DNA from: Owenia fusiformis
Taxonomy: Eukaryota
Assembly: GCA_903813345.2 (NCBI GenBank)
Contig: CAIIXF020000001.1
Coordinates: forward strand, 2,976,001-3,040,000
Direction: 5' to 3'
DNA length: 64,000 nt
Made by a program: the position numbers and the translations under genes. Of the stretch, positions 1-64,000 are shown piece by piece. How positions within the stretch are numbered: the first letter of the stretch is position 1; each line of letters opens with the position of its first letter. Below the pieces are notes generated by a model. The model saw nothing but the letters and a program-made list of their open reading frames with translations. It made no database searches and was not told the DNA's origin.

Positions 1-222
1 CCTTGATAAGAGCCCAAGGTGTCTATAGGCAATATGTTTCGGAAGGAATGGGTCATTTAGCTTGAAAACCGAGGGCTTGTTCATTACGGGTTCACAATGT
101 AATGATGTTTTCCTGAAAGCAAGGAATGCCTTCATACTTTATTTTATACCAGAAAAAAAAGTTTTTCTTCCACCATAACGTTAAGGGCATCGAGCTAAAT
201 ATTGCTATATCCAATAAAATAC

Positions 223-619
223 CTGTAGGGGTACAATCAACACCAGCGTCTTCGTTGTGGCCGCATCCAGCTGACGATCCCCATGTGTAATGCGGGCACA
301 TATCAAGTGCATCCTCTGACCCTGTACACAACAATCGACTCAATTGGATGACTCCAGATGCGCTGCCGTATTTGGAACATGGATGCGCGACGGGATTGAT
401 TGGTGGTATGTTTAATGAATTACATACAACAAGTGCGTCTCGAACGTCCCATTTATCATCACAAACAGTACCCCATGTTCCGGAATAGAATACCTCTACA
501 CGGCCTGAAGTCCCATCCGCGCGTCCGTCTACTAAACGATAACTTTGACTCTCTACGCCCACAATAAAGCAAACGAAAATGTGTATATATAAGTGATTGT
601 GAACATGGTAAATCATCAT
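223..619 (-). CDS. SRCR (scavenger receptor cysteine-rich) domain exon; gene continues left of the window
   Basis: Translation RLVDG..SGRVEVFYSGTWGTVCDDKWD..DALVVC..L...C.GSE..L..C....G...CGHNEDAGVDC is the SRCR consensus. Phase-1 donor (ACAG|GTATTT) after 223. The hydrophobic N-terminus may be a signal peptide; the exact 5' boundary is uncertain. Confidence 0.9.
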
Positions 620-1461
620 TCCATAGGATAACTTCTATGTAGCGAATTGACTACTGATGAAACCGCATCTCTTGTCATCTGTTGATGATCTAAATGGTTT
701 TTGAAGTGCTAATATGACGTCAATGATTAGCTCTATTTGCTTATTGATGCAGGGTGTGTCATGACCATATTTGGAATCAGATAGTATCAGGTTATATAAA
801 ATTGTTCAATATACCAATATCACTTCATTACCCTACCTATTTAATTGTTTGTTTCCGAGAAAGGTTAGAATATAGGAACCGAAGTTATTGATGATCGTAT
901 TGTTGCAAACGTACTTTATCCGTTGAATATGGGCGCATGCGCAACATTTTATCACCTACCAAGAATAGAAAACACATTCATACCCATCATTCAGATAAGG
1001 AAATGAGACAAATAATCAATATAAAATACTGGAAATTACGTTTCTTACTATACCTTGTTCTCTAATTAAATTACGATTCATACAATGTACTCAGAGGAAC
1101 ATATTACTCAATTTTAAACATAGCCCTTAATTTTACACGTCATTAAAACGTTTGAAACTAAAATAGTACGGTATGTACAGTAGTATAACACAATTGTTTG
1201 CATTTAAGCAATACTCATCTACAAAATTATAAAGTGAATGACATAAAGGGAAATTGATACATGTATTTGATAACAAATAAAATATACCAGAGCAATGCAA
1301 GAGGATTATATTTGTGCCGACACAACCCGTACAAGCTAAGGTCGGCTAGCAGGGAGTACTAGGGAGTACACAAGGTACTTTACAAATTACGCCATGACCT
1401 TACTGGTCCTCATTACTTCAGAGAATTAGAACCCTTAAGAAAATTCTTCTAGTTCATGTCA

Positions 1462-1722
1462 TGTGTGACCCTAAATAAGCCAATGAGCCTCCATAATACA
1501 TATGGGGTATATATCATGTGACCATAAATAAGCCAATGAGCGTCCATAATACATATGGGGTATATATCATGTGACCATAAATAAGCCAATGAGCGTCCAT
1601 AATACATATGGGGTATATATCATGTGACCATAAATAAGCCAATAAGCGTCCATAATACATATGGGGTATATATCATGTGACCAAAAATAAGCCAATAAGC
1701 ATTTGTAATACTATGGGTATAT
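1462..1722. repeat. Minisatellite, 53-bp unit, about 5 copies
   Basis: Unit catgtgaccataaataagccaatgagcgtccataatacatatggggtatatat starts at 1515, 1568, 1621 and 1674, with a degenerate first copy at about 1462. Confidence 0.95.
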
Positions 1723-2772
1723 TATATTTACATTATTATAATCATAATGACTGGTCGAAATATGGATTGCCAGTAAGTAAATTATTTACTGTAAATACAT
1801 ATGGGGTACCTCAAGATTCCATATAAAGTTTATTTTTTTTATAGATATTCTGCCATGGCAGCTATTTGTGCTTAGAATGGGACTTTACTCGTTATATCTT
1901 CAACGACCATAAGTCTTACTGATTTTGATAGCCATAAATTGAGGGGAGGACATTATTATGTAAGTTAGATTGTTTGGGTTGCGCGTGTTTTCATTATACT
2001 ATTTTCTTAAATGTTCCTTCTCAATGGGTTTTAGATTTAATATCTTTTGGTCTTCCGGCATTTGTGCTTTCCTGCATATATAGTAAGTCTACTTAAATTG
2101 ATTCCATGAATTTAACCAGATGTAGCATTTCTAAGTCATTCAGTACATACAATGAGTCAATGACCGAATAAACGGCAAGTGACGATAAACAGACATGACC
2201 TTAAATTGAGATGATTGTTTTTAAATCTTTAAAATTGAGCTCTTCTAAAAATTTACTAAGTCTCCGCATACATGTTGCGATGTACTTTTATATTTCAAAA
2301 CGTTTTAAAATTAAGTTATATTCTGTGGACTAAAGATATAGTATAGTTTTGTATTATACAACAATCAGATATTGATTCTGAACTAATATTCCAGTAAATA
2401 CCCTTTATGTACTACCTTTAAAGATCAATGCCATGGATATAGTAATCGAGTGCCAGGAACATTCCGAGAGGGCATTGGACATGGTGTATCGATAAGGCTA
2501 TACTTAAAGGTTATCTGTTTTATAAGAAGAACGTTTCGATGATTGATTCGATTGTACTGAAATCAGAATATCAATAGAAATAACATAAATGTACTCTCAA
2601 TAATTTGACTTTCTTGTAAATAAATGATGAAGGAATTGAAAACAGCTTTTAACTACTTAATTGATGCTCAATTCCTTTGTCATATATTTTGTAATCAAAC
2701 ATAATTTCTCCATCAGCGTAACTTTAAAGACAGATTACGCAGACATTTACTTGATTGTTCCCTTGATGTACT

Positions 2773-3921
2773 TTATATATCGTTAATGTCAAAGGTAAGG
2801 AGTGATTCATTGTCTTGAATGGTTTGCTCGACCTGTTTAAAGTTTGAGATCTTTGAGCCTAGTCCTCGGGGACTTTGTTTAACAAGTTTTGGTAGATAGT
2901 TTTTAATGGGCGTTGGTAGGCCAATAAATTCAATAGCCTGTCTGACAACATTGTTCATTCCTGATACACCATTATCAAAGTCTTCATATGTTAGTATTAT
3001 CTTGCGTGGGTAGTTTTGCAATTCTTTCATACTAGATCTGTACCCATCCAATAGCTTAGTTCTGTAATCAAGAAAATCCTCCCATCTCAGAGGTACCTTC
3101 GTTATCTCGTTGGGTTTAATGCGGCTGTTGTATTGTCCTCTGGCAATGGCAGTTTGAAGTGACATAAACTGTTGAAGTAATTCACGGCGGTACATTACGA
3201 TTATATTGGGATAGCCAAGGTGTTTCACTATATCCATTAATGTTATATTATTTGCGGCTAATTGCACATTGGTGATTTTAAAACCAGGAGTTACATTTGG
3301 ATCGTCTTCTATATCTTCTTCTAGCATGTCTTTTATATAGTTCAATAAAATATGTTTCTCCGGTGGGATTTGATTATTAGAAGAAAGTCTTAGCTCATAT
3401 GGCTTTTTATTCTCATGGAGGATAGCGTCATGGCATATGATATTTGGATGGTTATTCAGTAGCTCTTTAAAGACGGATGTCCCTGACCTCGGCATAGAGA
3501 GGATGAGGAAATAACGCCTGCGTTCTCCAGGGGTGTTTGTGACGTCAGGGGAACTGTATCCACCAGGCGGATTAGGATATGCTATATCATCATCGTTGTC
3601 ATTCTCACTCTCATCTTCGTCACTGTCATCTTCATCTTCGTACTCTACAGTACTTATAAACATTGGGGATGTTTCCTGTTTATTCGGATATTTCTCCTGA
3701 TCCTTGAATTTGCCGACATCAGGAAGGACGTCAGAAAGGACGTTATTTTCTTCCATAACACGATCTAGTCCTTCAAAACTTCGTACAGCATACTCTGAGG
3801 TATCTGAGATTGGTCGAGAAGGTTCCACTAATCTTGTGCTGATGTATGCCAAGATGCCAAATATAAAAATGATGACGAAACAATGGAGAGTCTTGAACCT
3901 TGGAATTCCTGTTCTGATCAT
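2773..3921 (-). CDS. Intronless type II membrane sulfotransferase, Stf0/NodH-like (382 aa)
   Basis: N-terminal TM anchor (CFVIIFIFGILAYI), acidic stem (EYEDEDDSDEDESENDNDDD), 5'-PSB motif FLILSMPRSGTSVFKELLNNHPNI, 3'-PB-like IIVMYRRELLQQFMSLQTA, and LTYEDF. Confidence 0.85.
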   Translation of the reverse strand: MIRTGIPRFKTLHCFVIIFIFGILAYISTRLVEPSRPISDTSEYAVRSFEGLDRVMEENNVLSDVLPDVGKFKDQEKYPNKQETSPMFISTVEYEDEDDSDEDESENDNDDDIAYPNPPGGYSSPDVTNTPGERRRYFLILSMPRSGTSVFKELLNNHPNIICHDAILHENKKPYELRLSSNNQIPPEKHILLNYIKDMLEEDIEDDPNVTPGFKITNVQLAANNITLMDIVKHLGYPNIIVMYRRELLQQFMSLQTAIARGQYNSRIKPNEITKVPLRWEDFLDYRTKLLDGYRSSMKELQNYPRKIILTYEDFDNGVSGMNNVVRQAIEFIGLPTPIKNYLPKLVKQSPRGLGSKISNFKQVEQTIQDNESLLTFDINDI

Positions 3922-4535
3922 TTTAACGCTTGTAATAGTTCCACCATGTGATTCGGAAATAGGTTAGATGTAATTGATATATTTGTATAGATAATACACG
4001 TTATTGTTGTTTTAATTACATGTCAACACCAATCTAGGCTTATTGTTTCAAAATTATTTGCGCATAAGTTCTGGCATGTTGTTTTTTAATGAAATATGGG
4101 ACTGAACATAAAACAAATGAATTGGTATGCAATTTGTATGGAGTTCATTTACTTTCATCAGTTTAACGATCAAGTCTTGCCAGGAAACTACCAAATTACC
4201 AATTCAGTGAAAAAATAATTTATTGTTATTATAAAAGTAATCTATCTTGCCCATTGAAAGGGTCTGTTTTTCTTAGGTAGTATAAACAGAAAATTTCCAA
4301 ACCAAATGCTTTCTCAATATAAAGTATATCTCCCTATTTCTAATTGCAATTTGAGGGAGCTGTTGACCATTTGTACTTTCACTTATGAAACTCGGACGAT
4401 CAACATGAGTAATGGATGGTTTATGACAGCATTGTATTAACCAGCATAGAACGTACATGCGTATGTCAAAACACTTGGGGTTATAAAACTACCTTCATTC
4501 ATACAGATTATCTCTCCTGAGTGCAAGCTACTGAA

Positions 4536-7500
4536 ATGAATGCTAAGTATTTTTTCATCTGTAGTTTCTTAGGAATTGTTCCAGTTTTTATTTTCGCACG
4601 AACTCTGTTGTATCGGAATTTTAAAGGGCCGTATGGATATACATTTAACATATTTGGAAATGTTTATAATATATTTGATGGTCACATACACAATGGTGGA
4701 TCAAGTTCTACGCTACCAGCAAGTTATCTTCATGCAAATATGAATAACACTGGAGTTATAGTGGCCAGGGCAGATATGACCCCAAATTCAACCGGATTGA
4801 AATATCATCGAACTGGATCTATCCATGGAAAGGATGCAATACAATTAGCAATTGATCGAGAAAAGATAATAGACTTATTTGGAATAAACGAATCGATGTA
4901 TAGGAATATCAGTAGCGTGATAACAGAACAAGAGATGTTTGATCGACAGATGAGAATCCCGACACCGATCCTAGATATAGTATGACGCAAACTTCACTGG
5001 GGGGTATCGTGATGCAACAACACCGTGTTGTTGCATCAAGATGGCCAGACTTCCGGTGATAGATTTTCGTACGATGTTTTGTTTTCCCAATTTACACCCA
5101 TTTCTAGGACGAGTTGCTCAATAATCATACACGTGCAGTTAGCGCATGATCTATATTTTAAAAAACTGTCATTTGTATACACGTAGCATCATCAAGAAGC
5201 GATAAATTCGTGGTTTTAATTCCTCACTATTGATGCAACAACACCACTCTGTTTTTTATCGATGATGCAACAACACCAATGTGCTGATGCAAAAACGCCA
5301 ATATAATGTATCATTGAACAACAAGAGAAACTGTTTTATGTTCTGTTAACTGGTGTAGGTCGGGACATGAATAAAACGCGTGGGTCAGTGGTCCATGAAC
5401 GAAACGTATTTTGTTTGGTTTCTTTGTCTATATCAAAGTTAAAAGGATATACAAGGCAAACTAAATAAAGTACAAAATCCCCGGGAGGCAATCTCATTGA
5501 TATTGTATCTGAAAAATAAAGATTATACATTTTCTAAATTAAATGCCCTTGATTTACCGTATGGAAATTGCTTACAAATAACTAATATAATTTTGGAAAG
5601 ACAACAGATATCAGTCATTTTGTGTTGTTAGTACCACAATTGAAATACTCAATTCTGATTGGTTGATGAGCGGGCAACAAAATGTATTGTTAGTACCTGA
5701 ACTGAAATACTCAATTCTGATTGGGTGAGCGGGGCGGTCAAAATTATGTACTGTTGCCCGCTACTAGGTACTGTTGACCGCTACTTCTGAAAAAAAAGTT
5801 TCATGACGTCACAAAAAAAACATGGAAGACGGTCATTTTGTAAACGTTGATGAAAATGACTTTACTAGGCGACAAGTATAGCAAAAATACAAATAGAAAC
5901 TTAAAATTAACATTAATTCACTAACGAGTACGCCGTGATGTGCCAAATACAGAGTTAAGCTACTTGCACTGTCTCCATATTTTTTTCTATGCTATTGCTA
6001 ACGTGGTTCGGAGAAAAGGTTGTGAAATGAAGCCATGCCGATTGATGATTTTCGTCTATATGTGTATTATTAGTTTACTCGGACTAACAAAACAATTGTA
6101 GACCTCTCCATTCGATCAACCGTCAAAATCATATACCTACCTATATAACTACTTTAGACCTCGACTTTCGGTCTCTGTCAACAGTAGTTTTTCGGTTTGC
6201 AGTCTCGGTATACAATATACAATTGTTGACCTCTCCAGAGGTCAACCGGCAAAATTGTATACCGAGACTGTAAACCGAGAAACTACTGTTGACAGAGACC
6301 GAAGGTCGAGGTCAACAGTAGTTTCAAGGTTTACAGTCGAGGTATATGATTTTGACGGTTGACCGAATGGAGAGGTCTACAATTGTTTTGTTAGTCAGAA
6401 GAAACTAATAATACACATATAGACGACAGTCATCAACCATGGCTTCACTTCACAATCTTTTCTTCGAACCAAGCCAGCAATAATTTTTTAAGAACATTTG
6501 AAGACAGTGGTAGCTAGATTCTCTGTTTTCGGCACATAACTGCGAACTCACTACGTTTGTATTTGTATTTTTGCTATACTCGTCGTCTAGCAAAGTCAAA
6601 ATATCACTTTCATCAACGTTTACAAAATGTCCGTCTACGCTTTTTTCTGGAAACATTGTGACGTCATATTCCCCATAATTCACAAGTGTAGTACAGTAAC
6701 ATACGCGGTCAATAATATGATATCCCATGATTCACAGGTGAGGTACAGGCAAAAATGTTGACCGCTAATTGACCTATCAGATGCGAGTATTTACACTGAG
6801 GTACTAACAATTTTGCCGGTTGACCTCTGGGGAGGTCAACAATTGTAAACTGTTGACCGCTACTAGGTACTGTTGACCCCTATTTTTGAAAAATTGTTTT
6901 TAATGTTGAAATTTTTTTAATTTTGAAAAATAAGTTGTGTAAAAAATTACAAGCATTTGACGGTTTGGGGATTTTTTGCTAAAATATGATACCTTTACTG
7001 TACTTATCAAATATGTTCACGTGATATTCGATTATATATTCGTCCAATTATTATATTATTTGGACTAACAGAACAATTGTTAACCTCTCTTTTCGGTCAA
7101 CTGGCAAAAGTGCCCTCGACCTCTGGTCTTGATCAACAGTACTTTCAAGGTTTACAGTATCGGTATACAATTTTGCCAGTTGACCTTAAGAGAGGTCTAC
7201 AATTGTATTATATCCTTCAAATTATTATATTCTTCGGACTAACAAACAATTGTTAACCTCTCTATTCGGTCAACTGGCCAAAGTGTATACCTCAACAGTA
7301 AACCCTGAGAGTACTGTTGACCTCGACCTCCGAACTTTCAAGGTTTACAGTATCGGTATACAATTTTGCCAGTTGACCTCAAGAGAGGTCTACAATTGTA
7401 TATTGTATATCCTTTGTTATCCCACCCAAAGTATGATGTCATATATCAAGTTGAAGAGTTGTATACGCTGCTCAGGAGTTTACGCTATCCAGGAGTTGTA

Positions 7501-10500
7501 CATCGTTCTCAAGAGTTGTATAGGATGAGTGTTGGTTTAATGATATTGCAGTTATACAATGCTATTATATAAAGGTTATTTACTGAGAGGGATTCAATAT
7601 TGGTTTTATTCCGAGAGACAATATGATATTTCCCGAGGGCCCGGGATATCTGGGATAACTGTACCCCTATAAATTTACCTTTTTAGGCCCTAAATCTTAT
7701 CACTTTTGTTTACCTTTTTACTCAGTCGGAGAGAAGGAATCCAAAGAGAGCAATAACGCTACAGGTAGTTTATCACTGTTCCACAGATGGATGATAGATA
7801 ATTTCCAATAGCTCATCATGTTTACCGAGAACGAAAGATGTTTGTCCACCATTTTGAATGATACTGACTGGAGTCAGGGTCATCAAGCCATGGAACACAG
7901 TGGTTTATGAAAATAGATTGGGTTACTAAAGTTTGCCATGTTAAAGGCGATTGAACTATGTTATAGAACAACGTCCAGTACATTATAATATTTAAAAGTA
8001 TAAATTTGTGAAAATACATATAAAGGATCTTCGCCCGCAGACGTGTATTTTGAATGCCTTGAGAAGAACGCAAATATGGGTAATGGGTAACGGTGTTGCA
8101 ATAGTAGCATTTAAAAATCTGTTCCTCTCGAGATTTATGGTCTTCTGAAATGATACTATTAATTGGTGTTGCTGCATCATTGCTCAAATCTAGAGGAGTG
8201 TTGTTGCATCTTCGGTCTGGTGTTGTTGCATCAATAGTGAGGAACTAAAACCGTGAACTAATTGCTTCTTGGTGATGGTACATGTATACTAATGACAGTT
8301 TCTTTAAATATAGATCGTGCGCTAACTGCACGTGTATTGTTATTGAGCAACTCGTCCTAGAAAGGGGTTTAATTGGGGAAACAAAATATCGTACGAAAAT
8401 CTATCACCGGAAGTCTGGCCATCTTGATGCAACAACACGGTGTTGTTGCATCACGATACTCCCCAGTGAACTTGTTTCACTAAATATTTTTATACGTTTT
8501 TTTGTTATCAATAGTGAGTTAAGCTTGCAGTATTTTTCATAACCTAAACACGAACGGAAAATATTTAAGCGATATTTGTATGGGCGAATGATCATACGTA
8601 TAGTTTGTCGTTTCGATTTTACATGCTAGCTAAACTCCCTATTGATGATAAATCTTGTACATATACTATATTATATCTACAGTATATCTATGTATACAAT
8701 TTCCTTACCTGAAGTGCTTTCTTTTCCTCTCCCAACCTTTGCAGAATCCCCCAAGTGAATTCCTGCAGGAGTCGAAGAATCCCTGCTGGATAGGGAATAT
8801 TTTCGAGAGCGATACAAACCCCTGCACTGAAGACAATGGTCTGTGTAAATTGTACAAAAAACTATTTAACCAAACAACTAACATACAAACAAATCGTCTA
8901 AAAACTCGCAGTCCATGGAAACTAAGATGTATACCATATTTTTACCTCATAGGCTTTCCAAAGTGTGGAACCACCGACCTTGCAGCTAGGATTTCACATC
9001 ATCCGCAAATATTAGGTAGATTCAAAGAATTCCATTTCTGGTCAAAACTAAGGAAGGATACGCAGGGAGGTTTGATTGACACCTTTAAACCGTATGTTGA
9101 TATGTTTGATATGATTGCCGAAAACATTCGGAACGACATCAAGCTTCGCAGTCATTCCGATGCCATCACAGGTGAGCACATTCTAAAATGCGATGAATAC
9201 ACAACAAAACCCGGGGTGTCTAATGACTGTTATGAATATATGTTTATTTGTGATTTTAATAAATAGCTAAACAAGTCATAGCTTTAATTTCATGTTTGTT
9301 ATTCTCTCCGCATTCCATCATTAATTTTATTTATTTGAAGGCGATAATTCCCCATCAACTGTCTTCTTCTACAATGGGGAATATGATGGAAATGGCCCCG
9401 TCATCATAAATGCCGATATCATGAAACACATAAGCCCATCAACGACGAAATATATTTGTATATTAAGAGACCCAGTAGAAAGGTAAGCGGTAATTAAAAA
9501 TGTTAATGTTAATCTTAAATAACATAGTAATTTTAGTACTAATCAAGAGTCTTAACTCAACTTAGTGTTGTATGTTTGTTTTAGATCTCTGTCCGAGTAC
9601 TACTACTGGCACAACGAAGAAGGTGCAATAAAGTCCAATATGAATCACAGTCAGTATTATCATGTGATGGTCCAAGATGGAATCAGGCGATTTGAGGAGT
9701 GTGCTTCAAATAATCCTCTCAGATATTGTGTTTATTTGCTTTCCAGAAAAGGATTTGGGCGTGGTGCCATGGTATATATTTTTTCAATTTTACAAACATT
9801 GTATCGTGTATTGGTTATTTTCATTACATCACCAATTGAATTTTCTTATCTACCTGAAAAATATAAAATGATTATACTCTCCTCGAAGATAATGAGACCT
9901 TGATGGTCTACTAAAACAGTACGATTCGAGTAACTTTCACAATTGGTCAAATGTTCCCATACTACATTGGGAACAAAGTAAGCTGTCATGTAAACATTCT
10001 ATTTCTAGTTTCGTGTTGCACTTGGAATTTATCACGTGTTTTTGGATGATTGGATCAAAGTGGTTGGAAAGGACGCCTTACTGGTTCTTAAGATGGAAGA
10101 CTTAAGGACGAACCTGACAGGAGTTATGACATCAGTATTTGACCACTTGGATGTCAAACCACGCTTAGGTAGGGAGAACATATACGACGATATTTTATCG
10201 AAAGCGTATGCATGTTTAGCTCATTTTTTGAGTGGTCGTAGCCCCACTCCATTACCCCAAGGACACCTATAGACGTCCTCGATTGCCCATTTAAGCAAAC
10301 GACTATCATCGATCAAAGTATTAAGCATGTTAAACCTTGAAAGAGAGATTTTTGGAAGACCATCCTGTTATATGTTATGTTGACTATACTGTTGAATTAT
10401 GTGGTTCAAGGAATGCTTGTTAACTCGTTATATTTTATCATTTCAGAAAACCTTGAAGAGGAATACACACGAAAAATATTAAGTAATGAAAAACAAAACG

Positions 10501-10622
10501 TACAAACTAATAGACAAGACATGCTCCAAGCAACACGAGTGTTACTACAGAAATTCTACAATGGACATAATAAAATATTAAGATATGTCTTGGATAACGA
10601 AAAATATAATTGGGGTTATTGA
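4536..10622 (+). CDS. CHST15: CHST15 (GalNAc4S-6ST)-like carbohydrate sulfotransferase, 6 coding exons
   Basis: Exons 4536-4979, 8745-9171, 9341-9482, 9585-9771, 10009-10168, 10447-10622 splice in frame with GT-AG. Motifs: N-terminal TM, FLQESKNPCW, LRCIPYFYLIGFPKCGTTDL, KEFHFW, ILRDPVERSLSEY, RVALGIYHVFLDDW, MLQATRVLLQKFYNGHN. The symbol denotes family resemblance, not proven orthology. Confidence 0.88.
4995..8468. mobile_element. Non-autonomous TIR DNA transposon with CAC termini and 5-bp TSD (Transib-like) in CHST15-like intron 1
   Basis: About 250-bp inverted arms (4995-5246 vs 8218-8468), termini CACTGGGG...CCCCAGTG, flanked by direct AACTT (4990-4994 and 8469-8473). No transposase ORF seen. 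Confidence 0.85.
5600..7405. mobile_element. Nested cluster of palindromic, putative Crypton-like non-autonomous elements
   Basis: Foldback centred at gttgacctctccagaggtcaac (6225-6246), with arms 6053-6215 / 6253-6426 and a further inverted match at about 5830-5895 / 6558-6635. Two more subterminal copies at 7040-7405. Short peptide DGHFVNVDESDILTLLDDEYSKNT. The family assignment is an inference. Confidence 0.55.
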
Positions 10623-11778
10623 TTCAGACATTGAAAGTTGTGATGTTTATCTATAAACTATATTACCATAACCTTTATTTGGTTGATCGAGATACTATTC
10701 ATCATTAATTTATATTACCATTTGATAGCAACTTGCATGTAATAAGTTTAAATGTGTTTGCTTCCTCATTCTTTTGAATTCCTTTTAGTATCAACGAACT
10801 CCTAATCGATGTCTTTTTATCATGCCACCATTGTGAAATATAGGAGTTCAGAGATTGGATCCATTGCTATAGTGATTTCTAGACATACAGTGGGCATAGG
10901 AGTTGAAGGGGATTTTTTTGATGTTGCGTAAAGAAACCTATCCAGTCCATGTTAAATATTCAAATCAAGGAGTATCCTATAATCAGAAATGTTGGATTTT
11001 TTAGAAATGCACATTACATGGCATGGAACGATAGAAGTAAAAATTAAGTAATATTTCGAAAGATTTTCGAAACTTATCCTCCATCAATCTTTTATGCCTT
11101 CATTTAACAATGAAAAAATTCAGAACCAACTGAGCCCTGGAACATTCATAAACTAGTTGTACTACTTTTATTTGGCAACTACCTCGATCTCCTGTCCCTC
11201 GGGTACCCTCCAATACACAGTCGTCGAAGAACGGCGAAAATCAATTGCATTGTTTACTTTATATAAATATGATGCAGGCAAACCTATAATGCTAATATAT
11301 GGCGACTGGCGATTTTTAGTAACTTAAAGTGAAAGCTGTAAATGTTTTTTTGGAATCACTAAAAACTTTACCGCTAGATATTTGGTAATAAGAAATGCAG
11401 ATTATAAAATACTTTTAATAGTATCTCTGGGTTGGTTCAATGTTCTCGGCTTACTAAAAATACATTATTCCCTGGTTCAAAACCGCTAGACGGACAATCC
11501 GTTACCCCAAAAGTGAAATAATTGCAATTGTGTTTCAAAGAAAACTTCATTGCGTGAACCCCAGCAAACTAATTACATTCAAAGTTCGATAAAACATGTT
11601 TTTAATTAATTTCATGGTTTGAATCACCACCGTTTGATTTGACTTTTATTTGAACACAAAACCTTTAATAGGCCGAATGTCAAACTGTCGCAGATAGTTA
11701 TCTCGTTCAAACAACACACATGGCTGCTTACAAGATGAATCCATATTGTTCCCCAATTTAATCCACAATGCTGTAATT

Positions 11779-14291
11779 ATGATTCCTCGGGTTATATCTA
11801 CAGTTTGGGATAAATTCATAATATTAATCGTACTATCAATCGTTTTGGCGATGCTTTCATTTTCATATACATCATCCTTATTCGATATACACTATATATC
11901 TCGACGCTTCTCGATACGAAATGTGACTAGTAGTGAACAGGTATCTACAACAGAAACCTGTGGAAAAGTGAGGTTCTCAGAATGGCCGTTACCCCTGACG
12001 GCGCTTGCGAGTTATCCCGGCTCTGGCAACACATGGACGCGGTATATACTCCAGCAGGCAACAGGTATGTCGAATCTTGCAAAACATAGGGGCAATATAT
12101 TTGTCAAAATGTTGGAATATGGCGCTTACTTGCTGTATTGATCGAAAGGTGACTGTTGCAACTGATATTTGCTGACTGAAAAAAGGTCCGGTCACAACGC
12201 CCTCTCGCGGTAGAATTAAGGATACAAAAGTATATAAGCATTATTATATCCAAGGTCAAGGTCACATTTCAAGAAAAAAATTAGTTTGTGTGTTCATATC
12301 GATCGACTCACTAATTTATAGGAAACTTGTTACACGTTTTCATTATTTTACTTTGAAATTTATTAACCAAATCGAAACAATATTTACATAATATACTGTA
12401 TGGTAGTAACAGATAAACAGGACAAATTGATTATAGATTTTATAACTCCTAAGTTTCCATATTTCAAACTTGTGTCTTAGGGCAAGTTTACAAATTTCAT
12501 GAATTCTTCTATTCTACCGCATCATGCGCCATGTGTATTGAGATCAACGACGCTATTGTGCTTTCAACCGAACTGTTTACCATGACCATGCAATGTATAT
12601 TGAAAATATTGCTTATTATTTCTTTAAAACTGATTTCTAACTGGTTAATACAATATGTTTCCCACCATCTCTCAAAAGGGTTTGTTTGATATGTCGTACC
12701 CATTAAAAACTAACACGTTTTATAATGTCCATATGTTTTGTATCCTCCAACACATATTCAATTTACTATAACAATCATTTAAACACTACATTGGATCAGT
12801 CTAATTTCTGAAAATAATTGTTTGAAATAATTTACGTGCATTGATTAAATCTTAATGTTTGGAGGATACAAAATATTGGACAGAAGAACCTAAATCTAAA
12901 TGACTTTGAAATAGCGCACATCAAATGTACCTGGTATCAACCTGGTAAAACAACTGATTTTGAAAATATTAATTATCGTAAAATTGCCCCTAAACACTAG
13001 CTGCTTTCTATTGTATTTATTCTCAAAGTCTCCTCCATTGTTGTAAAATAAAAAATTTGTTCGGAAAAAATTTAATTTTGAGCATTAACATATTCTTTGC
13101 ATTTGTTTTACAATTGACAAATAAATAACTTTCTACTTCAATATTACATAATTTACTACACTTTGTCATCAGTGTGTTCAAGTTAAGCCGATGAGAGATG
13201 AGTTGTAGTTTACTGTAATTTACTGAGGTCTACATATATATCTTATATCAGTTCATCTTACACATTCGCATAAATCAATAACATTGTTTTCAAAGTAATT
13301 GTTTTTTTCTATAATGGAGATATACTTTTTGTTCTTGAAGGCATCTACACTGGGTCGGTTTACAGCAATGACGATGAGCTGAGACTTAACGGCTTTCCCG
13401 GAGAGGGAGTTACAAACGGGTCTGTTCTGGTAATTAAGACACATCGTGCTCTTTTATCACATAGAAAGTACGACAGGATAGTGATGATCATCAGAAGTCC
13501 ATTCCAAGCGTATTTGACTGACTTTAACAGACGCAGGGGTCATGGGCATACCGCTATTGTGGAATTGACAGAAGGTTATTGTGACCAGCTTGTTTTGCAT
13601 GTCTATATCTGGTTTTGCACTTGAATAGTTTTTATGATGTCGTAAAATATCATTCAATTAATTGATTTAATGTGCATGTTGGCACTAAACGTTATATCTA
13701 TTAGTGTATCTGTTTATTGACGTAAGGTTATTAGGTGAGGTGCGAGAATAGTGTTTGTTAATATAGAGCTATTTTCATAAACTAGTGTAACTGATATCGA
13801 TCAGTAAAACTAAGAGTTCAAAGGTAACCAAGATGAAGACCTAAAATACTTACAACAGAGCATCCGAAAAGTCATATTAAAATTGAGATTAAATTGAAAT
13901 ATGATATAATTTCTCATGTTTAGGATGGTCTGGGTATGTGCGGCGACAACTTGATACTTGGCGTGCGTTTTACGTCAACTGGATGTCTTACGCTAGGGTA
14001 CCTTTTCACATGATCTTCTACGAGAAACTACGAGAAAATGTGAGATCAGAATTAACCTCACTTTTAGATTTCCTTGAATTTCCAATACACGAGGATAGAA
14101 TTGAATGTCTCATGGAAAGGACAGAAGGAAATTTTAAACGACAAAGTGTGAATAGTGATCGTAGAGACATCTATTCATCAAATGTAACTAAGATTTTACG
14201 TGAACACGTTGCAGAAGTCTGTAAGCAATACACAGAGAAGTATCCTAATAGACACAAACTCGGTGATTGTATTTCTTGGTTATCATTATGA
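11779..14291 (+). CDS. WSCD-family sulfotransferase (no WSC domains), 3 coding exons
   Basis: Exons 11779-12064, 13341-13574, 13924-14291, both introns phase 1. N-terminal TM; [60 protein letters not shown], RIECL...EGNFKR all match the WSCD1/2 sulfotransferase domain. Confidence 0.9.
12480..12990. mobile_element. MITE, PIF/Harbinger-like, in WSCD-like intron 1
   Basis: tta|gggcaagtttac ... gtaaaattgcccc|taa termini. An internal inverted segment (tttgtatcctccaa / ttggaggatacaaa) has related sequence near 22570-22850. Confidence 0.5.
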
Positions 14292-14694
14292 ACATCTGAT
14301 AAAACAATGAAATTACATTACCAGTTTGTTCACATCCGATTTAGTTACATTTTGATGTTATATTGATGTCATCTTCAACTGTAGCTTCTAAATGAGCTTT
14401 ATCGCCCGCTTTATCGTAGATGTTAACATTATTTGATAAATTAATACTTTTGATATTCTCATTTTCAATCGAAATTATTCTTTAAATCGATATACAGTAG
14501 CTCATTAGTTAGATAGGTTCAGTCAACGCCCCTTTTAACAATTATTGGTTTAATTAATTATTGAAGATTTGGACAATTGTTCTAGGAAAATAGGTTGAAC
14601 AGATGTGACATAAATTCCAATAACTATTTACGGACTTGTGAGTAGCATTCGAAAATGCATTTTTATATGTCTAGTCAAAAACAATTTGTGCATT

Positions 14695-16158
14695 ATGTCT
14701 CGTAAAATAAAACAACTTGTTGCGATTGGAGCTGTTATCTGGTGGCCATTTGTATTCGTATTATATTATGCGTCTTTTAGTATCGTGCATGAAGAAAGTA
14801 CACCCAAGGACATTGCTCGTACATGTGGCCCAACAGTAATACCTAATGTGAGAACTGAAACCTTCGAGGAACTTGTTAAAGACACGTTCTTTGCCTTTTC
14901 GGCATTTCGGGACATGCGCATTGTTGACGATAGCAGGAATATGAAACAGTTGATTGACGCGCATGCGCAGTTCGCCGACTCAGAAGGTCAAGTCGGAGTT
15001 GTACGACTTATTGGAGTAGCTTCACGGGATATACCTGATTTGTATTGCAGACTTTCCGATAAAAGCGGAAATGGATATAGCGTTCCTGCAAGACATCACG
15101 CTATGAGCAGAGTGTTAGTTGAGACGATGTATAGAGAATGTACCTATTTTCCATATTTCGTTGACTGTCCACTTTATGAATCACACAAAGACCACGTGGT
15201 AGATGTAGTTGGCATAACTGATAAGATGTGTGGAGAGGTCGACACGTGGTTACCCGTCACTCAAACGTTCTTTGACAATATGCCCGACACTTCCCATAGT
15301 GTCATCATTTGTATGAAAACTCTTTTTGGACTGATAAATCCATCGCGATTAATTGAGTTTCTAGAATTCAGTAAAATATTAGGCGTCGAGAAAGTAGTTA
15401 TCTATGGAGTTTATGATATTGGGCTCGATGTCCGTGATGTATTAGATGGATACATAAAAGAAGGGTTCATCACAATCATAGACTGGAGACTTCCATTCGA
15501 CCCCAATCTTACACACTTCTTTGGTGAAAAAGCAGCTATTAATGATTGTTTATACAGGTACGGCCCACAGTACAAGTATATGTTATTTTCCGATTTTGAC
15601 GAGTATTTCATTCCAAGATCCCACAATACTTTGTATGAACTATTTGAATCGATCGAAGACACCTTTCAAAATCCGTACCATCCAATTGGTGCATTTAGGT
15701 TCCTTCAGACTCGATTTTGCATTGATTCCCCAGAGCCTTCCAACGATAACACTCACCTTGTCACAATGAGCAACACAATGCGTGATGATCCTAGCATCAT
15801 AGCTGCAAAATGTGTCGTAATCCCTAAAAACGTTGTTGAGATGGACGTCCACACACCAAGACAACAAGTGTCCATCAACCACAAACGTCAGATTGTCCCC
15901 GTAGACATGGCACAGATGCATCACTATAGATACCGTGATAAGGAGGAGGAGTACTGCAAGACTGATGATAAAGGTGTGATGCGATTTAACAAAGCACTAA
16001 AGCAGAAGTACAAAGAAGCATCTGATAGGTTCAAGGCCCATACATGGCCCGATAAATTATTTGCTAAGGCATTTCGACCTGTATGTAAACAGCCTGTTGA
16101 GAATATGACGGGCTCTACTGACGATTACTTTTCACGTCTGAATGGGGCAAAAAATTAA
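14695..16158 (+). CDS. Intronless glycosyltransferase family 92 (DUF23; galt-1-like) type II membrane protein
   Basis: ATG at 14695 followed by a TM segment. Motifs ICMKTLFG, LIEFLEFSKILGVEKVVIY, AAINDCLYRY, YMLFSDFDEYFIPR (DxD), KCVVIP..V..MDVH and MHHYR are GT92 signatures. Confidence 0.9.
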   Translation: MSRKIKQLVAIGAVIWWPFVFVLYYASFSIVHEESTPKDIARTCGPTVIPNVRTETFEELVKDTFFAFSAFRDMRIVDDSRNMKQLIDAHAQFADSEGQVGVVRLIGVASRDIPDLYCRLSDKSGNGYSVPARHHAMSRVLVETMYRECTYFPYFVDCPLYESHKDHVVDVVGITDKMCGEVDTWLPVTQTFFDNMPDTSHSVIICMKTLFGLINPSRLIEFLEFSKILGVEKVVIYGVYDIGLDVRDVLDGYIKEGFITIIDWRLPFDPNLTHFFGEKAAINDCLYRYGPQYKYMLFSDFDEYFIPRSHNTLYELFESIEDTFQNPYHPIGAFRFLQTRFCIDSPEPSNDNTHLVTMSNTMRDDPSIIAAKCVVIPKNVVEMDVHTPRQQVSINHKRQIVPVDMAQMHHYRYRDKEEEYCKTDDKGVMRFNKALKQKYKEASDRFKAHTWPDKLFAKAFRPVCKQPVENMTGSTDDYFSRLNGAKN

Positions 16159-17829
16159 GTTCTTAAAGATGAGAGATTTCCTCTCGCCCATTTTGCCTCA
16201 ACTAGGTGTTGAAAACAAACAATTTGAAGACGCTGGCGAAGATTCTCTTACCGACTGACGCTCGCCCGTTTTAAGACGCTGAGTTCAAAACAGAAAGATC
16301 TTTCCTAGGTACCCTCAAAGAACCAGTACCCTAGTTCTAGACACTATCGTTACAAATGAATTGTTTTCACAAAACACACGAATTTGTTAATTCATTATAG
16401 TTTTAACATTAGGTAACTAATCAACATTACAACCATGTTTTGCGATACCATACACACGGAGATATTATTTATTTTGTAATCCGTTGATACAAGCGATGGA
16501 ACGCGATCGTTAGCAGGCAGAAACATGGAATTGATGCAACGTTGATGATATTAGTTCTCGCGTCACTGTGGCTGTAAAAGACATGTATGATGAGCAATTT
16601 AATTTGTATTTGCCAAAAGCCATATATAAGTTAAATTAAATGCAATATAAATGTGATAGTTAATTACAGTAATGTACAGAAAATCGACTCTATGACAAGA
16701 GTGTTCTTCCTTCCAGGTATGGCGTCAAATTATAACTCATTTACTGATCAACTGATCTGATTTTCTGTTCTCATCATATCACATCTGAGTGACAAAACAT
16801 TGAATGTATATTACTAATGATAATATCATCCTCTATGCTTCCGTTCAATTCGAAATGATCACAATTTATGACATACTTTGTAATCACTAATATATGAGCG
16901 ACACGAAATGGCTTCAGTTGCCAAAACATTAAGTTCCAATGAAGTTTAATTTAGATATTTTATTAATTTTTTAACAGACGTAAGATTTTAGGCTTCTTAT
17001 GGGCAATCTTCACTGATTTCTATCAATATTTTTTCTAGGTCACCTCGTTTTTCGTGTTATTGCGCTGAAGATTTCTAATATCCAATAGTGTTGGCCGTAG
17101 CCAGGCACGAGGCTGGAGAGGCAACTACCCCGGCCATCAAAATGTTTACTGCCTCGTTAAGAATTCTTACTAAAACTGAAAATAAAGTCCACGGTAGTAC
17201 CAACTACACCACTAAGATATAAACAAAAGTTCCCCGAATTTGAAATACAAAAAAACTCATGTAGTTCCCTAATCTGATACCCAACTTCCAAATATTGAAT
17301 TGTCTTTCGCTGGCCAAAAACGCCACAACTTTTTTATTATACCAAATTTTGATGTCACACAGTGCAAGTGGTTCTGGTCATAAAATAAGTCCTCCTTCTT
17401 TGATTGTATCTGTTCTAAAAAAGATGTATTCAATTTTTCTGCCGTGCACTCTTTGATGGTAGCGTTTAGTTTTCGTCGCCATGTCGAAATGGTGGCATCA
17501 ATGAAATGTTTGCTTAGTTTCAAGCAACTTCCCGAATTACCAGTTGTGGTGATTGTATAATATGTACATCTATTGAAGACCGATGCATAACGATGCATAC
17601 GTTAATACAGAGGATTGCATTAGGACTATTAGCGGGCCGAGTTCAGGGACAAATTCTCGAACAATATGATGGTATTGGCTGCCCCATGGGCAGATGGTTA
17701 CTATCCTGTTAAAAGATTGTTGAGCGTTTATGATAATGATACACTTCAAGTTTTACTTGAGAGTTAGTTTAATATTGTGTAATGGAGTTTTTCACAAATA
17801 CTAAAGCAAGGCTGCTTGGCGTTGGCCTG

Positions 17830-18340
17830 TTAATTTCTACGGTGACCGTGGAAATAACAAGTTATAACATCTACGGCGACCCTGTGGCTTGTAAAAACTG
17901 GATACGCCCTAAGGAGACCGTACGGCGACTGTACATTTTCGACAGTTGCCGTAGATTACCGATTTTACCGATGTACGGTCGCCGTAGAGCAAATGTGACT
18001 GAGGTTATACTACGATCACCGTATAAGTTAAACATGTCATAGCCGAACCGTAGAAAGGTTCCACGTACCTGTATGTCGGGCGCATGGTCGACTTGCGGCT
18101 ACCCTAGGATTTTATCGGTTACAATTTACCTTTGCAAACCGCAATTACTACCGTAGGATCACTGCTGGGGACCCTTGCTGCCACCTTACGTCTACATAGA
18201 TATTTGTCAAAAAATTAACCCCGTTGTGGGGACGTCCTATGATGACCGTGTGTTATTATTTCAAAGACCCTACGACAACCGTAGTTTTTCTGCCTCCATA
18301 AAATCAAAATAAGCCGTTCAACTACCGTAGCTGATATGAC
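17830..18340. repeat. Degenerate CCGTAG/CTACGG-rich MITE-like sequence; a related copy lies at about 22940-23833
   Basis: Many ccgtag/ctacgg motifs. Shared ggtcgccgt...aaatgtgactg end at about 17977-18006 and 23803-23833. Confidence 0.5.
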
Positions 18341-18916
18341 TGCTAAATTATCTAATGACAAAAGTTTCCTGATAGTCGTAGAATTTCTAATAAAGGTGAA
18401 GACATGAACGAAATATAGGCTAAATAAGCAGTTTCATCAAACTAATTTTCACGTCTATGTTCTCGATGTTTTGCTGAATGGACTTTTATGAACGAACTAG
18501 CATCGTCATATCACCGAACACCACCCCTTTTACGAAGGTGTGGAGAAAGACGAAATAATACTACAAACCTATTATGTTCGAGTTCTGGAGATTCTGAATT
18601 TACGGTCTTTTAAAATTCAGTTAAAATAATGTATTGTTACGGGTTGCCATGGAACTAACCATATGTCGTACTGAACTTAATACGTCAATAAAATCATTCG
18701 TAGAATGTTAAAGTTCAAAATCAAATGAATTTGATTCTAGGTCAAAGGATAGGCATCGATATGGTGAACTGAATTAAACAATGTTTTTCTCTTCAACCAA
18801 TTATTGAAAACATTCTGTAAAAAACACGGTCCTTTATGTAATGTTGACTGATTGGCAACTATTTAATGCGAAAATTATTTATATACATGTATGTCTAATA
18901 TAACTTTTTTTGTTAA

Positions 18917-19748
18917 AGGCCCCATGTAAAGTTTAAACCACTTTGGCTTATATTGTAGTCTTACCCAATGTTATCAAAGTGTGATATGTGAAACTTTTTT
19001 TTTTAATTTCAAAAAGTGGTTTTTGATAGACTTTTTGTTCCAAAATTTGTGAATTTATTTGAACCAACTTTTAGAGGTCACTCATATCTTCTAATTAGCC
19101 ACAATTCATACCAATGCATAGCATTCATCCTCCCATGTTTTTTGCCGAAAATATTAAGAAAATCGGTTGATAAACAAGCGAGAAATGAACTTATCAGTGC
19201 ATGAAAATGATTCTGAGAAAAATGCAGTTCAAAATTTTAGTTCTGATAGAAACCAATGGTACAATGCTATCTAAAACATAATTTATTCTTCCTTTTAACC
19301 TGGTTAGACAATCAACATTGTTTTTTTATGAAAGTCTAGTAGATTTAGAAAAGATTGACATCGAAAAAAAAAATTCAATTTTTTTCAAAACATTTTTGTT
19401 ACCTTAGTGACATCACTAATGTTTCAAAATATTTTTGATAAGCTAAAACATTGAAGTGGCCCATTAAATATGACATTTTATTATTGAAATAGTGTGTCTT
19501 TTGTTCAATCTTTGCATTGGTGTTTAAAAGATAATCTTTTTTGAAATGCATTAAGAAATATTTGATGATTAAGAAATTTCAACTTTTTTTGAAAAATGGT
19601 GGGAAATTTGAATATTTGAGAAATGAAATGCTCACAACTTTTTTTTCAAAAAAATTTTTTTGTTCAAAAATCTCTAAAATCACTTTTTAAGTCCTGACAA
19701 ATAGTAAATGAATGATAAAAAAATATTTTCAAACTTTAAACGGGGACT
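18917..19748. mobile_element. MITE with TTAA TSD and AG termini (Kolobok-like)
   Basis: ttaa|aggccccatgtaaagtttaaa ... tttcaaactttaaacggggact|ttaa, with degenerate longer inverted arms. Confidence 0.7.
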
Positions 19749-20559
19749 TTAACATTTTTTGTTTTTTAGCGCAATTGTTTTTGTTCCTTTCTACCAATTC
19801 TTGAGAATGAAATAAAATGTCTTTCCGAACCTTGTTGGAACAAAATAGCAAATGCAACATTTTCTTAGACCTCTCAATATTATAGTTATACAAAGGAAAT
19901 TTTGGTTGATTTAACAAAACGTATGCAAAAACTTAAAAAAACAAAATAGATGAAAATTATGATAAACCTTTTATTTCATTAACAAGTTACTTTTTTAAAA
20001 TCAACCAAACTTTCCTTTGTACAATTTCAATATTGAGAGACATAAACACGTTATGTTTATGTCGTTTTGTTCCAATGTCGAGGTTCGGATAGATGTTTCA
20101 TTCCGAATAGAACATATGATACCAAGAACGAAAGAAGTATCTGATGTGTTTTCTAAAACAATATAGAGAAAAGTATATACCATATATAACTCAAATTATA
20201 ATGTTACCATCCAAAAGGTGACCATTAAATTGACGATGTGTAAGATTTTCAGAATGTTTTGATGACTGATTTAAGAGAAACGCGTGTTTAAAAAGTAAAT
20301 TAAATTGAAATTAAAAAAATGATATAAGATATCAGATAAAAAAGGGGAACATCCATACAGGATTGTTTTATCACGTTTAAACATTTTAAGTCATGCGAAA
20401 TGGTACGAACGAAAAAACATCAGGCGAATTAAATAAAGTTGGAACCCTTGGGTAATGGACAGATATGCCAAGGAGTGCTCGGAGCAGACAATATGTAAAA
20501 TAAAAACACCGAGATCTTTATTCCAACTCTTCCTTTAATACTATAAGTTATTGAATAAT

Positions 20560-20673
20560 TTGAAGTGCAATACTGGATGTATTCTGCTCGAGAAATTCTG
20601 TATTGGAACGAGACGAAGTCGAGCGCCAATACAGAATATCGAGAGCAGTATATATCCCGTATTGCACTTCAAA
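20560..20673. repeat. Long imperfect hairpin (palindromic element family)
   Basis: ttgaagtgcaatac...ctgtattgg [aacgagacgaagtcgagcg] ccaatacag...gtattgcacttcaa. Confidence 0.85.
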
Positions 20674-21234
20674 GCATTACGAGTTGTTACGAGTTGTCGA
20701 ATGGATTTCTTTTGTTCCCCGCTTAGAAAACAGTCTTTCAAACAAATATGGGGGTTAACATGTAAACCTATGAGGTCCTTAACTTTTTTTGAGGAGTATA
20801 TATATGTTCTCGTACAACTTCTCTTAATCTATTAAGCGTGTAAGCCTTTCTATTATATAGAGCGTTTATGACCCGTGAACCACCGTCCCTGGTATAAGAT
20901 ATAAAATAGGAGCTAGTGATATGCGTGTGCGTTTAACAGAAAAAACTATTTTTTACAAATAGTTGTATTATTCATTATTATAACATACCTATGATGATGT
21001 ATAGTGCAAAGTGTACACAAGACAGCGGGCCAATATAAGTTTTGAAAAGCCCGCGCCCGCTAACTTTCTGATTGGTCAAGGCACTGACGTCATAACCAAT
21101 CAATCGAAGATAAAACTGCGCGAGCAATTTTTCTAAACTCATTTCAATCATTTTCAAACCATTTGTTTGTCAATTCTATAAGAAAATGGTGCTCTCTGAC
21201 CAGTCTACATCATCATAGATATGTTATAAATCGT

Positions 21235-21348
21235 TTATGTCACTATCGTGGCACATATGCCCTCGGTTCTCAGAGATCAATGTCCCTCCCAAGGTCGGGC
21301 CATATATCACTGAGACCTCGGGCATATATGCCACGATAGTGACATAAC
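21235..21348. repeat. Long imperfect hairpin; a related copy lies at 36896-37007
   Basis: ttatgtcactatcgtggca...cccaaggtcggg...tgccacgatagtgacataa. The second copy reads gttatgtcactatgacgtgaaatatgcct...ccgaccttggg...aggcatatttcacgtcatagtgacataac. Confidence 0.85.
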
Positions 21349-23102
21349 CTCTAATTATTATATACCCAATATGTAACACTAATCCTGATTGGTCAATACC
21401 TAGTCACGTGTTCCGAAATAGATTTACTATTTCCCTCGGAAAGTTATATTCCCTCAAATGTGACGTCAGCGGGAATATACATTTGAACTATTGCCCGCTG
21501 ACGTCACGATTGCAACTTCTATTACCCTTGGAAACGTCTGCGCATCATCACTGCGCAGACGGCGCAGACGAAAAACAGAAAAATGGAGGATGAGCACAAA
21601 CACAAATCAACTCCGTTCACCATGACAGACGTGCGTGAACGATACAATATAAGCAAGGTGGATAAAGTTCCCTAAACTCAATACGTCTGTGTAATTTCAA
21701 GTGTTATGATAATCTATTCCGCGTGTTAAACGCGATTGAATTTGTCAAGTGAGAGTCTCAGAGGCAAACATTTCTGTTGAGCATCTGATGACGTCACAGC
21801 TTGTAATGCTAACAATGGACCCGAGGAGGGGGCTTTCTAAGCCTTTTTGGCCTCCGCAGAGGAAACGGGACAAGAGTCAGTATAGGGTATATAGTCACTA
21901 TTTGTATACTATTAATTAACCCACAGTTTTATAGGTTATGAATCAATAGTTCATGTATCGTACTACGCTCTTCCAATTTCCAGAAAATTATTATATGGAT
22001 CAGAATGAAATATATGTCAGGAATCGCGGTCTACTTTAGACAATTTGTGTTTATGTTAATGCTGTTTATGTTTCTTTATTTTCACCCATATTAAGTAGAG
22101 CATCAAAGGAAACAATCAAAGAGTGTAAAGTACAGAAATGAATAAACGCATTTACAAAAATATTACTACGTGTTTTAAAAATAAAAGTACCTAAAGCATA
22201 AATCTTAACCGGATTCTTGTATGTTGTATTTTCGAAGAACCTCATTATGTCATATAGGGGCAAAATTACGATAATTGGTATTGTCAAATATTTTCAATTT
22301 CTGATATTCTACCAAAGCCTGTGCCATGTGTATTTAATAATGTCAACGACATTTAATTTGTGTCAACACAACTGGTTACTATGACCATATGTTATACACT
22401 GAAAATGTTGCTTATTATTTCTTAATAACAGCTTTATTGATGATTTTTTAGACAAAAATTTAATAAATGTATCACGTGCTTCGATTACCAATTTGTTAAT
22501 AAAGTATGTTTGCAACCAGCTCTCAAAAGAGGATTGTTTTATATTTCATACTCATGAAACAGAATACGTTTTATTATGTCCATATGACTTGTATCCTCCA
22601 ACACACTGGTTAAAGTAACGTTGTTGATATGTCGTTGATGCATAATTTGTTGAAAACTTCGCCAGAAAGTGCCCTTAGGGGCTAGCTTTTAATTTTTTTT
22701 AAATGTTTTGCTGTTCAATTTTTTGTACACGTATCTTTCAAACATGATTAAGATTTCAGCTTTGCACAAATACGATTTCAAATAATTATTTTGAGAAATG
22801 AAAATAACCCAATGTAGTATTTCGATGATTGTAAAGCAACGGAATCTAGTACTGCCATCTTTTATTCAGCTTTTAATTTGGGCTAGAGTTCCATTCACTT
22901 ACATGCTAAAATCTTGGAAAAGTGGAAAATTTCATGCAGGGTTGCCGTAGAAATTATAACTCCGAGTTATACTAGTTGTTCATTTCTGCCGTCCCCGTAG
23001 AAATCAACAGGCCATTGCCAGACCGCAGAAAGGTCCAACGGTTGCCGCACGTCGGGCTTACGGTTGACTTGCGTCTGCTGTAGACATTGATGGGTAGTGA
23101 AC

Positions 23103-23480
23103 AGGGGGGGAGATTTCCCAAAGATGCCCTATCATATTAGCACGTTCGAAAACAAATTTTATAAACAGGCCTCAATTTGCCGTTGAAATGGATCTCCAAA
23201 TGTTCACTGTAGTTTTATGAGTATTCTCTACAAGTATGGATCGAGTAACTATAATAGTATTACCGTAGGTTTGAAATGATGATGTTGAACTGATGTTAAC
23301 GCCATTCCCACGATTTCAAATTTAACTCTGCGCATGCGCAGCACTGAGAGAGCACGTGCTCATGATTGTTCACGTGATCGAATCCTGCAATTTGATTGGA
23401 GATGATGCAAGAGATGATGTAATGGGGAATCCCCGAATACGATAGAATATGAAAGAATTGTGGGAGCTACTCACTCCTCC
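23103..23480 (-). mobile_element. About 380-bp interspersed repeat without TIRs, flanked by a 12-bp direct repeat; second copy at 30921-31268 in opposite orientation
   Basis: tgggtagtgaac at 23091-23102 and 23481-23492. The body is the reverse complement of 30921-31268 (gtgagtagctcccacaattctttcata...gggaaatcccccc). Confidence 0.8.
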
Positions 23481-26400
23481 TGGGTAGTGAACCTCTGGAA
23501 ACAGTTTTAGGGTCAGTTTCGGTCATATTTTTGCTGTAAACACAACACAATACGTATACTGTTTGTTGTTAGGTCACTGATTCCACTGCAACTTATATTT
23601 CACTAACACTTTTTAGCACTACAAATGGCATTAATGTTTTGTACTGATGTAAATAAAACAAAAACAAGCATTAACGTTTATCAACAGAAATGCAAAACTC
23701 GCCGTGCAGCTGCCGTAGGAAATGTGACTGCAAAGGTATCCGACCGCAGAAATTCTACGGCGAGCGTAGAAATGTTACTGACCGCAGAAATGATAGACCG
23801 TGTGGTCGCCGTGGGAAATGTGACTGGGCTGTTATCGTAAATTTTGCCATACATACTAGTGCTACATATGATTATAAATTGAAACACGATTCATATCTTA
23901 AAATTAAAAAGCTTTCGCTCGGGAATTTTTCTATTTGGGAAAATGACAATTGGAATGCTATCTCTCCTAATCCTGAACAGATACATTTATACTTGTAGGC
24001 AGTGAATCATGTCTCAAAAATAGATGAAAATGCAGAAAACATTTCAATCGACTGTGTTTGATATTATTTATATCAGAATATTTTATGATCGAGAAGAATA
24101 CCCACCTGCCAAATTGTGCAGTCAATACTGATAAAAAGTAGTGATACACAGTAGTTTACCTATGGGATAAACAGCTTCATCATGGCATTTCCTGTTCTAC
24201 CCCACCCCCCATCCTTAAGTGCAAGATGCTCAATATTTAACAAAATTAATAAACAACATTTATAGTTATAGTTTATTTTTTCGCGAATGCAACTTCGGCT
24301 GTTGGCTTCCGGATTAACCAATTATCCTGTGAGCAATGTACATTTAATTATGAATATTACTTACCAAAAATTGAAGCGGACCCTACGTGTATAAAAATGA
24401 ATGAATTTTAAAAAAGTTTTGGGCGAAAACTCGTTTTTGGGCCTGCTTTTGTCATATTGACACTCTTGGGACCTCAGGCTAAAAAACAGTTTTTATAAGC
24501 TCACACGATGTTATATTTATTGATGCCCCCAAGGATCACGGGTAATATTTTTGAGAAGTCTTTAAATACTATTAAAAAATGTAAACCCCTAGGGACATCC
24601 TTAATATTTGAGCTGAGTATGTACAACGTAGGTATAGATCATGTTAGTATGACCAACAATTCCTTGTCCAAGCAAAATATTCAATAAAATTTGGAAACAT
24701 CTATCCTTTTAACAAATAATGTACATCTTAAATGTCAACTTCTTTGCTACACAAAATTGTTTTATTCTTAGATAATGTTATTTGAAAATTATATTATTCA
24801 AAAATGTGTTGTTCTTATATATTATTGATCATTACCTATTTAAAAATATATTATTTTTGTCTTATCAATTGTCTTGTCGAGTGTGAACTGTTGTATCGCT
24901 GCATTGTCTAATCCACGTGCTGGAATCATCTTTAATATTACATCAACGTGATTGGTTTACCGACTGCCAGTTATATCCGACCCGCTATCACAATTTTGAT
25001 TAACTTTATATAAATCTAGACGATATGTAAAATAAAGTATAATTAATCTGTAAGTTGTACAGATGCGCTAAGCGTTGATTACAGACCGCTCCGAACGACA
25101 GGAAATAATACCAACCCATATTCTTGTTCTTTAAGTCTAGTTTGGCGAGGATCTAAAAGCAAAGGTGAGCATTCATTTTATTTTGTTTTTACATTCATGA
25201 TATATTTATATATATGATCACTTATTTCTTTGGAATGAGAAATCTCTATCCAGAACAGAAATGTTTGTTTTGATAGAACATTAATATAATTATTTAAACT
25301 ATTAATTCAGTAACTTGACTAGGCTCTGTATAAAAATTGATTGATTAATTAGTTAGTAACCCGCTTTTCTCAAATATGTTCAATCAAGAAAATAGTATTT
25401 TACAATACGCCATTTTTGGTTGCGTTTAACAAGATTCTGGAACTTGCGACTGAAAGTTGTAAAAGATAATTTGACAATAATATAATTAATGTTAAACGTT
25501 GCCCAGACTGATTTTACTGTTTAATTGCTGTTTAAAATTGGAAAATGTTCAGTATTTTGATTTCAGATTGTCTGACATATCAGTATTATTTAGTTTACTA
25601 AGACATAATACTTTTTTACTACAATTGGGACATGAATTCTTGAACGGGGAATTAAATGCTAAAATTAATACGTATAATGACTTTATCATTCTAAAATCGA
25701 TAAAAATTAACATCAATTGAAATATAAGAATAGATTGCTCCGTAGTTTCGTAAACTATGTATACGTTTAAAGACTTATTGGTATTTTCCATTAAGCTTAC
25801 AAGCATGTGCTAAATGTCTTAAAAACAATTGAATAAAATATAAAAAGAAATAAAAAGTGAAGTTTTGTTCATAGATCGTCTGTTGAGAATGCACAAAATA
25901 GTTCCCCGAATGTGAGAGCATGTAACTGCTCATGTGTTTATTATATAAAGATATTTTCGTAATAAGTAAATTATGAACGTTTCATTATCTTCCGGAAATA
26001 ATACCCAGTCTTGTCATTTCCAAAATTAGAAGTTTAATATATAGCCGATGAGTCACTTTAAAGTGGAATCTATTTTAAATTAAAGACTGGATGCGAATCG
26101 AAATAACCTTGATTTACAATATTTAAAGCTCAAAATTCATTCAAAGTGATATCATATTTGAAACCTTCATGTAAAAATACATCTAGAAATGTGGTTTATC
26201 AAGTGTTTATTAAAGTATTTATATAATTATCAATTTTGCAAATTTAATTTTCGTTGAAAATGTTTCTTCTAGGTCGGGGAGATTCTTCATTGATCCCATG
26301 TTGTTATATAACAAAAAGTGAAATATCTTTTGTTGTATTGGACAGATGATATTTTCTTTTAACTGGGCACATTTTACTTTGTAGTTATGTATAACTACCA

Positions 26401-28786
26401 GATACATAAGTGTAATATGAAAATTGAACCACTAATTAAAACTGATAAATATCTAAGTTATCATTATCTGATATTTAAAGGAATTTGTTTCATGAAAAGA
26501 AAATGAACAATCATATTTATCAACAATTTGAAATCTCTCTTCGTAATAAGAACGACTGAACAGTAAAAATACGCTAAATCTGAAGTTGTATTTTTAGTAT
26601 ACAAATAGTGACTGCCATTGAGGGAAATAGTACAAAATATTTTTCCCAAAGGAACGAATATCCTGTCCACTGATCACATGTTCCCGAGACTGCAGGCCGA
26701 GGGAACAGGGAACAGGGAAATTATTACACTATTTCCCGAAAATGTGGCAGTCACTATTTGTTGTTGCCTTTTTGCTCCTATAATCTCACCTATATAAAAG
26801 AATATAAAATGTATTAATGACTGGTCACATGATCTAACTGGTGATTAGTACATTTCATCGTCCCTGATATCAGGGATTTAGAACTTTCCTGGGAATTAGT
26901 TCATCTATTTCATATCACGTGACCATGAATAAGCCAATGAGCATCTAGAATACATATGAGATATATAATTATAACAACTGTTACACTATATAAAATCAGG
27001 AATTGCTCTCAAATAAGCTAGTTCATTCCTCTGATTTGTCACTTCATAAATATGAAGAGTATAAGAAACGACGAATGCATCTGTAATATATACTAAAACG
27101 AGTCCCCATAGTACGCTGGTAAATTAATTACTTCATATCATCTATTATTTCTGTTATTCATTCAATAGGCATGGTTTTGGTGATATTTTATGGCTTTTCC
27201 AAGGTAGTTAAAGGAGGATTTTTTCATCATTTTACCGTAATGAAAATCCGATCACAGCAAAATTTATTACGGCATGTGACTGTGGCAAAACAATGATATT
27301 TCAAAAAATATAAATTACTGTTTTCACAAACCAGAAAATTTGATTAAAAATGTCAACAATCGCTTGAATATGCCTTGATGGTTAAAGCAGCACGTCGATG
27401 TCATTTAATTCTATTAAACCGAATCAAATGAGCGCTGAGTGATCGTTAATTATGAGTATCTGTTCTGTAAAACACCTGATGTTAGTGTTAATTAAACTAA
27501 AATATTTATTATGACAGCATCGAACCTTGTAGCTACTGCGAAATCCTATGCCGAATTAATAGATTAACAAAACCGGCATTGTATTATATTAATTGATCGA
27601 GTGATTTTAAGCTTTCCATCAAAGAGTTTTTATTAGGCCAATTACTAGTAGAATTCCGCAATTTAATTCATGATTAATGATAATAAATATTCTCTTGATT
27701 GTTAATGCACGAATACTGATTATAACAACATTATCATGGGTTAGTCAGTAGAAAAACGTTTTCATCTATTCTTGAATTTATTTTGAAATTTTGCCGCATC
27801 TCCAAACAGTATATTCCTTAAATTATACGTCATATCACTGGAACGTTGCAATTGTGTTTATCAGATCATGCGCGTAAATCAAACGGTAACAATATACGTA
27901 ATTGTGAATGGATAGAACGTAATTATCTCAAACAACACTTGTAAACCGCACTGCCAAGCCTGTTGTAGAATGGGAATATACTTTGGCATAGGGTGTCTTT
28001 ATTAAGTTACAAATTAAAATTAATAAGTATGATCAGACGCTAGGTAATAACGTTTATTAGAGATTCATTTACAATATTTTCTTCGCCACAAGCTCGTTTA
28101 GAAACAAGAGTAATCATTTCCTTCCTTTTCGAATTAATGGCGAATGCTCTGTGAAAATATTACAGAAAACACGTCATCTACTATTGTTTTTGCAAAGATA
28201 AACTGAGACGCAACCCTAAAAATTTAACACACGACCAGTATGTAACTGGTATGCTAAAGGTATTACCTTAATACGATAGACCTAAAAATGAATAGTAAAC
28301 ACAAAACTGAAAATCTAAAATAATTAATACTCTAAAAAGGATTAATAGATTTATTTTTTGATTTTACATTTCATTTGTAACAGAACCTACCGTGCGTGCA
28401 GAGTCTAGTTAAACTACAAGAAGACGAATCTCTCTTTTAAGAAGTGAAGTCAAACGAATGCAAATGGTGAACAGAACCTCTCGATAATGATATAATAATA
28501 TATAATATCAATAACATACAGTGTATATTTATACATATCATTCTGTATATGATAGTCTTGACCCCTGATTTTTACGACCAACCAATTTCAATTTCTTTTT
28601 TGATATTTTGAACTGAACAATTGGATATTTTATACTTGACCGAGCTTTTCCTTGATGGTAAATGGGAAACTAAACATTTGTAGTTGTTTTAATTTATCGT
28701 ACTACCACAAAGGAACAAATGAATAAGTTATTAAATACTATAAAACATGCAACAGTTAGCACTGAACAATCTACTGCATTTTAGCA

Positions 28787-31700
28787 ATGACTTCTTTGCC
28801 GACTGTCGTATCTCCATTGCAAGCAAGTGGAATTGGCCGCGAGTTACTCTTGGACGAGTACATGCTGGGGAGAAGACGACAGGTTAGAACCGTTTATATT
28901 TCTTGCTCAGATTTAATTTTATAAACCCCACTCAGGTAGAAACGCAATAGAATGAAAGTTGTATTTTATTTTTAAGAATGTCCAGCTATAACAAAGAGGA
29001 GCGCATTATTTTTCTATTGTTTTTTAAGAATGTATACTTGGCAAGCTATCCAAAACCAGTCTGGCACAAAAGATGATTGACTGTCATGTGCAGTGCACTA
29101 AGCTGAACTAATTATACCCTATTCACTCTTTCAATAGTTGAATAGTAAACACAAAAGGGATCAAACTTTAAACTGTTAACCCTGTTACATACAGTGCACT
29201 GAATCTGAACCATTAGACCCACTTCTCAATACGCTTACCTCATAGTCAATACAAAAGAAATAGATTTTTCATGATCATGGACCATTTACCTTTAATAAGA
29301 CTCAGTGCCCACTGTGTGGTTTAAGTTAGATAAACCATTCGTTTTGGGTCTTAGGAGTAAATAATGGCCTTGCGCCCCCCTCTGGCCATTATTTTACGTA
29401 ATACCCAAGACCCATCGTTTATACATAACATAAACTATCAGCAATCACAGGGCAATACTTTCAGAATTTACCACTATGTGCAAGAACAATTATATTGCCA
29501 ATCTATATCATAATCCATGGCTAGATAGCATCCTCATGTTTCATTTGGTATGCAAATTATGATTTTGTATCAAAAATTAAAAAGGTTATAGCATTTTGAA
29601 GAAAGTGGCGTTTTTTGGCCCACCCTGTATATATTTGATCCAAAAACAAAGCCGGAAGGATTCCGGAATCTCAAGATTTTTAGCCATCTAGTTTGAAAAT
29701 ACGTACAGTTTAGACGGTACGCTTTAGTCTGACTTCATTATTTGTCTATTTCTCTGATCAATCCTTTTATTTCAGAGACGAAATAGAACAACATTCACTC
29801 CGCATCAACTCGCATCCCTCGAGGAACTATTTTCTAGGACGCATTACCCTGATATATTCGTCCGCGAGGAACTTGCAAATGAAGTTAACTTAACAGAGGC
29901 AAGGGTTCAGGTACCAGTAATTTTAGTCTTACTACAATTCATTGGCGGTTGATAACTAATTGCATAGTGAATTGTAATATGTGAACAAACGTATCGAGTT
30001 CAGGATTTATATTTGATTAATATAAGTGTCTGTTTCGCTAAAACAAATTAAGTTACTTATTAAGTGATCATGTTTAGAAATCTAATAACATTTCTTTTAT
30101 TACAATTTGTAACAGCCATATGTATGCATATACAGGGTAGGCCAAACAAATGTTCCTGAAATGGGACAAATACTCTTTGGGGTTTCTAGATAGACTGGTT
30201 CAACATCAAGCCAGCAGCTTCAATGAAATAGTATTAACCTGAGTCTAAAAACAGTTTTTTTTATATGTGGGCTCACTCAAACACCCGACTGATCATCTAA
30301 TTAAATCACATTTACGATCTCAGAATCTTTCTCTGTACGGGCACATTTTCCCAAATCGCCTTTTTCTTGAATCAGTTTTTGTCCATCGTACTCTTCGTCT
30401 CACATGCTTTTAAAATTTCGTTTGGTCTGAAAATAATTTCAGAATATACTGAATAACCCATCCTATTTGTTTCTTTAACGGACTGAATAATATATCTGGT
30501 ACTGGTATTTTATATGTTGTATTGAAAATTATACTGACAGCTGTATAATTTGACCCATAGTGTCTGTCAACCTTTCTTATTCAGAAACCGCAAAAGACTC
30601 ATTTATACCATTTCAGGAACAATTGTAAAAGTAATTTTACATCCCCTGTAAATCATGTTACATTCAAATAAAAAATGTAGACGTTTTGGGGCCACCCCGT
30701 ACGACTGAAAGTGCCGGTGCGTTTGTTCTCGACAATCTTAGTAGATTAAAATATTGAGCACTCCCCGCGAGTTTATCATACCAGAAGAGTTGAAAATGCA
30801 GGCAGAATCTTTTTGCTGAACACATGTGCTAGCATCATATGCTATGAAAATCTGAGCGTTGTCGAACAAATAACACATGGGACGCCAGGATCATGTATAT
30901 TTATAATACCTCATCTTCACAGAAGAAGTGAGTAGCTCCCACAATTCTTTCATAGTCTATCGTATTCGGGGATTCCCCATTACGTCATCTCCCGCATCAT
31001 CTCCAATCAAATTGCAGGATGTGATCACGTGAACAATCATGAACACGTGCTTTTGAAATCATTGGAATGGCGTTAACATCAGTTCAACATCATCATTTCA
31101 AACCGACGGTAATACTATTGAAGTTACTCGATCCATACTTGTAGAAAATACTCATAAAACTACAGCGAACATTTGGAGATCCATTTCAATGGTAAATGGA
31201 ACCTGTTAATAAAATTTGTTATCGAACGTGCCAATACGAAAGGTCATTTTTGGGAAATCCCCCCCCTCTGTCTTCTACACTAACTAACATCTACACTATC
31301 AACCGGTTCGTTTACGTCACAATTATAGTGAGAAGTTTTTTTGACCATTTTGGTTCGTTTTAGTTACCGAAATGGACCCTTTTCCATAACGAAGTGGAGG
31401 TGGGATAATTCAGGGAGGGACTTAAAGAAAACAGAAGTTTCCTTTACAGAATAAAGACACAGATGTATTCATTTAGCATGTCATGTTATTTTATACCAAC
31501 TTATGTATTAATGGGTATCACTCTTGGAGGTTGATCCAATTTATTCATTATTTCCAATTTCAAATAAATCTAATTTTAAAGGTATGGTTCCAAAATAGAC
31601 GGGCAAAATGGCGTAAGGATGTCCGCCTGAGGTATAACCGTGACACATGGAGGTCTCGCCCCTTATCACTATCTCCAGTCTCAAATCCATGGGCATCAAC

Positions 31701-32414
31701 AGCCGCGCCCTCTATAGCTAGCAGCCAAGGCTTGGGTACAACAGCCTCTGCTGAGATGATGTATACAGAAACAATGAGAGTGGCCCAGTCTTGCTTCAGA
31801 GAAAGGTGCGCATTGTGACCGTTCATCAGTATTCATTTGTAATCCAAAGAACGTTTTTTAACTCTTTTTAAAACTTAAAACATATAAAACAAACAACTTA
31901 TCAAAATATATTGCATTAAAATTATTTCTTCAACTTAACATTCAATTCACAATTTTAAGTAGAATGCGCCAACACTACACTGGCAACCAGTAGCTTGGGT
32001 TATTTGGATATAAAACCGCATACGATTATACTACAAATGGAAGTCTCTAAAACAGGATTTTTCAATGTTATTGATATTCATTTCAGTTTTTCAGCAGCGG
32101 CTGCATTTCACCACCGTGCTACCCATCCTTGTCTGCCTCTGTGTACCTGTGCAATCGGCTTAGCAGCGAGGCCTGGTGTAGCATGCACCAGCCATTGTGC
32201 TGCACACTCGACACCCAGTGTACCAACCGCGGCAGATTTCCCGGCAAAGCCAGGCACTAAAAGACCACCATTGAGCATGCACCCATGGGTACCCTTACTT
32301 GGTCCCCGGAATAACGACAAAGTTAATTCATATGACGACGATGATGTTACGGAAGATGAAAGCCCAAATCTAACATCATCGGCGGCAACCAGAGACACTC
32401 CGAGTCCCAAATAG
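28787..32414 (+). CDS. PRD-class (paired-like, Q50) homeobox gene, CG11294-family-like, 4 coding exons
   Basis: Exons 28787-28882, 29776-29910, 31582-31805, 32087-32414. Homeodomain [58 protein letters not shown], with the typical PRD-class intron at VQ|VWF. AATAAA at about 32570. Confidence 0.92.
30132..30700. mobile_element. Degenerate Tc1/mariner-type MITE in a homeobox intron
   Basis: ta|cagggtaggccaaac ... tttggggccaccccg|ta termini; inner inverted tgttcctgaaatgg / ccatttcaggaaca. Confidence 0.55.
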
Positions 32415-32888
32415 AATATCTGATACTACCGAATGAGAAAATGTATTTGTTGTGCCATCTTTTAAAAATGGTCGTTTACAATTAATTATTTGAACGTTTT
32501 AATAACATGTATATATATGTGTGTGTGATGAACTATAGTATATATGTATATGTAAGATCAAACTTTATAAATAAAAATATATATATTATATAACATATCG
32601 GTGTTCTTCTGTGATCGAATAATAGAAGATCAATAATATAGAGGTTATTTACTGGGAGGGATTCAATATGGGATTTATTCCGACGGACATGTGATAAATG
32701 AGATGTGATATATATAACTGTCTTAATGAAATCATTAGTTCAAAATCCATATCTGATTTTTGTATGAAACAAAACCAGACTATATATTTAGCCTAAAAAT
32801 TATGACTTAACTTTATGACATTTTGAAATATAAACTTTTACTGTATAACATAATCACATCAACATAAAAAAAATCAACAATACATATA

Positions 32889-33880
32889 TCGGGTGTCTCA
32901 AAAAAATGTACCCAAAAGTAAATCAAGAGCACAGATAAAACAATCAATATTTTCACACATTTTTTGCATGGTCATGTAGCTAAAACATTAAAATTTTCTC
33001 CCCAATACACCATTTTTAATTCAGTCTTTTCTTTATGATGCTTTAACCCTTTACCTTTTACACCACATAATCGATGTAACCTCATATTTCGATGACAGCC
33101 TGTATCCTTACTGCTACATTGTTCATCACATTTGATAATAATTCAGGTGGAATATTTTGGATTTCTCTTTGAATGTTGCCCTTAAGTTGTTCTAGGTCTT
33201 TTTGCTTGGAATGAGCATTAAAACATTCCTGCAAATAGCCACAGAGAAAGATGTTTGAGGATGACAATGGCAGAACAAATGCAGATAATCAGGTCAATTA
33301 TCGGCAAATGATTCAGGAGTTACCTTTCAGAGTTAGGCAGGCTAAGCTGGAGACCAAATGATATCCAAATGAAAACACAGTGGTCTCAAATTTATACACA
33401 CAACAAAAGCTACACTAGAATCCCAACCAATGCAGTGTCTTGTACCTCTGACCTCCCTGTATAAGGGGGCTATAAGACATTGTGAGAGCCTCCCTATTCA
33501 CCATATTTGACGGCCCATACTTTTTTCTCTGAGGCTATTTGAAGGACCATTTTTATGCTAAACCCAAGCTAAGAGACCTAGAACAACTTAAGACCAGCAT
33601 CCGAACAGAAATCAAAACATTCCACAAGAAATATCAAATGTGGTGAACAATGTAGTAGTAAGGATGCAGACTGTCATCGAAATATGAGGTTACATTGAAT
33701 ATGTGGGGTAAAAAGTAACGGGTTAAAGTATCAAAAAGGCAAAACTGAATTAAAAACTGTGTATAGGGGAAAAAACTTTCATCTTTTATCTACAAGACCA
33801 TGCAAAAAATGTCTGAAAATATTGATTGGTTTGTCTATGGTGTTGATATACTTTTGGGTACATTTTTTTGAGACACCCTA
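32889..33880. mobile_element. Tc1/mariner-derived foldback element with long TIRs and TA TSD
   Basis: Termini gggtgtctcaaaaaaatgtacccaaaagta / tacttttgggtacatttttttgagacaccc. Arms of about 350 bp each carry a decayed transposase C-terminus (FLCGYL...KDLEQLKGNIQREIQNIPPELLSNVMNNVAVRIQAVIE). Confidence 0.88.
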
Positions 33881-34113
33881 TACATGTTCATCACAGGGCA
33901 TTATCTTATTGCTCTCATTGCCCAGATTTCTATGACGTTGACTGTCTGTGTAAGCACGATGATGAAATTACAATTCGCCCATAGTTCAAAATCTCTTCTC
34001 AATTTTTATTTGGAAAATATCGTTTCTCACATGAGAATATCATTATAGCACGCTACGTACAGTATATCGACCCAACTGAACGAAATAGGAAGCTTTATTC
34101 GGCAAAATTCCCG

Positions 34114-34845
34114 GGAGGTGAATACTATTTTCGTGAGGGGGATTGAGAGGTGAATACCATTTTTCTGAGAAGGATTGAGAGGTGAATACTATTTTCGTGA
34201 GGGGGATTGAGAGGTGAATACCATTTTTCTGAGAGGGATTGAGAGGTGAATACTATTTTCGTGAGGGGGATTGAGAGGTGAATACCATTTTTCTGAGAGG
34301 GATTGAGAGGTGAATACTATTTTCGTGAGGGGAATTGAGAGGTTAATACCATCTTCCTGAGGGGGATTGAGAGGTGAATACTATTTTCGTGAGGGGGATT
34401 GAGAGGTGAATACCATTTTAGTGAAGGGGATTGAGAGGTGAATACCATTTTTCTGAGAGGGATTGGGAGGTGAATACTATTTTCGTGAGGGGAATTGAGA
34501 GGTAAATACCATCTTCCTGAGGGGGATTGAAAGGTGAATACTATTTTCGTGAGGGGGATTGAGGGGTGAATACCATTTTAGTGAAGGGGATTGAAAGGTG
34601 AATACCATTTTTCTGAGAGGGATTGAGAGGTGAATACTATTTTCGTGAGGGGGATTGAGAGGTGAATACCATTTTCCTGAGGGGGATTGAGAGGTGAATA
34701 CTATTTTCGTGAGGGGGATTGAGAGGTGAATACTATTTTCGTGAGGGGGATTGAGAGGTAAATACCATTTTCCTGAGGGGGATTGAGAGGTGAATACTAT
34801 TTTCGTGAGGGGGATTGAGAGGTGAATACCATTTACGTGAGCGGG
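34114..34845. repeat. G-rich minisatellite, 32-bp unit, about 23 copies
   Basis: Unit gagaggtgaatac(t/c)atttt(cg/tc)tgag(g/a)gggatt repeated head to tail with no unique spacers. Confidence 0.97.
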
Positions 34846-35348
34846 ATATTGATTGGGTGGGACAATAATTTTTTTATATCAAAAATAGTCACCGGGAAGT
34901 AGTAATTTGGGATTAAACTTGCTTAATATATTCCTAGGGAATAGAGTATTGAATAAATATTCTCATTGATTTATTCCAATAGATACCTAGCAACAGTGGT
35001 TACCATGGCAATGGTTGCTAGGGGTCCGTCGAGCAGCTAAAAATGACAAGAAATCAAGAAACTTTTTACCATGTAACCATACCTATCTTGTATATGTGAC
35101 ATTTTATATGTCTTTGGCTGAAATAATCATGAATTCTAAAGTCGATGTTAACAAAATACAATTAAATCAAGGGAATACCAGTATTAGAAACCTACAGGGG
35201 CCTAAAGGAGGTGTATGGACGAGATAATGTGAAGCCTTCAACGATGTTGGTATCCTGCCTTTTGAAATAATGGAAGCCACACAGTTTTTGATGCTTCTGG
35301 TCGCAAACCTGAAATACTGCTCCCAGCAAAGGGGGTTGTACAACTCAT

Positions 35349-35421
35349 GGGCGCATGGCGCAATGGATAACGCGTCTGTCTACGGAACAGAAGATTCCAG
35401 GTTCGAGTCCTGGTGCGCTCG
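35349..35421 (+). tRNA. tRNA-Arg, anticodon ACG
   Basis: GGGCGCA TGGCGCAATGGATAACGCG TCTGT CTACGGA ACAGA AGATT CCAGG TTCGAGT CCTGG TGCGCTC G: 73 nt, acceptor, anticodon and T stems all pair, A and B boxes present, T-run about 20 nt downstream. Confidence 0.95.
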
Positions 35422-35484
35422 GTTTAGTTTAATCCATCATTTTTGGCCTCAGGTGCAAGAATATACAAATGCACATGAGCAGTG

Positions 35485-35711
35485 CAGGCCTCCTAGGCTT
35501 CCATCAACGCGAACATCAATTCTGACGTCGCGAACAACGTTCCTTGCACTCAAACCACGATTCTCACATCGTGAACGTAAAATCTTTTGTCGCGCACCAC
35601 TATTTCCTCGCTCCCGAACATATTTCTCAACTCACGCACAGAGATCCGTACTCGCGAACCACTTTGTGCGTCAGAACTGATGTCCGCCATGATGGAAGTC
35701 TAGGAGGCCTG
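35485..35711. mobile_element. MITE with CAGG termini (hAT-like)
   Basis: caggcctcctaggcttccatca...catcaattctgacg vs cgtcagaactgatg...tgatggaagtctaggaggcctg; flanks cagtg / aagtg. Confidence 0.75.
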
Positions 35712-36172
35712 AAGTGGAAAATGGCTGCTTTATCTGTTTATTGCGTCAGTAAAACCTAACAAATAAGTATTCAAGAGATAACAATGTCGTAATATATTGA
35801 AAAATATGGTCATAGTTTACAGGAATGTCATCTGTGAATAATAACGGGTTATACTCTGTCTATTTAGCAGCAAATAATAATGACCGCGACGATAGATCTG
35901 TTCGCTTCTTCAACCGAGCGGCCTTATGTTATGGGTTATGGATTAACTACGAGTACTGGGTTTTAGAAGAAATAATAGCCTTGGCCGAGGCTATCAGTTC
36001 TCGTAAACTAATATCCCACACTGACTTTTATAAAAGTTAAATGGCCCATGATAGATCCAATTTTAGGAAAATTTGATTTCTTTTGTAAACAGGTTGTTCC
36101 TTTACAACTAAAATGCCGAGTTAACTTGTATTCGCGAATTCAACTGTCGGTTGACGGATTAACCTACTACAG

Positions 36173-36689
36173 CACTGTTCCACAACTTGTTACTTTGACG
36201 GAACGTCAATGTAACAAAATGGATGAACTTTCTGGATACGAGTTTTTTTGTTTTCTCGATTTAAACTTACGTATAAGTCATGTTGCGGATTATCATTTGG
36301 CACAAAGTTAGACAATATAGTCTAGCTATTTGAAATACTCTCGGTTTGTAATTTGATTTTTAAATAAAGCTGTAATTCATGCATTTAGACCATCGCTTTT
36401 GTTACATTGATGTAGGTCGTCAAAGTAACATACATTGGTAACATAACTGAGTTTCGTCAATGTAACAAAAGCGAGGGGGTAAATATATAAATTGCAACTT
36501 CATTTACAAAGCAAATTACAAATCGAAGACACTTAAATTAAAACTAGACTATATTTTCTAGCTTTGTGACAAATTATAATCTGCAGCTTGACTTAAGGAG
36601 GTTTAAATCGAGAAAAGAGAAAACTCGTAAAGAGGAAGTTCATTTTGTTACATTGACGTTCCGTCAAAGTATCTAGTTGTGGAACAGTG
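36173..36689. mobile_element. Foldback MITE with CACTG termini
   Basis: cactgttccacaact..tactttgacggaacgtcaatgtaacaaaatg is mirrored at 36641-36689, and the arms extend about 240 bp. No clear TSD. Confidence 0.8.
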
Positions 36690-38396
36690 TCGAGGGTGGG
36701 CCTTCAAAAGAGGTCATTTATACAAGTCAAGATACACCAAAAATGTTTAGATAATGGGGAAAATATTGAATATTCAATGATAGTATATATATGAAGAGAT
36801 CAAATAATGTTACGGTACTAATCCTTATGCTGTTGTAGTACATAATTTGATGTAATATTTAGAGGTTATGTCACTATGACGTGAAATATTTAGAGGTTAT
36901 GTCACTATGACGTGAAATATGCCTGAGTTCTCCCAATATAGGCCGACCTTGGGAGGCTCTATATTTGGGCAAGAACGAAGGCATATTTCACGTCATAGTG
37001 ACATAACTGATGTATTACATGCCTTTGTTCCCATGGTTACTTTGTATCAATGACGTGACGTCATGATATTATCATGGTTATTAAAGAAATCTAATATCAA
37101 AACGAGGTAAGCGGGCTATATCGGGGTAATCGGGCAATATCGGTGGATATAGCTCGCTAACTTTCCCATTGACGTCCATACAAATGCTTCGCTAGGTATG
37201 TAATACAGGAATAAATAGATGAATGCCAGGATGCTATGAGCAGGAAAGAGATTTGTAAAACACATTTGTGACGTTGCTCCACATACCCTTGACTCCCGTT
37301 ACCATAACGACCATAACCTTTTCATTTTAAAACTAAAAGCCATGACTGTTGCAGGATATATTGCTAAAATGTCATTCTACATTCTGGAGCAATTTCATCT
37401 CATAACATGTAGATCTCTTAAAATGAGAGCATTTGTATCTTTACTTTCCGGACACCCTGTATATGTGCATATGTGAAAATGAGCTTGCAAGTAGTATGCA
37501 AACCTTCCCCTGACCGACCCGGTCATGTTTATGTCTTTTGAATGATGTCTACCCCTTGATGCATGCATCCTTTATAAGTGGTGTTAAGAATATTGGTGTA
37601 GGCCCTAGTGAAGGGAAATGTCATAAAGATTTGACGTATATCGCGATATAGCCGCGTCCCCTTTGTCTTCCAAACGCAAACGGCAGATACAAGGGGTTCT
37701 GGCGTACCAGAATGTTTGACGTAGGATTAAAAAGGAATAAGTGATTTGATATGATGCTTAATAAGCCACTTACAATATACAGGGGGGGGGATGCGATGGG
37801 TGAATGATCGCACCCCCCCCCCCCCATAACCAATAAAGAAGGAAGAAGAAAAGAGCTTTGAATGCCTTTTATTTGAAACTTCTAGTTCAATTTTGAAGGA
37901 AGTTGCATCAATTTGCCTTGTTTATGCCACAATCGCATCCCCCGACTGAAAACCAATTTTTTTGACGATCGCACCACCCTGACTGAAAGCTGGCTACCCC
38001 CCTTTAACATGTATTCAGTTGATATAGCTTTCTCATATGACTAACAAAGATACAGCCATCTTTACCCCATGCAAGATATTGCCATCTTTCATCCTAAAAA
38101 GTCACACGTGCAAGATGAGATTTACTTGTGACATCACTGGTATATAAACATCCACAACATGGCAACGAGTACATCGTTGCTATGCGTATCCATGCTCATT
38201 CTACAAAACTTAGCTGTGACGCCATAACAATGTAGCTTTGTTGCCACGTGTATCCATGTATTTTCTACAATATTGTTATGACGTCATAACAATTGAAAAA
38301 TGAAGTTCCATTAATTTCTAGCTATTTTTCACTCACTTTTATTATAAAAAGGTGAAAATATGGCATAATACAGAGTCATATGAGAAAAACTTTCTT

Positions 38397-38524
38397 GTAC
38401 TCGTACCTGTGCAATATCGTCCATTCTTGACTCGCTTTGATAATGTTTCTTTATCTCGTCTGCGACTCGATAAAGAAGAATTATCAAAGCTCATCAAGAA
38501 TGGACGATCTTGCACAGGTACTCA
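38397..38524. repeat. Long imperfect hairpin (palindromic element family)
   Basis: gtacctgtgcaatatcgtccattcttga...tttatc tcgtctgcgactc gataaa...tcaagaatggacgatcttgcacaggtac. Confidence 0.85.
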
Positions 38525-38728
38525 TATAAGAACCTCTATATAAAATACAATAAGACATGATTGTTTTGGCATTTTGAAAATAATATTTTTGTTTCCTTTC
38601 CCTTTATGATGTGTCCTTTTCAGCGTTTGGTGTTCTGCTAGGAATGGATTGAATCAGGGTTTAATTTTGCAAGCGAATCTCGAAACAGGCGCTAAGCACA
38701 ATTACCTTTATTTTACACCAAAGAGTAT

Positions 38729-38889
38729 CAGGCCCGTAGCCAGGATTTGCCAAGGGGGTTTACCTTTTGAAGAATTCCAGGGGGGTTCACTTTTGACAAT
38801 TTTGGTCCAAAAATAGCCCAAATCACTTAAAAGGTGCTCAGAATGGTGAAAACTGCATGATTTTGAAAGATTTTTTGGCTACGGGCCTG
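38729..38889. mobile_element. hAT-like MITE with 5-bp TSD; relatives at about 46636-46814 and 46846-46979
   Basis: agtat|caggcccgtagcca ... tggctacgggcctg|agtat. The internal gtgctcagaatggtg..aa..gcat is shared with the two tandem copies near 46.7 kb. Confidence 0.8.
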
Positions 38890-39564
38890 AGTATATTCAT
38901 TTTGAGGGTTTAAATAATGTGTTTTATACAGAGAGTCTGTTCCAAATATTGAGTTTGGTTTAAAGAGAAGTATCCCGGGAGAAGTATGAGGGTCCGGTAT
39001 CATTTTCAATGACAAGGGGTTATTCTTTAAGAGTTTTAATTTTATAATCCACATATCCTGAACTTGTGATTAAACTAATGATCAAAGGATGGCTTTTTGC
39101 ATCATTGTTAAATCGGGAATAAGTTTGACAATACCCATGCTTAACTTGGATTTAATTTAAAACATTCCGGTTTTATATACCCTTTGTTTGCATTCGTTTG
39201 ACTTCACTTCTTCAAAGAGACCTTCGTCAAAGATTTCAAATCAAAGGAACCAAAAAGTATAATCTTATGGCCGTTTAAACCCCAGGCTATAAACTACATG
39301 CATTTAGTTAGATCAGAGAATTTCAAAACTATTAATCCCATCAAAACAACATCATGATAAACCATGACATCTCATTTCTTCTCAGCCCTGATGTTTCAGG
39401 TGAAACAGAAAGATGCTATATGAGTATCAGAATGCCAAAACAACCTGATGAATAGAATTAGGATTCAATCCCTTACACGAAATCATCAGTGTTGACATGG
39501 GCTTTCAACTAGCCCATGGTGTTGATAAATATGATGTGTAATCAGAAAGATGGAATCTGTTTTG

Positions 39565-42500
39565 TAGTGGAATCAATTGGTGCAAGGCCCCCATAGGGAC
39601 CTTGCGTTTTCATACTAAAGTTCGTTTTGGAGTTTTTTCTTATTGTTCTATGTATTTCAAGACATTTTAGAGACAGGGCCCTTTTTCTAAAGCCCTTTTT
39701 AGAAAAATAATTGAGATTACAGAGGATACCCATTATTACTGCTTTTTAACACAATGTTAACAGAAAATTCAAATTTCAAACTCCTTATCTCACTATAATT
39801 CACCAATGGAGAATGTAAGTTGAGCAACCAAACTTGGCACAAAGTTGGACCCTAAGATAAGCTCTAATCTGAGGGGTTTGATCTTTTGTGAAATCATATA
39901 TTTGCCTAGCAACCACATAGCAACCATCTAAAATAACATATGTTACAACATAAATCCACTTAATATATGCTAGGATGCTATAAGACCATTACAAAAAGTC
40001 TTCTTATCCTAAAAACAACAATTCAAACATATTTACAGAAGTGACATCACCATGCTGCATAGCAACAACACGGCAACAGGTTACAATGCCCATTTTGACA
40101 TTTGCACACCATATTCCTATTATATACTAACTTGTATGCTTTTGGATCCCTAACACATTATTTCTTAACATACAGAAATTGTATTTAAGCATAAATGATG
40201 CAGTTATGCCTGACTATTTTCCCTAGCAACTTCCAAGCAACGGCTTAAAATAATGGTTAAATTTGCCTAGCAATGACCTAGCAACAGCTTAAAATAGCAA
40301 TGTTTCTCATAAAAATCTCACTATATATCCACTATTATTTACTTGAAGAAAATTAATATGTATGTCTTTTAATTTATAAAGCTTTGTTGCTGCACACTTA
40401 AAAAATATCTGTAGTCTTTTGTGTAAAGCATGATGGGACATTTCTTGTCTTATGTTTATCAAATTGCAAAAGTCCTGCAATTCATGTTTCAGTTCTGAGA
40501 TAAAGTAAACATAAAATATTCATTGTATTTATCAAGAGGAGGGAAAACCCCATGACTCAATTTATGACATATGATTTCCTCCTTCGCGCACCTCCTTTCC
40601 CGGAAGTACTTAGCCTCCATCTTGGTTTTCAAAGTTTTCAAATTGACCTAGGTTTAAACCAATCAACGATCGACTCGCTAAACCAATCAGCGACGATGTC
40701 ATCTCAATACAGATTTTCATTATAAGCGTATGTCATCTTTGAACCCTGGGGTATCTCCCCCTCTTGTATTTATCCTTATTACATGTACATTTTCAGCTTT
40801 GATACCCCTAAGATAATACTTTATTTGGGTTAATTGCTACAATTTCCTTTGCAGTTGCATAGTTTCGGTGCAGTAGATTGCAGTTCCCTTTGCAGTCACA
40901 TTTTGTGCATCCACATTTAATTATGACTTTACATGCCTCGGATACTTGCAACAGTATTATCTATCTAGGTACGCAAAATACTGATGCGCTCCTCAACCAT
41001 CCCATGGTGAAAGAAGAACTGGATCCACTCTATACCATTGCCCCCATACATGTGCTCCTTGGAGAGCTGCTGGCATGACATGATAGAGTGCTGCATCTCA
41101 TGTTGGAGGTACTCTATCGGGATCCATCTGTCATGAGTGAACACGTGTCTGCGCATGGTATTGAGATTTGTCTCACTGTTTTTAGACTGGTAAACCAGGA
41201 TAATGAACCTCTCAATTGTGCCCATAACTTCTGTTGTTACGGTTGATGGATGATCTGCGAGAGTCAAAAGGACACCTGTTAGATCATTACATAAGTTCCA
41301 TTGCTGGAAAACTGTCACCTTGCTCTGATGGTAAAATCCAGATGTGGTATCAGTTCCAGTATGGCCGTGGAACATTGGCAGCGTCATTGACATGATCTTT
41401 GTGGTCATAGTGCTCTAACATTCTCATGAACTGGAATGTAGCAATACGTTTTGCATTTTGAAAATGCTACATAGACCTCAATCTGTAGCTCAGAGGCACA
41501 GGCTAAGGCTATCACATGCACAATATAACATTTCTGTCAACTGATCTTATCATACATGTCCTGCAACCTTTTCCGACACCATGAGACACATGCAAAAACA
41601 TGTGTATCTGCCTCATGACATTGTTAATTTTCCACATTTGGATAGTAATATTCCACTGAACCCAGCATATGGGGTTTATGTATCCCAGCAGGGCGTGTTC
41701 AAAATACTAATATATAGATTTTAAATCAAGACACCATATTTTACTGATTAAATCGGTAGGTCAAGGTTATACTTGTTAAAAGCTTAAAATCCTATCTGGG
41801 CTTTGCTGAAACATACAAGTCATTAATTTCAAAGTTTCAACTACTTGAGATGCTGAAGGATGTTGGAATTGTGCAAAGGGCTCTATCTTTCAAGAAAGTG
41901 TTGCCAATTGCTTGGTAGTTTGGTGTTAGGATAGGATTTCTCAGAAACAATGACAACAAGATAGAGTTCATAACTAGCAACTGTTACAAGACATATTATG
42001 GCAGACGATAGAATCTTTGTCTCAACCATTGAAGGAGAGTGCATCAGTAATCCTGCTAATTATGCCATAATAGTCCCTGCTCCCAGGAAGAGGCAGATTC
42101 ACAAATATGTTTTTGGATGTGTCTCATGGTGTCGGAAAAGGTTGCAGGACATTTATGATAAGATCAGTGGACAGTAATGTTGTGATAGCCTTAGCCTATG
42201 CCTCTGAGCTACAGATTGAGATCTATGTAGCATTTTCAAAAGGCAAAAGTAACGCTACATTCCAATTTATGAATTTGCTTGAGCACTATGCTGTCAATGT
42301 TCCATGCCCTTACTGGAACTGATGCCACATCTGGATTTTACCATCATAGCAGGGTGACAGTTTTCAAGCAATGGAACTTATGTAATGATCTTACAGGTGC
42401 CCTTTTGACAAGAAGCACATGTATGGGGCAGTGGTATATAGTGGATCCAGTTCTTCCTTCACCAAGCCTATAGGGATGGTTTAGGAGTCCATCGGGATTG

Positions 42501-43620
42501 TGGGTGCCCAGATGGACAATATTGCCCAAACATCCAAAGCATGTAAAGTCATAATTAAATGTGGATGCACCAAATGTGACTGCAAAGGGAACTTCAAATG
42601 CCATGGTGCATTCTACTGCATCGAACTACACACCTGCAAAGGAAATTGAAGCAATTCACCAAAATAAAGTATTATCTTAGGAGTATCAATGCTGAAAATG
42701 TATCAATTTCAATGTGATGAATATTTCGTGTTTACTTTGTCTCAGAACTGAAACATGAATTGCAATTTGATATACATATGACAAGAAATGTTCCATCATG
42801 CTTTACACAAGAGACTAAAGATTTTTAAGTGAGCAGCTATAAAGCTTATAAATTACAAAAGACATATATATTGATTTTCTTCAAGTACATATAGTGGATA
42901 TATAGTGAAATTCTTATGAGAAACATTGCTATTTTAAGATGTTGCTAGGTCATTGCTAGGCAAATTTAACCTTTCAAGCCGTTGCTAGGGAAAATGGTCA
43001 GACATAACTGCATCAATACATTTGCTATATGTTAAGAAATAATGTGGAAGAGATCCAAAAGCAGTGAACATATAATAGATATATGGTCTGCAAATGTCAA
43101 AATGGGCATTGTAACCTGTTGCCATGTTGTTGCCATGTAACATGGTGATGTCACTTCTGTAAATATGTTCAAATTGTTGTATTTTAGGATAAGAATACTT
43201 TTTTGTAATGGTCTCAAAGCATCCTAGCATATATTGAGTGGATTTATATTGTAAAATATGTTATTTTAGGTGGTTGCTATGTGGTTGCTAGGCAAATATA
43301 TGATATCACAAAAAATCAAAGCCCTAAGATTAGAGTTTATCCTAGGCTCTAACTTTGTGCCAAGTTTGGTTGCTCAATTCCCATTCTCCATTGGTGAATT
43401 ATAGTGAGATAAGGAGTTTGGAATTTGAATTTTCTATTGAAATTGTGTTAAAAAGCAGAAATAACAGGTATCCTGTGTAATATCAATTATTTTTCTAAAA
43501 TGGGCTTTAGAAAAAGGGCCCTGTCTCTTAAATATCTTAAAATACATAAAACTATAAGAAAATACTCAAAAACAAACTTTAGTATGAAAACGCAAGATCA
43601 TTCACCAATTGATTCCGCTA
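39565..43620. mobile_element. Academ-like DNA transposon derivative forming a 4-kb foldback
   Basis: TAG...CTA termini (tagtggaatcaattggtg / caccaattgattccgcta), 3-bp TSD TTG. Both arms carry decayed XPG/PIN-like and Cys-rich coding remnants (FLRNNDNK, EEAD, IRSVDS, FHALTGTDATSGF, IERFIILVY, KCGCTKCDCKGNxKC). Confidence 0.85.
40533..40766. mobile_element. P-element-like MITE nested in the left Academ arm
   Basis: tatttat|caagaggagggaaaacccca ... tggggtatctccccctcttg|tatttat: 7-bp TSD and CAAGAG termini. It is absent from the mirrored right arm. Confidence 0.75.
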
Positions 43621-44042
43621 TTGTTTAGATTAAGTGTTTTGGTACCTTGTCTCAAAGCTCTTTGACCTTATAATTTTCAAGTGGTTTTAAATTCATACAT
43701 TTCAATAATTTGGGATTGTAAGACTTTTCTGAATGATTACGCTAAATATATACACGCATATGTGAGCCTGAAACTATTAATTGAATATATTCTAAGATGA
43801 GTACCAGTTGCATTGGCTCTGTGATTGTACATTTTATGTACAAATGATCTCACATGAATCATCTGAAAGACCTAAATATTTCTTCATAATAACATTCATA
43901 TCGTCACCACGACAGCCAAGGACTTCAAATATGCCAAGCCTATATGGCTCATTCATAGGGCATCATACAAAGTGTTCGTTTCAGTTTCACAAAGGTTACA
44001 CAATATGCAATTTTAAGTGGGTTTTAAAGGATAGGTTAAATT

Positions 44043-44530
44043 AGGGAACAGGCCAGCCGGGGCACGGGGCTTCCCGGACCGGGCTTTAATAGGGGCTGAG
44101 GATTGTAGGTACCCTGAAAAGGCGTTTGAGGGGGTAGGTACAATGTAAGAGGTAAATTGGAGTGAAACCCCCGGGGGAACAATAAGCCTTTAACGGGGAA
44201 TGGGAGGAAGGTACCCTGTAGAATAATAGCTTTAACGGGGTGCTGGGGGGACGTATTCTGCAAAGTAGGGTTTTAACAGGGGGTAGATGTGGAAAAGTGG
44301 GACAGGGGGTTGAGGGGGTAGGTACCATGTTAAGGCAGAGCCTTAACCAGGGCCTTAACGGAGGTTGAGGAGGTAGGTATATACTCTATTTAGTAGCGCA
44401 TACACAGGGTAATGGAGTAGGTGTCATGTAAAAAGGAGCCTTGACATGGGGACCGTCGAAGGGGGTAGTTGCCCTTTTAAAATAGGGCCTTAACATGATA
44501 TTGAGGGGATAGAAGATGGGGATATGGGAG
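44043..44530 (+). repeat. Degenerate G-rich tandem repeat
   Basis: Recurring (c/t)ttaac(g/a)ggg...gggtaggtacc motifs with many G3-G6 runs on the + strand. Confidence 0.65.
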
Positions 44531-47500
44531 TAGATTCCCTATAAACCTTTTACAGAAAAATAGTTAACAAAAGGATTAATGCAAATGCCTTTTATATGAA
44601 CAAAATGTCAACTGCGGGGAGTTTCCTGCACCCGCGATATGGTTTGTTCATTTAGAATAAGATAAACCATGACCATGTATTCCATTCTGACAGAATTTCA
44701 TCTCATATCATTATTATGTTCGGAATCCTGGTTCGTAATGTTCCCGGGGAATGTCTATTCAAAAAAATAATTTTAGATAGATACAAAATAATATTGATAA
44801 TACACATAGACACTTAATTTGGCTCAAGTTTGAATTTAATTGGCGGATTCATAAATAAAATCCGTCAAATTTCAGTTTGGAATTTTTGTCCAATACACTT
44901 CAGAAAAACTTCCGGAGCCCCATTTTCTATCAACATGTCAGCAATTCTACATTCTTCCAAAAGAAATACAGAAAATATCTCAGTAAATATCTGTCCTAAT
45001 GAGATAGTTTTGAAGTTCGAAAACCGGGTGAAATTGGTTATAGTAAATTGAATATGATAATCAGAGCCAGAAAACAGAGATACATGTACGTAGCTAAAAT
45101 AATGGGGAATTAAAAATAGCCTCTAATAAAGTGCAATCATGAACTCTCTTGAAAGCCCATGCTCTAATCAAGGTAATCTTGGGATATCCTGTCCATTAAA
45201 AGCAAAAACCCAATCAAACAGTTAATTAATTGATTATCTGGTCTAGACTAGGGTACAAAAAAAGTATTAATATATGAAGGACAGGGGGCTACTGAAACTG
45301 GTAGTTCAAGCGTATGCTTGTAATGCCTGGGTCATATTTGCTCAGAATCATCGTTCGGCCTCCGGTCGATTGAGTATTTTGTTTAAAATTGTAAATTAGG
45401 GTTTGAACAAAACACTCAATCGGCCGGCGCCCGGCAGATGAATTGGAGCAAATGGGACCTAGGCATATGAGGGGCAACATTTTAGATATAGTATTGTTTG
45501 AAATCCTGGGAAAATGCACTCCCCCAATTTTGCAATTATGGTCTGGTGCTAATGAACCCTTTAATTTGTTTTCGTTTACATGAGCAACTAACAAATATAT
45601 TTATTCTCATTCTGTCTCAGCTTAGTTTTAATAAAATTTTACCCCCACCCTTCGAATGTCTTTGTCTCCCTTATTTTTGCAACCCTACATTCAGTTTATT
45701 TTTAAACCAAATCAAGAAGTATCCGTCCACATATCAGATATTAAATCAATAGTTGTTTATTATAAGATTATGTTTATAGATCATAAGCTATCTGTATTTT
45801 CAGCTATAAAATTAGCCCTCCCCCTCTTCGCCGACAGATAGAGATGTATTGTTTAAAAGAATACTGCATCCCCGGTCAATAATTCTTTTACCACTTTGAG
45901 CAGTTTTCTTGTAATTTTGAGCAATTATCAAATGTGACCCGACCCCTGGAATAATTCAAAAGTCATTCCCTTAGCAAATGCTGGCTTCGGACCTGGTACT
46001 TATCAAGACGAAATAATTTTCGTTGATTATTGGAAATATCCATTTAAACAGACCCTCTTAATTTATGACAAGTTAACAATAAAAAAGAATGTTGCGATGC
46101 TTTTTGATTTGAGAACGCATATTTAGCTAAAGCAAAATACGAAATATAAACTCATGCGGTAATTATAATTTAATTTACAAATACCCGGGTCCAAATATCA
46201 TGAGTGTTGATTGCAATTATGTTCGATGATCGTCAACATGAAAGAAAAATATGTCTGAATAATTAGCTATAAAACATCTTTATTAGAACTTCCCTACACT
46301 TTTAAATGCTCATCTTGTCAAAGAGTACCATCCACCTGAGATTTAGATGTAGATCTAAAATCAAATTGTTTTCAAAAGTATTTATAGATTGGTTTACATG
46401 AGGGGTTCTGTCCATGTGGGTTGTGTATTCTTTTCATAACAAAGAGTTGTTTTGCTTCCGGGGTCTTAAATTTTTCAATTTTAAATAGTAATTAATAAGA
46501 TTAATAAGATCAAAAAGACTGGGCACTGCCGTCGCCCCATCATGATCAATACAGGTGACAATAAGCGACAGTTGTTACAGTACAAGTTATTGATTCAGGT
46601 TCATATTTGTTATAAATATAGACTTGATTACGTTTCAGACCCGTAGCAAGGATTTGCCAAGGGGTGGGTTACTTTAAAAAAAAAAAGTTATAGTTAGTTC
46701 GAAAATGGCCAAAATAATTTAAAAAGTGCTCAGAATGGTGTAAAATAATGCATTTTTGGTGACGGAGGAGGTCGCTAGAACCAATCTACTCCCCCCCCCA
46801 TGTATACGGGCCTGCATGTTCTATCTACATATTTGACTATTTGATCAGGCCCGTAGCCAGTATATTTGCCAAGGGGGTAACTTAAAACGTGCTCAGAATG
46901 GTGAAAACTGCATGATTTTGAAATACTTTTTGGCCGGGGGGGGGCGTCGAACCCGTCGAACCCCCTGGCTACGGGCACGGTTGAAAGTGGAGTTTGTTAA
47001 TTTTTCAAACTGTTCTAAAAGACGATTTCCATCTGCACACGTCTACTCATTTCGATTAAGCTATTGCCTACACTTACGCGCACACACATACTTTAAAATT
47101 AATTTTATTTTGATAATGATTTAAAAAACATCAATTATTATCAACATGAAATTAAAACGATTGTTATATTCCAAAAGTATAATTAAGCGCGACTATAGCG
47201 CATAACAACAGGTAGCCGGTCTAATTATACTGTTTGTTTTGATAAGGCAGTGAGATATCAAAACTCTTGACACGCTCTGTACACGCGAGGTCTTTGCACC
47301 TCTTGACACGTCTTGGAATCTCTAGATACGCGGAGTTTCTAGACTATCTTTGCACGTCTAGAAATTGCTTGGAACTTCACATTTGACGCAGTGTATAGTG
47401 CAAAATTCAGCAAAAATACTCAACGAGTACAGCTGTGACTGCAATATGCAGGGAAATTTGGGAATTTTAATTTTTTGATTTTTGGTCACTCACGGCACCC

Positions 47501-47906
47501 CTGGTGTCAGTTTTAGTCTCTAACTCCACGTGAAAACAAAGGTTTTTCAATTAAATGGTGTCATTTTGTTAGGGAATGATTTATCTTTAAAATGATATAT
47601 AATACATGGCATGGCTTAACATATATCATATGAATCATTCATCTTAAAACTTGGGTGTTGCTTTTTTGGCCCACCCTCAAATAAATATTATAATACCTGC
47701 CATTGTTTTATTCATATTTAACACTGTGGTTAGTCGAAATATGTGGATGCAGTCATGTACATGTTATGTATCGTAAGTGCTCGCGTACATTATAGGGTAT
47801 GGGGTCATTGCAAAAATATAACAGCAAGTCGAGGTAAGTAATTATTTCAAAGTTTCTGCTAAACATTGCGTTTTGAAATATGGCATATATATTCAATATA
47901 TATATA

Positions 47907-48883
47907 CAGTGTGTCTCAAAAAATGTTACACTTACAAAAAGTTCAATATCTTTCATAATTTTGACTTTTCCCCTAAAATATACTTTAGATACCAAAGACA
48001 AATCTTTCTCGAATAATTTGACACCATCAGATTCAAAATCTGTCCTTGATTGGCTCCACAGGACAGCTTTTAGTGTCCCATGGTAAAATCTGACTTGCGC
48101 CAACTTCTAAGTGATTAGATGGACCAAATGACAAAAGAGGAACAGTTTCTTTAACATTTAACTTTTTCTTAGTAGAAACTTGACCTTTAACTGAGTCATT
48201 CTGTAATTTTCCTATTTGGCTTACATATGATCATTGGGTCTATCCACATAAACATGCATGTGGTTCCCTCAAAATGTTCTCCAGAGCAAATCTGAGGTAC
48301 CCTTGCCCATGCGCACATGCATTCTAATATCACACTGATTTCATCAATTATTTTTGCAGAAGACCATTTAGGTCAGTTTCTGATGCCGTAAAGCGCTTTC
48401 AGAGGCCCTTCAAAAAATCAAGGGTGTAAAGTGGGATGACCCTGGGGGCCAATCCATTTTGTAATTCAATGCTATCTTCTGATTTCCAAAGAGTTCTACC
48501 AAACAATCTGCCACAGGCCTTTGCACCATCCTGTTGCCATCATACGGTAACAAAATTGAACACTCTGACAATGAAATCTTGTAATTCTATCCAGGAAAGA
48601 AACAACTGGATCATTGATCATATCAAGATATATCTGTCCACAGCATTCACACCAAAAAAGAATTGATCACCACATATCCAACCACTGAGAAGTTGGCGCA
48701 AATCAGATTTCACATGCATCCATAAAATCTGTCCCGTGCAGTCAAACTTGGACGGATTTTGAATCTGATGGTGTGGATTTATTCGACTGGGTTTTTGGTA
48801 TCAAAGTATATTTTAGGGGAAAAGTCAAAATCATGAAAGATATTGAACTTTTTGTAAGTGTAACATTTTTTTGAGACACACTG
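47907..48883 (-). mobile_element. Tc1/mariner deletion derivative with TA TSD and TIRs of about 200 bp
   Basis: ta|cagtgtgtctcaaaaaatgttacacttacaaaaagttcaatatc is mirrored at the right end. An internal minus-strand WQQDGA remnant (about 48520-48540) comes from the catalytic domain. Confidence 0.88.
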
Positions 48884-51800
48884 TAGTATGACAATATACA
48901 GTGTAGGAAGGTTTCAGCTACTACATTCCTGTAATAGGGAAGAAATTTTAACAACATTTCGTAAACGTAACATATATGTATAAAACGGATGCCAATATGT
49001 ATCATTTGGATCCAGAACGGTAACAAATGGATGCTATCATAAATTATACTTTATTATGATGATATATTTACAGAAGAACAACTGGCCAGATTTCCTGTGT
49101 ATCAATTGCTTAGTTAATCATTCCTCATTCAGCGAAGCAATTGAACACACCCTTACAAGACAGCCTCAAGAAGAATTGAAAATTGATAGACTGGATATAA
49201 ATCCATAAACTTGAAAATGCTATTACAGAAGAAAAATTAAGGTTTCATCCCTCATACAGTAAACTTGAAAAAATGGGTCCATATCATGTCATGTAATGAT
49301 GACGATGAAAATATTGAAATCAGGTACAACAATCAAGAGAATTCCAAGATTCATCAAACAACTCTTTTACACAAAGATCAAGATCTAGAGCCATTAACAT
49401 TCTTTGACAGTGAAAGGTACATATGCTACATTGCTTGTGATTTGGCTTATAAAATATCTGGCCTCTTATATTTTGATATGCTTCTCTGCATGTAATTTCC
49501 GAAAAAAATAACGTGGCTAATAGTCCTTAAATCACAACAGGCCACAGGCTTATTGCACAAAAAACTAAATAATCTGAAATATACGACTGTCATTCGTATT
49601 GTTTCCTTATAATAAGGAGTTTAAGCTTGCATATAAAATCGAAACGCCAACCTATACGTCTGAGCAATTGCCCTTACAAATGCATCGCTTACTTAGGTTC
49701 GCGTTTAGGTTGTTAAAAACAGTGCTAGCTTAAAGTCTCTATTATTGAACAATGGCCTTTTGATTTCTCGTTTTCTATGTTTTACTGACACCATATGACA
49801 GTGAACTTTAACAGTTCAGCCAAAAATATACCAAACTACACACGATGTGTAAAGAAAGACTATTGTCTAATACTACCTTAATTAAAAAGTCCAAACCATT
49901 CATTTACTTTATTGTTATTTTGCTATACATCTTATCACTCTTCTCGTTTTCTTTATATTGCTACCTTTCATATCGTTGGTTGTTTACTGTAATTCCAACA
50001 AATAACACATGGATTAATGCCTGACGATGTAAACACATAAAAATGCTCCTACGTTTTTTCAATTACATCAATTAAACATTTACAAGCATTCTGCATAAAT
50101 GTGTGAGTATATCAATTTTACGTTTTGATGGATGCGTTAAATACTTTCATATTACACTATTAATTTAATTTACACTATAGCGCCATCGAGCAATGCTAAA
50201 TGTCAACAATGAAAAAAATAATTTTATTTCAAAAAGCACGTTTCATATTAGGAAAGAAAACCTACGTTTACTCGCTTCTAATTTAGGATGATATTGTTAA
50301 TGTTAGCCGCACTGCCGTTAGTTAACAGTCAAGGTACGTACTATTGCAAATGTTTTGTTTCATTTTATTTATAAATTGCATATAATTGACTTAAAACTAA
50401 TCAAGTATCATCTAAAATGTTAAATCATAAAATTACAAAACGTGAGTCTATTCATTTTCACCATATAAATTGCATGCTCTATAATCGATATGGCATTTGA
50501 TGCCATTAATATTACGTGAACTGTTATTTCATCCTTTACATGCATCAGAATGGAACTATGGAAGTTTAGGTAAGTAATTATTGATATAATAAACATAATT
50601 TAGATATAAGTAACCGATATCAAAGATAATGATCAGTATTTTAATGTAAATGTCAAAATCACTTGTACATGAAATTGAAATTGTGCGATGGAACAAAATA
50701 TATTGATTCGGAGGGTTGTAAATTAACAAATGAATATGTATCTCCATGGATACCTTAAGAGAATGACTCGCATAATATTGGGTTGTTTCATCACTTTTCC
50801 TTATGACTTAAGCATTTGATGTCTAACAATATATCTAAGGGATTCTAGAGAGATATGCATACTTGGTATATCCCTTGAAATAAACTGAAGATTTTGCACA
50901 CTTTACGTTGTGAAACTTGCTGGTCAAAAGAAACGCCCCGATTCCAAGTTTTGTTAACGTTTAAGTTTATGTTCCTAGCACATTTCCAGCACTGTTTAAT
51001 AAACAGTGCTGTTTGGTGATTGGCAGTGTGCCCTCTTTAAGTAAAGTTTTATTTTAAACTATTTGGAAGTAGCCTCCATGTCATAGATTCGGCTCCCTTA
51101 TTGAATGTTGCAGTGGAATTTGAAGGTCAGAGTCTCAATGATAATATATATTATCAGGAATAATTCATCTTGCCCGTTGGCCATTTTGACTTTTAAACAT
51201 TCCTTTGTACTGACACCATACATTAGCCAGTAAATGCCATGGCCTCCCACGTCTGTTATAGACAAGGTATGGACGTGACCTGAGGCCTTGGCATACGTTA
51301 TAAAATGTTTAATAATCTCCCAGTTTACTAATGTTGGTAATGCCTAGTGTATATGTAAATATACTATCTTGGCTACTTACTCATGCAAATGACAAGATAG
51401 TTGTAAAACACAAGAAACTTTATTTTACTGTATACCCGGGCCTCAGGACGTGACCTCCCTACTTTCAAATGGCGTTTTGAGGTTTGTGCATCATTCTTTC
51501 GGCCCAGTCAACTTGTAGAATATAAAGCCTACCTGACCTAGATAACTTAGCTGTCATAGCATATTCAACAGGTCAATAAAGTCCCAGGCTCAATTCTTGT
51601 TTGAGAAGTAAAAGTATTTTATGGATTTACCCTTTAATTGTGCCTTTTTTGATAAATTGGCCAAAAAAGGCCTTAAAGCCCAAAAGGCCCACTTTGAGGC
51701 CTTACAAAAAATGTTTGGCCCAAAAACTATGGGCCCCAAAAACTATGCCCCCCCCTCCGGATCCGCCACTGATCCTTGGTTGATTGAAGGTGTTGTTTGT

Positions 51801-52132
51801 GCATATAAGTATTTGTATGTATCGGGTATATAAAGTTGGAACTAACATTATAAATGGTAATAGAGATATGCATACAATCACCGTGAAACAGATACATTGA
51901 AACACTATCCATCATTCTGTTTTCAGATAGTTTATGCTAATATTTTTTATAGAAATGCAATTATTTGAAGTGATACAAATGATGTGACATGAATCATCAT
52001 TATGAAATTTATGTTTTCTTAATAGGTCTACGCACAAATGAACATGCTTACAATTAAAATGTCTATGTTATACATAACATTAACCAGAAGACCCAGAAAG
52101 AGCTACATCTTACCGCCTACTATTAATTACAG

Positions 52133-55100
52133 GGCCGTCTACATGGGGGGATGGTTTCTCTCAATGTGGGGAGCCGAACCAGTCACCTGTGGACATTGAC
52201 ACAGACAAGTTAGAAACGGATTCGAGTTTAAATGCATTCGGATTTCATAACTTTGATAAAAAAGCTAACAATGAGCTCGAAAATACAGGACATACTGGTG
52301 AGTATTTTTCAATTATTTCTAATGTCAAGAGTTTCGGAAATATTTTATGTTTTTCAACATGTTTCGTCATGACTAGAGTATGACCGATATACAGGGTCTT
52401 AACAATGTACCCAAAAGTATACCAACAGCACAGATAATCCAATCAACATGTTTGTGATGTAGCTGAAGCATGCACTGAACGATGAGAATGATGATGTTTA
52501 AATCGATCATTCAATCAAATTACAATATATTGAGTTAAATTTCAAATAATCCCTCAAAGAGTCTCGATGCTTCTTTTGATAATTTGCCCTTACTTTGGGA
52601 AGATTGCAAGTGTGAGGTTGTCCGGGCATTTGATATATTTGTCTGTGAAGATGATAATTTAAAGATATCATTAATCTTCGGCAATGGTGGCACTTTATTA
52701 GACTCCAGATGAAATCTGGAGTCTATTGTTTTTGCCTCTTTTCTTATTAGACTCCAGATGAAATCTGGAGTCTATTGTTTTTGCCTCTTTTCTTTTTCTT
52801 ATTCTTCTTATTCTTCTTATACTGATCGAGTTTTCTCAACAACTATAAGACATCTTTTCAAGACTATTATATGGTCAATATAGGTATAGTATCTAGTTGG
52901 TGGGAAATGGGGTCAAATTTTTATCTAGGTCAAAGGTCAAGAACTAGGTCAAATCCAGTACTTTGTCACTTTTTTCGATTTTCTCGGTCGTCCTTCAATA
53001 TTTTCGATCCGGGTTTTTTTCATTGTGTTCCTTATAAAAAAGTAGGAAACCTAGGGTCGATTTAGTTTTTTGATATCTCAAACCGATTTTGAGATATCAG
53101 TGTCCGAAAACCAGGTCCAAAAAAAGGTTCTCCGAATCAAATGTGCAGGATATTAGTCTTATAGGAAATTTTCTCAGGATTCCGAATCTGAAAACGAAAT
53201 TTAGATCTGACTTCCGGTTTGGAAGTTATGGCGTTTTGAAAACTCAAAAATCGCTAAATTTGGTGCCCATGTTAAGTCAATGGGAAAAAATATTTTTTTG
53301 AAGTGAAAAATACGGAATATAGACTGAGTTCAGCTTCATATAATCCAAGCCTTTAAAAGAAGGGGACCTCAAAAGCCATCTAGCTTCACAATTTGGACAC
53401 CGAAATGCCTAGGTCAAAATCTAGGTCAAATTCATAGGTTTTCCTTATTTTTTCGATTCTGACACTACACTTTAATTATATTCTTCGAAATTGTGTATAC
53501 ATGTAGCCAAGAATATGCTAATAGTGTTAGCCTTTTGCCGTCAGAAAGTATTTTGACCCACTTTTGAGATATGGTGTCCGAAAAGTAGGTCAAAATAAAA
53601 AGTTCTCCAAATTGAATATATGAGTTATGAATTAAGGGTAGAATTCTGTCAGGAATCCGAATCTGCAAACCAAATTTCGATCCAACTTCCGGTTCGGAAG
53701 TTATGGCGTGTCCGAAAAGTAGGTCAAAATAAAAAATCTCCAAATTTAACGTATGAGTTATGAATTAGGGCTAGAATTTTGTCAGGAATCCGAATCTGCA
53801 AACCAAATTTCGATCTGACTTCCGGTTCGGAAGTGATAGCGTTTTGAAATTTCGAGAAAAATCGATCTGATGGTATCCTGATAGAAAGTCAAGAGTAGAG
53901 AAGAAAATATTGAAAAATTCATCCATCCTTCCTATCTCATCCTACCCTATCCTTCCTATCTATCCTTCCTTCATATCAATTCCTTCCTATCCTTCCTATC
54001 CTATCCTATCCTTTCTTCCTATTCTATTCTATCCTATCCTTCTTTCTTATTCTATCCTATCGTTCTTTCCTATTCTATCCTATCCTACCTTCCTATTTTA
54101 TTTATCCATCTCTTTCTAGATGACTCAGCTTATTCTGGATGACTCGGCTAAAAAAAGTCTAGATCTGGAGTCTGAAATTGAACTTCGTTCAATTTCCAAA
54201 ATCTAGTTCTTCTTATTCTTCTTATTCTTATTATACTGATCGAGTTTTCTCAACAACTATAAGACATCTTTTCAAGACTATTATATGGTCAATATAGGTA
54301 TAGTATCTAGTTGGTGGGAAATGGGGTCAAATTTTTATCTAGGTCAAAGGTCAAGAACTAGGTCAAATCCAGTACTTTGTTATTTTTTTCAATTTTCTCG
54401 GTCGTCTTTCGATATTTTCGCTCGTTTTTTTTAGTCATGTTCCTTTAAAACAAAGCTAATTCCGAAAGGCAAATCGTTTTTTGATAACTCTAACCGTTTT
54501 TGAGATATGGCGTCCGAAAAGTAGGTCACAACAAAAAGTTCTCCAAATTCAACATATGAGTTATGGAATAGGTGTAGAATTTTCCTAGGTATCCGAATCT
54601 GCAAACCAAATTTTGATCCGACTTCCGGTTCGGAAGTTATGTCGTTTTAAAAGCTCAAAAATCGCTAAATTTGGTGTCCATGTTAAGTCAATGGGAAAAA
54701 TGATTTTTTTGAAGTGATAAATACGAAATATAGACTGAGTTCAGCTTAATTTAATGAAAGCCTTCAAAAGAAGGGGACCTCAAAAGCCATCTAGCTTCAG
54801 AATTTGGACACCAAAATGCCTAGGTCAAAATCTAGGTCAAATTCAAAGGTTTTCCTTATTTTTGCGATTCTGACACTACACTTCAATTATATTCTTCGAA
54901 ATTGTGTATACATGTAGCCAAGAGTGTGCTAATAGTGTTAGCCTTTTGCCGTCAGAAAGTATTTTGACTCACTTTTGAGATATGGTGTCCAAAAAGTAGG
55001 TCAAAATATTAAGTTCTCCAAATTTAACGTATGAGTTATGAATAAAGGGTAGAATTTTGTCAGGAATCCGAATCTGCAAACCAAATTTCGATCCAACTTC

Positions 55101-58100
55101 CGGTTTGGAAGTTATGACATTTTGAAAGCTCAAAAATCGCTAAATTTGGTGCCCCATGTTATGGCAATGGGAAATAAGGTTTTTTTGAAGTGTAAATTAC
55201 GAGATTTAGACTAAGTACAGCTTAAAATAATGAAAGCCTATGAAAGAAGGGGACCTTGAAGGCTACTTAACTTCAAAATTTGGACACCAAAATCCCTAGG
55301 TCAAAATCTAGGTCAAATTCATAGTTTATTCTTATTTTTGCGATTCTGACACTACACTTTAATTATATTCTTCGATATTGTGTATATATGTAGCCAAGAG
55401 TGGGCTAATAGTGTTAGCCTTTTGCCGTCAGAAAGAATTTTGACCCACTTTTGAGATATGGTGTCCGAAAAGTAGGTCAAAATAAAAAGTTCTCCAAATT
55501 TAACGTTTGAGTTATGAATTAAGAATAGAATTTTCTCAGAAATCCGAATCTGCAAACCAAATTTCGATCCGACTTCCGGTTCCGAAGTTATGGCGTGTCC
55601 AAAAAGTAGGTCAAAATAAAAATTCGCCAAATTTAATGTATGAGTTATGAATTAGGGGTAGAATTTTGTCAGGAATCCGAATCTTTACATCAAATTTCGA
55701 TCCGACTTTCGGTTCGGAAGTTATGGCGTTTTGAAATTTCGGAAAATCGATCTGATGGTATCCTGATAGAAAGTCAAGAGTAGAGAAGAAAATATTGAAA
55801 AATTCATCCATCCTTCCTATCTGTTCCTATCCTATCCTATCCTTCCTTCGTATCCTTTCCTTCCTATCCTTCCTATCCTCTCCTATCATATCCTTTCCTC
55901 CTATTCTGTTCTATCCTATCCTTCTTTCTTATTCTATCCTATCGTTCATTCCCATTCTATCCTATCCTACCTTCCTGTTTTATCCATCCATCTTATTCTG
56001 GATGACTCGGCTTATTTTAGATGACTGGGCTTAAAAAAGTCTGGATCTGGAGTCTGAAATTGAACTTCGTTCAATTTCCCAAGTCTAGTTATATTTAGAG
56101 TTCGAACTTGAAAGAGAAAAATCTTTTCTGTAACTTAAACAGAAGATCAAGATGTGTCTCATTGGCCCACTCCTACTATCCTGTCCCACTCCTGTCCTAG
56201 ATCATTTATATAAAGATGAAGAGAAAGGGACCTAATGTAGGTCCTTTGGGGACACCACATCGTCACATTCCCTTTGAGTATTCTTTGACAAAAGTAGTTT
56301 ATTTCCTGTTACTGATATAGCCTTTGAACTCATCAAGGGATTTTTCCTGGAATCTACGAAGATCCAGTATATGTCGAAGAATATAATGATCAACCTATCA
56401 TACACTTTCCTTACATCCAAAACTCTTAAAATGATGTTTTTCTCCATTGTTATCCTACGATTATCTTGGGAAGTCAAAAATGTCTAACAAGTACATTCAT
56501 TCTTTCCAAATTTATTCATACGAATAATTTTGAACTTTTCAATTAACTAGCAGTGCAATTCTGTTATTTATAATATATTGTCAAAAGTGATCATGGTCTG
56601 CAATCACTAAAGCACCATTAATTCGTTTTATTTATTTCAATTCATCTCGAAAGATAAGAGGTGAGAGCGATAGATTGATTGAGTAAAGTAGCTAGATCAG
56701 AAGTAAATTTACCACTCCAATTCATAATTGTTTAATTAATTAGTGAAATATCACCCTACCTCTGAATCTTTTAAATTATCAATCATTTTTTGAACTTTTC
56801 GACTGTTACTCGTCTTAAAGATACACTTTAATTGAAAGAATGTGATGTTTTTTTCAAGATGGCAGGATAAAGGACAAAGGAACATAAGAACATAAACTGT
56901 TCCAAACCGTTCGGCAAATCGATATTAGAATCCCCATTAAGAAAAATATCTCACTTTCCTTTTAAACTAAAGGCTTAATTTGTCATTAAAATATCAGTAT
57001 TAACATAAAAAAATTTGCAACCAACTGTAATCAGGAAATGCCTGTTACATTCATATTGATTTCAATAGTAATAACTTGCACATCATAATCAAATCATATC
57101 TCGTTTCATACCCAATATTAGTTACTATAAATGCCACCACATCCGCCTGTTCTAACAGTTTTACAGCAGATAAATTCTGAATTGAATCTTTGTATTTGTT
57201 TTCAGATTCATTGCTCTCATTAAGCCGAATTTCAAAGACAACAGATATGCAAATGTTCTTTAGTTTGTGTTAGAAACCATAGTATGTAGTTAACGATAAT
57301 TATAATACATTCCCCATCCCTGTATTTCAATGAGAAATGATGCGAGTAGAAATAATCTTTATTTACGTCATTAGATATTCAAAATCCACTCAAAGTGATG
57401 CCATATTTGAAATCTATATGTTAAAGTACATCTAGAAATATGGTTTAAAAATTGTTTGTCAACTTAATTCTTTTTGAAAATATGACTTCTAGTTTGGAGA
57501 GATTCTCCATAGACCCCAGTTACAAAATCACAAAAAATAAAATATCTTTTCTTGTATTGAACATTTCCTTTTACTGAAGATATTTTTAATTTGCACAACT
57601 ATTAGATACATAACAGGTGATATGAAAACTGAACCACTAAAAGAGATGTAATTTAAGTTCAAGGGAGCTTACTATATCCGCCTTGATATCTGGCCCGAAC
57701 CTGGTGGTGAAACTGGTAACTACCTCCTCGCATTTCAGCAATTATGGTGCTTGGAATTCGTAAACGAGTGTACGTCTACAATGGCGGACTGGAGGGAAGC
57801 TATGTCGTAGTAGGGTTTCACTTTAGGTGGGGATCCGAGCATACGGTTGACGGCAATCGGTCTCCACTCGAGGTACATAGATACTAGTTTGCTATACTCT
57901 AGTTTAAAAGTTTCATACTTGACATTGGACATTACGGACTCATACAATATAGATAGAAGAAAAATTAAGATCTAACCTCCCCGGCTAACCTCGTTTTTTA
58001 CCTTTATATTTACCTTTAATCACCCAATTTTTTTCTTTTACTACTGATTGTTCCGTCCTGTTTTGAACTATAGCAGTCATAAATGCAATTTCAGTATTGT

Positions 58101-61100
58101 AGCTAAGCACGACACCTTTACTAAGACGACTTTTTCCTTTCATTTCAGTTGCAAATTGTATGTTTTAACAGGAAATTTCCAACAATGAACGACGCCATTG
58201 AAGCTTCGAATACTGAACCAGACAGTGTTATCAACTTAGCCGTGCTTTTTGAGGTATATTATTTTAGCAAATCATTAGCATCCAGATCCAAGTCGTACAA
58301 ATATTTTTATATTTTGCACACAAAAATAAGAAATAATGAATGTATTTCCAGATATCCTCTTCTGATAACAAAAACTTGGACCCACTCGTGACTGCACTCG
58401 AACAGGTACAGACTGCAGGTAGGGTCGACACATGGGGTTCGACAGTACACACAGTCAGTTATATGGATCGTTTGCTACTTTTGATAATAAATGTGAACGG
58501 TTGCAGAAATGAAAACCAAAGAAACTTGAAATAAAACTTGAATGGTGATACGATATTTCTAGATACAAGTGTTTTATATGCCAATATTCATATCATAAAG
58601 TATTTGATGATGCATATCAATTATTTATCACCATAGGTTCAAAGGTGAAGGTCAGAGGTCGTCTCCGATTTAAAGATCTACTGCCATTCTCTGCAGCGAC
58701 AAATTATTACAGATACCAGGGAAGGTTTTCCAACCCACCATGTTTTTATACCTTGTGGACGGTTTTCTCGGACACTGTTTTGATCTCGGAGACACAGGTA
58801 AGATGCAATCAGTCATAACATGCGTTACATTATATTTCACTTCATTACATTACACCCTACTGCTTTCGGTGAAACTTGTGATATATACCAGAGACAACGT
58901 ATAGAGGATTGTTCCATCAATTCTTTAATGCTAGATGAAGTTGACTCTCTTATGGTATACAAATAAACCATAATTCTTTTTTTTCAATACATCATATTAC
59001 ATATGAATTTATCCACACTTTTAATGGATCGTGACCACTTCAAATTGCTAAATTGCAATTCTTTGCAGCTCGAAGCGTTCAAAAGGCTAAAAGACAAAGA
59101 TGGGAATCCATTGAAGGATACATTCAGACCGACCCAACAACTTGGAAATCGTGTTATCAAGTCAAGCATGCCACCACTAAGACAGTTCGACCCTGGTGTT
59201 CCCAATAAATGTATATCTTATATAGCGGTCAAGTAGTCGATTGAGACTAGATATACTTTTTTGTAAAACTTATATATCCTGAAATGATTGGACATACATG
59301 TTTTCATTTTATTGTGGATGATCCAATGTAGCCTTGCCCAAGTCTATGTCTTTTTTATTTTTCATTTTTATTTAAATTATATTGAAGATCAAGATACGTA
59401 AAAGAAAGTATCGTCTTGGGCAAGGCTAGATCCAATACTAAACAACCGATTCATCATCTGAATAAAAATGTTTTGAAAATTATTTACAAATTCCAATACT
59501 TTAAAGGATATTTTAACAATATACCAAGAAAATATAGGAAAAACATACAGATACGTTTTTTCTTCAATGTTACTATTTTTGTGTTATATAAATGAAGCCT
59601 GTGTGGATGTGTTTCTGGTCATTGACGAGAGCTGCTCTGTGTACGATGACATGCACAAAGTGAAGGAGTTCCTCTTGGATCTGGTGGATAGAATTATTAT
59701 CGGGACTGATGCCGTGTTAATGTCGCTTGTAAGGTATGGTCTTCATCTAACACATAAATGCCTCATCTGTTATATTCAATGTCACTCATCGACTCATTCC
59801 CCAAACAGTGATTTGATAACTACTTTCATCATCAGGAAATAAACAGAATACGTATATGCCACTCATTTGTCATAAATCTATAACTTTACACATGTACATC
59901 GACGGTTGCCGTTCTCACTTTTTACAGATATAGTGCCCCAGTCACTATGAACTTTTACCACAGCAATACAACCAACAATGATGTTGTCATGCGACTCATC
60001 GACACACAACCTTTAGGACAGCGGACCACTTGTAGGACGCATACCTCAGAAGCACTCAAGTTCAATTTGAATAGGTTTAAGATGGTTTTTAATGATATAT
60101 AGATTCACATAACATCATGCCATCTTTATTTGAAAAAAAACTAATTTTGCATTAAATGTTAATTTTAATTGTTGATAATTTATAACGTAATTATTCGTAT
60201 AACTACCTGTAATTCAAATGATTGTGTCCTTCCTATATATATTTCTCATTTAACATTTATTTCGATTTTGAGGTACTTTAATTATGATTTATGATTATTA
60301 CTGTTGTTTGTAGGTTCTTTGGCCTACATGGAGGCCAGAGGAACGAAACGACACAGCGTGATTATGGAATCAGAACAGTTGCTCCTGACGTCATGATAAT
60401 AATAACAGACGGAATCTCCATCCCTATGAGAGCCCGAACATGTAAGGTTTTAATTTATCATCAGTTACTGAAATATCCAAATTAACACATTTGATGAGCT
60501 AAGATTATTATCCAATGATAATTTCCATATCTGACCTGACCATAATTATATTGAATAATTTATTATTGTATGAATCTCTATTTTTGTTTCTCCAATAGCC
60601 GCGCTTGCAGAAGCCGCCAAACTGAGAGGACATGGAGTCGAGATTTACACCATCGGCTTGAAAAATCAAAACGCACGCAATGGATATGAGGAGCTGCATG
60701 GATTTACTGGGGGCAAAGATGACCACGTGTTTGATATCAACAATGATGGTTTAGCAGGTCATTTCGCGCATATCATCAACTCTTACGACACGTGTACAGG
60801 CGAAAAAAGTATGATCAGATATCAATTTGTGGTACGAATCAGTATTGAACGTTCAAGTAATAGTATATTCAGATTAAAGCATTAATATCAAGATTCTTTT
60901 ACAAACTTTTACAAACTTTTCATGACATTTCTGATAAATGACCAAGATGAGTACTAACTATTATTTAATTTTTCAATTAATTTATGTAACATAGATACAC
61001 AAATATAATATAGACAGGAAATCACTTGTCTACATCTAGATTGTTCTGACCAACTTGACATTGTGTTGGTAATAGACACGTCACAGAGTTTACTGACATC

Positions 61101-63053
61101 TTCTGAGTGGGATCGGATCACAAAGAATCCAGACAATCACCATGAGATCAACTCTGAACATCTGATTGCAGTAAAGGAATTCTTTAAACAGTTATTAGCT
61201 GCAATTCCCATTGGTTTGTGGCTTACTGAATCTTGTATTTTGAACTAAAGACATGTATTATATGTTTCAAATATGAATTATGCGATGTAATCAATTTAAT
61301 AACAATTCATGAAAGATACGCATGTAGAGCCCCAAGCAACATAGAAAAAACATAGACACCTATCGAGTGTATTTAATAAAATAAGTAAAGTACTGAAATA
61401 GTTTGGTCAAAACAATTCGACAAGAGTTGGACTACTTGGGTAGCATCTAACGCATTTTGTTTAATACAGGGATCGATAAAGTTAGAGTAGCCATCGTTTC
61501 ATTTGATGAGGTTGTGAGAATCCACCAATACCTTGATGACACAACGGACTATGCAGGAACAAATGATATATTGACCAATAGTGTCATAGATTATACGGGT
61601 GTAGGGACACGTACAGATGCAGCACTTCGATATGTTCTCAACAGGTGAGGGGTCGAACGACCACCAATTGTCACTTTTTGTAATTAAACAATAAAGGACG
61701 ATTCTCGGTTTGGAGAACGAAGTTCATGAATCTAAATGAGCACTATCCCTGCTTCGGACAAATTTGATTTTTTTTACATAATATAGATTTGAATGTCTTC
61801 TTTTGAATAGTCATAATTTAATTTGGGTAATATTTCTAGATTTTTCGCAAAAAAATATTAGCGCAGTACACTGATGAACTTTTTTCCCCAAATCGAGACT
61901 TGTATTTTATTGAATCGGTCTAATTGAGCGTTACCCCTGCTTCAGACCAATTTGTTATTTTTACATCTTGTAGATTTAAATGTCTTCTTTTGAATATTCA
62001 TAGTTTAATTTGGGTAATATTTCTATATTTTTCATGAAAAAAGTTATTAGCCCAGGAGACTGTTCTCCAAACCGAGAATCGTCCTTTAGTGTTGAAAAAA
62101 GAATAAATTGGTCAAGAAATTAACTCATAAGCGCAGAATAGTGGTTCAGAGAAAACAGCATTTTAACATTTTAGTTCTCGTCGGTTCCAGTGGTATATTA
62201 ATATTTAAAACATGATATAAAATCATTTCGACCTTGATAGGACAACAATATTTTAACGTTTTTTGAAAGTTGAGGATATTTAGAAAATATTTGTTGGAGA
62301 AAAATTGGCCACCTGAGTGAGATCATAGCGTATACTCACGACATCACAAATTTGTAGAAATGCTTTACAAGTCTGTATATGCAAAAAATCATAGATTGAT
62401 TGGTTGAAATAATTTACAGGGTGGTCCAAAAAAGGGAACCCCTGCAACAGGCTACATTTTTGTGAATGAATACATGAATTGGCTCATATTATCACGTATA
62501 ATTTCTGCAAATTTCAAGACTAAGAAAAATGTATGGTACCAACATAAATTTTAGACCTTTCTCTACAACATGTGAAAATAAAAAAGAATTCCTGCAAGTA
62601 ATAAGGGAAATATGGCCAGTTGCAGGGGTTCACTTTTTTGGACCACCCTGTAAATGCCTGATCTATTCAGAGGAGTAGAGAAAGTATTGTGTTTTACAGG
62701 ATTAAACTGTTGTATTTGATGACCTATTTCCGCACTAGCGGCACATTCAAACATTTGAAAATTATAACATAAAGAACTTTTAAAGTCACATTTTAAAAAA
62801 ATGTCTCAAATAGTTTTCAATTATGAAAAGTAATAATTCAACTCTATTTTACTTTACGGGACGGGACTCATTTGCTTCAAGGGTGTTGAAAAAGGATCGT
62901 GGAGACCGAGTTGATGTCAACAACTTCATAATGCTGGCAACTGACGGTGTGGCCTACCCATGCTGTACAGCTAGTTGTTGTCATATGAGCACAGGCACTA
63001 TACAATGCCCCACCACTGACTACCCATGCATAACTCAAGAAGATGCGACAAGG
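52133..63053 (+). CDS. Predicted acatalytic alpha-carbonic anhydrase domain followed by at least 2 VWA domains (5' exon not found; 3' end beyond the window)
   Basis: CA exons: 52133-52297 (GPSTW..C..QSPVDID..NTGHT), 57739-57872 (GGLEGSY..FHFRWGSEHTVDG), 58149-58253, 58352-58418, 58637-58797 (LLP..YYRYQGRFSNPPC), 59069-59195 or 59210 (FRPTQQLGNR). VWA exons: 59598-59733 (DVFLVIDESCSV), 59928-60074, 60314-60441 (IIITDG), 60599-60808, 61040-61213 (DIVLVIDTSQS), 61470-61644, 62882-~63053. All junction phases are compatible. Confidence 0.82.
52694..56090 (+). mobile_element. Tandem pair of Helentron-associated (HINE/DINE-like) elements with internal 134-bp repeats and CCTAT microsatellite
   Basis: 5' hairpin tagactccaga-tgaaa-tctggagtcta (duplicated at 52699 and about 52748), TTC/TTA microsatellite, 134-bp core units, (CCTAT)n tracts at 53925-54115 and 55810-55990, and a 3' ggagtct plus hairpin gaaattgaac-ttc-gttcaatttc ending CTAGTT at about 54208 and 56090. 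Confidence 0.8.
59329..59428. mobile_element. Very short MITE
   Basis: tagccttgcccaag ... cttgggcaaggcta 14-bp perfect inverted repeat in the CA/VWA junction intron. Confidence 0.55.
61692..62088. mobile_element. MITE with 27-bp perfect TIRs and two internal ~190-bp tandem units
   Basis: taaaggacgattctcggtttggagaac / gttctccaaaccgagaatcgtccttta; the internal unit ccctgcttc.gac.aatttg... starts at about 61747 and 61935. Confidence 0.75.
62417..62650. mobile_element. Tc1/mariner-type MITE with TA TSD
   Basis: ta|cagggtggtccaaaaaagggaacccctgcaac ... gttgcaggggttcacttttttggaccaccctg|ta. Confidence 0.85.
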
Positions 63054-63137
63054 GTAGTTTTCGTAATCATACTTTATTAATTAGGTTGTGTGATCTTGAG
63101 GTCCAAAGTGCATCGTTCCATAAGAAGTTCATATTCA

Positions 63138-63830
63138 TTATCGCAAACAATTTCAGAAGGTTATATCTTGGATTATGACTATTTTCTGACAATGAAGACA
63201 AGTTTATCTTTTAGATCAATTCATTATCTCAAAGAAAATTATGCACAGTAATAATACATTCAAACAAACTCGGAGATATTTAACTAGCAATTAACCCATC
63301 AACACACTTTTTGACCCCATTTTGAAGATGTTGACCCCATTTTCACCAAAAATGCAATCATTTTTTACAATGTTTAATGCATTACTATTCTTTATTTTGA
63401 TGTATCAAATAGTTCTTGAAAGAAAAATTTAATTGCATTAAGATAAGTGTTCCCCATGTTATTTCTCCATTGAAAAATCCCATGCTATCCATTGGTTTCA
63501 GTTAATTTTGGTCATCCAAATTGAATATCTTTAAAGTCCCGGGAGCAATCAAATTTTCCTTTTAGGAAATCGAACATTTCTCAAACCACATTCTAATTAT
63601 GCATTCAATAATATAATAAAAGGTTGCATTTTTGGTGAAAATTAGGTCAACATTTTTGAAAAAGTATGTTGATTGGTCCATTGCCCCTTCAATATCACTT
63701 AGGTCTGATTAACTAAATTATCATTATACTTTTCTTGAAGATAATGAATGGATCTAAAAGATACACCCATGTTCATGATAAAAAAATATTCATAATTCAA
63801 GTTAGAATCGTTTGAAATTGTTTGCGATAA
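63138..63830. mobile_element. Degenerate foldback MITE
   Basis: ttatcgcaaacaatttca...cttttagatcaattcattatct is mirrored by agataatgaatggatctaaaag...tgaaattgtttgcgataa. Confidence 0.7.
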
Positions 63831-64000
63831 CCTACGTGCTCCTTTTCAAAATTTGGGTCCAAGGGCCCACAATTTTTTGTAGAACTTTGTAGAAATCTGG
63901 ACCCACCCTTGTTAGCTCTTGCAATCCGCCATTGTAGTTATTCTTAATTATCTTATGATTAGAATCGGTATAAACCAAATAGTATACCAATTACATTGCA

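Follow-up and report, generated by a model that had tools for sequence, protein, structure and literature searches.

The window, a stretch of 64,000 nucleotides of Owenia fusiformis DNA, contains at positions 50288-63053 fifteen of the 18 coding exons of a gene (gene 1) whose product, as predicted from the exons, is a protein of 754 aa composed of a signal peptide, an alpha-carbonic anhydrase (alpha-CA) domain and two VWA domains. The gene is larger than earlier noted. The original prediction, which began at 52133, left the signal-peptide exon and the downstream exons to be located; the former was found upstream, together with an additional 21-nt exon, and three more exons lie just past the window end. 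The features are as follows.

50288..50333, + strand: coding exon 1 (46 nt), ATG and predicted signal peptide (aa 1-15), phase-1 donor; same-size exon in paralogue 2
50549..50569, + strand: exon 2, encoding W-x-Y-G at the N-terminus of the CA domain; paralogue 2 has the same exon, likewise of 21 nt
52133..52297, + strand: CA exon with Cys34, QSPVDI and the His64 equivalent (H76)
57739..57872, + strand: CA exon with His94 kept (H105, 57819), His96 replaced by Arg (R107, 57825) and a six-residue loop deletion before S-E-H
58149..58253, + strand: CA exon with His119 replaced by Gln (Q124, 58152)
58352..58418, + strand: CA exon, 67 nt
58637..58797, + strand: CA exon with Ser197 replaced by Arg, Thr199 by Ser (S211) and Thr200 by Asn; Cys215
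59069..59210, + strand: last CA exon plus linker; the public model uses its phase-1 donor after 59210, 59195 being an alternative
59211..59597, + strand: CA-to-VWA1 intron, phase 1, 387 nt, with the read-through stop at 59234-59236, one AATAAA at 59461 and, at 59567, an ATG in frame
59598..59733, + strand: VWA1 exon a, Cys282 and MIDAS D-E-S-C-S
59928..60074, + strand: VWA1 exon b, C-R-T-H-T including MIDAS Thr363
60314..60441, + strand: VWA1 exon c, TDG including MIDAS Asp407
60599..60808, + strand: VWA1 exon d, Cys483 at its end, phase-1 donor
61040..61213, + strand: VWA2 exon a, Cys489 and MIDAS D-T-S-Q-S, then an insert of about 20 residues
61470..61644, + strand: VWA2 exon b, G-T-R-T-D including MIDAS Thr592
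62882..63053, + strand: VWA2 exon c, TDG including MIDAS Asp625, as well as an insert with six cysteines
G000:C1:3040002-3040122, 3040325-3040453 and 3040743-3040774: three last exons, the third holding the stop; AATAAA at 3040975

The protein built from these exons is identical to the public record CAH1772386.1 (Owenia fusiformis, product without a name), which is already annotated with both Pfam domains, CA and VWA, so that the description of the gene as hidden was wrong. The signal peptide is predicted from hydropathy (mean of 2.31 over the first 13 residues). A membrane span was also sought by hydropathy and no 19-residue window exceeded 1.67; the protein has no membrane anchor, neither a transmembrane segment nor a GPI-type tail.

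The junction between the CA and VWA exons

The six CA exons lie where they had been placed, in one frame and with GT-AG ends, and the two donors proposed for the last of them, 59195 and 59210, are both in phase 1 and fit the acceptor at 59598. Of the two, 59210 occupies the homologous position at every locus, and for this reason 59195 was dropped as main donor. The junction signals of gene 1 are weak (donor gtatat, acceptor AAG). At seven loci of the Owenia genome, a CA domain stands directly before VWA in the same orientation; in all seven, a phase-1 T/GT donor is located at the homologous codon and an AG immediately precedes the VWA1 exon, and the donor is GTGAGT or GTAAGA in five. Junction reads were sought in about 6% of each of two raw RNA runs, in which the depth was zero from 57814 to 59953, and no splice joints of gene 1 were found among these runs and two contig sets over 57600-64000. 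The two contig sets run through introns and therefore behave as DNA.

The locus could instead give two products, namely CA-only transcripts that read through to the stop ending at 59236, with polyadenylation at 59461, and a separate or alternative unit made of the VWA exons. The read-through stop is indeed present, and besides the weak donor this reading can draw on the AATAAA within the intron, on the in-frame ATG upstream of the VWA1 acceptor, and on a public model of locus 5 (P0156, flagged partial) that is CA-only and ends inside the last CA exon. However, AATAAA is present in 10 of the 17 introns of gene 1, and the read-through tails have no common sequence among the seven loci, whereas the donor codon is conserved. 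The original prediction had seen neither a start nor a signal exon between the CA and VWA1 exons. No signal-peptide exon was found ahead of VWA1; the in-frame ATG at 59567 qualifies the first point, but it yields only a seven-residue hydrophobic run that derives from the pyrimidine tract, and an ATG of this type is missing in four of the seven loci. Moreover, public models join both domains at four loci. We consider separate products very unlikely, and a minor CA-only isoform may accompany the fused product. That one gene encodes a fused CA-VWA-VWA protein is, in our judgement, highly probable; the annotation, the conserved exon phases in seven loci and purifying selection support well the prediction of a single secreted protein in which a non-catalytic CA is combined with a pair of MIDAS-intact VWA domains.

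The CA and VWA domains

Pfam PF00194 matches the whole CA domain (E 7e-62, profile positions 2-253) and four of the six CA exons taken singly. In the structure prediction suggested by the original note, the CA fold is intact: the AlphaFold2 model has a pLDDT mostly of 85-97 and matches CA II with a TM score of 0.88 and an rmsd of about 2 A. The zinc ligands at positions 94/96/119 are H/R/Q in gene 1 and H/R/H in its tandem paralogue (gene 2), none of the three is kept in loci 3-7, and these positions vary in each paralogue. Gene 1 retains His64, His94 and Glu106, and gene 2 retains His94 and His119. The His triad is incomplete in all seven family loci, whereas 133 of the 148 CA domains sampled have it intact, and the gatekeeper Thr199 is lost in all seven, being replaced by Ser (as in gene 1) or Pro. 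Genes 1 and 2 have Arg at both 96 and 197, a combination present in only 2 of the 148 sampled domains; the other five loci do not share it. The loop shorter by six residues is not unique, as it also occurs in four non-family CAs of the 148, outside the family group. Judged from these residues, it is well supported that the zinc site is broken and the CA domain non-catalytic. The dN/dS ratio between genes 1 and 2 is 0.28 for CA (bootstrap 0.19-0.40), 0.16 for VWA1 and 0.15 for VWA2, and by this measure the dead CA domain is under purifying selection.

The MIDAS motif is defined as DxSxS...T...D. As had been claimed, both VWA domains of gene 1 keep it (DESCS, DTSQS, T and TDG), with D290 (59624)/T363/D407 in VWA1 and D500 (61075)/T592/D625 in VWA2. 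The motif is complete in VWA1 at 7/7 loci and in VWA2 at 5/5 loci with all three exons found, and DTSQS or DTTQS is present in VWA2 at 6/6 loci where the exon was found. Pfam PF00092 matches the gene 1 protein in two stretches (E 1.5e-37). VWA1 matches TEM8, TRAP, collagen VI and vWF structurally with Z scores of 15-19; VWA2, modelled moderately (pLDDT 43-76), gives TM scores of 0.64-0.72 against VWA models. The full-length model has a pTM of 0.53, which suggests that the domains are loosely linked. A predicted complex of CA and VWA1 (score 0.00, the alignment not being used) speaks neither for nor against contact between them.

The CA-VWA family and its resemblance to known proteins

By sequence, the CA-VWA family comprises at least seven loci in the genome of Owenia, whose lineage we take to be the earliest-branching annelids. 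Gene 2 shares all 18 exons and their phases with gene 1; outside this pair the paralogues are only 32-46% identical. CA and VWA occurred in one protein in 4 of 151 proteins, all Owenia records. Word-indexed homolog searches gave hits only in Owenia (2 of 7,997 and 3 of 8,000 scored), with poor recall, since one search missed three known paralogues and the other omitted P0001 itself. No cluster combining CA and VWA was found in an atlas whose clusters have at least 50 members. In a FastTree phylogeny, five CA domains of the family group as one clade (SH-like support 92); this support is below 95 and the branches are long. The tree leaves out P0016, P0153-P0155, proteins above 900 aa and domains below 200 aa. 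The nearest neighbours in this tree, Limulus and coral CAs, were not accepted as the source, the support being weak. A lineage-restricted architecture is the best reading. It had been presented as undescribed; no paper describing the fusion was found in the literature and the architecture was not seen outside Owenia, but gene 1 is publicly annotated with both domains and belongs to a family.

CA8, CA10 and CA11 have CA domains that lack zinc and work by binding, but, unlike the Owenia protein, they are single-domain; the tree contained no labelled CARP. The CA domain finds its top structural match in PTPRG, whose CA-like domain is non-catalytic too (Z 35.1, rmsd 1.5, 244 aligned). In PTPRG and PTPRZ (PDB 3jxg, 3jxh, 3jxf), as in Owenia, an extracellular alpha-CA fold lacks a complete zinc site and precedes the other modules of the chain, and excerpted sources describe it as a binding module for contactins. 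However, both receptors carry FN3, transmembrane and phosphatase domains where the Owenia protein has VWA; in the latter only CA and VWA families matched, with no FN3 or PTP domain. The identity of about 34% is near that to catalytic CAs, and orthology is therefore unsupported. The vaccinia D8 ectodomain (PDB 4e9o; Z 29.2, 23% identity) is also a CA fold used as an adhesin, with a basic crevice reported to bind chondroitin sulfate E (excerpt of PMC4256255), but D8 is a viral membrane protein, whereas the Owenia protein is predicted to be secreted. The Arg at positions 96 and 197 of genes 1 and 2 recall D8, but the other five loci lack them and the family's CA domains are net acidic. In non-mammalian CA VI-pentraxin, a secreted alpha-CA is fused to an innate-immunity module that was added, according to the excerpt, by exon replacement (PMC5723433); that CA is highly active, whereas the Owenia CA is dead and has VWA as its extracellular binding partner.

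The alignment with mussel PTMP1 (PDB 4cn8) extends across both VWA domains (Z 16.3, rmsd 14.8, 346 aligned). PTMP1 is described as a secreted, collagen-binding byssus protein with a VWA pair (excerpt of PMC4754843). This secreted marine-invertebrate tandem has no CA domain and shows 18% identity; in the Owenia VWA domains, the MIDAS loops additionally bear a Cys pair, and the six-Cys insert is a further difference. Collagen VI, matrilin, TEM8, TRAP and vWF match about equally, and other VWA proteins score as high as PTMP1, which is therefore an analogy and not the closest relative. In the pearl oyster, the CA nacrein is recovered in a pull-down with a VWA domain (excerpt of PMC11291548), so that nacrein and Pif97/BMSP likewise associate in a secreted matrix, as separate polypeptides and not on one chain. 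Nacrein is catalytic with G-x-N repeats, whereas the Owenia CA has a broken zinc triad and no such repeat (P0001), and the chitin-binding domains of Pif are absent from the Owenia protein (Pfam, E <= 0.01).

Possible functions

A secreted adhesion or matrix scaffold is the best inference, and the protein is probably a binding or cross-linking part of a matrix rather than an enzyme. The fused gene would yield a secreted, disulfide-bonded glycoprotein of 754 aa with three binding modules. Each VWA domain would bind Mg, Mn or Ca at its MIDAS and, by analogy to PTMP1 and collagen, grip a fibrous partner by one of its acidic residues, and the emptied CA pocket or surface would be a third, metal-independent site; from these grips we propose that the protein holds together the components of some secreted matrix as a cross-linker. 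The most plausible matrices are tube lining or cement, mucus and cuticle. The architecture may have a single origin, in which exon shuffling placed VWA modules of phase 1-1 downstream of an alpha-CA of the secreted type, itself deprived of catalysis, with duplication after the fusion. Given the fused protein, the cross-linking role is slightly favoured; the whole account, from one gene to secreted cross-linker, has about an even chance of being the best explanation.

The same fused protein might instead serve recognition or defence, as an opsonin, an agglutinin, or an egg-coat or feeding-mucus particle binder, with diversified CA pockets seeing different ligands and VWA domains recruiting effectors or aggregating targets. 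This is unlikely: the lineage-restricted expansion of divergent paralogues (32-46% identity), with zinc-ligand positions differing in each, and the precedent of CA VI-pentraxin speak for it, but positive selection was not seen in the one pair tested (genes 1 and 2), no immune-type domain apart from VWA is present, and the linkers of loci 3, 4 and 7 are Thr-rich and mucin-like in look. A smaller chance, equal to that of separate products, is given to a biomineral-matrix protein, a fused counterpart of nacrein and Pif97 acting in carbonate or phosphate deposition or in gluing to calcareous grains. To our knowledge, Owenia has no mineralised skeleton. CA and VWA both belong to the core biomineralisation toolkit in the excerpt of PMC13425148, the binding of nacrein by Pif VWA would fit and the mature protein is mildly acidic (pI 5.9 and 5.0); however, a chitin-binding domain, G-x-N and an acidic low-complexity tract are all absent. 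This reading is weak because the non-catalytic CA cannot supply bicarbonate and Owenia tubes are described as organic fibres and sediment, that of a congener as secreted fibre layers with sediment grains (excerpt of PMC4375521). About equally improbable is a CA that still binds HCO3-/CO2 or a small anion and switches VWA adhesion by pH or carbonate, or that catalyses weakly via substitute ligands. The CA-like domain of PTPRG, the top structural match, has been linked to HCO3- sensing (excerpt of PMC8773835), and the residues retained in genes 1 and 2 would be compatible with this, but all three His ligands are missing from loci 3-7, the protein has neither a signalling domain nor a transmembrane one, and the pTM suggests loosely linked domains.

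Within the preferred cross-linker reading, VWA is described as enriched in the proteome of a non-calcareous annelid tube that lacks CA (excerpt of PMC8476170). A bolder version, which we consider rather doubtful as a whole, would make the family an oweniid-specific tube or mucus adhesive and a new class of underwater glue component: a one-chain analogue of the nacre-type CA-VWA complex, with the CA pocket rebuilt as a diversified ligand site and joined to disulfide-locked MIDAS domains. In genes 1 and 2 this site would be lined with Arg and, like that of D8, accept sulfated glycans or anions.

The known CA fusion partners are few (FN3/PTP, pentraxin and aldo-keto reductase), and VWA is a new addition to this short list. 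The reach of the finding is limited by its distribution in one species, the existing public annotation of the gene and a role inferred from sequence and structure. The family is nevertheless another probable example of a CA that selection has retained as a binding module, and its seven naturally varied dead active sites are a ready series for study. Should the proteins prove to be constituents of the tube or cement, the study of oweniid tube building would gain concrete candidates, and that of VWA-based marine adhesives a handle beyond mussels.

Gene models and genomic surroundings

The six exons of the alpha-carbonic anhydrase (CA, PF00194) domain and the seven VWA (PF00092) exons of the gene in the window (gene 1) form a single open frame across 52133-63053, whichever donor, 59195 or 59210, is used, in agreement with the original prediction. 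Comparison of the window region with the DNA downstream of it revealed a tandem copy approximately 20 kb away (gene 2), and the signal-peptide exon, a second upstream exon and three further exons past the window end were located in gene 1 through this copy.

Upstream exons of gene 1
50288-50333: signal-peptide exon, upstream of the start proposed earlier
50549-50569: second upstream exon

One exon used as a query retrieved two public Owenia fusiformis proteins, P0001 (CAH1772386.1, 754 aa; gene 1) and P0002 (CAH1772387.1, 751 aa; gene 2), which are 74% identical, carry both PF00194 and PF00092, and are each recorded as "unnamed protein product". The 638-residue rebuilt model is found letter for letter within P0001, with donor 59210, and both paralogues could be threaded on the DNA as 18 coding exons apiece, all GT-AG and with identical phases. 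Gene 1 is therefore real and already annotated, and not hidden as had been supposed. Neither a membrane segment nor a hydrophobic tail was seen in P0001.

An upstream run of glycan-modifying genes (2773-16158) and an SRCR exon were also observed in the window.

Upstream features of the window
92-634, minus strand: SRCR (scavenger-receptor cysteine-rich) domain exon (Pfam E 2e-25)
2773-3963, minus strand: sulfotransferase-like ORF (Pfam E 1e-4)
8652-9266 and 11698-13624: candidate further sulfotransferase exons, recognized by eye, no Pfam match
13905-14291, plus strand: sulfotransferase-like ORF (Pfam E 2e-5)
14614-16158: intronless glycosyltransferase family 92 ORF, 514 aa (Pfam E 6e-35)

At 34115-34847 a 32-bp unit occurs 23 times in tandem, and the 5.4-kb CA intron (52298-57738) contains two copies of an element of about 1.5 kb that itself carries internal repeats of 133 bp and 476 bp and (ATCCT)n tracts.

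Probable splicing of the CA exons to the VWA exons

The case for CA-to-VWA splicing is strong, on comparison of sequences, and not direct. Reads from about 6% of each of two raw RNA runs gave zero depth across the exons at the junction. Two sets of contigs run through introns. Dispersed intronic repeats (57600-57735, 61690-62090 and 63200-63800) attracted many loose-ended RNA reads, with a depth of up to ~540 and none on the flanking exons; these reads come from copies transcribed elsewhere. A contig of run X1 differs from the window at 59581 and 59586. Both positions fall within the pyrimidine tract ahead of the first VWA domain (VWA1), whose AAG acceptor is weak; this unusual acceptor is common to both tandem paralogues.

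Genome searches and 200 kb of DNA added five loci at which CA exons precede VWA exons on a single strand.

Further CA-VWA loci
C1 (contig): 14.79 Mb
C3: 27.36 Mb
C4: 10.63, 10.75 and 10.81 Mb

The proposed match of a phase-1 donor to a phase-1 VWA acceptor recurs throughout: in all seven loci the last CA exon ends, at the homologous codon, in a phase-1 donor of the form T|GT, and the first VWA exon, in phase 1, directly follows an AG. The donor reads GTGAGT or GTAAGA in five loci, gtatat in gene 1 and gtaaat in gene 2; the public gene 2 model uses a phase-1 donor 6 nt before the homologous position. The read-through tails of the last CA exon are unrelated among loci. At four loci the public model runs from CA into VWA (P0001, P0002, P0004 and P0152), and the partial model of locus 5, P0156, stops inside the last CA exon. 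The second VWA domain (VWA2) is whole in five loci and represented by its first exon in a sixth; the DNA retrieved around the C3 locus yielded no copy of it. CA, VWA1 and VWA2 each lie between phase-1 introns (after P0001 residues 22, 280, 487 and 744), an arrangement typical of extracellular modules spread by exon shuffling.

Separate production of CA and VWA proteins could be read from an AATAAA and an in-frame ATG at 59567 in the CA-VWA intron of gene 1, the latter qualifying the earlier statement that no separate start lies between the domains. However, AATAAA occurs in 10 of the 17 introns of gene 1, and the ATG, followed by a hydrophobic run of just 7 residues, has no comparable counterpart in four of the seven loci. 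We consider split products improbable, and CA and VWA very probably reside in one fused protein.

Zinc site of the CA domain and predicted metal sites of the VWA domains

Residues were assigned by alignment to CA IV and catalytic relatives. The gene 1 domain has His94, Arg96, Gln119, Arg197, Ser199 and Asn200, retains His64, Glu106, Glu117 and the Cys23-Cys203 pair, and is six residues shorter in the loop after Trp97. The triads of the seven loci are H/R/Q (gene 1), H/R/H (gene 2), N/N/T, F/F/M, I/K/Q, I/N/Q and K/N/Q, and Thr199 is lost in all of them; H/H/H was found in 133 of 148 sampled CA domains (top matches to P0001, leaving out P0016, P0153-P0155, proteins >900 aa and domains <200 aa). 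As predicted, the zinc site thus appears dead from its sequence. The domain is not decaying, because dN/dS between genes 1 and 2 (pairwise counting method, one gene pair) is 0.28 (0.19-0.40), while the VWA domains give 0.16 and 0.15. The CA fold is intact in the predicted structure. Compared with 48,161 chains, it scores highest against the CA-like domain of PTPRG (Z 35.1, rmsd 1.5, 244 aligned) and next against CA XIII, IX, XII and IV (Z 30.5-32.4) and vaccinia D8 (Z 29.2). In the tree, the CA domains of the five family members with a protein record group together, with a support of 92 that lies below the tree tool's threshold mark. An additional unpaired cysteine, residue 127 (58161-58163), is present in gene 1 and not in its paralogues, and could allow dimerisation.

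Both VWA domains of gene 1 have complete MIDAS residues, as originally noted, and these are conserved across the family. Fourteen of the 15 P0001 cysteines are matched in P0002 and P0152, and the end-to-end disulfides typical of VWA domains would pair 282/483 and 489/738. A cysteine inside D-x-S-C-S and another two residues ahead of the MIDAS Thr, both present in all seven loci, could link the two metal loops. A six-cysteine insert follows TDG in VWA2, and Thr-rich tracts lie behind VWA1 in loci 3, 4 and 7. The structural matches of the VWA domains are generic (TEM8, TRAP, collagen VI and vWF, Z 15-19; also matrilins), and mussel PTMP1 aligns over both.

Distribution and proposed role

A phmmer search of 1.84 billion representatives gave 6,097 proteins at E <= 0.001, the best 150 of which were listed (cut-off 130 bits). 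Among these and P0001, 126 have CA only, 21 VWA only and four both, all Owenia records; these are the best 150 of 6,097, and a very divergent fusion could exist outside Owenia. No description of a CA-VWA fusion was found in titles and abstract beginnings, a coverage outside which most subscription journals fall; a ciliate CA-aldo-keto-reductase fusion is on record (PMC13344042). The CA-VWA protein apparently has a new, Owenia-restricted architecture that combines known parts and that databases contain but do not describe. The Owenia genome also holds roughly two dozen alpha-CA loci (C12, C3, C2 and C5), many as tandem pairs; two of the loci, at C3:28.85 and 28.89 Mb, are divergent. Among the database proteins, five unnamed ones of 1,700-2,300 aa consist of 6-10 tandem alpha-CA domains (P0011, P0030, P0031, P0054 and P0073).

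The suggested role of a secreted adhesion or matrix scaffold is partly supported: the fusion stands well on comparison, whereas a biomineral role is unlikely, because tubes of a congener are described as fibre layers plus sediment (PMC4375521) and the CA domain is predicted to be unable to make bicarbonate. Bicarbonate sensing or residual catalysis by the CA domain appears slightly less probable still, and a recognition or defence molecule, a somewhat better candidate, is also doubtful. At about even confidence, we favour a secreted matrix cross-linker.

Such a cross-linker would be a secreted three-module binder. Its VWA pair may act as metal-dependent grips; PTMP1 is reported to bind byssal collagens (PMC4754843), and VWA proteins to be enriched in a non-calcareous annelid tube (PMC8476170). 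The CA domain, without a zinc site and kept by selection, would provide a third binding site, as described for the CA-like domain of PTPRG (PMC8773835) and the CA fold of D8 (PMC4256255). Nacrein is reportedly pulled down by the Pif VWA domain (PMC11291548), so that CA and VWA can cooperate in a secreted matrix and their fusion is sensible. The likeness to PTPRG lies in the CA binding module and that to PTMP1 in the VWA pair; the CA-VWA protein may work as a CA module of the PTPRG type combined with a VWA pair of the PTMP1 type, although it would be a member of neither family.
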